A stretch of 64,000 nucleotides of DNA from Marsupella aquatica (Eukaryota; Plantae; Marchantiophyta). The DNA is taken from contig OZ316894.1 in NCBI GenBank assembly GCA_973895155.1, forward strand, positions 8,146,234 through 8,210,233. The letters run 5' to 3'. Positions within the stretch are counted from its first letter, which is position 1. Every line of letters starts with the position of its first letter. Shown in pieces: positions 1-64,000 of this stretch. Under the pieces are notes generated by a model. The model was not told the origin of the DNA. It was given only the letters and a program-made list of their open reading frames with translations, and did not search any database. The position numbers were made by a program, and so were the translations under genes.

Positions 1-542
1 TGATTTAAAAAAATTTACTTTATAAATACTAGCCTGATTCCCCAAAATGATGCTCCCACGGATCACAACTTGGTCTTTTGAAACTAGCATATACCGTTCA
101 TAATTTCAAATATTTTTAATTTTGAGAATGTGCTAGAGGAGTAAGTTAGCTACACTTCAATGAAGTGATAGACTATGGATCTAGCTAGAACATCTAGACA
201 CATGACATGATTCAGATAGCCATGGATCTCATTCAGTTATCCATGGATCCCAAAACGTCTAGACTATGACATGATTCAGCTATCTTTGCAAATGATTGGT
301 TAACAGATTAAACTACAAGTATTTAATGTTTTATCAGTCTACATTTGGGCATGGTACTCCAAACACCTATTGTGAAAAACACAAGTTTAATGATGATGCG
401 GGCATTACTTACAAGACTCTGGGGGCCTTTCAGTGTCTCTCCATCCAAAGCAAAGCTGATGGCCATTTCCTTACATGAAATGCCTGAGCCAAGGTCTGGA
501 AATTATCAATGCAATTCTCTGAAACAAAGCGGCAGTTTGCTC

Positions 543-646
543 CAGGTTTTTAGACCACCTTAAGAGGAGGTCAAGTTTTTGACAAAAAAGCTTGCAGGTT
601 TTTAGACCACCTCAAGAGGAGGTCAAGTTTTTGACAAAAAAGCTTG
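543..646. repeat. 52-bp tandem duplication
   Basis: caggtttttagaccacct(t/c)aagaggaggtcaagtttttgacaaaaaagcttg at 543-594 and 595-646, one mismatch. Confidence 0.9.
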
Positions 647-3518
647 CACACATGAAAAAAAGGGGACCCACTGAGAGATGACTAGGTTTGGTAATGCTTT
701 TGCTTGATTGTGCCCCCAAGTTCATGTAAAGTGGGAGTGCAGCCAGTTCTCACATATGAATGAGTAGGATTGCATCTCTCACTTAGAAAAAAAGGAATTC
801 TGCCCCCAAGTTCTTGTACCCTAAACCCTAAACCCCATTCAAAATGAGGGCCGTTTTTTCTCCACAGCCATAATTTACTAACATTTGCCAATTCTACCTC
901 AATAAAAAGTTTTGACCATTTTTGGTTAAAATTTGTCAGTATTTTTTTGGTTTTTTGGTCTTCAGTATTAGTCACTTTCTGAGTCACCTAATCTTCTTAG
1001 CAGCTTCTCCTTCATAAGGTGACAGCCTAAAAATTACCTAAAGCTAAAAAGCTCATTTATGAAAACACTATAGGTCACACTTTAATTGGATGCTGACGGC
1101 CTACCCATTTCAGTTGAGGTGATTTTATTATAACCCCTTGGATCCCATGAGCTAAGATGCTCCAGTTTCTGTTTAGGTGATTTTATTACAACCCCTTGGG
1201 TCCCATAAGATGCTGTCGCTTCCATTTACGGAATTTTATTTTAACCACATGCAGTATCCATTTAGATGATAATAGATTCAAATCAATTTTTTTCCCTGAG
1301 TGTTGAGGTTTGTGTGTGTAAATGGCTTCCGTGGTGAACCCCTGGTGAAACCCAACTTATGGATGATTGGGGGTTTGCGAAAATCTGGTCTACTTATGAG
1401 CCTTGATTGAACTAGGAATGCCACTTGCTCGAATGACTGATGTTCAGCAAATTTTGCACTTATGATAAGTCTGTGCACAGTTGGGAGCATTTGGAAATGT
1501 GAAGATGTAGTTCACGGTAAGGTTGTGTCTTCACCTTCTGTGTACGTACAATATATGGGCAAAATGGGATTATGGCAGCAAGAAATGATTTTTCCAACAA
1601 TGCTCATCCAGAATTCCAGAGTCCAAGAACTTGGTAGAGGTTGCATACTTGAGCTACATTAAAAGTATACCACTTAGGTGCTGGAGTACCACTAGGATCC
1701 TCTCAAGTGGTTAGATGAGTCATAAGGCAAAATTGTCATGTCCTTGTGTAGGAAACCAAATTTATTCTTCCTTACGTGGGGCTTTAATTTACCTAGTTTG
1801 ATGTTGGTGTTCTTCAAGACTTCAATCCATGGATCACTCCTGGCATTCATAATGTTCTTATCACCTTTTCCTTTCCATATTTATATATAATAGCATGTTT
1901 GAATGTTGTGGCTCCCGTTAGTTTATCCAATCTGTATGGCTGGGATCTGAGTGCTGTGTGGCTGGGATTCTATAAATTACCTGCCACATGTAGCAATTCC
2001 TATCCCACTTGCTGATATACTTTAGTGCCACAAGTAGGAATTCCTATTCCATGATATACTGGTTAGGATATTGGATGTGTAGTTGTGTACCATTGACTCT
2101 TGTCACATTTTCCAATGTGTACATTAGTGTAGTCCTTGAGGGGCACATGTAGTGTTTCACATTTTTTTCTTTCCGTTTTTAGGATGCATGTTTGGTGATT
2201 GTACTCTTTGTACCTCTTTAGGATTGCACTTGTGTGGTGTTTGTCCTCATTGTCCCTCTTTTCTTTCCTTCTTTGTTTTTTTCCTCATTTATCAATTTTG
2301 GCGGAAGCTAAAATTTGGTTTTTTCGAGTCAAAAAAGGAGTCAAGAGGTGTGTCCACGAATACAGACGCGCCGCATCCTTTGTTTCTTTCCTTCGAGCAT
2401 CGAGGCCCTTTCAATCTTTCATCCACCAGAATCAGTGCAGAGATCAAAAGCTACACAGTCAAAGCGCGTCCGTTGTTTTCTCCAACCGAGACTCTCAAAT
2501 ACTGGAGATCGAACAGTTGGCCTTGAGAATCATCAGATAAGATATCAAAAGCTCCTTTCCAAATGCCAAAATCCTCGCTGACTTTGAGGGCCTGCAGCAA
2601 AAGCTGCCAGTTGGCGATGGAGGTGAAAGCGCAGTACATCGGCCCAGGCAAGAATTAGGCAAGCGTGTTGCTGCGCCAGTGGACTCACCTGCTTGAATGT
2701 GTCATATTGTCAAGTTGCCATGCTATTTGTTGATCCGTTCCGAAGTTGTGAACATGACAACGATAACAGCCTGTGATCGAAAGGCAGTTTTTGGTCCGCT
2801 CATCAAGTGCCGTTGAGAACCTTTCAGCGAGCCTTTCAGGTTGACGTCACAGCTGGGAGCTCGCCGGGACGATTTCACAGAATCGTGGCGGATTGAGTTT
2901 CATAATGTATACATTTTTGGTTTAAGAGGTCGGAATTTCTACGGACTTCGGTTATGCCAAGCTAGGAATACTTCCGACGACGCATCGTACTGCTGATATC
3001 TGTTTGGGCAATTTGCACGAGTCTGTAGCTTAGGTGATCTGTCCCATGTTACGAGGGGCATTTGTATCGACGACAGGCAGCTGCTTGTATGACCCAGCAA
3101 ATTCCTGTTGGAAACGAGATGTGCACGCATCGGATTGAAACGTTGGCAGGGTGAGCTCAATTCACGCAACATTGCGTTTTCTTCGTAGTGAGAGGTGACG
3201 AAATCTCAGTGGCAGTTGTCGTCTTATACATATGATCGAGGCATTTACTGAGCTAGATTCAGATTCGGTCAGTGGAGAAATTAACTTAGGCATCTTTTCA
3301 ATTTGATTTCGCAGTGCTACTGAAAAAGACGAACAGGAGAATAATGGGATTAAGGTTTGGCCAGTGGAGAAATTAACCTAGGTAGTCGAAAATTGATCTG
3401 TGTTTACTTCGATTGCGGGCACGCGCTAGCACTGAGTTTAACGATCAACTTTGGACTACCCTCGCTCCTAGGTGACCTCCGTCACGCGGAGACTGATTAC
3501 TTCGAAGTGACTAGTTGG

Positions 3519-6500
3519 ATGGACGGAAGAGGTATTCTTGCTGGGATTCTGCAGTTGCTGCTGATTACATCGACCGTCGGTCCAATTTTAGCTCAAAGTG
3601 GTGAGTTTCCCTTGGCTGTAAATTGGTTAGATCGAGAGTTGGTGGCTTTGGTCGGCCTGGCCTCTACTCTCTGTGTCAAATCTAATGACACAGAGAGTAG
3701 AGTAGAGGCTAGGCCGACCAAAGCCACCACGTTTTACCTTTGCTCTCGTATACATTTTCTCACCTGAAGCACGGCTCACAATGACGAAACTTTGAATTGT
3801 AGACGAGCTTGTGCTAGACGAGGGGACAATCGGTGCGAAACCTCGATTGAATTTGATCATTATGGTTGATGGGATGCAGGCCTGAAAGACAGCGTGAGCA
3901 TTGATTGCGGGAGTGATAGGGACTACACCGACCCAGGGAGTCAAATCAACTGGGTCGCCGATGCTGGCTACATCTGGACAGGGACGAATGCGCAGAACAT
4001 CGCCGTCGTCGATACTGCGAGCATCAACGTAAACCAATCATCATCGTTGCGGTACTTTGACGAAGGGCGAGAGAGAAATTGCTATGTCCTGTATGTGGCC
4101 ACAGAGAACACTTACCTCGTTCGCGCTGCCTTCCACTATGGAGACTGGACGACCCTTGCAAACGTCACGAGCTTCGCAGTCTACCTCAATGGCAACCAGT
4201 GGCTGAACATGTATTTCGATCAGAGTACGTGTGACAACTTACCTCGGACAATCAGCAAGAATGGAATCAATGAAGAGACGATAATTAACTATATCTGCAC
4301 AATGTAATTTATTTGTATGGTTTTGTCACTACATTGATAATTTAAGTAGTGACAAGTTCGACATTCAACAACCGTCATTACGGGAATCTGTCTTCTCGAA
4401 TTGACGGATTGGTTAACATCTTAGGGGACAAACAGGAATGCTACCCACAAATCAAGGTCGCGTTCAAGACAACTTTTACTTAAAACTGAAGTGGCCTGGA
4501 CGATTAATTTCATGTGACAATTGACAATTGACTGATGGCTTCTAATTCACCCTCTCAGTTACGTTATTGACAATTGACTGATGGCTTCCAATTCACCCAC
4601 CGCGATTTCCCAGAAGTTTTGATAAGAAGACCGTGCGGGCCGGGTACTTTTTGTTCTGGTTTGCAGTCACTTCAACTTTTCCAACTCGTTTCTTTGCACT
4701 CGAGCATGCAAAGTAATTCTCGTGGGTTGGGTTTATGTAATTATCTTGCACGTACGGGGCACAATTTGATCCCGGGTAACGAAATTTGATGGGTATATAC
4801 GAGTAGGAAATGGAGGGAATGCTTTTAGCTTGAAGAGCGCTTTCGGGAATCAATTGTGTATGACCTCTACATTCTACATTTGAGTCTCTCACTTATAAAC
4901 AGAGGGGAAAATCCCAATGTGTTTGAATGATGCTGCTTTGGACCTCTTAATGAAGGGAATGCTTTTTTCGTGACTGACTCCTTTGTATATGACTTCTACA
5001 TGCTACATGAGTCTCTCATTACCAGAGGAACTATTGAATGTGGTTGAATAGTGCTGCTTGGAAAATTTGTTGCATATCTGATTCAAAAATTGTCGTTAAG
5101 TTGGGCACTAATTTGGGGAGCTCTGTTCGTCTGTCATATTCTGATTTCGGGTGGGATTTGTCATAAGAACAGGTGGTTACTACCCGACCACGTTATGGTA
5201 TGAGGCTTTCGTGTACATGACCACCCCCATCCTCGATGTCTGCCTGAGGAGACAGGAAGGGATGCCATTCATATCTTCGTTAGAGTTGCGGAAAATGGAC
5301 ACTGGAATGTACTTGTCTGTGGTGGGGAATCACAAATACATGGGCACGACCACAAGAATCAACGCTGGTGCAACTCTAAACGGTCCTTATCTCAGGTATG
5401 CCGCCCCACCAAAACGGTAATTGCAGTGCCGACTGCAAGTGCTGATAGTCAATTGTTGTTTATTTAGATTTTGAGATTAATTTCTCAACTTGGTTTGTCT
5501 TGTTTTGATGATCGATCTTTCTGATTTCCTTGCCTGCAAGCAGTTCGAGTGTGAAATTGTTTCCTGACCTTGTTTTAGCCCAACTGCCCCACCGTGATGC
5601 CTTAATTAGTTAGCAAAGCCCATTATTGACGCTATTGCCGTATCTTATTGTCATGGGCGACCCTCAAGGAGCTTTCAGCTCGGATTAATATATAGGGCCT
5701 GCAACCTTAATTGCCTCCTTCCTATGTAAGTTCATGGACGTGTAGCTAAATTACCCTGAATTGTGCGCTTGGTCATAGGTATCCAGAGGATGACTATGAC
5801 CGCATTTGGTCAGCACCAGGGGATTGGGCCAAAGAGCTTCTGACTGTCAACACGACCAATCTCGCTTCAAATGGGCTGAAAGAGCGACCACCAGTGAAGG
5901 TAATGGAAGATGCTTGGCACTATTCGCTCGGGTTCAGTTACACTCACATATACGAAGGGGTCACTTCCGTTGGTCAAATTGCTACCTACAGCTACTTCCA
6001 GGACATCGGTGGATCAGCCAACGCTACCTACGTCAGAGGGATGCAGTACATCATCAATGGTTTGCTCATCGATACGTTCAATTTGACGTCAGATCAACCG
6101 TACGAGGTCAAAAGTTGCATCCTGGATATCTACGATCGAAATAGCGTGACCATCGCTGTGCAAAAAGATCCTTTGTCCGATTTGGATCCCATCTTAAATG
6201 CCTTTGAGATCTACTTAGTGCAGGATTGGGACGGAATATCAACTGCCAGCCAAGAAGGTCAGTCCAAATTGTTCTTCTGAATTTGAAGCTTTGAATTTTA
6301 CTAGCTGTTTTTAGGACAGTAACATATATACATGATTTATCCTGACAGGTGGGACATCGAATGTAGAAGTGCTCCTCAGTTGACTTCCAGCCGGGCGTCC
6401 ATTTTACTACTAGTATCTGCCATGCTAGGGTTTAATATAAGGACTGAAAGAAAGAAAATTAAATTGATTCAAAGGACAGCGTTTCAGTGGCACTCTGTTT

Positions 6501-9500
6501 GGAATTTTGAGCTCCAATCTGTTTTGAGTACTTAAAGTCTACACATTCTTGAATAGATTCGTTTGGGGCCAAGGTACTAGGAAGACAAGTTTCATTCTCT
6601 CTAGCTAGACTGACCCACTAGTTACCCAAGCTAGATGTAAGAGTACAAGGTAGCATCACTTCCAACCACATCAATCACGATAAACCCTACGGTGCACTTT
6701 GTTATGTCAAAGCTCTATTAGTCATGCAACAGTGAAGTTCAAAATTGCTCACAGACAGGTCTTCAAAATATTGCCCGCATAGAATTCAATGAGTTGAAAT
6801 TTGTCGATGCCAGTACGCACCCATTTACAGCTGTAGATATTTGCTTGTTTGAAATGGTGACGCGGCGTATCTGCAGTGAAAGTAATTGAAAATATCAAGG
6901 TCCTCCTCAACTTGAGCGACTGGACTGGCGATCCATGCGTCCCAGTTCCTTACGATTGGTTGCGGTGCGAAAACTATTCCGCCAACCACAATTACGCCTC
7001 CCTAAACAATCAAACAATATCGGGGGGAAGGGTGACCGCTACTACAGTCATCACAAATATGTGAGTACTCCTTCGATGGAATTCGCTGCCGTTGAGCCCA
7101 ATACAGTTCAGAATTTAGTGACAAATATGTGAATTGAATCGGTGAGTATATATATATAGAATTCCTGCAAAACTCTGTGAGGCAAATCCCTAAAAAAATT
7201 ATGCGAAGCGTTACTTTTCGGCAAATATGTTAGACAATTACTTGACATGTTAACAGAGTTCATGATTATTAATGCATCATATTGCATTGTCGTGTCGTTT
7301 ACTCATGGTGATAGGAACTTGAGCTATACAGACATGGCGAGTATTCCTTCCATTGACTGGAGCACACTGGGGAATCTTACTGGCTTGGACTTATCTATGA
7401 ACAATTTCGGTGGCGATGTTGTAACGTTTGTACAAAACGTCAGTATGATCAAAAGTCTACAACAACTGTGAGTGCGAACCATTTTTGTACGAGATAGAGG
7501 ATGTTGGACCTCCTTAGTCATTTGAGCACTTACTAATGCAGGATCTCAACCGATTGCACAATATATAATATGTTAATATTCTCAGCTGATCTAGCTAGCT
7601 TTACCTTTGTTTCGACCAAGTTTACCGTCCTTTCTACTGAATCGAATTCAATTCTAGACAGATGTGAAGTGGCGTCCTCTGGAGGGGTGTTGGGTTTGTA
7701 TATAACGCATACCAAATGTTCTCCACTAACTTGTTCCATCCCTTTGATTTCAGAAATGCGGCGAATATGAATTTGCTTGGAGAGTTTCCACTTGGCCATT
7801 TATATGACACTGGGATGTTCCCAAACTTAACAGAAGCGTGAGTATTGATAGTGCGATCTTGTATTTTATAAATTTAGTTCGTGATTTAGGCCATACATTC
7901 GAGCTTCTCACATAGCCAGACACAGGTGCTATTTGCTCTTATTTGCTTCCGCAGCTTACAACCCGCTCTATCCTATATGGATCATCTAAATTGGTTGAAG
8001 CTGGATGATCACTACGTACCTGATATGGTCCGTGGCACAGAATGACCTGCAAAATTTGTAAATCTTTGAATCTTCAGATATTTCGACGAAAATCCGTACA
8101 TCCATGGGATTTTAGATCTCACTAGTTGGCGAAAGGCTTTGATATCTTGGAATGCTGCCAATGCCAACGACAATGTGAAAGTAGCTGGGAATTTTTCTCT
8201 GTTGACCGGGCCATCGCCAGGGTTTCCAACGATTTCTTTGAGGAACAACAATATTATTGACATACATCCCAGTCTGGAGGATATGACGTCGGACATCGAC
8301 ACATTTCTGCGGGGTTTTGTGAATCGAGCCGACTCTTTCGTCAACTATGGCATTTTGTAAGCTACCTACCTACGTTCCTTTCCATTTCTGGTTTCAGATG
8401 GGAAGAAAACAAATCGGACAGGTCTCTGAATAATTGTTGCAATCGCTTGTGCCTCAGCAATTTGTACAGTCGTATTTGGCACGTAACTAGTGCCTGGTCG
8501 TGTGAATGGACGAGATTTCCAGAAAGCAACCGCATGTAATTAATTCATCTGAGGGGCATGGCACATTCCGTGGTCAGTATTCGTGTGTACGTACATATTC
8601 TGCTTGTTGCTATTGGTTCGTTAGACTTTTGACAGCGAAGGAGCTGATCATCCCATCGATCTTGCCAGGCTTGGTGGCAACCCATGGTGCCTGCAAACGG
8701 ACTTCAGCGCTCAACCTCTTTCTCAACAATACCTATGCCGTTCGTCCGCCAGCGATTATCTTCCCGGTGAGGTTGCAACATTCACAGAAATCAATTGTTT
8801 CTCTCTCAACCTACATTCACTGATCATCACAGGATACAGTTCATGCATATATACCCGTCGTCTATATTTGAGCGATTCAGTACGTACTCACAGAATTGGT
8901 TACTCTGAAATTGGTCATCGTGATAGCGATGTACACGAGAGCACAAAAGACTTCTGCCCTTAAAAGACTGAAACTTTTTGTGAGGTATAGGTCATGAATT
9001 TATTCCCTGGGAGGCCGGACTTGAAAGTATCGTGCTGGCCAGAGCTGACAAAAACTGTCTACTGTCAGGCTTATCGAGCTTGAATTCTCCCCCAAAGGCT
9101 AAAGACATGGGCGCTATTATTGGTGTCGTAGTCGGAGCCTCCGCCTTGGTTGCTATCGTTTGCTTCGCAGCTATGTGGTGGTCCAGGAGCAGGTTGAAGA
9201 AACAAACGTCTGCTCTCAAGGAGATCCAGGACGGTGAGAATTGAGTCTACATTACGTTGGCCATTTCTCTTTCGCAACCCTGTTCTGCATTCTTCAGGCT
9301 TGGGATTGTTGAGCCCTCCTTAATTCCTCGATCCAAAAGTATCGTGACTTCTTACTTTCTTCACCCACACTCTGCAGCTTTGGAGAGACAGAAAGTACAG
9401 CCGCCGTTCTATAAGTACGCTGACCTACGAGCGGCTACAAATGAGTTCTCCTCCGGAAATGAACTGGGACATGGAGCTTTTGGTAACGTTTACAAGGTAA

Positions 9501-11720
9501 TTGATGTAAATTAACTTTGTTCCTATCTATCCGCCAACTGACAGTTCTGAACCAACTTAAGACTTCGGTGCATAGATATATATGAAGGGTTGATAATTGT
9601 TCAACAATTGCTTGAAGTAATATGAAAGCCAAACAAAGCTGCTTCAGTTTGCACATCGCATGCATGTGCATGCTCTCACAGCCTCAAAAGTTAGCATTGG
9701 TCCAAATGACGAACATGCGACGATCGATGTGACATGCTCCACGCAGGGAACGTTATTGGACAGTAGAGATGGAACAGTAGAGCAAGTTGCGGTGAAAAAG
9801 CTGTACCCCTCGAAGCAAGCGCTGACAGAGTTTCTGAACGAGGTAGTCCTGATCACCGGGATTAAGCACCGTAACCTGGTTCAGCTGAAAGGCTGTTGCA
9901 TTCATAAGACCGACATGCGCATGCTGGTGTACGAGTATGCTGAGAATGGCAATCTAGCAGAAGCACTATGGGGTATGTACGAGTCGATCTTCGTCTTAAT
10001 TTGAGTACATTTCAACAATGCAGATCTTGTTCATGTGAGGTGATGATTGATCGGTACGTAGATATATTGCAAGGATATATCAGGTCTGTGCTTCGGATGT
10101 GTAGCAAAGTCTGCATGTTGTCATAATATACTTACTCTTAACTAAATGGTGTTTTAGATCGGATAGAAATACATGCTTATAGTATATCAGATTGATAAAA
10201 GTTGCATTTCGATGTGTTATTTGCAAACAGATAAGGGTGGTAAAGAGGAGCCGAGCAGATCTACTCTAGACTGGCAGCAGCGGTTGAATATTTGCGTGGG
10301 AATTGCTCGTGGGCTCTCATATCTCCACGAAGAGCTGCAACCTCGGATCATTCACAGAGACATAAAACCTCCCAACATTCTAATGGACAAGAATTTCAAT
10401 CCCAAGATTGCGGACTTTGGAACCGCTCGCTCTCTATCGGAAGAAATTGAAGCCGAAGACAGCTTCACAAAAAATGTTGCTGGGACTAAGTATGTAAATA
10501 GCTTGTAACACCTGTCCATTTGCAGGAGAGAAATCAAATTGAGTTCTTAAATGTAGCTAATAAAATGTACCAACTCTTGACACGAGAAACGTTCGATTTA
10601 CGGATTTGTCAATTAATTACCTTGTGCTCCTATAGTAAGTTGTGGTAGCCACGTACTGATCTGTCGACATGTTGTGTTTGGTTAAATTGACAGAGGTTAC
10701 TTTTCTCCAGAGTACGCAACTAACGGCCAGCTGACGGAGAAGGCCGATGTCTATAGTTTCGGAATTGTTCTATTGGAAATTGTTAGCGGGAGGAGATGCA
10801 TTGACCCTCAATTACCTGTTGAAAGACAATTCCTCCACAATTGGGTAAGCTCAAAATGTCCACCAGTACATGACTCGTATATATTAGCAGATCCTATCTG
10901 ATCGATAGGCTTGGCTATTCGTTGATGTTACACGTGCTGTGCAGTATATAAGTGAAATACAAGTCCAGGTTTCGAGAAAATTTTACGTATGAGACCTCGA
11001 TCACGGTATCTATCATGTGGAGATTTGAGAGAAAATTCATGAAATCTGGAAACAAAAAAATGGGCCGGCGGAGAATGAGCAACTAGCTCATTTGTGTTGG
11101 CGTGAACAACTTTGTGCCGAAAAATATTTTCGTCCTCTGAAACAACTCTCTTTAAATATAGAAATGTTGTGACATTTTGTACAGCTCCCGTTCCTGCCTC
11201 GTGTCCTGCCTCTATATTTATCAATTTCGGTCTAGCTTATTCATGACGCATGTCTCAGGTGCACGTTCAGATATGGCGCTCTTGCGCATAATATAATCTT
11301 TGGTGTACCAGAATCTGATCAAGCAATTATAATTGTTCACATGTGCAGGCTCGAAAGTTGAAGGACGATGGTGGGAACCTGCTAGATTTGGTTGATCCTA
11401 CTGTACGAAAGACTGCAAACGATGAAGAGGTCTTCCGAGTGATCAATATCGCATTTTTATGTCTCGACTTCTATCCAGAAAAGAGACCAAGAATGTCAGA
11501 GGCAGTAAGCATGCTCCATGGACTAATGGATGTCACATTCTACAAGCCGGAATCAAGTACCAATAGTTTAAATTTTGGCCGACCAAGGTCTCAACACAAC
11601 TATGTGAAGCTTGCTTTGGACCAAGTTTGTGAAGAAGATTCAATGGACAGCCTCTTGATGACTGGTACCTCAAGCGAGAGTAACCGTGACTTGGAGTTGA
11701 CTAGGCTGTCAGCCAGATAG
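3519..11720 (+). CDS. Malectin-like domain / LRR receptor-like Ser/Thr kinase, paralogue 1 (about 15 exons)
   Basis: Signal peptide [19 protein letters not shown]; malectin-like motifs [40 protein letters not shown]; WTGDPCVP; LRR exons; [24 protein letters not shown]; kinase [38 protein letters not shown]. Approximate GT-AG exons: 3519-3600, 3880-4224, 5173-5395, 5779-6257, 6877-7040, 7315-7467, 7754-7837, 8078-8356, 8669-8766, 9069-9233, 9378-9496, 9747-9973, 10231-10489, 10694-10844, 11350-11720. Confidence 0.92.
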
Positions 11721-14700
11721 CTCCTACTTAAATTCAAAAGTGCAGCCTTAATTAGTCGGCAGTTTGTAGTAATCGTACACAGCGACCAGTCAATCCTACG
11801 AGAAGTATGTCTGTATGAATCCCAGTATGAATTAGGCAGGGAATTAGGAGCTTGAATTGGGACGGATCATTGCAGTGGGACGTGGTTATTCGATCCATAA
11901 TTAACTCACAAGCCTCAGTGATTGTCTGCTTAAGAGGTGAACTGGCAACTGACTTCGAAAGACAGTGAGGAACACTGTTCTGACAGCTTCATCATTCAGC
12001 TTGTTTCAAGCGCAAATGCTAGCTACTCCTCAGAGCGTTAGTAAGGTCCCAAGCACACAGCATTCGTTTTCTACGATGTACATTTCCTGACCAATGATTA
12101 TGGCGTGAAAAATTCAATTGTTTGGGAGTGAACTCTCCCCAATACCCACCGATTTTGGCCTAGCTGCACGCGCGCGGAATAGCTGTGCCATCCAATTAGC
12201 CGGTTCCCTACTGTGTTCGATTTCCTGCATTACCAGGATTTTTATGTAATTTAGCAGATGCGGGTGCATGGTAGCCTTCAAATTCTGAAAAAAACGCAGT
12301 CTTTTGCTTTTGAGTGGCAATGCTTTAATTTGCATTTTAGTGGCAATGCTTTAATTTGCGTTTGAGCGGCAATGACTCGACCTTGTAAGGCCTATTTTCG
12401 GTCCCTTCAATTGCGAACACGGTCGACCTGAGCAGCTGAGTACATCACACTAGATGTCCTTGAAAAGACCGAGATGCACAATCGTTGCATCGAGGAACAA
12501 TCAGAGGGCCAGAACAATAGAAGTCTCCAAATTTTCCATCACCCTGCCAATTTAAAACTGTTCATGGACTTGCATGGAGCATGTTATATTCTCATGAATT
12601 GAAGTGAAGATAATATTCATGGAGCTGAAACAGGCAATGACGATCGAGGACGGTGCGGGGATCGATATTAAGTCGATGTTTAATTGCAGTGCATGAATTG
12701 CTACAGAAAATAATGATAAAATTATACAGTAAATTCAATTGTTCACAATGTCTTGAAGTGCTCACGCCCGCGATGTAAGCAGGCGCTTGGCATAGCGGAA
12801 AATCAGAGCACGCAGAGTTTCCACTGGTAAAGTAATCCACAGGTTCATACCTTGCAGGCCAGCATCATCTACAGGTGATTCAATTCCTTTCAATTCGCTG
12901 ACACCTTCTTACAGTTGTCAACTCAGTCCAAGAGAGATCGAATTTTGTTCCATGCTTATTACTGGTCCCTATCGTATAATTCTTATAGCAATAAGTGAAA
13001 AGGACTGCCATGGCTTCAAATTTATCATAATCCTTGTTAAACTTCAGACTGAATACAACTCAAATTGGAAGGGCCTCCAATTGTACATTATGCAATCCGG
13101 TTAGGAATTACAGCTTGTACATCCAATTCTTTTAATTTTTTCTTGAAAGGAGCACTTTGTACATCTACTTGTAAGGTCAATAGTAAGCTAGAGTGAGGCA
13201 GTATGGACACCCAAAAAGAAAAATGTTTGCTTGATTGTACCCTGAGTTTGGTACCTTGATTGATCACTAACGTATCCCATGAAATAACACTTTTCAATTT
13301 GGGGTCCATCAAACATACTCCAAGAATCCAGAGCTCGATCTTGTCACCTTTACTTAATCAAGCTTTACTTAATGAAGAAGGAACAGTAAGAGCACCCTTA
13401 AGAATTAATAAAATAGACATGCCGTGTGCCTGGAAACCATTAATGATGGGGAGTTGTCACCATGGCAATAAAAAATGAGTGTAACCATAACAGTGTTTAG
13501 GGTTTATGAATTAAAAAATTAGACTTAAAGAATTCTCCACGAAACAAATTCACCGTTTCAGACCTGTAAGTCCAGGGAAAAAATATGTTGCCCATTCGTG
13601 ATCCAGACGCGAGATTCCAAAACAATAAAATACATGGGGCAAAACACTTTAGAAATTTTATTTTTTCTATTGAAATGAGTTGCCAACACATGTTTTGGCT
13701 AGGTGGCACCAAAATATAGGAAACACCTGTCAAAAGGCATGGAAAAGATTCTGCTGATAGATATAGCGGCTGCAGGAAAGTAAATTAAATTAATATTTTG
13801 CTATCAAAGACTGCAAACAGGTGGCGACAATACACAATCTCGACGGCCATGATAGGGGGTGGATGGAGACTTCACATTACCTGCCCCCTATATGCCTGCA
13901 ATCAATACTACACGGCCAGGTGATAGGGAAAATGTGAACTCTGAAGTGAAATGTCACAATGTCATCTGACGTGAAATGTCCCTTGTTTGACCTATGGTGA
14001 TAGAGGAAATGGCAACGTCACAAATGGCAACGTCACAAACGAAACGCCCAGGCTGGGCAAAATGTCCTAAATTATAGGTATACAGTTTGCCTAATAGCTA
14101 ACAAAACGGGTCCAATTTTCACCCAACCTTGCAGGGACGAACGTGTGTACTTTTGAAACTAAGTAAAAAACATGCTATGAAAATCAATTTGTCCTGCTGG
14201 TAATCACATATCACCATGTATTAATATTTAATATATACTGTGCACTCACTCATTTAACGAAAATAATTATGTTTATCATGGTATGGGGCTATGTCTATCG
14301 AGAACTATAATAAAGTGTTGCGCCAAAAAATAACTTAGTCGTCTTTCAAAAATGCCGGGTCGTTTTGGGTGACAATAACCAAAATGGGAAATAATGGAAG
14401 GCTTAAGGAGAAAAACATCACATAGCGTCCCAACCTTGCATCCCCTCCCACGCTGCAACTGCATGCTGCGCCACGACCGATGTTGCTGGCTGCGCCAGCG
14501 AGCGACTCTCACTATATATGTAACAATTGACTCCCGCCATGTAATGTTGAGCGATTGACTCGCAAGTGTCTGACTCCCTCCCCTCCCGACGACTCCCTCC
14601 CTGACTCCCCTCGCTCCTCCCTCCTCCCGACGAGTCCCTCCTCACCACCTCGCCTTGCGACTCCCGTGGGCCCTCCATCGTCTTGCCCTTGGTCGGCCCT

Positions 14701-14793
14701 CGCCTCGCCTTCTGTCGCCCTCATGTGGCCTCGCCCTCCGGGAGTCTTCTGCTTCTCGAGCTCGAGCTATGGTGGCATGCAGGTCAATAGTTA

Positions 14794-14893
14794 GCTTGCG
14801 ATGGAGGCCTCCCTTGCTGAAGCAACTGGTCCGTGGTGTCGATGGTGTGCTTGCGATGGAGGCCTCCCTTGCTGAAGCAACTGGTCCGTGGTC
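14794..14893. repeat. Direct duplication of about 45 bp in a GC-rich, TE-like segment
   Basis: gcttgcgatggaggcctcccttgctgaagcaactggtccgtggt occurs twice, 55 bp apart. Confidence 0.8.
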
Positions 14894-15694
14894 TGCAGCA
14901 TCGCCTCGATGGGCTCGGGAGGGCCGGCGCTGTCTTGCCCACAGCCCACACCATCACCACTCGTCAGGCCTGGGCAGGGCAGGGCCGTTGCAGTGAGGGT
15001 GGGCAGCCCTGCAGCGGACGTGCTCACAGGGGGTCGGCTGGGGCGACTGCCAGGACCTGGGCAGACTGCTGGATCGCCGGGCAGGCTGTCGGGGTCCTTT
15101 ATACCCCGACTTGTGGTTTAAGTTTCCCTTCGTGAGGGCAAGTCACCCTCACATCGCCCTCCATGAGTTGCCTCGCCCGGCTTCCCTCGCCCGGCTTCCC
15201 TCTCGACTCTCCCCAGCCAACTGCTGACTCGCCCTCCCTTATTTAGCTTGCACACCACCTCCATTAGGGCGTCGCATCTATGCCGGGCCTGCGCCAGGGA
15301 AATTCCAGGTGCCAATACCCTGAAGTTTTGTACTGGCTTTTTTAGTGACCCGGTTGTCCGCTGTGTCCGCTATGCTTGACTCCGTTTAGGTTTGAGGCAA
15401 AGTTCAAACCCCATTTTGCCACACCCAGTTTTGAATCCCGGTGTTCATTATGAAGTAGTGATTAGAGGTACCCAGGTGACTGGAAGGATCCTGGAAAGGT
15501 ATAGGGTTGAGACCCCCTATTGCGCAATCTTGGACAGTGTGAGGCTTGGGGTCTCCTGGTCTCAGGTCCAGGCGTCTAAACTCCAGGTCTTGGAGTCTTG
15601 GGCCTAATTAAGTGTCTGAACTTGGGGTCTTTGTTAGGTGAGGTTGGGGGTATTGGGTCCACGCGCTTTGAAGTCGGAGAGTGTGAGGTCAGTC

Positions 15695-16052
15695 TGTCAT
15701 GCCGAGGGACAGTGCCTCTTATGCACATCGGCATGTCCCTCGCCTGCCCGCTAGGTATGTAGTTAGGGCTAGTGTACTACCTGAGTTAGCGACATGTTCT
15801 TGTAGCAAGTCTGGGCTGTTCTTGAAGCAAATGTGCTTGTTAGTGTGACGCCAGGACTTTGCTTGCTTAGGGCATGTCTTTCTTTGTGGGTTTTTCAGTT
15901 CTTCTTGAATCGCTGTTGACAGAGCTCAGACAGTGCTCGTCGGTTCCATACACGGGATTCACACAATGATTCGTTAGATGCTCCCGGCCGATCTTGGCAT
16001 CCTGCCGGTTTTTGATTCGATTTCAGTATAATTGTTTCTCTTACGCCTTTTA
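15695..16052 (+). repeat. Split repeat A1 (358 bp)
   Basis: Matches 24961-25318 with about 6 substitutions counted by eye. Confidence 0.95.
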
Positions 16053-16065
16053 TTCAAGAAGAACT
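16052..16065 (+). promoter_or_regulatory. Putative self-priming primer-binding site
   Basis: ATTCAAGAAGAACT at the end of A1 is the exact reverse complement of AGTTCTTCTTGAAT at 15897-15910. There is no TGG tRNA-type PBS here. Confidence 0.75.
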
Positions 16066-16197
16066 CCCGAGTTGGCAGTGAGGGGAAGAAGCTTGCTCGT
16101 GACGATTTCGATAATTTCTGGTGAAGCCATTGCAATTTCTTCGACGAACATCGAAGCGACGAGTTGAAAGTTATGGGTTTATGTTGTTATGTGTATA

Positions 16198-17221
16198 CTT
16201 AAGTGTATACACATATCAATGCTCCCGAGGAGGTCCAGAGTTCATTTTCTGGTTGCATCCGCGACCCCTTTGCTCCTTCTTACTGTTACTGCCGCTTGCT
16301 GCCGCTTGTTGCCTCGACTGTTTTTGGGGCCATTTTCGCATTCCCGGCCACAGCTGCCGGCGAGTTTTGCCTCGGCCGCAGCGAGACGCCTGCATAGGGC
16401 CGTGTGCCCTCGTTTCGACACGCTTCCACCCCGGCCTCCTCTTTACGTTTTCGCCTTTGGGGGCCCCGTTTTCTTCTCTTTCTCTCGACCTCCTTCCGCT
16501 TTGGTGTGCAGGCTGTACATAGGGCATCGTGCCCTTGCCTCGCCCATTTCTAAGCAGCCAGACTGCCAGAGGAAGGGGAAGGAGCACCAGGAGAGGGCAC
16601 GAGGCCCTAGGCAGCATTAAAGAAGGGGGAGGGGGAGCGAAGGCAGGAGCGCAGGGAGAGGGCACGAGGCCCTATGCTGCATTAAAAGGAGGAGAGGGAG
16701 TACATTCGACTCCCTCCTCTTGGGACTCACACTTCTGCCAGGCACAAGGCCCCATTCAGCATTAACGAGGGGGAGGAGTTGAAGCGAGACTGCGAGAGGA
16801 GAGGGCACGAGGCCCTATGAAGCATTAAAGGGGGAGGGGAGTTAAGTCGACTCCCTTCTCGGGAGTGCTCCTGCCAGGGCACGAGCCCAAATTACATTGC
16901 ACGAGAGGAGGGGGGGAGTTCGCAGCCCTCTATGGGGGCCCGATGCTTTTCTTTTTGCCCTTTTCGCCATCTCTTTACTTCGCCCTTGCCACGCTGCGTC
17001 TTGCCTTTTCCTCCTTACGCCTTTTGTGCTCCGCAGTATGTACATAGGGCATCGTGCCCTCCCGTTTCTTTCCCTGGCCGGCCATAGTGACTCCTCGACT
17101 TTTCCATAGCCGTCCGACTAGCGCTGCATAGGGCCGTGTGCTACGAGTGTGTATACACACTCGACTGGTCCGGCTGCAGTTTCCGGGTCCACAATGGGGC
17201 CCGAATGTGTATACACTTAAG
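16198..17221. repeat. Segment bounded by 17-bp inverted repeats, with a dispersed ATAGGGC..GTGCCCT motif in both orientations (structured leader or nested MITE)
   Basis: cttaagtgtatacacat (16198-16214) and atgtgtatacacttaag (17205-17221). Motif copies near 16392, 16515, 17040, 17126 (forward) and 16594, 16659, 16802, 16875 (reverse). Confidence 0.7.
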
Positions 17222-17372
17222 AGGGGCCCGGTTCACATATTTGACTACCGTTGCATAGGGCCCATATTTTCCCATATTTTCCCAATTTCTTTGCTGCCGC
17301 CACATGTCATCTACATAAGGTTGAGGGCCCGGCATACACATCAGACCGTCGATCCGGCAAGGACACCACAGC

Positions 17373-19349
17373 ATGTCAGCAGAGGAGCCAGGAGGTAGCA
17401 GCACATCGCCACCAACACCCAGGTACCATTTACAGAGTGATCCACGACCATTGGTGCCAATTTCATTGGAGCCTCGGCAATTTCGATGACGTCAGCAGAC
17501 AGCAGCAGTAGCACCCACACCACGCAATCCTTCTGCTACATTTGGCGGTCACTTCACCACTACTCAAAAGCCTGCTATCACTTCATTGCCATTTACCCCT
17601 TCTGCATCAGTGGTTGTTCCAGCTTCACCGACATATAGCATGGATGCTAGCCACTCATCTGGCCGCATTGAGCGCTTCAGCGGGCGGCCAGGCACTGTCT
17701 CTTTACGTGAGTTCAAATCCACTTTCTACACTGTCATTTACGAATTGGAGTTGAAGTATGGCAGCAATTTCACAAATGCTTTTGCATTTAAGCAGCTAGC
17801 CACGTATGTGCACCATGAGACGTTGGATGTGTATGAGCAACACTCTCAACGGCTGCTTGCTGTCACACAGTTGCCTAACCCTACCTATGCCAGTGCAATT
17901 ACGGCAGCCTCACAATTGGCCTTACAGAATGCCATTGCAGCCCATGCTGCTGCTCCTGCCACTTCCCCTCCTACTCCAGTTCCCACCACTGCGCCAGTTA
18001 CTCCCACTGTCTTGGCACAGGCTACATCAGGCATTTCTCCCACCATTGATTCCCTTGCCTTTGCTGATCCAGTGGCTGAGTTTTTCCAGGTTCTTGAATT
18101 GGAATTCCCAATCAAGAGTGCTGATAAAATCATGCAGTTAGCCACCTTTGTGAGGCAGCACGATGAAACATTGAAGATGATGTATCGCCGGCTTCTCAAG
18201 CTGAAGGAGGACACCCAGAGCATCACTGACCTGGAAGCTGCTCATCGCTATCTTTGCACATTGGAGGGGACACCAGCTCTCCATTCGCAAGTGTTGCAGC
18301 AAGTATTCTCAGAGTTTGGAGACAGCTACACCTTGCTCAATGTCTATGACACTGCTGAGAAACTTGAGTTGGCCCATGCACATTATGAGGCCAGTATTGT
18401 GCGTCCACCGCGATCCAGGTACCAGGCTGCTGCCCCTACACTGGCCACTCCTTCCCGTATGCCATAGTATGGTTCCAAGACCAAGCCAGCACATGCTGCT
18501 TTCATGTTGCCATCTTGCAACTACTGTGGTAACCCTAATCACAAGGCTAATGAATGTGATATTGTTGCTGAGGACCTGTCTTGTGATTTTTGCGGGAAAG
18601 TGGGCCACTTGGAGGCAGTTTGTTTTGCCAAATTCCCCGAGAGGAAGCAACTACGACAGCCGGCCACTCATCCTGCTCCTGTTTCCACTCCCCCACCAGC
18701 TAGGAGGGCTCCTACTGCATCAGTTGCTCCTCCTTCTAGTGGCAAAGCATCCAGTGCTAACAAATTGCCCAAGCAGCAACAGAAGCAACCAGCTCAAAAG
18801 GAGGCTCACAACGCATAGGCAACTCAACTCCAGTCTCTGACTCATGAGGTTGAGTCATTACGTGCCCAGCTTGCAAAAATCAAAGGCAAGTCCACTGCCT
18901 CTACTGGTCCTTCTCAACCGGCTGGTCATGTGCAACCCATCCCTGGCCCAGGCACCACTGACAGTTTAGCACCCATACCCCGCTCTTTCTATGGCATGCC
19001 ATTTGATGCTCATATGGGTGAGTGTGTGTTGTCCTCTGCTACATAGCCTGGCCTTACAGTAGAATTTTCAGATTCATTCTGCCCTTCCTATTTTGCTTAC
19101 CAGCAGGCCAGTGCTGCCTCCCGTATTGCTCCCATACGCCGCATTGTACAGGCTGATGGTCTTGCTGCTGGTCCTATGACTAGAGCCAGGGGAGCTCGGG
19201 CTGTCCTGCCCCAATCTTTTCAGCCACTCACACTTGCTGAAGAGCGCACCTTGTTGGCGAGGGGGGAGGGAGCTGCAGCTACATCCATTCCACCACCAGG
19301 TGCTGCTGACATTTCACGTACAAGGAGTTGTTCCTCCTGCGCTGCTTGA
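17373..19349 (+). pseudogene. Retrotransposon gag with two CCHC zinc knuckles, interrupted by nonsense codons
   Basis: One frame from ATG 17373 joins ORFs 17586 and 18504. Knuckles CNYCGNPNHKANEC and CDFCGKVGHLEAVC. In-frame stops at 17487, 18465, 18816 and 19044. Confidence 0.85.
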
Positions 19350-22300
19350 GCATTTCACCTCCGGTATGGCACAAAGGATTCTTACAACTGCACTTTTCAG
19401 TTGCCATGATTTACAGCTGGATGCTAGAGCTGTCATCAGAGGGCTAGAGGGTTCACTGCATTCTTCATCAGCCCCTGTGACACCGGTTTTGGAGGTCCAA
19501 TCTCATGTACATAGTGGACCTTCTTCTTCTCCATTACATGTTTCCACTGGTTTGGCTGCCCCAATACCGATTGCTGCTGATTGTGTGACCAGAGCTACAC
19601 TTGATTCTGGTCATGCTGCTCCATCTTTCCTGGCTATGTTGTTGAGTGGAAAGACCGTGGATACTAACTCCCTTCACAAGGTACCTCATCATTTGCCGAG
19701 AGTGGTGCCTAGTGATAGGACTTCAGTTTCCACCACCATTGCCATTGTTGACAACAGGAATTCAATGGTCAAGTTGGAGGGTCACACTCCTCAGGTGGTC
19801 ATGCTAGACACAGGTGCTCAACCAGTGATATTGGGCATTCAGTTTGCCAAGAAGATGGGATTGTTGACTGATCATTTACAGCAATCCAGGTGGCACATTC
19901 GGACTGCTAGTGGCACTGTGGAGGATGTGCTGGGTGAGAGTTCTACTTTACTCACTCTCACTTTTAATGGAGGTACAGATCAGGAATTGCATTTCCCAGT
20001 CAGATGTTTGGTTACCAATGCCACTACGTATGATGTGCTCATTGGCCAGGAGGCTTTGTTCCCACCAGGTTTTACCATTGACAATTGGCATACTACAGAG
20101 TTGATTGGCATACGGATGGCTCACACTTGGGCTACATTCCACTTGATTTGCATGGTGCCCATACACCTATGGCTCACCACTGTGTGTTGAAAGCAGTGCA
20201 CACAGCTACCTATGTCAACCACCCATTGCAGGATTGGATTGAGGAGGATGATGATGAGGTGGCTACTGCACATGCTGCTGTACGTATAGTAGCACTTTCC
20301 AGCAACGTGGATCATCAACCAGAGGTGGTACAACGGCTCCAAGCAGCCCATGGACCTTTGGTGGCTGCATTGCGCAAATTTGAGGATCTAGGGCAGCACA
20401 ATGGCCAACCAATAGCCCCAATCTTGAGCGCACCAGTTACATGGACTCCTCCTTCAGATGGCCTTACATTGCTTGAGCTTTTTGGTGGCATTTCTACAGG
20501 CCTGGAAGCTCTCCTACAGTCTGGCATGGTGGTGAAGCAGTACATCTATGTGGATATTGATCCAGGTGCAAGGCAAGTGTCTGAATCCCGTCTACTGGAA
20601 TTTTCAGAGCGATTTCCCTAGCAGTTTCCACACAGTGCATGGAAGTCTGCATTTTCTTTCTTTCCTCCAGATATCCAGCTTATCCAGCACCGGCACTTAA
20701 CCCTTCTTGGCTCCCTTGATTTGATCATAGCTGGTTGGGAATGCCAAGGGTTTTCAGCTGCTGGTCACGGTGCTGGACTGCATGATTCTCGTTCTGGCCT
20801 TTTCACAGCATTGGTTCAGATTCTCACCTGGGCTCAATCCCTTCATCTTGATGTTGGTTATATCATTGAGAATACTCCATCTCAGTTTGACCAGCATCCA
20901 CAGGTCAAAGAGGATTTCAGTGTGGTCCAGCACTACTTGGGACCACCCCTTCTCATTGATGTAGTGCACTGTGGTTCTTATGCACATCGTCTTCGTAACT
21001 TTTGGACTAACCTTGCACCACCTTCCTTGCTGGAGATGGCTCTTCACCACACATCCAGGGACACTAACCTTACAGTGGACCAGATTTTGGATCCTGACAG
21101 TTCTTGCCAACCAGTTACACGGCAAGAGCCAGCACCTTGGTATCCAGCCAATACCATTGGACAGCCCCGTGCTGCTTGGCCTACATTTGTGTCCTTTCCA
21201 GGTGCACATGCTTTTCAGGGTGATGGTTCTGGCCTGGTTTATCGACATTCTACCGGTACATGGGATGAACCTAGTCCTGAGGAGAGAGAACGGGCTATGG
21301 GCTTCCAACCCGGTACTACAGGTCACACCAAAATCATCTGGCTGGCCAGGAATGCTTTACTTGGCAGGGTAATGGATCTTAATGCTCTCACTTGGCTTCT
21401 GGTCACTTGCATCCTTTTTCAGATGTACATTCATCCAGCATCTGGAGTTCCAGCTCTACCACTCCATGGTGCTGCTACATGGCATCCAGACCAAGTGCAC
21501 TTACCTCTATTCAACACTCACCGCTTCAGTCCAAGTGTTGGGGGGGAGGAGGTCCCTTGTAATGTGGCTGACATTATTTCTGAGTTTCATGCTGTGGATC
21601 AGACCAGAGCAACAGATACAGTAGGCCTTGGAGAGGCCTCATCACCTTATCAGCAGCATGCTAGCAGCTTGGGTGGAGAGGCTAGCACTTCTGGCTCTTC
21701 AAGCACAAGTACATCAGGTCCTATTCCTAGTGTTGCCAACTACACATTCATCATGGGCAACCACCTGAGTAAAAGACAGAAGGACCAGCTGCTGAATTTG
21801 CTCCTCAAGCATGAGAACGTGTTTGCTTTCTCTATGAAGGACTTGGGTAAGTGCAAGACTATGCAGTTCTCCATTGAGTTGGCTGATGAAACACCTATCT
21901 TCAGGCGAAGACACCGTTTGAGTAAGCATGAGTGGCAGCTAGTGGATGAGAGGTGCCAAGAGCTCTATGAAGCTGGTCTTATTCAGCCATCTACATCAGA
22001 TTTTGCGGCAGCTACAGTGATGCCAGCAAAGAAGGATTCCAGTGGATTGTGGACAGAGAAGCGCATGTGTGGGGACTACAGGCCATTGAACCTGGTCACA
22101 CCCCAGGACAGGTACCCCATGCCACGGCCAGAGGAGCTATGTGACAGCATTGGAGACTCAGACATCTTCACTCTTGTGGATCTAAGGCAAGGCTTTAACC
22201 AGATTTTGTTGCTTGCAAAGGACCGCAAGAAAACAGCTTTCCATGGCAGTAACCAACTATGGGAGTGGTTGGTGATGCCATTTGGCTTGAAGAATGCGCC

Positions 22301-24743
22301 CATATTCTTTCAAAGAGTCATGGACCAGGTTCTTCAAGGTGCTGAGTTTCTGAAATGCTACATTGATGATGTGTTGGTCCACATCAAAGGATTTGACCAG
22401 CATCTACTTGACCTTGAGGAGCTATTCATGAGGCTTAAGAAGGTGAACCTAAAGATACACCCCAAGAAGTGTGAATTTGCTGTTAGATCAGTAGTATACC
22501 TTGGGCACCGCATTCTTCCAAATGGAACCATGGCTCACTGGGCCAAGGTGGTATCCATCTTGGAAATGCCCACTCCTACCGATGTTCACACTTTGAGGAG
22601 TTTTATTGGGTTGTGCAATTACTACCGGATCTACATCAAAGATTTCAGCACCATTGCACACCCATTGTATGCTTTGTTGAAAAAGAATGTGACTTGGACA
22701 TGGAGTACAGATGCTGAGGCAGCATTTGCCACTTTGAAGGAGAAGCTCTCAGAATACCCGATGCTGAGAAGACCTGATTTCAGCAAGGTCTTTGTGCTAC
22801 ACACAGATTGGAGTGCCCTTGGGATTGGTGCCATTATGGGCCAGCATGATGAGGAAGGTAAAGAGTACGTCATTGCCTATGCATCCAGGAGCAACAATCA
22901 GGCAGAGAGTCATTATTCTTCGTATGAGGGTGAATGCCTTGCTGTTGTGTGGGCTGTCATACATTACAGGCCCTACCTCTATGGGACCAGGTTTGTCCTC
23001 TACACCGACCACCAGCCCTTGAAGTGGTTGATGACCAATGACAAGCTTACTGACAAGCTTGCTCGTTGGGCGCTCATACTCCAGGAGTATGACTTTGAGG
23101 TAATTCATAGGCCTGGTGTGACACATCAGAATGCTGACACTATGTCCCGTAGCCCTTTGATTACCTCTGATGATTCCTCAGATGCACGGCAGGATTTTGA
23201 CCAGGTTTCCATCCTGCCTACATTTCATCTCGCATTTCATGCATCTACCTATCTTGCTTTGCTGCCATGCTATGTTGTTGACCAACTTGTGGTGGACATA
23301 TGGGAGGACAGCGACACTCTGAGATTTCTGCAGCATGGGGAGTACCCCACACATGTTACTACTGCCCAGAGAGACCGAATTCAGCAAAGGTCCAAGCGCT
23401 ACTTGTGGAAGGGAGATCATCTCGTGCGCTGCTTGCCAGACAGGGAAGTGATGGTTCCACCCATTCATGAGAGGGTTGGCCTTATTCGTAAGGTACATTC
23501 TGAGCTTGGTCATTTTGGCGTTAAGAGGACTTACAGCCTCTTGGTCCCTCATTATCATTGGAGAGGCATGCATGGCCAGGTTCGAGATGTTATTGCCCGA
23601 TGTGAGCAGTGTGATAGGGTAAGGACTTCTTTCACGTCTCGGCAACCCACACTTCACCCACTCCCTATTCAGGTCATGTTTTATCGTTGGTCATGTGATT
23701 TGGCTGGAGAATTACCCCTCACATCTCGGGGTAATCTCTACATCATGATCATGATAGAGCATTTCTCCAAGTGGATAGAACTTGTGGCATTGCCGGATAA
23801 GACCTCCCGTAGCACCAGCCAAGCATTCCTACAACAAGTTCTCAGCTGCTTTGGAGCTTGTGCAGAATGTCTCACTGACCAGGGTTCAGAGTTTAGAGGA
23901 GAGTTCCAGGAGCTACTTGATCAGGCCCTCATTGATCATCGCCGGACATCACGAGATCACCCACAGGCAGATGGCTTGGCAGAGCGCATGGTTCAGACAT
24001 GCAAGAAGGGCCTTCGGAAGATCTGCCTCACCAAAAACAAGGAGGATTGGGACCTGGCCTTACCCTACATTGCCATGGGGTATAGGATGTCCAGACATGC
24101 ATCACTATCTAACTTTTCTCCCTACTTCTTGTTGTTTGGTCGTCACCTAGTTCCACCTTCTGCTATTGCTGCTCACATGCTTCAGGTGGTGGACTTGGAT
24201 TCAGCTGTGACTTGGTTTGATGTGATCTCTGAGAGGGCTGCCCTATTCAGGAGGGTTATGCCCATGGCCATGGAGAATTTGGCCATTGCACAGCACAGGG
24301 ATACACTGCGTTATGCACACACACGAGGGGGCACTTTTCAGCCCAAGGTCAGGAAGTTTGATGTGGGAGATTTTGTGTACTTGCAGCGGCAAGCTAACGA
24401 CACCCTGGACACCTCTACCAGTCGCACTATTCTCAGGGTTAAAGCTATTCGACCGTCTGGAGTGCTAGAGTTACAAGGGGCAAATGGGCGCACAATTGCT
24501 GACAATGCCAAGAATTGCGCCCCTTGTCATCTGCCTAACCTGGATCCCACCATTGTGACTTCTACTTGGATTCCACCTGTGGACTATCCTTGCAAAGTGT
24601 GTTTGCGAATTGATGATGCTGACCAGATGCTGCTATGTGATAATTGCAATGGAGGGTACCATCTTTTCTGCCTTCGGCCTGAACTTACCCAGGTGCCAGA
24701 AGGGTTATGGTTTTGCCCTTCTTGTGCTCCACGTGCTACCTGA
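19234..24743 (+). pseudogene. Retrotransposon pol: protease - C5 DNA methyltransferase - RT - RNase H - integrase - PHD
   Basis: PR MLDTGAQ (~19800); frameshift ~20088; stop 20619; RT RMCGDYRPLN, PFGLKNAP, YIDD; RH HTDWS, YEGECLAV, TDHQPL; IN H2C2 plus WSCD, TDQGSEF, GLAERM; terminal C4HC3 PHD. Confidence 0.93.
20460..21405 (+). other. DNMT3-like cytosine-5 methyltransferase domain within Pol
   Basis: Motif I LLELFGGISTG, II YVDID, IV DLIIAGWECQGFS, VI YIIENT, VIII AHRLRNFWTNL, IX ERERAMGF, X RNALLGR, in canonical order. Confidence 0.9.
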
Positions 24744-24775
24744 ATTTTCTTCAGCCCTCCTTTTGGCTGTGGTCT

Positions 24776-24783
24776 GGGGGGGA
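24776..24783 (+). promoter_or_regulatory. Polypurine tract
   Basis: GGGGGGGA abutting the start of repeat B1, about 30 bp after the pol stop codon. Confidence 0.65.
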
Positions 24784-24958
24784 TACAGAGGTTTACACCT
24801 CCACTACGTACATACCACTTCATTTGCTTTTTCTTGGCACTTGTGAATGTGATTGGACTTTTGCTATGCATGTTGGTTGCTAGCAGCTTGCACTTATGCC
24901 TTGTCGGTGACTTGTATGTTTTCGATACACTATGGCTACGATACTATATGTCACGACA
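24783..24958 (+). repeat. Split repeat B1 (176 bp)
   Basis: Matches 25320-25495 with about 4 substitutions; ends ...tcacgaCA. Confidence 0.95.
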
Positions 24959-24960
24959 GC

Positions 24961-25318
24961 TGTCATGCCGAGGGACAGTGCCTCTTATGCACATCGGCAT
25001 GTCCCTCGCCTGCCCGCTAGGTATGTAGTTAGGACTAGTGTACTACCTGAGTTAGCGACATGTTCTTGTAGCAAGTCTGGGCCGTTCTTGAAGCAAATGT
25101 GCTTGTTAGTGTGACGCCAGGACTTTGCTTGCTTAGGGCATGTCTTTCTTTGTGGGTTTTTCAGTTCTTCTTGAATCGCTGTTGACAGAGCTCAGACAGT
25201 GCTCGTCGGTTCCATACACGGGATTCACACAGTGATTCGTTAGATGCTCCCGGCCGATCTTGGCATCCTGCCGGTTTTCAATTCGATTTCAGTACAATTG
25301 TTTCTCTTACGCCTTTTA
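24961..25318 (+). repeat. Split repeat A2 (358 bp)
   Basis: Copy of 15695-16052, separated from B1 by the dinucleotide GC. Confidence 0.95.
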
Positions 25319-25319
25319 A

Positions 25320-25495
25320 ATACAGAGGTTTACACCTCCACTACGTACATACCACTTCATTTGCTTTTTCTTGGCACTTGTGAATGTGATTGGACTTTTT
25401 CTATGCATGTTGGTTGTTAGCAGCTTGCACATATGCCTTGCCGGTGACTTGTATGTTTTCGATACACTATGGCTACGATACTATATGTCACGACA
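25320..25495 (+). repeat. Split repeat B2 (176 bp)
   Basis: Copy of 24783-24958; forms the right terminus and is followed by TSD AGTC. Confidence 0.95.
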
Positions 25496-26432
25496 AGTCC
25501 TATTTGGTCGTAACTCAACCCCTTCCATTGGTTCTAACTCCCCGCCAAGCCCTCGGCCTTGCTATTATATCCGACATTATCTCTTGCCAACCGGTTTTGC
25601 ACTCAAACATGCATCAATGGACTGGGGGCAATATTGGGATCAAAGTTGGTCCGGGGGTGTCAGGTCCCCAGATGCATATATGAGGAGACCAATCTACTCT
25701 CAAACATCAAATTTGAAAAGCTATACAAACCACACCCCCAACCACACCACCAACCCAAGGGGGCATGGTGTCTGAGAGTAAGGCGCCCGGAGAGAAAGGA
25801 GCCAAGTAAACTTGGATATGGTTATCAAAAGGGTTCATGCAAGGGGTAGGAAAATTGCGCCGCTGAAAGTGGGTTGAGCCATACCGTTGCCCCAAGGGGT
25901 CTCAGCATTGGGGCGGCCAAAGCCAAGTGAACTATTGTAGCGACTTAGTTTAAGCAAAGCCTAAAATAACCAAAATTGAGGTTACCAATGGGGTTCAGGG
26001 ATACAGTCAATGTGTTTTACTTCACAGTCACAATCACTAGTAGAAATACCCCCTATTTTTTACCAAACCACTATTGACTACTGTGACAAGGTTATGGAAG
26101 TTTAGGGTGTTATCACTACATATGTCTTAAATATCACTTCCACAAAGTTTCCACTCATTTGTTGCGACTCCTTTGCGATGTTGACTTTACCTACTCTTTT
26201 CAATCACTCATTCTTCAAGGTGCAAGGGACATTGTTCATGGTTCAAGGTTGTCCATGCACCTTTGAAGTTGGATGGGGGATACCACTTAATTACAACATC
26301 CCATCATAAGGAAAATGGCAGGTCCACTATCTAAGCTGATTGTCTTGGTTTAGGGTTCTTATGTGAGTGAGTGCTACTCACCAATTGCCAAACATTCAAG
26401 CTTTTTATGTGAGAAAGCTTCAAATAGTAGAG

Positions 26433-26566
26433 GTACCCCCTTACATGAGCCCCTTACATGTCACTGGCTGAGTACCTTAGTACTCTCCACCGTTGTGCAG
26501 TACCCCCTTACATGAGCCCCTTACATGTCACTGGCTGAGAACCTTAGTACTCTCCACCCTTGTGCG
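26433..26566. repeat. 67-bp tandem duplication inside the CACTA left arm
   Basis: gtacccccttacatgagccccttacatgtcactggctgag.accttagtactctccacc.ttgtgc occurs twice. Confidence 0.85.
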
Positions 26567-27511
26567 CGGGAGCAAATGTAGGGTCTTCGTCCGCAAAGAG
26601 GGTTTACAAAGGGGAGGGGAGGTGGAGCGAATGAGGCGACTCATTGAGAGGGGCGATCGATAGTCGATCAATCAAGGAGGGAACGAAGGTTTATGGAGAA
26701 ACAATGGGATTCTTAGTGTGCAGTGAGTCGGGCTCTCTGTGATTTCAGGGAGGAGGAAGGGTTTGACACCACACTTGAAGCGACCTGACCACATTCAATC
26801 GGGTGCTGGGTGCGTTTGCGAGTGCTCCCTGAAGGCATTGCGGGGGCATTGCGGGAAATTATAGGGTCGGACGCCAAGTTCGTGGTGCGGGGGTCGGTCT
26901 TCCTCCATTAGCTTTGTAAGTCTTTACCTCTTTGCCTTGCATAGCATTGGGAGATGAGAGGAGAGGAAGTGCTTCTTGCTCTTGCGGTCGAAGACTCTCT
27001 GTGATTGAAGGGAGGAGGAAGGGTTTAGGGCCACACTTGAAGCGCAACGTGACCACATTCACCCAGGTGCTAAGTGCGTCCATCTTCCGCCATTTGCTTG
27101 TTGGGTTGTTCTTCGGTCAAGAGGAGAACAAGCTAGAACAAAAACACGCTGCGACATTGGAGCGGGCGACATTGGAAGTGCCGGGTTTAGGGTGTCAACT
27201 TGTTTTCAAGACCGCTGATCTCTGGTGTGGTGTTGGGTGCGGCTGGTGTTCAAGCAAAGGTGAGAGGTCCCGTGCGACGCACTGTGGTGCTTCATTGTGC
27301 TCTGTTTGTACTCTGTTTGTTCATCTTAACTCTGGAAAATTAATGACAGCAAAAACTATGGTTCATATATAGAAGGTTGTCCCTATTCGAGACCTCTCTT
27401 GCTGAATTCTCACCTCACTCTCTCTCGCCCTCTCTCTCGGTCTCGCTCTTCCATCGTGTCTTGCTCTTCCATTGTGTCCACTCTCTGTTGCAAATTTCTC
27501 TCTCTCGCGAT

Positions 27512-28488
27512 CCTCAAGTACGTGTCATCATCTCTCCCTCTCTTATGCATGCCCATCACTATAGCAATCTCATGTCGGGGTCAGCGTCGAACTTGGATTT
27601 CACTATGGAAATGTAGATGGGATCACAGTATATTGTTGGCACTTTCATTCTGCTTCGGCTTGAATTGCTCTAATCTTATACACTAGTATTCTAGTGTGCA
27701 GAAGTGTTGTGCAGAACTAAGGTGGGGTGCGGGGGGTTTTTCTTTGCCTTTGCTGAGCTGTGATTTCAACTCAACGGTCCTGTCCTTAGTCGCTTAGTGC
27801 TTATTTGTGTCTTGCAACAACTTTTCAGACCTGCGCGCCTGCAATGCTTGTACTTTCAGAATTGCAGACTTTAGAGTATACTCTTGTACTGTCAATGACT
27901 AAATTAGAAGTTATTACGCGCGCCTACATGCTTCACTTGTGTCTTTGGAGGCTTTCGGATTAGAGGTTGCACAAAGCATGGATGTCATAGCCCTAAACTT
28001 CAAATTTTCCTGCATGCAATTCTACCTCTACATTCATGTTTCGGCAACAGGAAGAACGCAAAGGGAGCAGGTCACTCTTCCATTGACTACTTTGCCACTG
28101 TATGTATTCAATGTACAGGACATTAGTCAAATGTGATACTCTATAATGTACTCCTCCACGAACAACTAATGAGCCACAGAACTGATGAGCCACACTCTGT
28201 CTGTGGCACTTGCAGATCATTTTTCCACCCGTTCGAGAGCTTTCTCTGTTGCCAAGCTAGGCACAAAGAAATCATTCCAGGGTTTTGTCAACTCCTGAGG
28301 TCTGTAATCACTCAGAGCCCTCTACATTGTCATTGCTTTGTCTTCACTGGTGGTCTCAGGGTCGAGCGTTTGTGCTGCTTATCCTCAAGTATGTACAGAA
28401 ATCTCTCCCTCTCTTATGCATGCCCATCACTATAGCAATCTCAGGTCGGGGCCAGGGTCAAGCCAGGATTTCACTATGGAAGTGTAGA
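27512..28488. repeat. Dispersed direct repeat of about 105 bp in the CACTA left arm (27512-27617 and 28382-28488)
   Basis: Shared tcctcaagta..atctctccctctcttatgcatgcccatcactatagcaatctca..ggatttcactatggaa.tgtaga. Confidence 0.75.
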
Positions 28489-28897
28489 CTAGATTTGGGT
28501 TATTTGATTGGATTTTATGTATGGGGTGTCGATTGTATTCTACTGGCCTTCTTGCTGTGCTGAGCAATGTCCTGTTGTGGACTTTTGAATTCTTCTACTG
28601 GTTCCCCTTATTTTTGTGGCCCCCAAAATTTATAAAAATTAATGTGTGAAAATGCTAGCCCAACAATTGCCCACCTTTAATGGCAGAAATCGTTCAGTAA
28701 TTGCCTGTGTACAATCTCAGAGTCCTAAACTTAAAATTTCCTCCATGCACACAACCCGTCTTGAATTTAGAACTTGAAATTACAGTTTCTCAAATCTTTG
28801 GTATTAATTCATAGTTTTAGTTTCTCATTCTTTGCATGCTTCACTACGTCACTGACTCTAGCCATATATTGTGTTGTTTTCTATCGGGGTAGAAGTC

Positions 28898-29620
28898 ATG
28901 GCTCGTCCAAAACGGTCAGCACACAGAGGCGGATCACAGGTGAGGCACGATTCCATGAGTAGACATCATCATTGGTCCAATGCACAAATTCATCAAAAAG
29001 CCGCTCATGTCTGTGCCATTTGTGACGATGGAGGTGACCTGGTCATGTGTGATGGCCCCTGCCTAAGACAATTCCATGTCAATTCCTGGTCCACTTATGC
29101 ACCACAAAATGCATGCCCTGGGGTTGGGCTCCGGGGGGACCATCGGGGTGCTTGGACTTGCTTTGATTGTGCCACTAATATCAGCAAGTGTGCTCAATGT
29201 GGCACAAACGGCACTGTTGAGGGGGATCAACCAGAGCTGCGGAAATGTCCTGACAGGTTTTGTGTTCGTTTTTTTTGTTTGACATGCCTGCCCCATGATA
29301 ACTCCCTTTGCCCACTACATATTTGTCCTGCTTGTGGGGAGCCTGATGATGACTACTGGATAGACATGGTCCATTGTCCCAGATGTCCCATAGCCTGGCA
29401 CCATGAGTGTTTACTAGCCCTTCAGGCAGAAGGGTATGCATGTGACCGCCAAATTTATTCCCACTCTGCACACGGGGTTGATAGGTGGTTTTTGTATTGC
29501 CACCTCCATACGATTGACCCTCATTTGCAGACCCCTGCGAGAGACCACTTGACTTGGCTATTGCTGGATGATACCTCCAGCGCCAGCAACAAAACAAGTG
29601 GATCAGCACCAACAGGCTGA
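28898..29620 (+). CDS. EDM2-like (NSD-type) tandem atypical PHD-finger protein, CACTA cargo, 240 aa
   Basis: VCAICDDGGDLVMCDGPCLRQFH, CPLHICPAC, CPRCPIAWHHECL and C-terminal LYCHLHTIDPHLQTPARDH, matching the PHD region of plant EDM2 as recalled. Confidence 0.85.
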   Translation: MARPKRSAHRGGSQVRHDSMSRHHHWSNAQIHQKAAHVCAICDDGGDLVMCDGPCLRQFHVNSWSTYAPQNACPGVGLRGDHRGAWTCFDCATNISKCAQCGTNGTVEGDQPELRKCPDRFCVRFFCLTCLPHDNSLCPLHICPACGEPDDDYWIDMVHCPRCPIAWHHECLLALQAEGYACDRQIYSHSAHGVDRWFLYCHLHTIDPHLQTPARDHLTWLLLDDTSSASNKTSGSAPTG

Positions 29621-30523
29621 GCTAAATGAATCCAACATTGCACATCTCACATTTTGGACTTTTTAATGAAGTGGGCACCTCACTGCGCTGTCAACCATAG
29701 CTCAGACACACCCCGCTACAGTGAGCTATCGATCGACTTTGTGACTGCATAGTAAATTTGGATCTTGCTTTTTCAGTTCAGCCATACATGGTTCTGTCCT
29801 TATACTTTCGTACACGATGACACCTCCAAAACTAACTAAGTTAACTTATTTTTTGAAGACTGATTAAGTTAATTGCAATTTCAAAGTTAGGGCCTGCACA
29901 AGTATGTCTGTGTTTTTTCCACTTTGAGTGAATCATGTGTATGGCAAGAGACCATAACTGTGAAAGACTAAAGATTCCAAGCAGACTATTGCCTGGAGTA
30001 AAACAACATGCATGCATTGGAGTATGAAAATACATATATAGCTCAAATTATGTATTTGTTTTTGCTCTTAACAAAGGTCATCTTAAGTCGTGTGCCTGAC
30101 CCATACATTTGTACAATTACAGATGTGACTGGAAATTGGGCAGTTGAATGATATCATTCTCAGTCCCCACCACTGTCACGTAAGATACAGGTATTCAAAT
30201 GTGAATTCAGGCTATATGCAGACAAGATAATATAAAGGGCCACATGTATGCTATGTGTATACTGAAGTAGGCTGTCGCTCTACTTTCATCAATGTATTTA
30301 CATGAACACATGGTGAAAATAATTTGACTGAAGAGTATATAGTTTGTCCTATAACTCCGTGCTGGGATTTACTGCATGTATTGACTTTCGATCTTGTCAT
30401 GTGTGCCACAATCAGGGAGCTAGAGTGCACTTTGTGTCATCAGAGAGCATTGGGCTGAAGCATTGAGGGACAGGCAACGCGGGCACTGGTATTTCTCTAT
30501 TGGCTTTTATTACAGGAGGCATC

Positions 30524-31450
30524 ATGCCTTCCAAACGGAAGCGTGAACTTGTCCCCCTTCCAACTTCCCAGTGTGCTCCCATCTTCCAAGGGGTCAGAGT
30601 CTTTTTTGTCCCAGGTATTCAGAGTGCAAGATTGGATATCCTTAGGAGAAAACTCATTGAGTGTCACGGTACAGAGACACAATCTCAACTACAGGACACT
30701 GAAGTCACCCATATTATTGCAGAAACATGGGAACATTGTCTGAGAATGGCATCTTGGTCGGTTTTCTATGACAAAGTCTTCTTGAGGCATGTCAAAATAC
30801 TTTCAGCAGAATGGATGTCTGACTCCCTTAGAAAAGGGAGTGTCCAAGATCCTGATGATTACAATTTGTTTGAGAGCAAGTACAATAGCGTCCAAATGAT
30901 GAAAGACAATCAAGATTGGCACAAGGCTCGTAGAATTGCAGGGAGAGGTGGGAGTAGGGTTCCGTCTATTGACCAGATCACAAAAGTATACAACAACATT
31001 ATCCCATATGAGACAGAACCCATCCCAGACCGTACCATGTTCAGAGGTGTGAGGGCTGTTATACTTGACAAGTCTATCGAGCCATATAGGGTCTGTCGTT
31101 TCAAGAGGGAGATCAGTAGAAGAGGTGGTACAGTGATTGAGAAGCTCACTAATGAGACCACCCATCTCATTGCTCATTCATATTCTAAGGCATGCCGAGA
31201 GTATGGAAAGTCCACAGTACGATGGCTCATCACACATGGGCTGCGTGTGGTCTGCCCTGAATGGGTCAGGCAGTCACTTTCAACAAATATGCGATTAGAT
31301 GAGCATAAATATGATTTATATGAAATATGGCCAGCAAAGCCATTCATTCCCTATGACGACCCAGAATATGTTACTTCTGAGTTCCAGACCACGGATGAAG
31401 AGTTTTCTGATAGTGCGTATGATTCTGTTAGCCCTAATGATTATGAATAA
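30524..31450 (+). CDS. Tandem BRCT-domain protein (DNA polymerase lambda-type BRCT), CACTA cargo, 308 aa
   Basis: NLS-like MPSKRKR. Repeat 1: IFQGVRVFF..VTHIIA..EWMSDSLRKG..DDYNL. Repeat 2: MFRGVRAVI..GGTV..TTHLIA..EWVRQSL..KYDL. Acidic tail. Confidence 0.85.
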   Translation: MPSKRKRELVPLPTSQCAPIFQGVRVFFVPGIQSARLDILRRKLIECHGTETQSQLQDTEVTHIIAETWEHCLRMASWSVFYDKVFLRHVKILSAEWMSDSLRKGSVQDPDDYNLFESKYNSVQMMKDNQDWHKARRIAGRGGSRVPSIDQITKVYNNIIPYETEPIPDRTMFRGVRAVILDKSIEPYRVCRFKREISRRGGTVIEKLTNETTHLIAHSYSKACREYGKSTVRWLITHGLRVVCPEWVRQSLSTNMRLDEHKYDLYEIWPAKPFIPYDDPEYVTSEFQTTDEEFSDSAYDSVSPNDYE

Positions 31451-31858
31451 GGTCTCAACTGTCTGTATGCTAGACGGTTACATTTTTGAAATAAACTTTT
31501 GTGTGTTATTTTTTGTCTACAAGACATTACTCCTTTTCATCCTCCAAATGTCTTGGTTTTGCATGTGGAGATGTATGGCAGTGTATGATGTACGTTGTAC
31601 CATTGACTGGTCAACGACCAAGCACTTCACTGATTATAGCAAGTCTGTTATGATGTTGCTGCCTGCAGTGAGCAGATGATACGTGAGCAGGTCGGGCGCC
31701 AGCATAGAGCGGACTTGATAGTGAGTGTGTTTAGCGTCTATGATATTTCCTTCATGAAACTTGCATGTGTCCCCTCCATGTACTTAGAATATGCAATTGT
31801 ATAAGCCTGTCTAGTGCAAAGGGTACATAGCCAAGGGGTGCCTACGACAGCTGAAGGT

Positions 31859-34800
31859 ATGGATCAGGCAAATGAGGATGGACAGTTGGGGCAAAGGAAT
31901 CAGAGACATACCAATGAAGTGCGACTCCCTTTGCATCACCCACTGAGGATTACACGTCATGACTCCAAGTTGTGGAATAGAGAGGTGCTTAGAGCAAGTC
32001 GGGGCAGAAATGCCCGGATGAGATGCCCCTGCATGCAATGTCGAGGATACCACTCGATGACCCTGAACCAAGTGCATTCTCATCTTCAAAGGCATGGAAG
32101 ACATCCAATCCGCAGGGTGTGGAATGTGCCAGAGGAAGAGGATTCATCGGATGATGAATGGAGAGCAGATTTTGAAAATGTGAATACAGCAAGACGCTCT
32201 GCATTCTTTCATAACGTCACTGGTCATGCAGGCAACAATGCCGAAGATGAGTATGTTCCACAGGGAGGTCCCGAGACTTCTAATGAGGACGGGGCAGATG
32301 TTCCTAGGATGGTTTCCGACATTTTTCAAGACCTGGATGCACTTTATGAAGATGCAGAGGCACAGGGGGACGAAGAACCAGACATGCATGGTGCAGATCC
32401 ATCGGACCAAGAAGAGTTTGACATTGGAGAAGGAGCTGGAGATGATGGTCAATTCTTGGGAACTGGGGCCTACTTGGAGGAAGCTATGTCCCCATTGTAT
32501 GGTGGTGCAAATTGCTCCAAACTAGGGTTCATAGTGATGTTCCTCAATATATGTGGATGTCACCGTGTGCCCAACATATGTGTAATAGAGTTGTTGATGT
32601 TCCTACAGAGGACAGTACTACCCGCTGGAAACATTGCTCCTAAGAACATGTATGAGGCAAAGAAGGTGATCATGAGCAAACTTGGTTTGAATTATGTGTC
32701 CATCCATGCATGCCCAGATAGCCATGTACTTTTCAGAAAAGAATATGCTGATTGCCTATCCTGCCCTATCTGCGGAAAGCACAGATATAAGAACGTGGGG
32801 AAGTCAACTCAACCTGCTAAGGTCCTACGGCATTTCCCTCTCATTCCAAGATTGCAGCGCCTCTATAGGTGTCCATCCATTTCTAAGATGATGACTTGGA
32901 CCTCTGATCAGAAGAGTACAGATGGTTTGCAACGTCACGTTGGAGATTCCAACCACTGGAAGTACATAGATGAGAAGTGGCCAGACTTTGCAGCAGAGAG
33001 CAGAAATGTGAGGTTTGGTCTAAGCCTTGACGGTGCTAATCCTTTTGGAGACAAGAACAACGTGTATTCTTGCTGGCCAGTGACTTTGATAAATTAGAAT
33101 CTCCCGCCTTGGATATCCACCAAGCGTTTTTTTGTGATCTTGTGTCTTATGATTCCCGGCCCAAACTCTGCTATAAGTGCAAACATAGATGTTTGGTTGG
33201 CCCCTGCGGTGGAGGAATGGGTTACTCTATGGACACATGGAGTTATGACAGTTGATGCACTTTGTGGACCTGGTAGACCGAGGACATTCAACCTACGTGC
33301 AATGTGTGTTAATTCAATAGCAGACTACCCTGGACATAGCATGATATCTGGGCAGGTAGGGAAGGGATATCTGGGTTGCACACGATGTGGCCCAGATGTT
33401 ACATCTGAACGGTCCGTTTCCTTGGGCAGTATCAAATTCCAGGGCCACAGGCGATATCTTCCTGCCGACCACCCTTTCAAGCACAGGCAATCCCACATAG
33501 CCCACTTCAACAACCAGAGGGAGCTTCGAGAGTCTCCTGTGTTGGTTAGTAGAGACCAACTTCTGCAGTGGGGACTGAACAAGGTGTCTTATGATGAATA
33601 TGGTGCTTGTAGAGACGTGCCAGATGACCCAGCAAAGACTCATGGCATCAAAAGGCAGACAATGATGGACACATCATTGGAGTATTGGAAGGTAACATTT
33701 GCATATTCACTTGTACTCAGTGAACCTCTTCAGATCCTATGCACAACAGTTTTTAGTTCTTGTGTCTGAACCTAATTGTGGCAATCATGCGTACTTCATG
33801 GGTGCAGGATTTTGAGCCAAGCAAACATAACATTGATGTTATGCACATTGAGAAGAATGTATGCGAAAGTCTTTTGAAGTTTCTATCGGGGGACAACGAT
33901 ACTGCAGAAATACGAAAGGACCTTCAGGAGAAGGGCATTCGTCCTCAACTTTGGCTGCAAGAATCCCAGAATAGGCCGGGTGTGGTTTTCAAGTACCAAG
34001 CTCCATATGTTTGCACCCAGAATGAGTGGAACACAATTTTGTCTAGGCTGAGTTCGTTCAGAGTACCCTCTGGGTACGCTGGAGCCTTTGCAAAGCATAT
34101 AAGGAAGAAGAAGTTGGGAAGCATGAAAACTCATGACTTCCATGTTATGATGCAAGACATTCTACCAGTATGTCTGAGGGGATTGATGCAAAAACCAGTT
34201 CGCAATGTCATTTTGAGACTGTGTCAGATCTTTCGTCGTATTTGTGTGAAGGTGTGGGACCCTACAACATTTCCTCAGTTAAAGGCAGATACTGTGCGTG
34301 TGCTTTGTGACTTGGAGATTTATTTCCTGCCAGCATTTTTTGATGTCATGACTCATTTGATCATCCATGCGGTTGAAGATCTGGGCCACTACGGCCCAGT
34401 GAGTACAAGGTGGATGTATCCAATGGAACGGTACATGAAGTTGCTAAAAGGCCATGTACGTACTTATTACAGACCTGAAGCAAGCATGGCTCTCGGTTAC
34501 ATTCAAGAAGAGACCTTGGGGTTCCTTACAGAGTACATGGCTGGTGTAGACAGTGTTAGGAGCAGGGTGTGGGATGCTGAGGAAGAAGAGGGGGTGGCTG
34601 GAGAGGTTCTTCAAGGCGCTTTTACTTCCTTGCAATTGTCTGTAGAAGTTCGTGATGCAGCACACTTATATGTCTTACACAATACAGTCATGATGCAACC
34701 TTGGTGGCAGTGAGTACTCATGTTTCCGCACCCTCCTTGCATTCCTTCTTTATTCATATCCATTTTGGTAGGATATGTACATTGTATTGAGAAATTGTTC

Positions 34801-35574
34801 TCATTGTCATCATGCAGGGAATACAATGTGCAGAAGGCCGCCCAATTAGGGTTAAATCACCAGGCATTCCCTACTTTTCCTGAGTGGATCAGGACAACAA
34901 TTCGAGAGCATAGCAGGCAGAACCCAAACATGGATAGAGATGTTCTCCTCTTGTCTGTGCCTCCCAGACGTATTGTACAGCGGTATAAACGGATGAAAGC
35001 ATATGGGAATCAGTACCGTGTGCATGATGATGAGGACAAGCATTTAGTGACATATAATTTGGGGGTAATATCTGTGTTTGAGCATATAGATGCTCAGAGC
35101 AACAGGGGCTGGATGGAGATGGGATATGTTGGGGAGTTGGCAGACATCTGGGCACTGAATTATGGGAACACATCACAACAAATCTTCCTAATGAAAGGTT
35201 CATGGGTGAAGCCAGATTGGCATGGGCCAAGAGCGACCATGAAACGGGATATGGATGGCTTTCTAATGGTCAATTTTAACCAAAGACTGGCAGAATGGAT
35301 GGAGCCTTTTGTGTTCCCAAGTCAAGTGGAGCAAGTATTTTTTTTAGATGTGGAGGAGTCTCGTGGTTGGCGTGTAGTCTGCCATAGCTCACCTAGAGTT
35401 CGAAGGATGGAGGGTACTAAAATAGAGTTCAGTTTGGATGCACATGGGGCCTTTGAACAGCCGGCAGTAGACGTTGTACATCGGGGCCAGGGGACCAGGG
35501 AGTACATCCCCTTGACAGTGAGACAGACTTATGAGGGAGAGGTTGAAGCTGACATGGACGAAGATGATGAGTAG
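31859..35574 (+). pseudogene. CACTA TnpD/Tnp2-like transposase with one premature stop
   Basis: CPCMQC associated domain, IHACPDSH, RHFPLIPRLQRLY, GLSLDGANPFG, ADYPG, IDVMHIEKNVCESL, MKTHDFH, RWMYPMERYM, EPFVFPSQVEQVFF. Introns 33692-33807 and 34710-34817. In-frame TAG at 33095 (IN*NLPPW). Confidence 0.93.
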
Positions 35575-35872
35575 TTGGATTTGTTTTGTTGTGAGTAGGT
35601 GACTCTTTGAAGTGCAATGAGTAGCAAGTATGAGCAATAAATGGATGACTTGTTTGTGCAACCGCAGTAACTTGGTGAGTAGGATGCCAGACGAAAATGG
35701 CATGTGTGAGTATGAGAAGCAGGCTGTGAAACATCGAGCATGGGTTCGCCAATGTGCCGCAGCCCTGTTGGGTGATGTGCAAGAGGCTATTTCGGATATG
35801 TAAGGGACTGTGCATAGTATGAGCTGTATGTGTATCTCGTTGTGTGCGTCTGTTCATTGTGTAGCTTCTGTA

Positions 35873-38800
35873 ATGGACTACTACATACATAACCTGTGTC
35901 GAATTTCATGTGGGTGTTGCAGTAACAAAAGTATCCCAACACTGTCGAAGCGGAGTCAGTGTAGACGGAAGACCTTCTGTAATCCTGACGGACCTAGGCG
36001 ACGCAGTGAGAGGTTGACTTCAAAGACCCCTATTTCAATGGCTGAATCTCCTGATAAGAATGAGGTAGAGGATTGCATGCCTGATGTTGGTGATACAGAA
36101 TATGATCCTGACCAAGATCCGAATGCAAGTGCTAGCATGTCAGAGGATGATGACATGCCAAATCCTACCCCTCCACCAAAGCCTGCTTGCAGTAAGGCAA
36201 CTGGGGGAACTTCTATGAGATCTCGACCGACGCCCTCTGTATACTCAGCCCAAGCCCCAAGCAACAGCAATTGCAATAACCCCCAATTTAATGCCCCCAA
36301 CTATAACTGGCCGCAAGCACGACAGGGGGGCAATAACTATGGCGGGTCTATGGGTGTAGGCCCTTCTGCCAGCTATATGGGTTGGCCAAGTAAGTGTGAA
36401 CATTTTAATTTGTTTCATGTGGACAAGTGTATTTTGAGCTCAAATTGGCTGATTGTGTTCCTCAATAGATGTGGGTCTGAGTATGACAATTTGCCTGGTC
36501 TGATGTGAATGGCAGACCCAATGTGGGACCGTATGCAGCCCACAAATATGTATGAAGGAGGGTCAATGGGGCCATCGGGGCAATTCATGGGAGGTCCTCT
36601 CCCAATGGCGGCAGGATGGCAAGGTTATGGTGGGTATGGTGGGAACCCAGCACCAGCACCAGCACCTTCAGTCCAACCGACACAGAGTCTACGGAGGGGA
36701 GGAGGTATTTTCTACAGCAGTTCTAAGTAAAGTATTGAAATCAGGTAGTTCACAGAGACCATATGATATTAATGGTGTTAATTGCGTTTCTCTTTTCAGA
36801 TAACCCTATCACACCCCGCTCAGGCCATGGGAGAGCAACTCCTGGATTTGCAACACCAAGTAGTGCGTCAGGGAGCACTGGGAGAGGTGAGAATGTGAAG
36901 CTGGGTACTGTTGAAGTTGATGATGAAGGCCGGATCACAACGATGAGTGCTGGAAAGAATAGATGGCACAATGACTTGCGAATGGAGTGTCTACGGTGGT
37001 TGGACATTAGCTGTACTAACTTTAATTGTCAACATCCATCTGACTGGGAACTGGTTTGCAAATATATGCGAGACAAGTGGGAATATTTGGGGAATTCTGG
37101 GAAAGGGGTCAGTGCTGATTGTCTTGCAGAGTATGGACGAACTATCATGAAAATAGAGAGGCATCGATTGCACAAAGCATGGATTGCTGATGGCAGTAAA
37201 CCACATGCTGAAGCACCCCCAAGTGTTCATGTAGAACAATGGACTCGACTGAGAGGGACATTCCTGTCTAGGGCAGGACAGGAGAAGTCTGCACAAATGA
37301 TTGCTGCTAGAAATGCAGTGAAGAATCCTACGCTTACAGGGAGGGGAGGACATGCACCAGTAGTAGCCAAATTGGTTGGGTTCCCATGCCATACATATCT
37401 TTATTTACATTTCAATATTTGAGTGGACTGTATGTAGTTGTAGCAGCACGCTACGTTTAGGCAAGATTGACATTGAGAAACGTGTCTTGCAATGTTTATG
37501 TGCTCCAGAAAAAGCTTACTGGAGAGAAACCCACAAAAGAGGAGGTTGTGGCAGAAATCAAAAGGGTAAAGTGTGATGAAGGCAGCATTGGATCTAAACA
37601 GGTAATTTAGGAGCATTATTGATGGACAATCTGTTATACAGTCCTTCTTCAGATGTACAGTACTATCAGCCCTTATGCAATTGTAAAATTGCTGAGAAGA
37701 GCCGTTTGGTTGGTGTATGTGATATATAGCAGGGAGCAGTGTCTACCCTTACAGAGATATCAGACCGGTTGAAGACTGTGGAGAACGCTTGGCCATCAGT
37801 AGAGACTGAGATGAAGAGTCAATTCAAGGACATAGCTAGTCTTCTTCAAAGCCAAGGATCAACCTTAAGGGAAGTACAAGCTGAACTACGTGAGTTGCGG
37901 GCGATGCACATTGCTGGCAGGGTTGAGCACCCAATTGCACATCCATATGAAGAGCCTGCAAATATTGTGGAAGTTGTGCCTACAAAGAAGAGTGGTACGT
38001 GTCATCTGAAATCATGTTTAGTGTAGTGTGACTTTACCTAGGAATTTGAGGTTCATGGATGCAGGATGGTTCAGGTTCAGGTTCTAGACCCTGAAGGTTT
38101 GTTACATTGTGTATCAGGTGATCAGATTGCAGTGGTTGCAGCAGATCCAAAGATCATCGAACCTGGTACAACTGTCATTGAGAGTAAGTAAATGTTGGTT
38201 TGAAGACTCTGTCTGGCCTGTTAATGTGGTTGAGTATCTATGCCATGTACGTTCAATTAGTGCAAACTTGATGGTTTGTTGACAGCTTTAGTGCCTATAT
38301 GCTTAGTTGTAAATGAAGGAATTTGTGGCTGCTATTGAGGTATAGAGCCAGCACAGGAGGAGGTGCGCATACCAAATCCAGCAGGCAGGAAGAGGAGACA
38401 AAACTTAGAGGCTACCAAATTTTCAGATTCACAGGAGAAGCAGAGTGATGACAATGATGTGATTTTCATAGACTCTCAGCCTCCCCCAGGTATTGGAGAT
38501 GAGTTTTCTCAATCCCCACCACTGATGAACATGGGAAAGATGAGGACCAGAAACAGTGGGAAGGAGACTTTGCCTTACAAGGCACCAAAGAAGAAGAGGA
38601 ATAACACTTCTCCAAAAGGGACAGCAGTGAGCATTGTAGCACAGTCTTCTAGGCTAATGGCAACTGATAATTCTGGTGTTTGTGTTGGGCAAGGCATACT
38701 TCAAATTGAAGCAAGTACTTTCCATGGAAAGAAGGTACTTGCTGATCATGTTGTGCTGTTGTTGACTGCTGTCAGTAAGCCCAAATATCTTCTACCCTTT

Positions 38801-38890
38801 CCAAACAAGGGAGATGATCCGCCACACATCCATCTTGTGGATGCTGTGGAATCATTTGTGATGTGGCCTGAGAAATTTGTAGAGTGTTAG
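35873..38890 (+). CDS. CACTA second gene (TnpA-like; Ptta/En/Spm-type and Tnp1-like domains), multi-exon, boundaries approximate
   Basis: Low-complexity N-terminus; R(H)RLHK..PPSVHVEQWTRL..KSAQMIAARNAVKNPTLTGRGG (36800-37375); coiled coil (37739); C-terminal FHGKKV..LPFP..VESFVMWP. Confidence 0.7.
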
Positions 38891-39389
38891 GTACCAAATA
38901 CAATTTGAGACTCAAAATGTGAAGGATTGTTTCAATATATGACCACAATTTGGAGTACATGATGTTGGGTAATACTCTTTTTTTTATGGATTGCTCATAT
39001 TTTGAGTTATTATCGTGCCATTGTTAGTTGGATTGGTGCTTTTGTGACATTAATGACTCAGTCTCGACTATGAATGACAGCATTGTCTACGGAAACTAGT
39101 GCGGTCAATTGAGTGTTATCAATCACTCACGGAAAACCCCATATGACTCGAACTAAGTCATTCTAAACACTTATGTTTGACTGATGTATGGTTCCAAATA
39201 CTTGACCCTCTAGTCACTAAAATGACTAATGACACTAGTCAATAATATGACTAAGTTAATCCAAGTCACCACTTTTATGACTACTAGTTGCAAGAACGAT
39301 GTCAGTGATTTTCAGTCATACATGACCGGTTTTAGTCATAGTTAGTCGTATTTTATGGTAAAAAATAGGGGGTATTTCTACTAGTGAAT

Positions 39390-39890
39390 CTTTCACTAAC
39401 AACATTCCTTTACTTATCGATTGTTTTGTATTTAACAATATCTTGGTTTACTTTTAACGCCATCATTTTACCAGCTTTGACATAGTGACATCTTTGACAT
39501 AACGACATCTTTGGCTTCACAACATATTTTTACTCAGACTACATCTTTGACATAACAACATCTTTTACTTGATGACATCCTTCACGTAAGGACATCTTTG
39601 GCGCCCGCTTTGGTGCCACAACATTTTTTCACCCGACAACATCTTTCAAATAATGACATTGTGTAACTTGACAACACCTTTCACATAAAGACATCATTCA
39701 TTTGGCAACATGGCTTCTTTTGACTTGACGACATCTCGGGCAACACGATATATATTTTTTGAATGACATCTTGGGCAACACGACATCTTTTCTCTTAATG
39801 AATTCTTGCATGGGTGACATGACATCTGTTTTCTTAACAATGTCTTGTGCGATGCGATAACTATTTTCTTAACAACATCTTGGGTGACAG
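39390..39890. repeat. Degenerate tandem array with a period of about 17-18 bp (core ACATCTTT / GACATC)
   Basis: Recurrent gacatctttgacataacgacatcttt-type units immediately to the right of the CACTA. Confidence 0.7.
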
Positions 39891-40130
39891 GATTTGCACC
39901 ACTATTGAGCTAGTATTTCATAGTTTTAAGTGTAGTTATGGGACCCATCAATTTGCATGGGTAGTAGGTAGAGCGATGAGTAACACCTAGCCTGTAGAAC
40001 TACTCTTAATGGTTGAGCACCTTCTTTTTGCATGGGGAACTGGTGGAGGAGCAATATCCATAACAATAGAACACTAGACTTCATCGCCTCATTAATTGAA
40101 AGTACCCACCCCACTTTTCTCACGTAATTA

Positions 40131-41023
40131 CAGTGAACTTTGGATAAGTGCACACTCCATAATCGCTTACCCTTGATTAGTGCATGCCATCTTGTTCTTC
40201 CCCTTTTTTTTACATGGGATAAGCGGTTTTTAAGCAGTTTTTCTAAGCACACATAGGGCTAAAATCATTTTGCTAAATGATAACTTTATAAACACTTACC
40301 CTGGATAAGTGATTGAATGCGCTTATATGTAAATACATAAACTCAAAAAATGTCATTTACCAATAAATGGATGCCCATTATTAGTAGAGTACATAATGCA
40401 CTTAAGGAGTTTTTTGGCTGGATCTGGATGGCGAATGCTTTGGCCAGCTTCATAGGTGGAAGAGATGGAACCGGACTTTTAGTCTAGATGGCAGATGGAC
40501 CTATATTGAAGGGAAATACAATGCTGAGACAGTGGAGGGCAAAGTAGACCAGGCAGGAAGCTCCTTAGTTGAAGGGGACTGCTCAGTCCATACTGCCGTC
40601 AGTAGCAAAGAAGTTGTGAGGGCTTAGTGTAGGAACTGTAGTCCACTTTTGTTTTTATTACACATTGGACACAGAATGTTGTCATTTTGAAATAAATTTT
40701 GTGTTTTCACGGAATGTTGGTGTGATCTGGGTATATTGTAATAATTACAATGTGCATGGTGAGTTTTGGAGTCCATGTCATTGTTCATTCACTTGATAGT
40801 ACTCAATCTGCCATCGCCCACACAACTGGGTCTCAAATACCTGGAAACCCTGGATAATTACACATTTAACAAAGGACCCCAAATTTAGCACACTTATCTA
40901 TTAGGGCACTTTTTGCGGGATGTGTGCTTATCAAGTCATGCAACACCTCCTTTAGTGCATGTCAGATCTGTCTTCCCCAGAGGGTGCGGTTATCCAGAGT
41001 TTGCGTTTATCCAGAGTTCACTG
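40131..41023. mobile_element. Non-autonomous Tc1/mariner (pogo-like) element / MITE, 893 bp
   Basis: TA|CAGTGAACTTTGGATAAGTGCACACTC ... GAGTTTGCGTTTATCCAGAGTTCACTG|TA; imperfect TIRs of about 27 bp; TA TSD; no ORF. Confidence 0.8.
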
Positions 41024-43559
41024 TAGTATGGGCAACAGGGATTTGAACACATAGCCCGGGACACATAAGTTAGCACAATCAGTCTGGGATTCCCTAGTCC
41101 TCACCTTATGGACAGACTTAATAAAAACCACTTGGCTAGTCTTGCTTGACCCACACTACGTGTGGTCCCCATAACAACTAATCCTATAGGCCCATATTGA
41201 TTAGCAATTGCATTACCCAAACTCCTTGTGGGTGCTCCCACCCCAACCCCCCCCCCCCCCCGCCGGCCCCCCCCACCCCCCCCCCAACCAACTCCCCTTA
41301 TTGCGTATAAGACAAGTTTTTATAATGGCCTTATATTCAATTGATCCAAGTCCTTAGCCCACAAGCTGGCTCCTTTTTCAATAACGGTGGCCCACTTGGA
41401 GATTGAATTAATGGTGGCTCCTTTTCAATAATAATGAATTAAGCTGACTCCATTTCAATAACGGGGGCCCACCGTAATCAGCCCCAACTGGATTATGGGC
41501 CTTTTCGTCAGCATTAGTAAGCCGTAATTGCAGGACTAGATAAGTTTTCTCCGTCAGCCGCATTGAGTCATTGGAAAGAAGCCCTTTTGCTAATTAAGAC
41601 CTTAGCCCATACAAGCTGGCCCACTTGGAGATTCAATGGGAAATTAAACGTAATCAACCCAATTATAATCTGGGCCCTTCCATCCAGGATCTACTCACCC
41701 TTAATTTCAGGACTAGATAAGTACTCTCCGCCAGCCTCACTGCAAAAGCTGTTGTGCTAAAAGATTCCTTAGCCAATAGACTCTGCCTCGACAACAGAAC
41801 CTAGTGTAGCTGTCCTATACATAAATTAAACGTGCCCTCCCATGCAAAGTGGCTTTTGCACTGGCAAGACCCTAAACTTATTCTTTTTCTAGTCAATTCA
41901 TTGATTTCAATTCATTCATTGTTACAGCTATTGCTGTAAGAGACTACAACGTACGCGGACACAAAAACCAAGAGATAGGATCCCAAAGGTGCATAAATAT
42001 GAAGAGCGGAACCAATGACTAACAGCAAGGAGAATCTGAAGCTCAGGTGCTTTTTGCCCACCTCAACCTACTCACCTTTGAGTAAAACTGTGGTAACAAG
42101 TGTCTTCCATATCAGGGTCACACAGTGAAAGTTGGCTACATGAATGTTAAAATTATAAGAGATATTATAAAATCACAGTTTAGCCATAGTCAGGTGTTTG
42201 GTTGAGGTTAAATGTGCTACTATTATATTCTGTGGCAAAACTTAGTTAGCAATCAAATGAAACTTAGACTCATTATTATGAAGTCATCTAGGAGACAAGG
42301 ATAGCTTAGTCTATGAAAACTCGATATAGTTGGTGGATTTAGAGTTCAATAAGTTTCCTTTATATGTTCCCGAGAATGTAACTTCTGGTGAAGTGAATTA
42401 CATATCTCCTATGTTGACTACTTGTGTGCTTGTTGAATGCAGGGTTGAATGTTGACATGTGCATGCTATCCGGGATGCTGTCTTAGAGTAACACTTACAT
42501 AGTTGTACCAACTAAGGTCCCTGTTCTTGTTGAGTGTTTGGTAGGGTTTGCAAAGCATCTCCAAACAAGTGTTAGAAAAGCCAAAGTTTAGCAGAGAATG
42601 CAATTCATTAAATGCTTCTCAATCTTGCATATTTTTTGCTAGTCTCTTCTACTCCATTGTCAGTATTAGTATTAGTAAATTGTCACATAATTAGTTGTGA
42701 CTTACTGGATTACGGAAAGTAATGTCAAAATCTCTGATTCCACGCTTAGTCTGGGAAAGGAAGTGGGTGCCCACAACAAATATATACCAGGATCCTAACT
42801 AAAGATTGGAGCTCTCAAGATTATAAAAACTTGCATCGATTCTTACGTAACTTACTTTCCATAAAGTAGTGCATGTTTTTTTAATATAAAACACTCACCT
42901 ATTTCCATGTTAAAAGGTGTTCGGTCCAAATGCAGCTTTTGAATGAATCGGTTTTTTCCAGGCTAACCACTCTTGGTGAATGTGCCTGAAAGTTAGTTAA
43001 GTTCAAGATCGAGGAGAAAAGCGGTAGCAAGCATGACTGTGCTGTACTTCACTCGAGTAGGGACTCATAAGTTTGAAATGTTGTAACTGACTTCTGTTAT
43101 CTCCCTTTCCGTGGAGTTTTACAGATTTTCCTTCACAAAAATAAAAAGATCCCGAAGAGAAATTAAGCATCATGAATTAAGTATTGATCAAGATCACAAG
43201 GAGAAATTACAGACAAATGAATGAAGTAGAGATATTCTATAATGTGAACAAACATGAATTTTGTTAGAGAGGGGACTGTTGTTAGCAAGACACTTGTGAT
43301 TTTTAATTTCTTTTGATTTTGGCTGTTTTTAAATATTTTTTGTGCATTTTTTATGACTCCAGATGGCTAGCAAGATGGCTAGCAAAAAGAGGAGTCCCCA
43401 GAATGAATGTTATCAACCAGGTTACTCTTAGCGAGACAGCTGCATATAGAAAATTAAGGGTTGACCATGTGAGGAAAAGTTTTGCTCAAGCGAGTAAATT
43501 ATTTTACTGTTTCCTTGTAGGCTACAATGACCCAATTAAGTATCCATCAAGATCCCCAA

Positions 43560-43810
43560 GACAAATTACACACAAATGAATGAAGAAGACAAATTACACA
43601 CAAATGAATGAAGTTTTGATCAAGATCCGGGAGAGAAATCACGCATATAAATGCTGACCAAAAGCAAACCAGGGAACAGGGAGTGACCCTAACTAGTCCT
43701 AAGGTTACACACAAATGAATGAAGTTCTGATCAAGATCCAGGAGAGCATATAAATGCCAACCAAAAGCAAATCAGGGAACAGGGAGTGACCCTACTACTA
43801 GTCCTAAGGT
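43560..43810. repeat. Nested tandem duplications (units of about 27 bp and about 110 bp)
   Basis: agacaaattacacacaaatgaatgaag twice; tacacacaaatgaatgaagtt.tgatcaagatcc...cagggaacagggagtgaccct..actagtcctaagg twice. Confidence 0.8.
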
Positions 43811-43960
43811 CTTTGTGACTGGGGTGATGTCCCTTCACCATCTCGTCAACATACGTGTCTTCTGTCGTGATTCTCAACTTGCCCCTTTCCCTCACACGTG
43901 TCCTCTGGATTCCACGTTAGTCAGGGTGGCTACTACTTTATGTACTGACAAGCATAGGCC

Positions 43961-44160
43961 AATTATACGGTACTTTGGTCTGGCTGAGTACTTTTTGTCA
44001 ATTATACGGTACTTTGGTCTGGTTGAGTACTTTTTGTCAATTATACGGTACTTTGGTCTGGTTGAGTACTTTTTGTCAATCATACGGTACTTTGGTCTGT
44101 TTGAGTGCTTTTTGTCAGTTGTAGACTACTTAGGTCTGGTTGCGGAGTACTTTTTGTCAT
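43961..44160. repeat. 39-bp minisatellite, 4 good copies plus 1 degenerate
   Basis: Unit aattatacggtactttggtctggttgagtactttttgtc. Confidence 0.92.
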
Positions 44161-45034
44161 TTCTAGAGTACTTTCTGATTATTGTAAAGTGCATTCTGGC
44201 TAATGTTCACTCTGGTGCATCCCTGGTCGCGAATGGAGCAGAATTTTTTAAATTTCAGCCTCAGTATCATTAGCCTGCCTGTTTTTCGCACACAAAAATA
44301 TGACATATCCTTATCCTGCCTGTTTTTCAGGTGTGTGATTGGTTAAATTTCGCCCACAATAATATGGCTGAAACCACTCTCCCCTACTCATCGAGAGATG
44401 GCCTACAAGTCCGAACATTCGCTGAATTTCACACTTGCGAATTTTTTTAATCGAAAAGAGAGACCACGAATGTAACGACGAATGTCACATACCTACCTTC
44501 TGGATTGGCAGTGCACATGGCTCAAGTCCGTGAGGACCATGCCGAGTCGAAGGGGCATACCAAGGGACCCAAAAAAGTCTTCATCCTCATCGCCGTCGAA
44601 ATCCATACGAGATTTGCTACAGTAGCGTCGGGTGAGCTCATCAAATATCGGCAGTAATAAAATGAGGGAAGGGACCTCACCTACCTACCATGCTTCAGAA
44701 CCCTCTCATTTGATGGATCACATGGGTCGGCCAGGTCGATGGAATCAGAGTCCTGCCCGGAAATCATCTGCTGGGGCCCTCATGTTTTTTCTTTTTGCCT
44801 TGATAAACGAAAGTAGGCCCATCCAACAGAGGATAGACGTTATGCTTTGGAGCATGCATTTCTATGTGGGGCAGCCACAAAGAGACAATACTCAAGGATC
44901 AGACAGGACCCAGACCAGGAGGGAGAGACGATTAAACCAGAACCCAAAGTGGGTAACCATGGCTGAGGAGATAATCAATACTCCCATCACTACACCCCAA
45001 CCACACACACACATATCCTCCACACCCCTTATGT

Positions 45035-45120
45035 GTGGAGGGAGGATTGAACCTGGGACCTCTCGGTTCTAGACTCATCCTCTGGCCAACTGACTCATCC
45101 TCTGGCCAACTGACGAAAGC
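45035..45120 (-). other. tRNA-derived (SINE-like) head with A/B-box-like motifs
   Basis: Minus strand gtcagttggcc (duplicated 20-mer) followed by gaggtcccaGGTTCAATCCtcc; no complete cloverleaf. Confidence 0.35.
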
Positions 45121-46626
45121 CAGTTGGTTCCTCATGTTTTTTCTTCTCTTGTTGGGATACTCCTTGACTTGTTGGGCCTCGTTGGTCTTCCCAGGTCCTT
45201 CCCTTTCCCCTTGGCTATCCTTGTCTTTTTTGCAGTGTGATATATATGCTAGAAACCTACAGTAGCAACCCAGCCAAAGATCATTAGATCAAACTCTCCT
45301 AAGGACTTGCAACCAATATATGTAACGTCTTGCTGCTGGGAAAGAGCATTCCTGGGAGTAGGCCTTCATTTCTCAATTGTAGAGAACCTGTTTAGGTTAG
45401 GGGCGTCGATGGTAGCTGATCCACTAGATCTGAATTACATGAATTGTTAAGTAAGGTCGGTGGTAAGTTGCGAGCATTGACCTCGATCGCCGTGGCCTGA
45501 GCAAGTCAAACGGGTCTTCGCTGCACAGCAGTCTTCGAACTTCGTACTATCGACATATTTTTGTGAACTATGTACTAGCTACAGGTAATTTCGGGAAGCC
45601 ATCAGCACTGGAAATCGAGGGGGAAATCGAGGCGCCAAGCCTGATTCGCGCTGATATTCTCGTTGTTACAGACATCAAGAGACGAATTAAGTCTGCTGCA
45701 GATCGACATCCTACCATTCAATTGCAACACTTGAATCGTTGCGGAGGAGGTTATTTTAGGGACTGGCACGATGACTCCTGTAGAACTGTGTACAGAGGAA
45801 TCGATCCTTTTAAAAAACAAATCGATGTTGATGATTATGCCCTTGCGAGCTGTACTGGAGTAGGGCTTCGACGGACAGTTAGGTCTCTTCAGGTTGGACT
45901 ATTTTTGGACGGGATTGGGACGAGCGACAGAACCAAGTGCGCGCTGCTCCGAGCCAGTTCCAGGAGGAGAGGTCGTATACAGCACGTCAATGTAGAAGAA
46001 ATACACAATCCGGGATTCTGCCAAATTTCCGTTCTTAATCAATATTATTAGAGTTGCTCCGGCAGGCACCATTTGATGAACGCGTGATCTCTGGGAGGGA
46101 TCGAGGAGATAGGTGATGTACGTCGGAGATTTTCGAGACGAAGTTACTTGGACTCATGCATGGGTGTTGATGGATTTGAGCACGTGGGCTCGATAGACCT
46201 TCATCAGTATTCACAGACGTATATGGATATCGGTACTCGTACTTGTGGGAATTGTGGGAATTTGTGTTGGTCTGGAGACAGCTCAGCGACTGTAGCCGAC
46301 GGGAGAGGAGATAATGAATTAAGTTCGGGGGCCATTTGTTTTGCAGCTCGACATCGGCCCGTTTGGGTCTCGGACATTGAATTCAATGTGCATTGTGATC
46401 AGAGGACGCGAATCTCGATCAGTAGCCGAATTCAGCGGTCTTACCACTGATGCTCCAGACAATTTTACAGACGTCCGTTCAGATTTAAATAAACATGATC
46501 AGATGTCAGCGGCACAGAAACAAATGTCTTGTTCAGTATCTTCTTAAATTGTTTGCGGGAGTGATTATGTTTGAACGTCTGCGGTCGGAGTCGGGGCTTA
46601 TTAGACTGAGGTTGAGAGGAGCTCCG

Positions 46627-49600
46627 ATGGGCTCGAAAGCTGGTTTTGTTGGAACTTTGCTGCTGCTGCTGCTCATCACTTCGTTGGGTCCGGTTTTAAG
46701 TCAAACTCGTGAGTCTCCTCTTCCCGGAGCTGAATTTTGATGGACCTTCAAAATGATGTCTTTCTTACGTCATTGCAGTCCGGACCTCTACGTGCAAGAT
46801 CGATGATTCAGCAGGTTAATAATTAGTTCCCCGTTTCTACGAATCCATGCTTGCCGGATGTATTGTCGACTAAATTGTGATATTTGACCAACCGTCATTA
46901 GGGAAAGTGAAAAATTGAAATAAGAATTTCAGCGTTTATTGATCACTTAGCTAGGCTCGTAGGCGGAATTGAGTCGATTTTGTGTGTGTACGCCGGACAA
47001 CTACTCCTCGACGATCCTCACATTAGGCCCGTTCTGTGACATACACGGACATGCCCTTACGCGTTCAAATAGTGGATTTAGCTAGGATTTAGCCCAAACC
47101 TTCATGTGCAGTTGTTCGTTTATTATGTATAGGAGGTTGAGCTTGCAGCACATCCTAAATCACAGGTAGCAATATAGACGGTACTGGCTGGACCGGGTAA
47201 TTAAGTCTGCTAGAACTTGGGTGCGTGTCCAATTAAGCGGCCAATTTCGGGACATTTGATCGATGATCGGTAAAGATTCATGCACGAAACTTTCAATCTT
47301 ATCGATCATGGTGTTTGAATGGCAGCTGTGATTGGATTGAGTATTGATTGCGGGAGCGTTAAGAACTACACCGACTCACAAATTCAATGGGTCACCGATG
47401 ATGGCTACGTCAGGACAGGGAAGAATGCACAAGTCTCGGCCAACCTTTCTGAACTCAACGTTAACCCGAGACAATCACAAACTTTGAGATACTTCGACGA
47501 AGGGCGAGGGAGAGATTGCTACGAGCTGCCTGTGACGCCCCAGTACACGTACCTTATTCGTTCTACTTTTCACTATGGAGACTGGAATAGTCCAGAAAAT
47601 GGCACACACTTCCATGTCGCCCTCAACGGCAATAATTGGCTAGAACTCGGACCGTACGTAAGAGGTACAATGTCATATAGCCACTTCACTCCGGTCCACT
47701 GAGCTTTTTCTGTGTTTTCCATATTTGCTTTTACAAGTGAATGAAATTAAGGGAAAATCTCCTGCGGCCGCTTCAATTCTCCGTAAAATTTGACAGCACC
47801 TGAAGAAACGAAAGTGCCAGCTAGCAAAGATCGAGAGGTCCTTGTTCAAGTGCAGTCGCTTCCGTTTTCTCAAGAATGTTGTAGTGTCAACGATGCTGCA
47901 TAGGGGAGTACTGTCCTGCGACTCTAGTTGCAGTTTAATTTTTGCCATTATCATCAAAGACCCTTGAGTAATGAATTCGATCGATTGATACATGCACGAC
48001 ATCGTTTGTACGAAATAGGTTGAAATCTTCAATGCAGTATTTTCGTTACCGGGTAAGGAATCATATACTGGCATAACTCCGTGATTCGGAGAATTTTGTG
48101 TGTGCATGATCTCAATGTTTCCAGTTCTTCTCCAACATGGTTTCAATGCGGTTGATTGATATTGCACGCTTCAAGCCTGGTGAATCGCTTGAGCAACGAA
48201 CCCAATTCCAACATTGAAAGCCTTCCGACTCTTGGGTTCATGAGTTTGGTGAATTGTTCAGCCGCCAGGTCTTTCGTTCTGAAGCAGACTCTAATTGTTC
48301 GTGATGGCAATCCACAATCATACCAGGTGATCCAACTTATAACGCGGATTGGTTCGACTACCCGTACGAAGTGATGGTGTACATCGAGGGTAATATCAAC
48401 ACCCTCGATTTCTGCCTGCTAAGAGTCGCGGGGACTCCATTCATTTCTTCGTTGGAGTTGAGGCAGCTGGCACCTGGAATGTACACGACAGTGGTGGGGA
48501 ACCACAAATACATGTTCCTTCTGGAAAGACTCAATGCGGGTGCCGATGCAAATGGTCCTTCTTACCTCAGGTGCGCTACGTACGTAGTTCTTAAAAGTTG
48601 TGATCGTTGCAGGGTTGCTGCCTTTCTCCATGGATTTCTGAACTTGTACTGTCTTTGTTTAGAGACCACAAAATTCGTGATGGGTAGCTTACTGGAGAGC
48701 GTCAATTCAGTATCAATTATGCTATAAAACTCACGGATGAAGGAGGCCAGGGGGGAAGAATGAAACAAGAAGCCACGTCGATCAGAAAATGATCGACCGC
48801 CGCTCGTGTTGGAATCAGCCTTCCAATGGCCACTTTGCCGGAAACAGAGGACGCGTTCTACCTCAAATGTGATAATTAAGCAACTGACCTCAAATATATA
48901 AGTTACCATATTAATTGCCCTGACTGATGCAATGAAGTCTGCAGGTATCCCGATGATCAATATGACCGAATCTGGACAACCCCAACTCCAGATTGGGACA
49001 ATTCTACTCATATCAGGAAAACCAACATTAGTACGTCTACGACTCTTGAGAGACCGCCAAAGAAGGTGATGGAGGATGCTTGGATTTACTACCACTCTGA
49101 TGTTCTCTGGTTCACTCTCGGAGACCCAACCAGCACCTCTCCGTTTGGTCCCATTGCAGTCTTCAGCTACTTTCAGGAGGTCGACGGAAACGCTTCCGCT
49201 TCCAACGTCAGGGGAATGGAGTACTTCGTCAATAATTACAAAATTGATACTTTCAACTCCTCAGATCAGGGGTACGAGGTCAGAAGTTGCATCGTGGATG
49301 TATACGAAACCTTCATCAACATCACTGTGAGGAAAGCTCCATGGTCCAATCTGAAACCCATATTAAACGCTTTCGAGATGTACTATGTGTTTAGTTGGGA
49401 TGGATCATCGACTGCAACCGAAGAAGGTCAGTCTAAATTGTTTTAACCTTTAAGCACACGTCCTGGATAGAAGCTTAAGTAGTACAACTTAACTAAAAGA
49501 TGGGATTCTGACTCTAGCCCGTGTGCTCCTCGATCGATTTGTTTCCAACTTGCCGTACTGCAGGGTAACTTTAAAATAAATAAATCAGTACCATCAAGTT

Positions 49601-52600
49601 TTCAAGGGTAAGCGCAAATTTCAAGAATTTGTCAGTCTTCGGCATTAGATTATTCGATATGCGTAATTTGTGCAAATTCCGGTAAGGACATAGGGGGATT
49701 CGTAGTTTTTAGATGGCCTTGACTTTGGGCGAAGATCTACAAACGCGCCAGAGTCTAGCTACAAGACATCCCTCGTCTGACGGATCACGACCTGACGCTT
49801 CATGATTGATGTCAGATTTATATAGCAAATTAAAAGCATCATGGTGGGGCTGAACTGTACATGCTGCTTTGAACGTTTGATACCCTGTGTCTCTGCAGTG
49901 ACGATAATCAGAAGTCTGCAGAAGCGCCTCGGCCTGACGGACTGGACCGGCGATCCATGCGTCCCAATTCCATATGACTGGTTAAATTGTAGTTCAGATG
50001 AAATTTTAACTGCGGCCGTTCAGACGAGTCTGGAGTTGTCCAGTGACAGGACTCATCACGTCACAAACATGTGAGTTTTCTAGGTTTGTTTGAATGTTAT
50101 TCTCGTGGATACCGCATTTTACGTCCGTTCAGTTGCACCAGTTGAGTTGTGCATGTGCCTAAGCTTCAGAGCTACTTGTCTGCGCTGCTTTTGCATTGAC
50201 CTTGAAGGTGGAAATCCCTATGACTCAATCAGATCCCTTTCGAATAGAGCAACCGTACGGGCGCTCCCTCAAGAAATTGCAAGCCTTCCGAATCTTACCA
50301 CTCTGTAAGGACTTAATTTATCCTCAGTCTGCACCTTGAATTTTGGAGTTCTGGGGTTTTAATTGATACAGATCAATCGGCCGAAAAGTCTAACGGCATT
50401 AAGAATTGTATCCCACGATTAATGTTTCCTCGCTGAAAAGTTTCGTTTGGCAAAGGTTTCGATTTGTTTAGATTTAGTGTAACGTACTATATTCCAAATG
50501 ATCGAATCCGAATTATGGTTAAGTTAATCCCGTGTATATAAGTCAGACGGTTGAAATCGTTCTATTCAGTTTGAAGTATTTCCTTGCATTCGAATGACTT
50601 TGCTTTTGACAGGGACTTGAGCAATACTGGCATGGCGAGTATTCCTTACCTTGGCTTGATGAGGTTGGGAAACCTTTCGCTGTTAAATCTATCGCGTAAC
50701 CGGTTCAGTGGCGGAGTTCGGGAGTTCCTGCAAAACGTTACCGTTAAAAGTTTGAAACAACTGTGAGTGCAACTGTTAAAGCTTTCATACAATTGTGTCT
50801 CCATTTTTGTAAACTCGCGAGCAATCATCCAAATAATTGGTCGCCATGAAGCATTCACGGATATTGGTTGAAAATTCTATGATCAGTGTTTTGAGTTTAA
50901 GCTACTTAGGTTTGGTTTGATGACTCTCGTTCAATGATATGATCGACCCTTGGAAAGATAAACTCTGTCAATTGGGGCCGCATGGATGATTAGCTTATAT
51001 TAGGTGGACATGTGAATTCATATGGATAATCTGTAATTGTTTCAGGCGATACGTCTACTCATCTCTCTCTGGATCTAGACAAGGAAATTCCTCAGCTTAC
51101 TGCTCTGTAGCTGCAAACAAAGTAACACTGAAAAGCTGATTAGGCCTGATGAACCGTAATTTAGTACTAAGACCGTATCTGTATGTGAGGCCATGTCCTG
51201 ATATGATTAGATTTTGTATAATCACATTGTAAATTAAAGCTCAGCGACATGGATCTTGTGCACTGGACGTCGTCATCAGTGCAATTCCTCTGAGAGGCTC
51301 CAAAGCTTCGCCCAGCTCACTTTTCTCCATGAGATTCTAAAATGCAAGTTAGTGGGATAAATGAACTCCAACACTCGATCGTGAATCCTCTGCTAATCGG
51401 ATATTGCTCAAGTGCAGAAGTTACTCAGGAAGTTACTCGGGAAGTTACTAGCTTCTGCCATACATTAATTGTCAAGTTATTGCACCTGATGGTCCCATGC
51501 AGACTCGCAGCGAATAACTCACTGGAAGGAGAATTTCCACTTGACCAGTTATATTCTGAGTTCCCACATCTGGAAGAAGCGTGAGTACATATATATCCTC
51601 CAACCTTGAGATTTGGTGTTTGTGTAGGCTGAGTGAAAGACGTAACTGGATACAAGTTTATAAACCGTTGGTGTATGGTATAGGAACTTCGACGGAAATC
51701 TGCGTATCGGAGGAATTTTGAACTTGACCATTTGGCACACGGCTTTGGTGCGATCTATGGACCCTGCGAGTAGCAGTGTGAAAGCCGCTGGGACTCCTAG
51801 TCCCGCTCCACCGCCTCCTAGTTTTTCTATCTTTCCACTTGTTTCTTTGAAGAACAACAACATCACTGGCATCACTCCCAGTTTGGACTCTCTTCAGTCA
51901 GATATTAATACATATTTGCGAGATTTTAACACAACGCCTGGCTTCACCAACTTCGGCATCCTGTAAGTTTCTGTTCTATGCATACACCAAGAAGAAATTA
52001 GAACCTACGTACAGGCTTTATAATCAGTAAGTTACAAATTAACTAGCAAATGTGCTGGTTCTTCGTTGTCAAGCAGGAGAGGCAGTCTGATATTGGTCAG
52101 CCATCTGCCGGCCTGCCCCCAATTCAAATCTCGATTCAAATACTGGATATGATCATGACTATTGGCACTCATGTACGAAGGGCGCGTTTACATTTATGCA
52201 CGTAGCTAGCGCACACTTATATATTGGTCGTCGGGAATGTTACTTAACTCTCGTGTAATTACGTTTAATCGTTAGTCTTTGGATTAGGCAGCAGCTGATC
52301 CCATCGAACATGGCAGGCTTAGTGGCAACCCTTGGTGCCAGCAACAGACGTTCAGTGCTCAATCTTTGTCTCAACAATATCTCTGCCGTTCCGTCCCCAA
52401 CCAAGTTCTTCCTGGTAACGTTGCTGATTCAATGAGCTTTCTTCCGGCGCTGACCATAATAATGTTCACCATGCATAAGAATGTAGCATTGCTGGCCGTG
52501 TTAATTTACTTCAGACCAGTTTTATTTAACGATACCATGATCTAAGCATTTTTTTGCCAAGTAATCTCGTCTGCTGAACGGTTCATCCGACTTAGTGATA

Positions 52601-55600
52601 GCCCTGTAAGCACGAAAGTACAAATTAAGCACACTTCAAAATTTAGTATCTTTCTTGTGCTTAACTCCTTGTTATGAATAGATTGAACGTTTCCAAGGCC
52701 GGACACTGTGAAGTTATGAGCAAGGAGGTGAGGTCCATGAAGGGTGATAGGTTGCTAGAGCTTACAGTCATAGATTGTGTACTGTTATACTTTCAGGCCT
52801 AGCGAGCCTTTATGTCTCGAAGAAATCAGATCCTTGGGCTATCATTGGTGGTGTCATTGGAGGCTTCGCAGCTTTGGCTTCTTTCGGTTGCTTGGCAGCC
52901 GTATGGAGATTAAGAAAACAGACTTCTTCTCTTAAGGAGATCCAAGAAGGTGAGGGGATCCAACTTTTCGTCGCTTTGGCCCCAATGTTATGTTTGATTG
53001 TACTGGTATTCATGGTGGGTGTTGAATTGGCGAGAGATCTCTTTACTCTCACAATTACTGACAAATTTGAGAACCTGTGCGCACATGATGGTCAAGTTGT
53101 AAGCAAAGTTGAACAAACGCAGACTGTTTTTAAAAGGCACGTCAAGTAGATATGCTCATCAAATAACGAGCTGTAATATGATGACGATGACCTTCGTGAT
53201 TAGAATTTTAACTTACAGAAATTTTATTCTTTCGTTCGTTGCCTGCGCTTTCCAGCTTTGGCGAGACAGAAAGTACAGCCACCGTTCTATTCGTATACCG
53301 ACCTGCGAGCAGCTACAAATGATTTCTCCTCCGCAAATAAATTGGGACAAGGAACTTTTGGTGCTGTTTACAAGGTAAGTATTGGATCTCGCTGCTGTCT
53401 GAATGATCGAACATATTCCTGAACTCTTTTCTGTGCTCATTCGCTGAAGACTCGGAAAATTCATCCCAAATCTACGAGTTTTCTGTTGCCGTATTTTGTC
53501 GGGATGGGTAACTGTTTTTTCGGGATGGGTTCCTCAATTGACTGAAGAGATAAAAGTGCATATATCAACTAAAACAATCAATGATTGAAATGTACCTTTA
53601 TTCTATGAATTCACGGATTACTATTAATTAAGAAAACGATTTATTTTGAGCACCCTGTTGCTGGAACTGTGGCGAGTGCATTTATTTAAGGGAGATTACT
53701 GACGTTTATTTATTTTCTTTGAACATTGATCATGCGACCCCAGAGGTGTATTAATCCGTCTGTCTTGATTAAAAACTGCACTAGCTCCCCAATACAGTTC
53801 TATTAATTTTTTAGAGCGGTATCCAGCAGAAAACTAGACGTCGTAGAAGGATGAAAGCAGATGACGCACTGATAATGAGTTCCGGAAAGTTAATTAATTA
53901 TATACTCGCCGGGCACTAAGCCAAAGCTTAACTTCTCAAGATTAATCCAAATTGTGCAGCTGTCTCACTAATAGGTGGACACTTGAAGAGTGATCTTTTA
54001 TCAGTTCTCAAAAATCAAGTGAGAATGGTTCTCTTCTGAACAAGAGCTCACATAAACTGCCAAGTATTTGATCGATGGATAGGAGAGCTACTCTAGTCCA
54101 CATGCACGACTATCTGCTCTGATGATTATGACATATTACTAATATGCATAGTCTGTGAATGATCAACGCAGGGAACATTATTAGATAATGGAGATGGAAG
54201 GCAAGAGCTTGTGGCTGTCAAGACGCTGTACCCGTCGAAGCAAGCACTGACAGAATTTCTGAATGAAGCAGTCCTGATCACCGGGATAAAGCACCGAAAC
54301 CTGGTCCAGCTGAAAGGCTGCTGCATTCACAGAGAGGACCAACGAATGCTGGTGTACGAGTACGCTGAGAATGGCAACCTAGCGGAAGCACTATGGGGTA
54401 CGGGACCTACACCTCACTCGATTCTCATGCATTCTGTCATTCAAGTTCATAGTTTCTGAGGACCATTATGAATATGGTTGACAGATCGTAGAGATATATA
54501 ATGATCTACAGGAACACGATCGGGTACATTAATTGCTCCAAAAGTATTGCAGACTGTTAATTTAGTCAACTGACCCAGTGACCGATCGACCTGACGGATA
54601 CTGTTCCCAACGAGGCAAATTTGTCGGTTTTCTAGGCTAGAAGTCTGCGTACATGTGTATTGACATGACTCGCATTTACTTGCGTCAAGGGAAAATAGAT
54701 AAACCGAGCTGTAAGAATCGTACGGAACCAGTGCGACCCACTCTAGACTGGCAGCAGCGGTTGAATATCTGTGTGGGAATTGCACGAGGTCTCTCGTATC
54801 TCCACGAAGAGCTCCAACCTCGGATCATTCACAGAGACATAAAACCTTACAACATTCTCATGGGCAACAATTTCAATCCCAAGATTGCGGACTTCGGACT
54901 GGCCCGCTCTATGTTAGAGGGACAAGCTCAAGCCGACTTCACGTCCGTCGCTGGAACTAAGTATTTTGCTTCCTCCCCGTCATGCATGGCAACTTCTATC
55001 ATCATTACCTTAGACTGCATACCTTACCTGTTTGGACATCAAGTCAGCCAATTAAACTCTGCTTAAGCTTGTGCAATGTTTCAATGCTGGAGCTAGAGCT
55101 AGAGTTGTGCAAGTCTGTGACACTTACATATAGAATATCTTACTGACAGGGGTTACTTTTCTCCCGAGTATGCAACTCAAGGCCAGCTCACTGAAAAGGC
55201 TGATGTTTTCAGTTTTGGAGTTGTCTTATTGGAAATCGTGAGTGCTAGAAAATGCATCGACCTTAGCTTACCGAGTGAAAAACAGTTCCTTCAAGCTTGG
55301 GTAAGTTCATTGTCTACCTTGAATTGACTCCTGCATCAGTAGATTCATTCTGACCCACCCGCTCTTCTATGTTAAGTATGTTTCGTCTGAATAAGTGACA
55401 TGAGAAACCAGCTCAGTCGGAGAACTTCGGTATGATATATGGGTCCAAGATTGCTCACGATATATACCGTCATGTGGAGATGTTTGTGGTTGGGAATTAA
55501 GCTGGTTTATAATTCAGAGGGACGATTGCGTTTGGGACCTGCCATGCGACGTGTTCTGGATCCTAAATTAAGTGCCATATAATGTTCTGACATTTAGAGA

Positions 55601-56171
55601 GTTCCTTTTGATGACTCTTAAATGCATCGCTCATTTATATTGTGTGGTGTTATTCACGCAACCCTATGCACATGTAAGCGAGGTCATCATTGAGCTCAAA
55701 TACAATTTGTATGATCCCCTTAGAAAGACTGACCGACCGGAGGCTGAAGAATTGGAATTCTGGTAATTGACGGTTGTGGCACACGTGCTGCAGGCTAGAT
55801 ACTTGAAGGAAAACGGGAAACTCATTGATCTGCTTGATCCTTCCGTGCGAGACAGCGCTAATCATGAAGAAGTCATTCGAGTGATCAATCTGGCGTTTTT
55901 GTGTCTCGACTTCTACCCAGAAAAGCGGCCAACTATGTCTGAGGCAGTGACCATGCTTCAAGGAATAGTGGACGTTCCGCTCTGCAAACCAGAATCTGCA
56001 GCGTCTATCGAGGAGGAGGCAACTTTCCGACGAAGTAATAAGAGTTACAACTACATGAAATTGCCGAATTTTTCGGATCAAAGTGAAGCGAATGTCTCGG
56101 ACAGCTTCGTGATGAGTGCTACCTCAAGCAACGATAATAATCTAGAGTTGAGCAAGCTCTCTGCCAGATAG
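46627..56171 (+). CDS. Malectin-like domain / LRR receptor-like Ser/Thr kinase, paralogue 2 (about 16 exons)
   Basis: Signal peptide [19 protein letters not shown]; [31 protein letters not shown]; LRR exons; [25 protein letters not shown]; kinase [32 protein letters not shown]. Ends LELSKLSAR like paralogue 1 (LELTRLSAR), with matching intron positions. Confidence 0.92.
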
Positions 56172-56426
56172 CTACTTCAAGCTATAATTCTACACACAAA
56201 ACCCGGAGTAATGTCTATCTGGTAGTGATTTGATAGCTGGACATACATTGCACACACAACTCCAGCAAGAAATCAACTTTTTATGAAGGCTGGTACAATT
56301 AAGCTGGCCCGGTTTCCCAATTCATGGGCACATTATAGCGAGTCCCTGTACAATGCACGGTACGTCTCTGAGTAACTTCTCAGGAAAGTAAAGTTCAAAT
56401 CACTATTTTCCCAAGAACCTGTATAG

Positions 56427-56561
56427 TGTTGCAAACCATATACTCCAACAATGTAATGAATCTTATTCATGTGTCCAATATATATACATGAGGTAGTTGA
56501 GTTAGATCTTGGTTAGATCTTAACTCGGGTTAAGATATCTAATCCTAGTTAGGGTATAACA
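56427..56561 (-). repeat. Putative short 3' LTR (135 bp) of the Copia element
   Basis: Minus strand TGTTA...CAACA preceded by PPT AAGGGGGAG (56562-56570). No second LTR is available to confirm it. Confidence 0.65.
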
Positions 56562-56928
56562 CTCCCCCTTGGGTGTTATAGTTTTTGATGAAATTATAAC
56601 AACCAATCTAAGTTGCTATCAGTTAGATATCTTCTACCTATGTTATATTGTGAGATGATGGAGGTGCAACCTCATTAAAACCTTCCCTACTAACATCATG
56701 GAAGGAAAGAGTATTGCCACCTTCCATCTCTTTTGTATGATCTATTTTGTATGTATGTAAGATCTAGAGTACAATACTGGTTTAATTGTGTTTTCTATGT
56801 TGTTAAGCTCCATAGAGGTTGTTGTCTCCATTGTCTTCATTGTAGTGTATGTGAGTTATTGATGTTCTTGAGAATGTCTTGATCTCCTTTGTGGTAGTAT
56901 TGATGGTTTGCTTCTTCATAGTAAGTAG

Positions 56929-59900
56929 TCATTCATCTTCAATAGTGTTGTTGTAGAAAAATCCATTCTCCCCCTCAATGTTAGAATCCTGCATCAGTTT
57001 CTTAAGACTTCGCATCCCTAAGAGGTGAGTTAGTGTTCTATGAGTAGATGGGGGTAGAGATTTTGTTAGGATGTCAGCCAGGTTCTTGTCTCCTGAAATC
57101 CATTGTATGTCGATGTCTTTTCCTTGTTGTTCATGTGAGAAAAAGAACTTGGGTGCAATATGTTTTGTGCGTTCACCTTTTATAAATCCTGATTTGATTT
57201 GAGTGATGCATGACATATTGTCTTCAAATATAGTTGTAGGCATGGTTAAGCGTTGTTTACCTGTTTGAATAAGAATATGGTCTAGTACTTGCCGTAGCCA
57301 TAAACATTCTCTAGTAGCCTCATAAAGGGCAATAATTTCTGAATGATTTGAAGAAGTTGTTGCAAGTGTTTGCTTAGTACTTCTCCAAGATATTGGTGTT
57401 GATCCCATTAAGAATATATATCCTGTTTGAGATCTACCGTCATGTGGATCAGAAAGGTATCCTGCGTCAACATATCCTGTCAACTTATGGTTATCCTCAT
57501 TAGGAAAATATAGGCCGAGGTCGGATGTACCATTAAGGTATCTGAAAATTCGTTTACCCCGTTCCAATGTCTTATAGTGGGCTGAGAACTATGTCTCGCC
57601 AGTAGGTTGACAGAAAATGCTATGTCTGGTCTTGTTTGATTAGATAAAAACATAAGAGCACCGATAGCCGAAAGGTATGGCATATCTGAACCTAATATAG
57701 GTTCGAATTCTTCTCTTTTTCTAAACATATCCTTATCCTTATCAAGGGTACGGATGTCCATGGGGGATTTAACAGGCTTCAACATATTCATTCTGAATTG
57801 TTGTAATATTTTCTTTGTGTAAGTAGTTTGGTGTAAAAGAATGCCTTTTTTCCAAATGTTCAAATTGTAGTCCAATGCAATAAGAAGTTCTGCCCATGTC
57901 TCTCATTTCAAATACGCTTTTTAGCGTTTGCATTGACTCGTTCATCATCTTTTTCGTACCAAGGAGGTTGAGGTCATCAACATATATAGCGATGATTATG
58001 AATTCAGGTCCTTCATGCTTTATAAATAAGCAAGGAGCTATTTCGGAATTCTTATATCCCATGGATATCATTTGATTTTTAAATCTTTGGTACCATGTAC
58101 GTCCACTCTGTTTGAGTCCATAAATGGAACTAAGGACTTGAACTGCATACCGAGTCTTTGCTCCGGTTGCCTTATGGTCCTTTCTAGGTTCTTTTAATGC
58201 AATTGCTTTAGAAGCATTGTGGAGTACCAATTTGTTCATATAGTCAAATGATTTTGCACTTTAATTTATCATTGTGCATATGTGGATTATGTTTTGAATT
58301 TGCATGGAAGTTTACTCTCTCAATGAGTTCAGGCGGGGCTTCCATATAAATCACGTTGTCTAGTTTACCATAAAGGTAAGTAGTAACAACGTCCATTTGG
58401 TGCATTAACAGGTTGTTGTTTATGGCAAATGCTATCAAATAGCGGTATGTGGTGACGTCCATGACCGGTGAGTATGTCAGGTCATAGTCAGTTCCATAAA
58501 CTTGTGTGTAGCCTTTAGCAACCAGCCTAGCTTTATATCTTACTATTTCTCCATGTGAGTTTCGCTTTTTAACAAATGTCATCCTATATCCCGTGAGGTG
58601 TTGGTCTGGGGAAGCTACTGTTATAGGTCCAAAGACTTTTCTAGATATCAAGGAGTCTAATTCGGAGTTCATGGCCTTTTGCCATTTGCTCCAATCTATT
58701 TGTTTTTGTGCTTCGGTCACTGATTTGGGATCTGGTAGGTTGTTAATATCATTTGCAACATGAAGAGCAAATGTGGGATCAGGGTTGATCATCATTCTAT
58801 CTAATATGTGACCAGTGGAGTTATAGTTAATGGCTATCTCTGGTTGGGGTGGTGGCCTAGTATGGTTGGTTGGTGTAGGTGGTCTACGTTTGTTTCTAGG
58901 TTGTTTGTCAACTGCCCCTAGTGGTCTACCTCTTTTGAGTTGTGGGTGTGTGTCAGAGGATAGTCTCTGATCTTGTATGCGGGATGGTGTATTAGCCGCT
59001 GGTATATGGGATTTAGTTACGTTGGTAGCATCAGTAAATGAGTCGGGTAAGGACTCCATGATCTTGGTTAATTGAAGTATCCTATTGACTTCTAGTTCAG
59101 TTTGGTTAGTTCGAGGATCTGGGCAAAGTGCCGGGGAAGCTTGCCATGTGAGTGTTTTGGTGTATGACTTATGTTTTCCCTCTTGCGTGTTAATGGTTGG
59201 GAAAATGTGTTCATAGAAATGGCAATCGCTAAAACGGGCTTTGAATATGTCAGTGGTTGTAGGTTCCATGTATCGTATGATAGATGTTGAGTCAAATCCT
59301 ACATAGATGCCTTTCCTCCGTTGTGGTCCCATTTTGGTTCTATTAGGACCTAGTATGGGGACGAGGACTTGGCATCCAAATATTCTTAGGTGTGAGATGT
59401 TTGGTGGTTGCCCGAAAGCTAGGTGATAAGGTGTGTTGCTGTTAAAGGCTGATGGTCTATACGGGAGTAGGGTTGCAGCATGTAATACTGCATGGTCCCA
59501 TGCTGATGTTGGGAGTGATGATTGCATTAATAGTGGTCTAGCAATCAGATGTATGCGTTTAATAAGTGACTCCGCTAGTCCATTCTGGAAGTGGACATGA
59601 GGTACATTATGTTGGGAGTCAATGCCATTTATTGTGCAAAATTCGTCAAAGGTTCTAGAAGTGAATTCACCAGCTCCATTGGTTCTAAGGGTTCTAATTG
59701 GATTTTCAGGGAATTGTGATCTTAGTCTTAGGATGTGTGTAAGGATTCTTGGGAAGACTAGGTTTCGGGTTGATAATAAGGATACTCTGGACCACTTAGA
59801 ACTGGCGTCTATCACTACCAAGAAGTATCGAAATGGTCCACTTGGTGGGTCTATTGGTCCACATACGTCCGCATGGAGTCTCTCAAGGAATGCGGGGATA

Positions 59901-59938
59901 TGGTTTTCGGTTTTTGGGATGGAGGGGGCTGTAATCAT
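56929..59938 (-). pseudogene. Copia pol remnant (IN-RT-RH) broken by frameshifts
   Basis: Four consecutive ORF fragments: 58244-59938, 57769-58239, 57480-57875, 56929-57567. Confidence 0.92.
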
Positions 59939-61211
59939 CTTGCCCTGGGAGCAGGCGATGCATGGTTTTTGGAATGACCTTGGGTGACAGGTCTTTGGTA
60001 TTCCTGTTGAAACCCTTATTTAGATAAAAGTGGAATTTTCAATTCCAGAAATGCTTAAATGAAGTTTTACAAAGATATTACTGATTTATTTAATTCATTT
60101 AAATAAATAAATAAATAAATTTAAACCACCACGGGCCATATATAAGGGGGAAGTGTCCAAGACTTCCATTTTCCCCCATTGTATTAACTCTTTTCCTCTA
60201 GTTTGAAAGTATGGTATGCTCCAGGACATCAGCAAAAACCTGATGGATCCAAGTTCAGTCACATGTGATAGGAACAATTTAAACAAAGTAAACCAAATTG
60301 AGTGTTTAACTTGAATCTACTCCTTTCATAAATGTTAGACTCTTTGCATGGCCTCTGCAAAGCCTCGGGTCTTGGTAGAAAACATACTAGATTACTTAGA
60401 GTAAAAGAATTAGTTAGTCAGGAACATCTTAGGTGGGTCACACGCTTGGACACTTTTCTTTTGGATTGTGTCTTTCCTTGCTTGCATGGACCGCATCTTT
60501 TTTTGTCCTTGCTCATTGGGGCTCTCTCTCAGTCTCATAGGTTTGCATTTTGCTGCCTCTGTCTTTTGTTGCCCTGTTGGGCCCCCCTTCCCATGGGTTT
60601 TTGCGGGTTTTATTCCCCCCCCCCCCCCCTCCCCAAACAAAAAAAGAAGTAAATCAAATTAAGTGTCAAAACATACAATAAACCATGGTTCGTATTCTAA
60701 TTTGTTGGTGAAATGCATATTCAATGCAATACACTGATAGTGAGTAAACAAAAAGTTTTCATTTAAATTGGTATCTACTGAATTTGAGAATTAATATTGG
60801 CTATAATACTCAATAAGTCCCAAGGGCCTAAAAGAAACTTAAGCCAAATTTTTTGCATTTAACACTAGTAGATCTCTACAAAATGACAAGTTTTATACTA
60901 TGTGTATCTATTTTCGCATCAGACACTATGAATATAAAGACTGAATTTACAAGTATTATCGGGTGCTGCCAAAACTGAGTTCAAGAATAGAATTTTTGCT
61001 CTACAAGTAGACATTTTGGCATTCGACATTATGAAGTAAAATGAACATTACAAGTAATCATTCATGAATATATAATGCAGTAATCAATCATTTCAATTTT
61101 TCACGTAAATAATGTAACTTTTATTATCCAAAAAGAATACATTTGAATATATTCTAAACACTACACCACACAAGCTGTGGTTTCTTTTACTACATTTCTA
61201 TTGATACTGTC

Positions 61212-63907
61212 TCATACTTCAGACCAAGTAGGATAGTGATATTTAATAAACTTATGCGCTGTCTGACCAGAATCTTCTAGATTACGTAAATATGGAATAA
61301 GTGTGCCTCTAAGAAAATTGTCTTTACAATTACCATAATACGGCTTGGGATACAGCCTTGAATACATTGGATTTACACTATCAAATGATGGATAACACTC
61401 TAAAAATATAACATTTTGTCTTTGATATTGTGGATAAATATCATTGATCTGTTTCATGTCCATCAAAGTTGATGTAAGATAATTAAGACCAGAAAAACTC
61501 AAAGCTTTATCTGTGAGTATTGGATCCATTTGATCAGCCAGTTCGCATGTGTCAGTGAGTGCCCAAAGAACCACATCAAAAGTTGAAGTGCAAAATTCAA
61601 GAAATTCTTGTACATATGTCTCGGAAAGATCATTTTGTTATAAACTCGGAAAGATGATGTCTTTCTTCAAATGACGAGAGACCCCAGTTGTGTAAATGAG
61701 GAACTTGTTGATACTTATGACAAGTAATTTCCTGAATAATTTTTCAACTCTCACCTGTACACAACACACACAGATGAGATTTAGAATAGTACCCAAAAAT
61801 ATGTCATAAATTAACTATGCACCATGGTTCATTCTACAAATAAGTGTGATAAGTAGTCCAAAATGTACCCTGATTATTAAACACATGGAATCTCCTTGAA
61901 TGATTTCTATCTCCATGATCACGAATATACTGAGTGTTGATCCATATTTGGAAGTGTTCCCTCCAATCTTGTTGCAATGACTTTTGCAACCATAATGGGT
62001 AAGTTTCCTTGATACTATACACTATTCACATCCATAATGACCAATTTGCTGGTTTGGGCTCAGATTGTACCTAAACAATCAAACAATTTATAGCACTATG
62101 AAAAACATTATACATTTTAAGTATAGTCAAAATAAAATCATTACTTCTTGTTGCGCAAAATCTGCTGAGGTGTCTTCTTCACCTTTGGCAGCATAGTAAC
62201 TTTTTCTATCACCGAGGGTCTCTTTGAATCCCGTCGAGTGGCACGACCTGGAATGACCTTGGAACCAGTCTTAGGAAGCTCCATTCTTGTTGCCAGAGTC
62301 GTTTGTGAACAATCTCCATGAGAAGTTGAAACTAATGGGATCCCCAAAAAAGGAGGTGGTAATTCATTCAATCCATCAGCGTAGGCTGCAGCAGATGCTT
62401 CCTCTTCCCAAGGCGCAATTTTTCCCACCTCCGGTATGTCTTGATCTTCAAGGTTAGTGGCTTGTTGGATCCAAGGATGTTCTTCACTATCTACCAACAA
62501 ATCACTCTCATTTGTTTTAGGGTCCATCGATGTGTGAGACACCTTTGGTTTTTCGGCCAAAATCATAACAGGATCCACTTGTGCATTGATTTCAACATTT
62601 CTTGTCTCTAGAGGATCCATTTGCTCCCTTGCTAGGTTGCTGTCAACATTTCTTGGCTTTGTCAATGTGAAAGGCTCATCCAAAATATTAGCCTCAACCA
62701 CTAGAGGATCCATCTGCTCCCTTGCTAGGTTATTGTTAGCATTTATTGGCTCTGTTGATGTGGGACGCACATCCAAAATGTTAGTCTCAACCACTAGAGG
62801 ATCCATCTGCTCCCTTGCTAGGTTGTTGTTAGCATTTCTTGACTCTGTCGATGTGGGAGGCACGTCCAAAATGTTAGTTTCAACCATTGAAGGATCCATT
62901 TTCTTCTCCACTGGATCACCATCAACATTTACTTGCTCTGTCGATATGGGAGACGTGCCCAAAATGTTAGTTTCAACCAGTAAAGGATCCATCTGCTCCA
63001 CCATTGGATTCACGACCAAAGCATTGTCTCTTATTGTTTCCTCGTTTGGAATGAAAGAATCATCTCTCTTCACACCCAAATCTTGGATGATTGCTTGTTC
63101 ATAATCACTTTGATAAACTGCACATGTATCTAGGGTAGCATCATTAAGATTAGACACGGGTGTATCTATAGAGTTAGTGATAGGGTTGGAGATTAGTTGA
63201 TACTCCTTCATCCAAGTCCATTTGTTAATAGTGCTTTTAGGTTCACTTTGAATGGCAAAAACATCAATAGGAGGATCTCCAACCATTTCACATACTTCTG
63301 TTGCATAATAGACATTATCTTGTAAATTAGTGATTTGTTCAGGGGTTTCCAAACCGGAGCGATGAGTCAAAGCTTCATGCCAATATGCTCTTGCTTTCCA
63401 CCCATGAAATTGAGCTTCGCTTCGAAAGAACTCATCCCAATCTATTGTAGAAATGTGATCTGGGCAACTGGTTTCCTGATCAGGAATATAATTTTCCCAC
63501 ACAAATTTGCGGACAATCATTCTTCGCTCATTTTTACTTTTGGTTTCATCAAATGCCACTTCATTTTTGTTTCTTTGATTTGATTCTTGCACCCCAGCAC
63601 GGCTACAATTTGATTGGATATTTTTAACATTCTTTGCATTTAGATTTGAGGTAGGGCATCTTCCTTTGGTCATTGAAACTCCTTGTTCCTCGACATTGAG
63701 CTCTGGTTCGGTTTGGAAAGCCCTGAACGAGTCAAGAATTTCCATTGAATCATTTGGTGATTCCACGTGATCCAACTTTAGTGGCTGCCAAGCATTCGGG
63801 GAATCAATGTTATCCTCTTCGTCCTCATCCTTGTTCTCGTCCTCAATAGAATTGGTTTTATCTCCTACAACGAAAACAACAAACAATAGATAAATATGGT
63901 GAACCAA
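61212..63907 (-). pseudogene. Multi-exon gene with 31-aa tandem repeats and a degenerate C-terminal FCP1/NIF-like HAD domain; 5' end probably outside the window
   Basis: Last exon (61754-61212): RKLLVISINKFLI..YVQEFLEFCTSTFDVVLW..NVIFLE..NPMYSRLYPKPYYG..DNFLRGTLIPYLRNL. In-frame TAA at 61638-61640. Large upstream exon 62141-~63865. Confidence 0.6.
62570..63005 (-). repeat. Coding tandem repeat, 93-bp (31-aa) unit, about 5 copies
   Basis: REQMDPLVVETNILDVxPTSTExxNANNNLA repeats in ORF 62141-63907. Confidence 0.9.
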
Positions 63908-64000
63908 TAAACTTCTAATTATTTTTATTTATTAAATATTGCTATTAGTTTGCTTTGCCTAATTTCAATGACTACATGATGTATTAGACAAGTGTTTTCT

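Follow-up and report, generated by a model that had tools for sequence, protein, structure and literature searches.

A putative self-primer and its binding site in a Ty3/gypsy element with split repeats, and a proposed integration route through end-joined cDNA

Two complementary 14-mers near the start of a 9.8-kb Ty3/gypsy element (15695-25495) likely constitute a self-primer and a primer-binding site (PBS), by which the element would prime reverse transcription without a tRNA. The element lies in the 64-kb window (the whole stretch of DNA analysed), and its repeats follow the order A1...B1-A2-B2. Joined to a second proposal, that the ends of the cDNA become united and that the integrase then opens it at a palindrome inside the LTR, this pair forms an account of the element's cycle that we regard as reasonably probable. 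The features concerned are given below with their strand and supporting evidence.

15691-15694, no strand: left target-site duplication AGTC (same 4 nt at 25496-25499)
15695-16053, plus: repeat A1, TG start (integrase end), stops at the U5 end (repeat comparison, contig joints)
15895-15900, plus: initiator-like TCAGTT, predicted transcription start 15897 or 15896 (sequence; relatives have TC/TT-AGTT at the same place)
15897-15910, plus: predicted self-primer, 12 nt (15897-15908), and 2 nt pairing with the U5 end (complement, compensatory changes)
16054-16065, plus: putative PBS, 12 nt, directly 3' of U5, no TGG start (A-B joint, covariation)
16489-17060, plus: 5' leader with degenerate 60-80-nt direct repeats (repeat family D13, self-BLAST)
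17490-20187, plus: gag-like region in several pieces (Pfam, tblastn)
within 18468-18815, plus: zinc knuckle in the gag-like region (Pfam)
19180-20187, plus: aspartyl protease (Pfam, tblastn)
20244-24743, plus: Pol with Dnmt3-like methylase, RT, RNase H, integrase and PHD finger (Pfam)
24776-24782, plus: polypurine tract (PPT; G7), directly before B1 (sequence)
24783-24958, plus: repeat B1, probable U3 start, ends CA (comparison with B2)
24955-24964, no strand: palindrome GACA-GC-TGTC at the B1-A2 joint, 2-nt spacer, putative internal integrase attachment site
24961-25319, plus: repeat A2 (near-identity to A1)
25163-25176, plus: second copy of the primer sequence, inside A2 (sequence identity)
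25320-25495, plus: repeat B2, ends CA (integrase end) (near-identity to B1)
25496-25499, no strand: right target-site duplication AGTC (matches 15691-15694)

As the original prediction claimed for the A1 boundary, the 14-mer ATTCAAGAAGAACT (16052-16065) is perfectly complementary to 15897-15910; in the window copy the match breaks at the next base on either side. It occurs once in the window, and its complement twice, at 15897 in A1 and at 25163 in A2. A complement of at least 14 nt arose in none of 5000 dinucleotide shuffles of A1 (maximum 13); when 28-nt probes were taken along the window, 2 of 2271 had a complement of at least 14 nt within 354 nt upstream. The predicted leader fold is closed by the 14-bp stem with pair probabilities of 0.72-1.0, and the predicted fold of 15897-16100 as a whole is not unusually stable relative to shuffles (z -0.31). 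As had also been claimed, the upstream partner begins at the A (15897) of TCAGTT (15895-15900), a motif that we take to be initiator-like from the initiator consensus. The stretch 15897-15910 is the best-conserved part of A between the window family and the related family of locus L001 (L001 family).

The window family is present as contigs in sequencing runs X1, X2, X5, X6 and X11, of which X1 may be the one that the window itself comes from. In X1 and X2 the element is covered hundreds of times more deeply than the left flank, a ratio that is not a copy number. Unlike flanks meet at 15695 in 6 contigs of X1 and 14 of X2 (agreement 0.49 and 0.41), and also in X11, and the end of B precedes A in 10 contigs of X2. 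Neither 14-mer shows a variant among the 40 rows listed of 83 (X1, X2, X5, X11), and positions 16066 and 16067 vary. In most of the depth 16066 is G, which would pair with 15896 and add one extra pair, so that the 5' end of the primer is uncertain by one base.

The true end of the LTR had been placed at about 16052. It does adjoin the site as proposed, but the A-B joint of other copies sets it at 16053: identity between A1 and A2 stops at 16052 in the window copy, whereas contigs of other copies diverge after 16053 and then enter the start of B (X1, n=4; X11, n=1). Since B follows 16053 in those copies, U5 ends at 16053 and the PBS comprises 12 nt (16054-16065); the 14-mer thus consists of 2 nt of U5 and the 12-nt PBS.

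Repeats A1 and A2 differ at 6 positions in 358 nt, and B1 and B2 at 4 in 176 nt. The element begins with TG, ends with CA and is flanked on both sides by AGTC, termini and a short target duplication of the kind expected of Ty3/gypsy elements. Two whole LTRs at the integrated ends, however, are not found, the layout being A...B-A-B instead. B starts after the PPT and A stops before the PBS, so that the LTR as reverse transcription defines it is B+A, and the integrase ends fall at the B-A joint, inside this LTR, at GACA-GC-TGTC. The A2-B2 joint in turn unites the PBS-defined and PPT-defined ends of the cDNA; in its sequence the A-B joint looks like the junction of a 2-LTR circle.

The encoded proteins follow the order protease, RT, RNase H, integrase with a DDE integrase (Pfam), the criterion for Ty3/gypsy, and the best solved relative is Ty3 Gag-Pol (E 6e-88). 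The integrase triad corresponds to D1026, D1086 and E1121 of protein P0001. The spacing from the second D to the E is D-34-E (P0001 D1026-E1121, window 23697-23984), one residue fewer than in the Ty3 and foamy virus integrases, and it holds in all 97 proteins in which the motif was matched out of 121 (the window's protein plus the best 120 of 232 matches). No tyrosine recombinase was detected by Pfam among 20 ORFs of at least 100 aa, and no Chromo match at the integrase C-terminus, where a PHD finger occurs instead. The Dnmt3-like methylase (PF00145) is interrupted by a stop at 20619-20621; its PDB matches are DNMT3A or 3C in 15 of 15 cases, all weak (best E 4e-4).

Protein relatives among the matches listed (best 120 of 232) occur in Calypogeia, Klebsormidium, Closterium and Haematococcus. 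Together with the CACTA and copia remains near the element, these names indicate a non-seed plant. The window family is nearer to Calypogeia P0005 (63% identical) and to the L001 family than to Klebsormidium nitens P0061 (42% identity across methylase to integrase), among the matches listed, which also hold K. nitens P0103 and P0121. In the FastTree tree, built from clade members and the distant gypsy locus L080 only, support is weak at the deep nodes and a single sequence serves as root. The methylase stands ahead of RT in 11 of 117 proteins and after it in 64 of 117 (best 120 of 232 matches), the latter position being between RNase H and integrase in the proteins inspected; the two orders fall on separate branches of the tree, with Haematococcus on that of the after-RT order.

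Several other features surround the element in the window. A CACTA element (26034-39387) with 32-nt perfect inverted ends, reading CACTA after one base, encloses Tnp2/DUF4218/DUF4216 ORFs and extra genes, namely a PHD-like ORF (28862-29620) and a twin BRCT ORF (30467-31450). Diverged copies of a long stretch, 71-89% alike in pieces, lie 43-44 kb apart at about 4000-11600 and 47400-56000. A 39-nt tandem array occupies 43921-44174, and remains of a copia-type RT and integrase 58244-60019 (minus strand). At 62141-63928 the minus strand has an ORF of 595 aa that contains 93-nt tandem repeats and matches no Pfam family.

Related insertions were sought in metagenomes (79 loci, from the best 80 of 561 confirmed stretches) and genomes (two loci, L081 and L082). 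The metagenome loci belong mostly to one redundant family, the L001 family, with 60-80% protein identity. Viral contigs yielded only L080, a distant ordinary gypsy, and an algal-type alignment found no match there. L081 and L082 lie in a genome titled uncultured cyanobacterium, likely through eukaryotic contamination of that assembly.

The original prediction called for compensatory changes between the 14-mers in related families, and such changes are seen. Two paired changes, C:G to T:A and T:A to A:T, separate the window from the L001 family; two more, along with one unpaired change at the outer end, separate L025 from L081, giving four compensatory changes at the nucleotide level in two comparisons. 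Of the 16 L001-family 5' ends among the matches listed, 4 pair at 15 of 15 positions, 3 depart from this by G-U pairs alone, 4 carry a single mismatch, 3 carry 2-3 mismatches and in 2 one arm was not found. In distant families the complements, of unrelated sequence, span 13-16 nt. Perfect inverted repeats of 14-16 nt, unrelated in sequence, follow the palindrome in L001, L025, L026 and L048, and were matched in 0, 0, 0 and 1 of 1000 shuffles, respectively; L025, L026, L048 and L081 are collapsed contigs in which the LTR end is not independently fixed. In L025 (8825-8860), L081 (7226-7256) and L082 (2590-2620) the primer arm lies within a local 12-bp hairpin, of which it makes up the loop and the 3' strand, and 6-7 nt at the U5/PBS joint of these three loci recur where B starts.

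Covariation, the lack of a TGG start and a location precisely at the end of the LTR, as the A-B joint defines that end, together argue for self-priming in place of a tRNA PBS, as originally proposed. According to the accessible part of PMC6317226, the majority of plant LTR elements are primed by a tRNA or half-tRNA, and a host tRNA, whole or as a fragment, could be the primer here, with the complement in A serving as a regulatory stem that hides the site. This seems improbable given that the site begins with TCA or TCT rather than TGG, that from family to family its sequence is replaced entirely and the cis partner changes to match, and that no tRNA model matches 15600-17600, where Rfam returned three matches, all far below the gathering score. 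ARAGORN predicted no tRNA in the window and one in 80 loci, too few for a tRNA comparison. That the complement arose by chance, the layout being a one-off rearrangement or an assembly error, is scarcely credible: the two window probes that reach 14 nt speak for it, but 21 further insertions, L082 and contigs from other runs all have this layout, and covariation is present.

The B repeat of the L001 family could be placed in 51 loci, representing 35 distinct 3' ends (best 80 of 561). Twenty of these ends, among the matches listed, carry B-A-B, 14 a single B and one both forms, the last being an insertion found as A...B in one contig (L008 or L018) and as A...BAB in the other. With 14 single-B ends in 35 and this insertion in both forms, collapse or deletion must blur the counts of B; most single-B copies are without a known 5' end. 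The mirror form ABA...B was found in none of 16 distinct 5' ends (18 loci with a 5' end, best 80 of 561). Where both ends of an insertion are present (12 among the matches listed), the 4-bp duplication is exact in 5, has one C/T mismatch in 3 and is absent in 4.

The two joints behave differently across the 21 insertions among the matches listed, A-B being variable and B-A fixed. The B-A spacer is 2 nt long in 21 of 21 relatives among the matches listed (GC 9, GT 5, AC 4, AT 2, AA 1), variants that would fit decay of methylated CAG/CTG. The A-B joint, again among the matches listed, consists of the U5 end and the PPT-defined start of B in 12 of 21 and is altered in 9 by small losses, gains or retained PBS: three lack 2 nt, one lacks about 149 nt of B and four are otherwise changed. 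In L013 (13480-13545), A2 extends past its usual end, taking in the PBS and about 27 nt of leader, and only then does B2 begin. A run of G stands ahead of B in 24 of 24 relatives among the matches listed.

B1 and B2 of the same element differ by 2.1 non-transition differences, against 4.15 for cross pairs (0 of 10000 permutations), in 18 of the 21 aligned elements, leaving out L017 (duplicate), L070 (large deletion) and L074 (mis-set start). The two repeats thus share private changes, indicating that both derive from one template per cycle. The L001-family copies are old, with A1 and A2 84-92% alike. A 15-nt unit at the end of B, missing from 7 B1 and 2 B2 of the 21 aligned elements, was considered as an alternative cleavage and set aside, as L002 and L017, which are one insertion, differ in it. 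More distant families, at about 50% protein identity (L022, L025, L026, L048, L081, L082), keep the PPT, a B of about 100-170 nt and the palindrome, with a GT spacer in L025, and L082 shows B-A-B; L027 ends too early for this comparison.

Integration of end-joined cDNA at an internal site is, from these footprints, probable, and the following route could produce them. Transcription would begin at about 15897 and proceed through B1 into A2. By analogy with Tf1, the 5' end of the RNA would fold onto the 12-nt PBS and RNase H would free a primer of about 12 nt. Ordinary LTR reverse transcription, given the observed positions of PBS and PPT, would then yield linear cDNA of the form [B A]-internal-[B A], the ends of which would be joined to create the A-B joint. 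The DDE integrase would finally cut after CA on both strands at GACA-GC-TGTC of the PBS-side LTR and insert A-internal-B-A-B. The TG...CA ends, the 2-nt spacer and the 4-bp duplication are the observations bearing on this step. A staggered cut after CA at the palindrome would leave 2-nt overhangs, typical of processed integrase ends. The other, identical palindrome would not be used alone. One speculative gain from such a route might be that integration is freed from the need for clean cDNA ends.

The element had been interpreted earlier as a permuted circle. Its anatomy does fit end-joined cDNA opened internally, but a plain symmetric 2-LTR circle is rejected: having two equal palindromes, it predicts ABA...B as often as A...BAB, and the counts, among the matches listed, are 0 of 16 5' ends for the former and 21 of 35 for BAB. 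Assembly collapse or deletion could hide some ABA...B, hardly all, and its absence means that some further step must single out the palindrome on the PBS side. This strict polarity would be accounted for if self-priming were coupled to a route like that of PAT and Ngaro, which share the order A1-B1-A2-B2 (PMC4157794, accessible part): the RNA or cDNA would carry the parental B2 and A-B joint, B1-A2 would serve as a splint closing a circle, and the integrase would then open the circle. We consider this unlikely, since the A-B joint unites exactly the PBS-defined and PPT-defined ends and is variable whereas B-A is fixed, B1 and B2 are co-copied, and an RNA starting at 15897 is without the first 202 nt of A. 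Rather less likely still is that the integrase cuts linear cDNA back to the internal palindrome at either end, or linearises a 1-LTR circle, with A...B as the normal product and A...BAB arising from cDNA dimers or from capture of a trimmed B piece. The single-B ends (14 of 35 among the matches listed) agree with it, but A...BAB is commoner (21 of 35 with the mixed case), only A...BAB would give a terminally redundant RNA, and the L008/L018 insertion shows that BAB can give rise to a single B.

Circles with two LTRs are usually regarded as dead ends, and their use by integrase rests on few retroviral studies. Both the high-copy window family and relatives at about 50% identity show the internal-site footprint at every clean insertion, making the route testable with short substrates. 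More tentatively, at somewhat less than even confidence, a gypsy clade of green plants and algae (its algal branch known here from proteins alone) may have moved the integrase attachment site off the cDNA ends, its self-primed cDNA passing through an obligatory 2-LTR circle that the D-34-E integrase opens at one encoded palindrome with strict polarity. If so, this would be a retroelement lineage that naturally uses circles for integration, a route long debated for retroviruses. The palindrome is perhaps marked by the element's own Dnmt3, because the site holds CG and CHG. LTR finders that look for two complete terminal repeats would miss such elements, so annotations of bryophyte and algal genomes probably list too few of them.

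Self-priming is already known or predicted in other elements (Tf1, Tcn1, TAR), and in the accessible literature a DIRS-like layout has been noted once, for KnitGypsy-Dnmt3. New against the literature searched are the B+A LTR defined by PPT and PBS, the integrase ends lying inside it at a conserved palindrome, and an A-B joint resembling a 2-LTR junction. KnitGypsy-Dnmt3 of Klebsormidium nitens shares with the window element the Dnmt3-type methylase in a gypsy Pol and the A...BAB repeats, described as arranged like those of a DIRS element in the legend of Fig. 4c; the accessible text gives no PBS, primer, palindrome, target duplication, mechanism or PHD for it (PMC5890265). A 2026 preprint, in its accessible part, merely names Gypsy-DNMT3 (10.64898/2026.05.21.726589). 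No self-priming, internal palindrome or integration route for gypsy-Dnmt3 elements was found in the literature within reach, which takes in few subscription papers and neither Repbase Reports nor the supplementary files of PMC5890265 and the preprint.

At priming the element likely works like Tf1, and self-priming taken by itself would bring a known mechanism to a clade that lacks the chromodomain. Tf1 forms a long R-U5 duplex, unlike the predicted fold here, in which just 2-3 more pairs extend beyond the PBS. Self-priming is described for Tf1 and Tj1 and predicted for plant Tcn1, TAR and 12% of surveyed plant elements (PMC6317226, PMC4600332, PMC7175516, accessible parts), and SM-Tcn1 is a case in which neither primer type was found (PMC2864245, accessible part). 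In the parts of these sources available, Tf1/sushi, Tj1, Tcn1 and TAR share with the window element a PBS that matches part of their own 5' LTR in complement rather than a tRNA 3' end; the primer freed by RNase H in Tf1 is 11 nt long (PMC7175516), against about 12 nt predicted here. All of these groups, as far as these texts go, have ordinary LTRs with integrase ends equal to the cDNA ends, whereas in the window element the repeats are split and the integrase ends internal. Tcn1 carries a chromodomain; the window element has a PHD finger and a methylase. Lacking a chromodomain and having split LTRs, the element is not filed as a Tf1/Tcn1 chromovirus.

With PAT, TOC1, kangaroo, Ngaro and VIPER the element shares split direct repeats in the order A1-B1-A2-B2 (PMC4157794, accessible part). 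Unlike these tyrosine-recombinase elements as described there, it has a DDE integrase, a protease, a PBS, a PPT, TG...CA ends and a 4-bp duplication. HIV-1 integrase is said to cleave the 2-LTR circle junction, as does that of foamy virus. The accessible part of the foamy virus study (PMC1180852) reports integrase cleavage of palindromic 2-LTR junctions, and the window element has in common with that virus a DDE integrase and a palindromic CA-nn-TG joint in double-stranded DNA, at which a cut is proposed here. The foamy virus palindrome is made by joining of the cDNA ends, as a side route, whereas in the window element the palindrome belongs to the LTR sequence itself, separate from the end joint, and is present at every clean insertion seen.

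Follow-up and report, generated by a model that had tools for sequence, protein, structure and literature searches.

Organization of the element in the window

The window, by which we mean the whole 64-kb stretch of DNA analysed, carries a 9.8-kb Ty3/gypsy element at positions 15695-25495, in which the repeats follow the order A1-internal-B1-GC-A2-B2 (Table 1). The element begins with TGTCATG and terminates with ACGACA, which gives it TG...CA ends, and the 4-bp target duplication AGTC was found on both flanks. A1 and A2 differed at 6 of 358 sites, and B1 and B2 at 4 of 176; the end of A1 was defined by alignment of 15695-16052 with A2, and position 16053 was placed in A by analogy with the sister family described below. 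As in Ty3/gypsy elements, a primer-binding site (PBS) follows the left repeat, a polypurine tract precedes the right repeat, and the TG...CA ends are accompanied by a short target duplication of fixed length (4 bp in the window copy and in 7/7 full-length relatives). The two whole TG...CA LTRs that should surround the internal region of such an element were not found in the window copy, and the repeats are instead split and permuted. Because the G7 tract stands at its start and the self-priming PBS at its end, B+GC+A taken together corresponds to one ordinary LTR, and the integrated ends sit 176 nt inside this reconstituted LTR. The self-priming complementarity extends over a perfect 14-nt match between 15897-15910 and 16052-16065. 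The long 5′ untranslated region of the element also contains four imperfect 57-nt repeats (16577-16841).

Table 1. Features of the retrotransposon in the window, with the basis of each assignment
Feature	Position	Strand	Basis
Left target-site duplication AGTC	15691..15694	+	Equals 25496-25499
Repeat A1, left terminus TGTCATG, 3′ part of reconstituted LTR	15695..16053	+	Comparison with A2
Predicted transcript 5′ end and self-primer, complementary to PBS	15897..15908	+	Transcription start inferred
Self-priming primer-binding site, adjoins A1	16054..16065	+	Complementarity to A1 segment
gag (zinc knuckle in ORF 18468-18818) and aspartic protease (ORF 19180-20190)	17490..20190	+	Pfam; several frames in window copy
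pol: C5 DNA methylase, RT, RNase H, HHCC zinc finger, DDE integrase D,D(34)E, PHD finger	20082..24743	+	Pfam
Polypurine tract (G7), adjoins B1	24776..24782	+	Sequence
Repeat B1, 5′ part of reconstituted LTR, 3′ end ACGACA	24783..24958	+	Comparison with B2
att-like site CACGACA-GC-TGTCATG; spacer 24959-24960 missing from integrated ends	24952..24967	.	Match to both termini
Repeat A2	24961..25318	+	Comparison with A1
A2|B2 joint, predicted end-joined junction of two cDNA ends	25318..25320	+	25319 is A, T in A1
Repeat B2, right terminus ACGACA	25320..25495	+	Comparison with B1
Right target-site duplication AGTC	25496..25499	+	Equals left one

Pfam analysis identified the protease-RT-RNase H-integrase order of Ty3/gypsy elements, with the HHCC zinc finger and the DDE integrase core that are expected of them, and Ty3 Gag-Pol was the best match among solved structures (E 5.5e-19). 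The window copy is broken: the C5 DNA methylase is interrupted by an in-frame stop in pol at 20619-20621, and gag and protease are spread over several frames. The integrase departs from the D,D(35)E spacing of Ty3/gypsy elements, with 34 residues separating the E from the second D (window 23874-23985), and it shows a one-residue gap against the Ty3 and foamy-virus integrases. D,D(34)E was present in 106 of 120 homologues (P0001-P0120; 10 unparsed, 4 other), and D,D(35)E in 7/7 parsed outgroup loci. This spacing is a possible marker of the clade and is perhaps linked to the unusual substrate of the integrase that is proposed below. Twenty-five ORFs of 90 aa or more overlap the element, and Pfam matched no tyrosine recombinase in the 23 of them that were scanned, the remaining two being ORFs that begin at or after 25320 and extend into the flank. 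Likewise, no Pfam match to a chromodomain was obtained in the element, which carries a PHD finger instead. Homologues with a named source include one from a liverwort (72% identity, covering 67% of the query) and others from green algae.

Plant genes are present elsewhere in the 64-kb window. An En-Spm/CACTA-like element of 13.4 kb occupies 26034-39387; its inverted ends match perfectly over 32 bp, and PHD-like (28862-29620) and twin BRCT (30467-31450) ORFs precede its Transposase_21 region. An old segmental duplication (~4000-11600 and 47400-56000, 71-89% identity) includes a malectin-like receptor-kinase fragment at 5750-6280, and a Ty1/copia remnant (rve, SH3, RVT_2) lies on the minus strand at 56900-60019.

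A candidate att site inside the LTR

The original prediction held that the 18-mer at 24951-24968 consists of the right terminus, two nucleotides and the left terminus of the element. Comparison of this 18-mer, which spans the junction of B1 and A2, with the ends confirmed this, as 24951-24958 equal 25488-25495 and 24961-24968 equal 15695-15702. The 18-mer was found once in the window, and shuffled sequences gave 0.04 matches at three or fewer mismatches. The GC spacer is indeed absent at the integrated ends, where the AGTC duplications flank the termini with no GC between. The further claim that the site is templated inside the LTR was borne out by the sequence, the unit from the polypurine tract (24776-24782) to the PBS (16054-16065) being B+GC+A, and so was the claim that integration ends are uncoupled from priming ends: the ends defined by priming carry no TG or CA, and the insertions end at the halves of the internal site, with their 4-bp duplications, in the window copy and the 7/7 full-length relatives alike.

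We found 66 perfect 10-bp palindromes in the window, 11 of them within the element, and with a 4-bp terminal inverted repeat (TGTC/GACA) in place, the spacer would be self-complementary by chance in 1 case in 4. A 10-bp palindrome alone is therefore common, and the weight of the argument is carried by the position, which joins both termini, and by conservation across families. Since the 16-bp motif is self-complementary as a pattern, the single window site was scored on both strands, on the minus strand at position 24967; no second site matching the motif was identified in the 64-kb window.

Logan contigs of the element's own family were then inspected in runs X1, X3 and X5 (run X10 yielded none); these contigs report presence and not frequency. 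Unrelated flanks began right after 24958 in 15, 9 and 8 contigs, respectively, and stood right before 24961 in 12, 6 and 3 contigs. Variants of the site were transitions only, with G to A at 24959 at ~6% of depth in X1 and X3 and none in X5, and no indels were found in the internal site among the contigs of these three runs. Judged from sequence, the internal site is a real and deeply conserved feature, it very probably has an att role, and the integrase is likely to cut there.

The internal site in a sister family

An alignment of 33 proteins was used to fetch 80 metagenome loci, which were the best 80 of 384 confirmed matches and come from short-read assemblies. Seventy-nine of the 80 belonged to one sister family at 63-82% identity, and collapsing left 67 distinct loci: 24 with B-A-B at the right side, 25 with a single B (22 with B intact), 3 with B-A, 2 otherwise damaged and 13 without downstream repeats. 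L012, L041 and L063, in which B is cut or damaged, were excluded from the single-B count, and L030 and L031 were counted as one. B1 and B2 were mostly 80-96% identical across the 24 distinct B-A-B loci. Exact 4-bp duplications at TG...CA were found in 7/7 B-A-B copies with both ends, a G-rich run preceded B1 in nearly all of 51 sister-family rows, and a self-priming complement was present at 16 of 18 left ends. In L006, L023, L040, L042, L058, L065, L077 and L079, B1 and B2 of one element end in unequal numbers of 15-nt tandem units, with the larger number in either repeat, which looks like slippage. In some contigs A is joined to B within long records, and these may be solo A|B units.

Conservation of CA-NN-TG and of the palindrome among copies had been put forward as a check of the original prediction. 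The B1|A2 spacer measured 2 nt in 26/26 distinct copies, and only 3/26 of these old copies kept the exact palindrome. The spacer read GC in 8 copies, AC in 11, GT in 3 and AT in 4. Each of the 18 non-GC spacers differed by transitions, and all variants can be derived from CAGCTG by deamination at CHG sites, where the transition rate in the sister family had a mean of 0.25 and a maximum of 0.50. Free variation of spacer or palindrome, which had been named beforehand as the outcome that would overturn the prediction, was not what we observed. The conserved signal spans ~16 bp and includes a spacer fixed at 2 nt, and these results suggest that a perfect palindrome may not be essential. Because A at the first spacer position (15/26 copies) exceeds the mean CHG decay of 0.25, the AC spacer may once have been active; this A fills one sub-clade, and the signal of spacer labels on the tree was not significant (7 changes vs 8.4, p 0.23).

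About half of the copies ended at B1 without GC-A-B (22 vs 24 B-A-B), and these A-internal-B copies were scattered over the tree. They were not older than the B-A-B copies (median end branch 0.056 vs 0.086, p ~0.05), which does not speak for slow B-by-B recombination as their only source. Among single-B copies, the target duplication was exact in L034, matched at 3 of 4 positions in L052 and was not seen in L005. A left end was visible in 18 distinct relatives, 3 of these ends being damaged, and the mirror product A|B-GC-A-internal-B was present in none of them; L005 has GC before TG with no B upstream. Full type-I copies numbered seven.

The A2|B2 joint varies independently of descent

The original prediction did not address how B comes to follow A. 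Standard LTR reverse transcription would yield B-GC-A-internal-B-GC-A, a product in which there is no A|B joint. We therefore compared this joint in 25 sister copies, and found it to be blunt in 11, shortened by 2 nt in 7 and by 1 nt in 2, extended by 1 nt in 3 and by 3 nt in 1, and unclear in one (L055, which was left out); the extra T of L042 is also present at its B1 start and was perhaps not made at the junction. Of the 24 aligned rows, 15 had an indel at the joint within a 6-column window, while none had one at the spacer. A tree was built from pol alone with 48 rows, L056 being excluded for an insertion and a long branch; it is star-like, with 7 of 46 inner branches well supported. On this tree the joint classes required 11 changes, compared with 10.7 for shuffled labels, and grouping of the -2 copies as a clade was rejected (p-AU 2e-6). 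By contrast, 13 of 14 transversion columns followed the tree, as did 10 of 11 other indel windows, among which windows 38-41 lie side by side and are non-independent. Since its variants ignore the pol tree while nearly all the other indels and transversions follow it, the A2|B2 joint is not inherited, and is likely to be made anew at each insertion by end joining, in the way of the junctions of end-joined circles.

The joint classes can also be read as the product of reverse transcriptase (RT) jumping between cDNA ends with 2-nt microhomology and occasional added bases, which would give a longer-than-unit cDNA to be cut down by the integrase at two internal sites. Among imperfect joints the most frequent (-2, 7/25) uses the AT that is common to the A end and the B start, the +1 and +3 joints agree in part with the start of the PBS, and a jump on one strand could be directional, which would explain the missing mirror form. 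The commonest class overall is nevertheless the blunt one (11/25), and end-to-end jumping by the RT of this clade is an assumption taken from retroviral biochemistry. We give this explanation a small chance.

Distant families and Chlamydomonas entries share the site

The signal shared by the sites is CRYGACAGCTGTCRYG. The corresponding motif, CRYGACAG(C/T)TGTCRYG, is found again both in families whose proteins are 46-53% identical and among the Chlamydomonas library entries. In the distant loci with enough downstream DNA (L080-L084; four families found by protein homology only), GACAG(C/T)TGTCA was identified 56-108 nt after a G-run in 5/5, with a GC spacer in four and GT in one; L085, L086 and L087 had no usable downstream DNA. 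L083 and L084 have longer palindromes, of 20 and 16 bp, respectively, and B-GC-A-B was seen directly in L082. Self-priming complements of different sequence were present in L080, L081 and L084; none was found in L083, and L082 has no left end. Contigs of this eukaryotic retrotransposon clade (L081-L087) lie inside several prokaryotic genome bins, a placement that is likely to be binning contamination. A 12-mer match in bacterial-looking DNA (L104), which had neither tract nor element, was dismissed as chance, and no relatives were found among viral contigs.

A Chlamydomonas repeat library (supplement of PMC9940879, of which part was available) was searched with the exact 10-mer, which biases the search; among the matches listed, 9 of 11 lay 45-60 nt from a G-run or C-run. 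The matching entries, non-autonomous ones included, start with TGTCRY and end with RYGACA (Gypsy-14a, 14b, 18, 21, 22, N2a, N4a, N4b_cRei and Gypsy-1_cInc in the available part of PMC9940879). Gypsy-14a_cRei as given there is a composite, with its own internal site and the tract-B-GC-A block of Gypsy-14b. Gypsy-7a_cRei, from a family active in the laboratory, was considered as a clade member but not supported, having no match to the motif.

The breadth of this distribution bears on two further explanations. The permuted layout could be an accident, by which a solo unit inserted in tandem or nested beside an ordinary element, or a misassembly of repeats, and short-read assemblies do collapse such repeats (L081 is a self-overlapping contig). 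We see almost no chance of this, for the layout recurs in 24 distinct sister loci, in L082 and in curated Chlamydomonas entries, while a single duplication flanks the entire unit and the spacer is 2 nt and not a 4-bp duplication. Alternatively, the elements might replicate as PAT/Ngaro elements do, with an RNA running from A1 to the end of B2, both joints templated and B1-A2 serving only as the template for circle closing. The repeat layout is identical to that of PAT/Ngaro elements (PMC5890265, Fig. 4c legend). The A2|B2 joint is not inherited along the pol tree, though, the polypurine tract at B1 and the self-priming PBS at A1 are found from the Chlamydomonas entries to the window element, no tyrosine recombinase was matched in the ORFs scanned, and the insertions make 4-bp duplications, all of which makes such replication very improbable.

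A proposed route through end-joined cDNA

Our favoured reading, to which we give somewhat better than even chances, is that the 18-mer is a fused right and left end kept within the LTR, probably cut by the DDE integrase so that a cDNA with joined ends, which is probably a circle, is inserted in place of the usual linear one. In the integrated form, A1-internal-B1-GC-A2-B2, B-GC-A spans the polypurine tract to the self-priming PBS. Standard LTR reverse transcription would convert it to a cDNA B-GC-A-internal-B-GC-A, whose ends carry no TG or CA. The A end and the B start would next be joined anew, blunt or with small losses or gains, to give a 2-LTR circle, a step that the junction statistics support. 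The integrase would then nick both strands of one CA-GC-TG 3′ of CA, the 2-nt spacer being lost as 5′ overhangs, and strand transfer would produce the 4-bp duplication. Opening of the left site would yield exactly A-internal-B-GC-A|B, which could replicate again. Foamy-virus integrase acts in this way in vitro, nicking each strand of its palindromic CA-NN-TG circle junction (PMC1180852), and the absence of a tyrosine recombinase from all ORFs scanned was also counted in favour of a circle opened by the integrase.

A symmetric circle would be expected to open at either site, and the 0/18 count of mirror products therefore argues against this model, as does the near-equal abundance of A-internal-B copies (22 vs 24). 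More speculatively, the left site might be chosen because the left LTR becomes double-stranded first, and cutting of both sites, or a 1-LTR circle, might give rise to dead-end A-internal-B copies.

The missing mirror form could also be explained if the integrase cuts the left internal site of linear cDNA and inserts both new ends, after which host repair joins the A end and the B start, as the left site is always nearer to a cDNA end (B measures 56-176 nt, A ~290-360 nt or more). The final sequence and the variable A2|B2 joint would be identical to those of the circle model, and an RT jump would likewise end in this sequence. Each insertion would require a double-strand break, however, and larger deletions at the joint might be expected, while all 25 joints fell within -2 to +3 nt, though badly damaged copies would have been classed otherwise. 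We regard joining after integration as unlikely.

For the clade as a whole, we see about an even chance that it is an ancient green-lineage group, from Chlamydomonas to land plants, marked by D,D(34)E, with an att site in the middle of the LTR, which would propagate only via end-joined cDNA and a 2-LTR circle opened by the integrase. If this is true, it would be an LTR retroelement with a circle as the obligatory precursor of integration. Retrovirologists have long disputed whether 2-LTR circles are true integration precursors, and in retroviruses such circles serve at most as a side route; this clade is apparently built around the circle route, with a conserved 16-bp site and a predicted integrase cut in the middle of a duplex. 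The internal site offers a direct biochemical test, and the Chlamydomonas families a possible genetic one, and an integrase that opens and inserts circles at a short defined site could serve as a tool. Since detection tools that look for two whole LTRs fail on this layout, repeat libraries of algae and plants probably list too few members of the clade or split them wrongly.

Comparison with known systems

The layout itself was already noted in 2018 for KnitGypsy-Dnmt3 of Klebsormidium nitens, an element with DIRS-like repeats and Gypsy domains (de Mendoza et al. 2018, PMC5890265). Like the window element, it has a C5 DNA methylase in pol and the order A-coding-B-A-B, as far as can be judged from its description, by which alone the two were compared. 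The part of that account available to us gives no junction sequence, target duplication, priming sites or mechanism. The Chlamydomonas entries are also similar, with a G-run, a B of 45-60 nt, GACA-GC-TGTC, A and B again, TGTCRY...RYGACA ends and a PHD finger; by eye, a self-priming complement could be read in Gypsy-18 and D,D(34)E in Gypsy-14a. They are filed plainly as LTR/Gypsy; some are left unsplit, and in others A|B is taken as the LTR. In the available part of PMC9940879 we saw no account of the site inside the LTR. In the literature searched, the 2018 remark was the only mention of the layout that we found, and no prior account of this clade describes its internal site, its self-priming or its end-joined joint; theses, book chapters and Repbase reports may hold one.

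Self-priming is shared with other retrotransposons. Tf1/Sushi elements and plant Tcn1 chromoviruses use a self-priming PBS complementary to the LTR and no tRNA (PMC6317226), and the window element has such complementarity too. Theirs are elements with two whole LTRs and a C-terminal chromodomain, whereas here a PHD finger and permuted LTRs were found. The 2-LTR junctions of foamy virus and HIV-1 have a palindromic CA-NN-TG that the integrase cuts on both strands, leaving 2-nt 5′ overhangs (PMC1180852; see also PMC1905944 and PMC4372172). Circles are a side route in these viruses, and the site does not exist until the cDNA ends have been ligated; in the clade described here, by contrast, the LTR itself holds the site as template, while the ligated joint lies elsewhere and is free of signal.

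A parallel in layout is provided by PAT/Ngaro elements, whose A1-ORFs-B1-A2-B2 repeats were recovered in the window element, and in both the B1-A2 joint reproduces the joined ends. PAT/Ngaro elements use a tyrosine recombinase and as a rule make no target duplication, whereas the present clade has a DDE integrase, 4-bp duplications, a polypurine tract and a PBS. In the IS3 family (IS911), IS30 and IS21, a DDE enzyme acts on right and left ends abutted with a spacer of 2-3 bp. These are bacterial DNA transposons in which the transposase builds the junction in each cycle, and the junction is not stored in the element as it is in the window element.

Follow-up and report, generated by a model that had tools for sequence, protein, structure and literature searches.

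A stand-alone EDM2-type triple zinc-finger gene inside a CACTA transposon as a probable accessory gene

Results

The 64,000-nucleotide stretch of DNA analysed here (the window) contains a CACTA element that carries a gene for a stand-alone EDM2/NSD-type triple zinc-finger protein, and this gene is very probably a selected accessory gene of the element, whatever its mode of action. As for that mode, we put first, at a probability of roughly 0.4, the reading that the protein is a binding adaptor that keeps the element expressed in silenced or marked chromatin. A single open frame, from the ATG at 28898 to the TGA at 29618–29620, encodes the PHD protein, and none of 300 base shuffles of 26035–31800 gave an ATG-started ORF of 240 aa, the longest being 193. 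The element measures 13,352 bp, with perfect 31-bp terminal inverted repeats (TIRs; CACTA...TAGTG) and an AAT target duplication on each side, and the ORF lies upstream of the transposase gene in the same orientation. Thus the frame, the TIRs and the strand all confirmed the initial annotation, which had described an open 240-aa ORF inside the TIRs, co-oriented with the transposase. The coordinates are collected in Table 1.

Table 1. Features of the CACTA element and of its PHD gene (window coordinates).
Feature	Position	Strand	Remark
Left target-site duplication, AAT	26032..26034	.	
Left CACTA terminal inverted repeat	26035..26065	+	31 bp
108-bp repeat, copy 1	27510..27617	+	donor-like site at 27518; predicted end of non-coding leader exon
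108-bp repeat, copy 2	28381..28488	+	86% identical; donor-like site at 28389, predicted splicing
T-rich tract and TAG, predicted splice acceptor	28869..28892	+	5 nt before the PHD ATG; one of three such sites in 26035-32000
Stand-alone EDM2/NSD-type triple zinc-finger ORF	28898..29620	+	240 aa
Basic leader, aa 1-35	28898..29002	+	predicted nuclear-localisation region
Finger 1, aa 39-91	29012..29170	+	AIRE/CHD4-like PHD
Finger 2, aa 98-141	29189..29320	+	His-to-Cys ligand change; ~20-aa host insertion lost
Finger 3, aa 143-204, plus tail	29324..29548	+	conserved EDM2-type tail to His217
Second cargo gene, tandem BRCT	30524..31450	+	308 aa; acceptor-like CAG ending at 30515
CACTA transposase (TnpD-like), spliced	31859..35574	+	Pfam; in-frame TAG at 33095-33097
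ORF pieces at the TnpA-like gene position	35804..38890	+	named by position only; no convincing Pfam/PDB match
Right terminal inverted repeat	39356..39386	-	
Right target-site duplication, AAT	39387..39389	.	

The CACTA TIRs, the 3-bp target-site duplication and a Tnp2/TnpD transposase are all present, and the element therefore belongs to the CACTA (En/Spm) group. The transposase matched PF02992, PF13960 and PF13952 (Transposase_21/DUF4218/DUF4216) above the Pfam cut-off; in this copy it contains a premature stop, which we counted against our best explanation. A search for a TnpA-like DNA-binding gene among the 3' ORF pieces gave no convincing match in Pfam or PDB. Downstream of the PHD ORF, on the same strand, lies a second cargo gene with two BRCT stretches (Pfam BRCT_2, 4.6e-14), whose product showed weak matches to Rad4/TopBP1 and ligase IV; none of 305 candidates of similar length scored as a relative, and three of its four listed differences were synonymous. 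Both this gene and the premature stop had been missed by the initial annotation. We also considered a Pack-CACTA, that is, a non-autonomous element with recent, unconstrained cargo, and rejected it because the element has a full transposase gene and its cargo is constrained and ~33% identical to host proteins. The CpG value was 0.35 in the PHD ORF, 0.30–0.51 in the rest of the element and 0.82–0.84 in the flanking kinase genes, a depletion that is consistent with long residence in a methylated transposable element (TE) and is no test of function.

The ORF had been called intronless, which holds for its coding part and probably not for the gene as a whole, since a predicted T-rich TAG acceptor ends at 28892. 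Indeed, a simple filter applied to 26035–32000 returned three T-rich YAG sites, two of which precede the ATG of the PHD gene by 5 nt and that of the BRCT gene by 8 nt; across the CACTA element, such a site precedes 11 of 396 ATGs. This prediction suggests that the PHD and BRCT genes may be alternatively spliced from a shared non-coding leader.

The insertion site appears to be another repeat with 17- and 35-bp units (25728–26034 and 39387–39890), and contigs from two sequencing runs (X2 and X3, see below) join 25915 to 39765, possibly as empty-site relatives. Next door, a Gypsy LTR element (15694–25495, plus strand; 300-bp repeats at 15694 and 24960) has in its pol region a C5 DNA-methylase-like stretch before the reverse transcriptase (RT) and, behind the integrase, a PHD finger; this is a further reader capture, independent of the one in the CACTA element. 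The TE cluster is flanked by two related kinase genes (3354–11720 and 47319–56171, plus strand) ~44 kb apart, which look malectin/LRR receptor-like by eye, share the repeats D5, D7, D8 and D11, and are barely depleted in CpG. The window further contains a frameshifted Copia-like pol (56929–60019, minus strand; integrase, RT and RNase H by eye) and an acidic 595-aa ORF with 93-bp tandem repeats (62141–63928, plus strand). The kinase genes and the Gypsy and Copia elements, together with the homologues, indicate a land plant, probably a seed-free one.

A different, rather doubtful reading is that the array is an insertion-targeting tether: it would recognise a histone mark and, by way of the transposase, the TnpA-like protein or the BRCT protein, direct integration to repeat-rich chromatin, while the BRCT pair would recruit repair factors to the break. 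The position of this copy, which sits in an array of 17/35-bp repeats inside a TE cluster, the PHD at the integrase end of the adjacent Gypsy element, and the neighbouring tandem BRCT gene with its Rad4/TopBP1 and ligase IV matches would all fit such a tether. Furthermore, no other domains are fused to TE proteins as often as PHD and chromo readers, and targeting by tethering to chromatin is already known, according to the available text of 10.1101/2021.11.30.470311. The cases published there are, however, fusions, whereas the present protein is separate, and a single insertion site was observed here. We slightly prefer anti-silencing to insertion targeting.

The PHD protein starts with a basic leader (7 K/R versus 1 D/E in residues 1–35), as had been stated in the initial annotation, and the structure model shows this leader as disordered up to a helix at aa 28–34. 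Every one of the 24 ligand positions holds a Cys or a His. In comparison with 12 host EDM2-type proteins, 23 of the 24 are unchanged and one has Cys in place of His, so that the description of a diverged protein with most Cys/His ligands kept was correct; the His-to-Cys change is common to all five stand-alone rows, and the stand-alone protein has lost a further His, at position 96, that is invariant in the hosts. The EDM2-type C-terminal motif reported earlier is likewise present, with a matching motif in register in maize EDM2 (P0020), and the ORF ends 23 aa past it, the folded part being the zinc-finger array alone. Ahead of finger 1, other sequence has taken the place of the acidic stretch, with no D/E in 15 residues versus a median of seven in 144 other matches, a set for which seven host-type rows were sorted out by a loose pattern.

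Two NSD-type PHD models of Pfam scored just below the cut-off, and the closest PDB sequence match was the PHD region of NSD2 (8e-9); among the PDB sequence matches there was no plant structure of an EDM2-type reader. A structure model based on 14 family sequences reached a pLDDT of 75, and fold searches gave partial matches to NSD PHD-C5HCH, PZP and other H3-binding PHDs, with NSD2 as the best (VIA Z 5.0, rmsd 2.7 over 75 residues); an EDM2 structure was absent from these matches. Finger 1 retains the Asp of CDG and the G-x-W, as in AIRE PHD1, which we take to be the pockets for H3 Arg2 and Ala1. These residues argue against an unlikely alternative, in which the fold is kept without histone binding and the protein is a decoy or scaffold that attaches to an element protein, or to a host factor that partners EDM2-like proteins, and titrates a complex for silencing or RNA processing. 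The family-specific changes on a long stem would speak for it: the acidic stretch and the finger-2 insertion are lost, a new helix stands before finger 1, and one ligand His has become Cys.

We searched for long relatives with a profile and obtained 19 matches among 2225 candidates, of which the first 16 were EDM2-type (27–33% identity, E-values down to 1e-30); 15 of these came from named land plants, and six were annotated as ENHANCED DOWNY MILDEW 2. They were followed by two oomycete CHD proteins and one further protein. The EDM2-type origin proposed in the initial annotation is thus borne out, the closest long matches being EDM2-type and not unrelated PHDs. A near-length search gave five matches among 70 candidates (53–58% identical, 220–278 aa), and the ligands are intact in five stand-alone proteins at 55–63% mutual identity. 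Together with cluster members, the 150 HMMER matches listed out of 417 included at least 21 short relatives with the family features (93–278 aa), eight of which span the whole array and 13 of which are truncated or drift out of frame. The transposon context was seen for this copy only and may be extended to runs X2–X6. Two other short proteins (P0066 and P0072, ~385 aa) have a basic N-terminus and a canonical-type EDM2 finger array; P0066 groups among the angiosperm EDM2s, as an independent truncation. A metagenome scan yielded three loci from 247 pattern matches; one (L001) proved to be an unrelated PHD-repeat protein, and the others (L002 and L003) match only 22 residues. In viral contigs, none of 160 matches was confirmed, and no viral origin is indicated at that sensitivity.

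Part of 28300–31600 was contained in six sequencing runs (X1–X6) from three organisms and four studies, X1 and X2 possibly being the window's own source. None of the six was listed as RNA, which has no bearing on expression. Cover was found in all 30 bins for X2, X3, X5 and X6. In X6, the dominant contigs over the PHD, BRCT, transposase and 3'-end regions had depths of 202–292, depth not being copy number; a single contig runs from the PHD ORF into the beginning of the BRCT gene, and none spans PHD to transposase. We infer that the PHD gene was co-amplified with the rest of the element. The sparse cover over 26468–28403 in X5 and X6 proves nothing. Loose ends in these two runs resemble the P0001/P0002 form by eye, a second, diverged subfamily also at high depth.

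Compared with the dominant variant (X4–X6), 40 of the 43 majority differences in the ORF comprised 20 synonymous and 20 non-synonymous changes, with two difference rows falling in a compensated one-base realignment, so that their residues are uncertain. The expected synonymous share is 0.23 without and 0.32 with transition bias, giving omega values of ~0.29 and 0.46 (p = 1.4e-4 and 0.011), respectively. In the finger core, 13 differences were synonymous and 14 were not (p = 0.003 without and 0.053 with transition bias), and no ligand codon was changed among the ORF differences. On one X6 contig, 35 of 661 sites differ in the ORF (5.3%) versus 83 of 931 (8.9%) in the following, mostly non-coding part (p = 0.0065), with two gaps in the former and 13 in the latter. 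The BRCT and transposase pieces diverge by 2.5–4.7%; the constraint on the PHD ORF is moderate and weaker than that on the transposase. Judging from these substitutions, the PHD ORF is under moderate purifying selection. Three differences take the PHD of this copy away from the family majority.

The single-copy, neutral capture that the initial annotation had considered did not emerge; instead, the ORF is a conserved family feature under constraint. Accordingly low is the chance of a neutral Pack-CACTA-type capture that hitch-hikes with an amplifying element, which we regard as very unlikely. Pack-CACTA capture of host DNA is described in the available text of PMC13317346, and both the 13 broken relatives and the drift of this copy from the majority would be expected under neutrality. 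However, all ligands have been kept through ~40% protein divergence with a synonymous excess, the divergence lies below that of the spacer, and the ORF begins with an ATG of its own downstream of a predicted acceptor; some broken copies would turn up in every TE gene family, and the truncated relatives may also simply end with their contigs. Similarly improbable is that the short protein stems from a normal host gene family in a plant lineage not yet sampled, from which the CACTA element recently took one member under the host's constraint, since, despite a transposon context seen only in this copy, none of the 21 relatives has a species-named record, many are broken, the PHD depth in X6 equals that of the transposase, and the second form is also at high depth.

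We also analyzed the donor of the family by phylogeny. The stand-alone proteins form one side of a branch with 100/99–100 support, with an internal depth like that among land-plant EDM2s. A first, smaller tree left the donor position without resolution. In a 26-row tree, for which five near-duplicate rows were dropped and three proteins had no extractable core, the canonical EDM2 group (liverwort, moss, lycophyte and angiosperm rows, plus rows grouped by sequence) excluded the family at 82/96, the tree being unrooted with a long stem. After the removal of five more rows, including the long-branch P0154, the canonical EDM2 split received 99/100, and the family attached among short liverwort paralogues, beside Calypogeia P0031, at 81/82. 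Forcing the family together with moss canonical EDM2 gave a borderline p-AU of 0.044, and its stem branch amounts to 1.5–2.6 changes per column. Furthermore, of 176 proteins, 15 have a short motif ahead of finger 1, namely 13 of the stand-alone type and two from Calypogeia, by a pattern defined after viewing them. We infer, with the tree as a lead, that the donor was probably an EDM2 paralogue of the liverwort type, captured long ago.

Such a second EDM2-like protein is found in Marchantia, Riccia and Calypogeia (P0015, P0031, P0033, P0051 and P0061; 619–768 aa), in which the finger array stands at the C-terminal end and the long C-terminal part known from canonical EDM2 is missing. The donor question matters because the studies of H3K9me2 and polyadenylation, as far as their available texts go, concern the Arabidopsis and rice EDM2 (PMC7529245, PMC3632883, PMC9292364) and not the liverwort paralogue. 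Since the family is a clade outside canonical EDM2 and its acidic stretch is replaced, H3K9me2 reading and the ASI1/AIPP1 biology are not simply transferable to it.

Discussion

Under the anti-silencing reading, the protein would enter the nucleus by means of its basic leader, and its array is predicted to dock on H3 tails in marked chromatin. Since it is a small, predicted nuclear protein made solely of reader-type fingers, with no catalytic or RNA-binding domain, it would act by binding only, as an adaptor or a competitor. A DNA-binding protein of the element would most likely recruit the array to copies of the element itself. There the array would promote transcription and help it run on through both upstream cargo genes as far as the transposase, with a shared 5' leader from which the PHD, BRCT and transposase transcripts are presumably spliced.

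This reading was put first because the transposase lies behind two upstream genes, while host EDM2 controls read-through past proximal poly(A) sites; indeed, the available text of PMC7529245 describes EDM2 as bound to TE chromatin that is marked with H3K9me2 and as a suppressor of proximal polyadenylation. In addition, Spm TnpA activates elements while H3K9 methylation persists, according to the main text of 10.64898/2026.08.24.746577, and a transcription helper for marked chromatin would fit such copies. The intact ligands, the synonymous excess, the lower divergence than in the spacer, the similar contig depths in X6, the acceptor-like sites before both cargo ATGs and the partial matches of the model to H3-binding PHDs also speak for it. 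Against it we counted the moderate constraint, the loss of the acidic stretch, a transposon context seen for this copy only, that a histone reader has no sequence specificity, any partner being putative, and that the nearest paralogue is not canonical EDM2 but the liverwort type.

In its fullest form, which we regard as speculative and doubtful as a whole, an old CACTA lineage in seed-free plants would carry a leader-spliced, two-gene kit of an EDM2-type reader and a tandem BRCT adaptor, and would hijack the host's read-through of heterochromatin so that silenced copies make transposase, reading the mark and controlling RNA processing without erasing methylation. If this were true, a free, selected copy of a module that serves plants in transcribing heterochromatin would be a strategy unlike those of VANC and TnpA, which act on DNA sequence, and unlike the fused TE readers, as far as these are described in the sources available. 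The 240-aa protein would also be a natural minimal version of an EDM2-type reader, and its array of ~200 residues suits direct peptide binding tests. Furthermore, the finding draws attention to the little-studied EDM2 paralogue in liverworts.

No report of a CACTA-borne EDM2-type gene appeared among the matches listed in full-text searches, although preprint supplements or Repbase may contain one, and the word 'PHD' is absent from the main text of a survey of 962 Spm protein models (10.64898/2026.08.24.746577). New here are the second, BRCT cargo gene, the acceptor-like sites before both cargo ATGs, the place of the clade outside canonical EDM2 and next to a short liverwort paralogue, and the replaced acidic stretch.

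Among the known systems, the VANC proteins of VANDAL Mutator elements had been named in the initial annotation as analogous in role. VANC/KIU (Ulp1-carrying) is, in the available text of PMC13547354, a VANDAL accessory gene probably captured from the host chromatin regulator MAIN, and VANC acts through DNA motifs and drives hypomethylation, according to that of PMC13317346. The analogy is loose: both are accessory genes of DNA transposons, the present one of an autonomous-type family, and probably captured host chromatin regulators, but VANC belongs to another superfamily and, like TnpA, is sequence-specific, which a histone reader alone cannot be. Indeed, a VANC/MAIN-related domain is absent from the 240-aa protein, the whole folded part of which is the zinc-finger array of reader type.

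Spm/CACTA TnpA likewise regulates CACTA elements as an accessory factor, and arises by splicing or from a gene of its own. It is, however, a tandem HTH DNA-binding protein derived from transposase, as stated in the main text of 10.64898/2026.08.24.746577, whereas the PHD gene is host-derived and additional to the 3' ORFs at the TnpA position. The PHD and chromo readers fused to TE proteins share the recruitment of a histone reader by a TE; those described are fusions, while here a separate gene encodes a whole three-finger EDM2-type array and is paired with a tandem BRCT gene.

EDM2 itself, known from the ASI1–AIPP1–EDM2 complex, shares the atypical triple-finger array and the tail motif with the stand-alone protein at 27–33% identity. 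It has ~800–1600 aa in contrast to 240, and the RFD and the C-terminal domain are found only in EDM2; the acidic regions, PGR and methyltransferase-like ELP domain that the available text of PMC7529245 gives for EDM2 are absent from the 240-aa ORF. The stand-alone protein differs further in having lost the acidic stretch and the finger-2 insertion, in lying outside the canonical clade and in being transposon-borne. The short liverwort EDM2 paralogue (MPTK1_1g03210 type), its nearest branch in two trees, likewise has no acidic stretch, but is larger (~620–770 aa), with a long N-terminal part, and retains the finger-2 His and insertion.

Follow-up and report, generated by a model that had tools for sequence, protein, structure and literature searches.

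The 308-aa open reading frame (ORF) with two BRCT domains that lies in the middle of the 64,000-nt stretch of DNA analysed here (the window) is an intact accessory gene that selection maintains in a lineage of plant CACTA transposons, and it belongs to an old protein family with a fixed architecture. The initial annotation had described this ORF as cargo of a CACTA element, and it was indeed found inside an element bounded by TIRs and a TSD. The features by which CACTA elements are recognised, that is, TIRs starting with CACTA, a 3-bp TSD (AAT/AAT) and a TnpD carrying Transposase_21, were all present. The element comprises the following parts:

26035..39386, forward strand: complete CACTA (En/Spm) element of 13,352 bp, with a perfect 31-nt TIR pair and an AAT TSD
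26035..26065, forward strand: left TIR with the CACTA start, TSD AAT at 26032-26034
28898..29620, forward strand: PHD-cluster ORF of 240 aa, NSD-type, partner of the BRCT ORF (Pfam near cut-off; PDB NSD2)
30498..30515, forward strand: putative splice acceptor (T-rich tract plus CAG), 8 nt before the BRCT ATG, read from the sequence only
30524..31450, forward strand: double-BRCT ORF of 308 aa, single exon, from ATG 30524 to TAA 31450 (Pfam, AlphaFold, pN/pS, family P0002-P0028)
31859..35574, forward strand: TnpD transposase, exons 31859-33691, 33808-34709 and 34818-35574 (GT..AG introns and frame)
36038..38890, forward strand: multi-exon ORF set in the TnpA position, assigned solely by position and with no informative Pfam match
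39356..39386, reverse strand: right TIR, TSD AAT at 39387-39389

Genes thus follow each other in the order PHD ORF, BRCT ORF, TnpD and ORF set in the TnpA position. The location directly upstream of the transposase was confirmed, since the TnpD ATG at 31859 lies 408 nt downstream of the BRCT ORF. TnpD matched the Pfam families Transpos_assoc, Transposase_21, DUF4218 and DUF4216, and the 1163 codons of the window copy include one in-frame stop, codon 413 (33095-33097). This copy also carries a 3-nt insertion near 32669. Compared with CACTA (En/Spm) elements, the window element has the same TIRs, the 3-bp TSD, the Transposase_21/DUF4218/DUF4216 transposase and a second gene downstream, but it adds two genes upstream, the PHD cluster and the double BRCT. 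An acceptor-like AG was also present a few bases 5′ of the PHD ATG, and the acceptor-like sites before both ATGs would fit expression of the two ORFs through splicing from a shared 5′ leader.

The element was present in six sequencing runs from three organisms (A, B and C) and four studies, none of which is recorded as RNA. Four runs, namely DNA runs of organisms A, B and C, were aligned to the whole element, and all 30 bins were covered. In run X1, the main ORF contig reached a depth of 226 versus 13-22 in the divergent minor contigs. Depth is not a copy count, but this contrast hints roughly at ten or more copies that are nearly identical.

We then examined the ORF and the fold of its product. 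When the surrounding 2.2 kb was shuffled 500 times, no ORF of this length arose. Pfam recognised the whole protein as BRCT (E 3.7e-14), and each half separately scored above the cut-off for both BRCT (PF00533) and BRCT_2 (PF16589). The protein can be divided as follows:

30578..30862, forward strand: BRCT1, aa 19-113 (Pfam), with R36/I39/L40 at the positions of human Pol lambda R57/L60/F61 and the family-specific W69 and W78
30878..31000, forward strand: helical linker, helices aa 119-140 and 149-159 (AlphaFold model)
31034..31324, forward strand: BRCT2, aa 171-267 (Pfam, AlphaFold, structure search), with R189 at the R57 position and R192 at the L60 position
31325..31447, forward strand: acidic, Ser/Thr-rich disordered tail, of a character conserved in closer relatives and containing TTDEE

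AlphaFold, run on a 17-row alignment, gave a confident model of two BRCT folds (mean pLDDT 79.4, with ten-residue blocks of 80-95 across the domains), a helical linker and a low-confidence acidic tail; folding from the single sequence reached a pLDDT of 35. Since the pTM was 0.47, the position of BRCT1 relative to BRCT2 is not fixed by the model. Each element of the BRCT fold (four strands, three helices and the helix-3 Trp) was identified, the Trp being present in all family rows, and structural Z reached up to 15.1 against BRCT domains. Look-alikes of the protein in the structure atlas all scored <0.9 and were generic BRCT proteins. The first 8 residues include 4 K/R, and the 41-aa tail contains 11 D/E, 8 S/T and 1 K/R. 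Neither a polymerase nor a Pol X family was matched in the ORF by Pfam, NCBIfam gave no match for it, and the ORF ends after the acidic tail. Hence, the open 308-aa frame, NLS-like start, two BRCT repeats, acidic tail and missing polymerase proposed in the initial annotation all held, with the repeats now resting on both profile and structure.

To evaluate selection, the ORF of the window was compared with that of runs X1, X3, X5 and X6. This comparison listed 40 differences, with 10 more not shown; 37 of the 40 were inside the ORF, and pN/pS is based on these 37 of about 47. Sixteen were synonymous and 21 non-synonymous, the expected synonymous share being 21-26%, which gave a pN/pS of 0.35-0.45 (one-sided p 0.002-0.015) for the window copy versus the copies in two other organisms. 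The BRCT domains alone showed 10 synonymous and 12 non-synonymous changes (p 0.012-0.041). No listed difference created a stop, an absence that is not significant by itself (p 0.17). A 771-nt contig stretch of organism B showed 32 differences from the ORF and no gap. In the PHD ORF, both of the listed differences were synonymous. The pN/pS values, although moderate, indicate purifying selection on the BRCT ORF.

Broken and deleted copies exist too, as indicated by one minor X1 contig whose tail has lost 1 nt, an X3 contig with 4 nt inserted at the stop and an X2 contig that is a deletion derivative jumping over 29511-32840. At window position 31079, in codon 186 of the BRCT ORF, the window copy differs from all four runs and thus carries a private change. 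In addition, a piece of BRCT2 of ∼110 nt (window 31052-31167), about 86% alike and with a common foreign upstream flank, was seen in X1, X5 and X6 contigs of low depth, and one X3 contig contains it as well. Either it is an old fragment whose locus is shared, or it represents a diverged family.

Conservation was also found well beyond these copies. With HMMER and an E limit of 0.001, 22 proteins were retrieved from among 1.84 billion representatives, namely 14 stand-alone relatives or pieces of them, 6 multi-BRCT proteins of the TopBP1 type and 2 single-BRCT outsiders (P0020 and P0021); a Pol X domain was found in 0 of the 22. With cluster members added, there were 8 distinct full-length stand-alone double-BRCT proteins including the query, 264-321 aa long and 20-44% identical, none of which carries a name in the source databases. 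The linker helix, the acidic tail and a W/WP after BRCT2 recur in the closer relatives, and the architecture is retained down to 20% identity. Thus, the BRCT fold and the conservation among family copies that the initial annotation had called for were both found. In word-index protein searches, P0001 gave no match at near or longer lengths and the family profile gave P0012 only, and neither these searches nor the 1.84 billion representatives contained a close host gene. A metagenome scan yielded 2 loci (L001 and L002) from 131 candidates. Each has a premature stop, whereas the cluster member P0026 is intact, and such a mixture is what a repeated element would be expected to show. No transposase was matched in the 464 nt downstream of the L001 relative, a stretch too short to decide, and neither transposase nor TIR was seen in the short L001 and L002 contigs. 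Placement in CACTA elements is observed for the window's own family, and we infer it for the distant relatives. The viral contigs and prokaryote genomes scanned contained no relatives, and a viral fold library returned generic ligase BRCTs as its sole matches.

Where the two domains came from was addressed by comparing them with each other and with host BRCTs. BRCT1 and BRCT2 are 26% identical (E 7e-7), and the family profiles of the two score each other's members at 31-78 bits; these cross-scores place the two nearer to each other than to the TopBP1-type domains, which reached at most 15.5/26.5 bits with the same BRCT1/BRCT2 profiles. They probably arose by internal duplication. The profiles scored P0020 at 49/53 bits and P0021 at 26/45, and the best PDB match of both outsiders was the human Pol lambda BRCT, although a weak one (E 0.025 and 0.006, respectively). 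We then built a tree of 38 BRCT domains, including 12 family BRCT1s, P0020, P0021 and 14 TopBP1-type domains. The 12 BRCT1s formed one clade (94/88), and the family together with P0020 and P0021 was set apart from the 14 TopBP1-type domains (82/95); P0021 formed a long branch. A single family clade of BRCT1 plus BRCT2 was neither rejected nor demonstrated (p-AU 0.22). As a bridge to Pol lambda P0020 is weak, because it shares W69 and the helical extension and may itself be element-borne.

Solved structures gave a different ranking. Pol lambda was at rank 8 of a PDB profile search, behind other BRCT proteins, and at rank 39 for BRCT1 (E 0.011) and rank 23 for BRCT2 (E 3.5e-5) when domains were searched separately; direct PDB searches placed Rad4, TopBP1, BRCA1 or REV1 ahead of it. 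In the structure comparison, Pol lambda had a Z of 11.5 (rmsd 2.1, 94 residues) versus 15.1 for PARP4 and 14.4 for XRCC1. The label 'Pol-lambda-type' of the initial annotation is therefore moderately backed by the P0020 and P0021 profile scores and by R36/I39 in BRCT1, but not by solved structures, among which Rad4/TopBP1, BRCA1, REV1, PARP4 or XRCC1 rank equal or higher. The start of the protein may resemble the N-terminus of plant Pol lambda. The N-terminal NLS-BRCT of Pol lambda and the window protein have in common a basic start followed by a BRCT and the lack of a phosphate pocket, and BRCT1 shares the G-I-x3-R-x2-aliphatic-aliphatic helix 1. Unlike Pol lambda, the window protein has two BRCTs and an acidic tail and contains no 8-kDa or polymerase domain; moreover, the Ku-contact residues are not family-wide and Pol lambda is not the best structural match. 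On balance, descent of the family BRCTs from Pol lambda appears fairly probable from sequence comparison with the human enzyme.

In human Pol lambda, helix 1 of the BRCT is described as docking on the Ku70/80 bridge with R57 and L60 as key contacts, L60R impairs recruitment, and a catalytically dead form with R57 unmutated brings gap filling and survival down to less than in the knockout (accessible text of PMC12056208). When the human positions were mapped onto the family through P0020, R36/I39/L40 of BRCT1 and R189/R192/F193 of BRCT2 fell at R57/L60/F61. Having R36 and I39, BRCT1 could dock on Ku, while BRCT2 probably cannot, since R192 places at the L60 position an Arg, the very change that impairs recruitment in the human protein. 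The R57-equivalent Arg was present in 3 of 12 family BRCT1s (2 of 12 for the Arg plus the aliphatic pair) and in 3 of 9 BRCT2s (pair, 0); because so few members keep it, docking on Ku in the human mode is not a conserved function of the whole family. W69 and W78, on the other hand, were kept in all 12 family BRCT1s. The phosphate pocket of BRCA1-type domains, described as Ser/Thr-Gly in the beta1-alpha1 loop and Thr/Ser-x-Lys at alpha2 (PMC10386641, accessible text), was missing from both BRCT1 and BRCT2. Finally, TTDEE in the tail is loosely like the CK2/FHA motif YxxSTDE, given as the FHA-binding core of XRCC1/XRCC4 in the part of PMC4655838 available, and P0002 has STDE with an aromatic residue at -4. 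We regard this likeness as a lead only, because such a stretch appeared in 3.5% of tail shuffles.

The ORF located upstream of the BRCT ORF encodes a PHD cluster. Its matches to PHD-1st_NSD (E 1.9e-5) and PHDvar_NSD (E 1e-4) were both just under the Pfam cut-off, and its best PDB match was NSD2 (E 1e-8). It may resemble plant EDM2 and is a possible H3K9me reader. According to the accessible text of PMC7529245, EDM2 binds H3K9me2 and regulates TEs. In the distant relative L002 (L002:2-459), a 39% identical PHD ORF (E 1e-26) lies on the same strand about 400 nt upstream of the BRCT ORF, indicating that the pairing of PHD and double BRCT is old, the adjacency in distant relatives being that of this one contig; the initial annotation had not noted this pairing. 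Predictions of a PHD-BRCT complex, in which alignments were not used, scored 0.00, 0.44 and 0.04 in separate runs.

As to the role of the BRCT protein, the reading that we tentatively prefer, giving it somewhat less than an even chance, is that of a nuclear, non-catalytic adaptor or decoy acting on host double-strand-break repair at transposition sites, which in this subfamily would occupy the Pol lambda site on Ku and favour templated repair of the donor. An ancestor of the element would have captured one BRCT as an intronless copy, most likely the N-terminal NLS-BRCT of Pol lambda, and this BRCT would have been duplicated before the family diversified. The ORF would be expressed from the left promoter of the element through the acceptor that precedes its ATG, and BRCT1 would in this subfamily dock on the Ku70/80 bridge at the Pol lambda site. 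Without a polymerase, the protein would then dampen end joining by gap filling where the donor was cut, as human Pol lambda does when catalytically dead, and repair would shift to templated copying of the element, that is, copy gain. Further partners would be recruited through BRCT2, the acidic tail and the conserved Trp surface, and the PHD protein would act as the chromatin reader in this process. Arabidopsis Pol lambda is described as binding Lig4/XRCC4 through its BRCT and acting at transposon excision sites (accessible text of PMC4444747). In its widest form the proposal is unlikely: an old CACTA lineage would carry a two-gene module for host control, in which a PHD protein reads histones and a Pol lambda mimic lacking the polymerase occupies Ku at the break left by excision, steering it to templated repair and copy gain.

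The main rival, which we consider possible if rather doubtful, joins the BRCT and PHD proteins in a chromatin module in which the BRCT protein is the scaffold, serving anti-silencing, processing of the full-length transcript or target-site choice instead of break repair, any Ku-binding ancestry having been repurposed. That the PHD and BRCT ORFs remain adjacent at 31-39% protein identity, that the W69/W78 surface and not the Ku-binding Arg is the conserved feature of BRCT1, and that the PHD ORF matches the NSD PHD cluster and may share the chromatin role of EDM2 all speak for it, and transposon accessory factors with anti-silencing activity exist, such as VANC and TnpA (10.64898/2026.08.24.746577, accessible text). 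However, the linkage is seen in a single distant contig, gene adjacency need not mean common function, and characterised BRCT domains mostly point to the DNA-damage response. The ORF might instead come from a phosphopeptide-reading tandem (TopBP1/Rad4, BRCA1, PTIP) or from the tandem BRCT of LIG4, and would then have a checkpoint role or be an XRCC4-binding LIG4 mimic. We hold such an origin to be improbable even though the best PDB sequence matches were Rad4/TopBP1 and LIG4 BRCT2 and the top Foldseek match was the LIG4 tandem BRCT: whole-protein scores sum two domains while TopBP1-type BRCTs score poorly per domain, the phosphate pocket is missing from both repeats, the repeats are nearer to each other than to any tandem host pair, and overlays on tandems gave an rmsd of 8-22 A.

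Two further alternatives concern whether the ORF is a gene of its own. The PHD and BRCT ORFs might be alternative 5′ exons spliced to TnpD, so that the transposase would gain domains for chromatin and for tethering repair; alternative splicing is described as yielding several products from maize En/Spm and Arabidopsis SPM3/7 (PMC13547354, accessible text), and an acceptor-like site precedes each ORF. Each ORF has nevertheless its own ATG and its own stop, and the relatives end at comparable tails, suggesting a true C-terminus, which leaves this arrangement only a slim chance. The least probable alternative, and one largely refuted, is a neutral Pack-type capture of host gene fragments whose decay is still to come. 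CACTA elements do take up host DNA (accessible text of PMC6379663), and some copies are broken, as in the minor contig with the 1-nt deletion, the stops of L001 and L002 and the derivative lacking 29511-32840. But the pN/pS values together with family membership argue that the ORF is not a decaying captured fragment, and it has no introns, no close host gene and an architecture kept across the family. Pack-CACTA and Pack-MULE elements likewise hold host-type domains within TIRs, whereas the window ORF is intact, intronless and selected and resides in an element that encodes its transposase.

Among described systems, VANDAL VANC, Spm TnpA and MuDR MURB are alike in being non-catalytic, element-encoded proteins kept by selection; they act on silencing or the transpososome, and the accessible texts describe no BRCT protein among them. 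Whole-word searching found no literature joining CACTA with BRCT, within the limits that supplements, Repbase entries and subscription papers could hold a mention. As far as they are accessible, the main texts of a giant-transposon review (PMC6431247), an Arabidopsis TE product atlas (PMC13547354) and a structure survey of 962 Spm proteins (10.64898/2026.08.24.746577) use neither BRCT nor PHD as a term. In a survey of 1007 genomes and 775 active plant CACTA clusters, Table S6 (PMC12973397) contains one singleton RTT107_BRCT_5, no PF00533 or BRCT_2 and no PHD, and that survey excluded elements >12 kb, the window element being 13,352 bp. Enlarged CACTA elements of 16-20 kb with 4-5 ORFs are described in Chondrus crispus (PMC6431247, accessible text). 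Hence, the double-BRCT accessory gene and its PHD partner are apparently undescribed in CACTA elements, while extra ORFs (PMC6431247) and captured DNA (PMC6379663) are both known in this superfamily.

Whether a cut-and-paste transposon gains copies is governed by the way in which its donor break is repaired, a choice normally credited to the host, and a conserved and selected BRCT-only protein inside an element makes this question of repair choice testable. Were the protein indeed a Ku decoy, it would be a transposon-encoded inhibitor of end joining and an answer to how cut-and-paste elements multiply, and a working decoy would also provide a small natural tool for shifting plant repair to templated editing. 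Even if a role in repair fails, the PHD and double-BRCT pair would stand as an undescribed CACTA accessory module and a candidate anti-silencing or targeting system.

The window contains several other features. A Gypsy retrotransposon at 17490-24743 (forward strand) has a pol with a C-5 cytosine methyltransferase-like segment before the RT (PF00145, E 1.2e-5; TIGR00675, E 1.5e-7) and, at the C-terminus, a PHD finger (E 2.5e-11). Retrotransposons that bear a methyltransferase are known from algae and dinoflagellates, and our literature search found no description of one in land plants. On the reverse strand, a NIF/FCP1-type phosphatase-like ORF (PF03031, E 5.8e-5) adjoins a 595-aa acidic repeat-rich ORF (61212-61637 and 62141-63928); both are just beyond a Copia element (56929-60019) and may be cargo of a further element. 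The transposon cluster lies between two paralogous receptor-kinase genes with several exons each (3354-11720 and 47319-56171, forward strand), which suggest that the host is a land plant. A degenerate array of 17-nt repeats occupies 39455-39890, right outside the right TIR, and a 39-nt tandem array was found at 43921-44195. Between these arrays, at 40129-41025, a pair of 29-nt inverted repeats 839 nt apart may bound a MITE.
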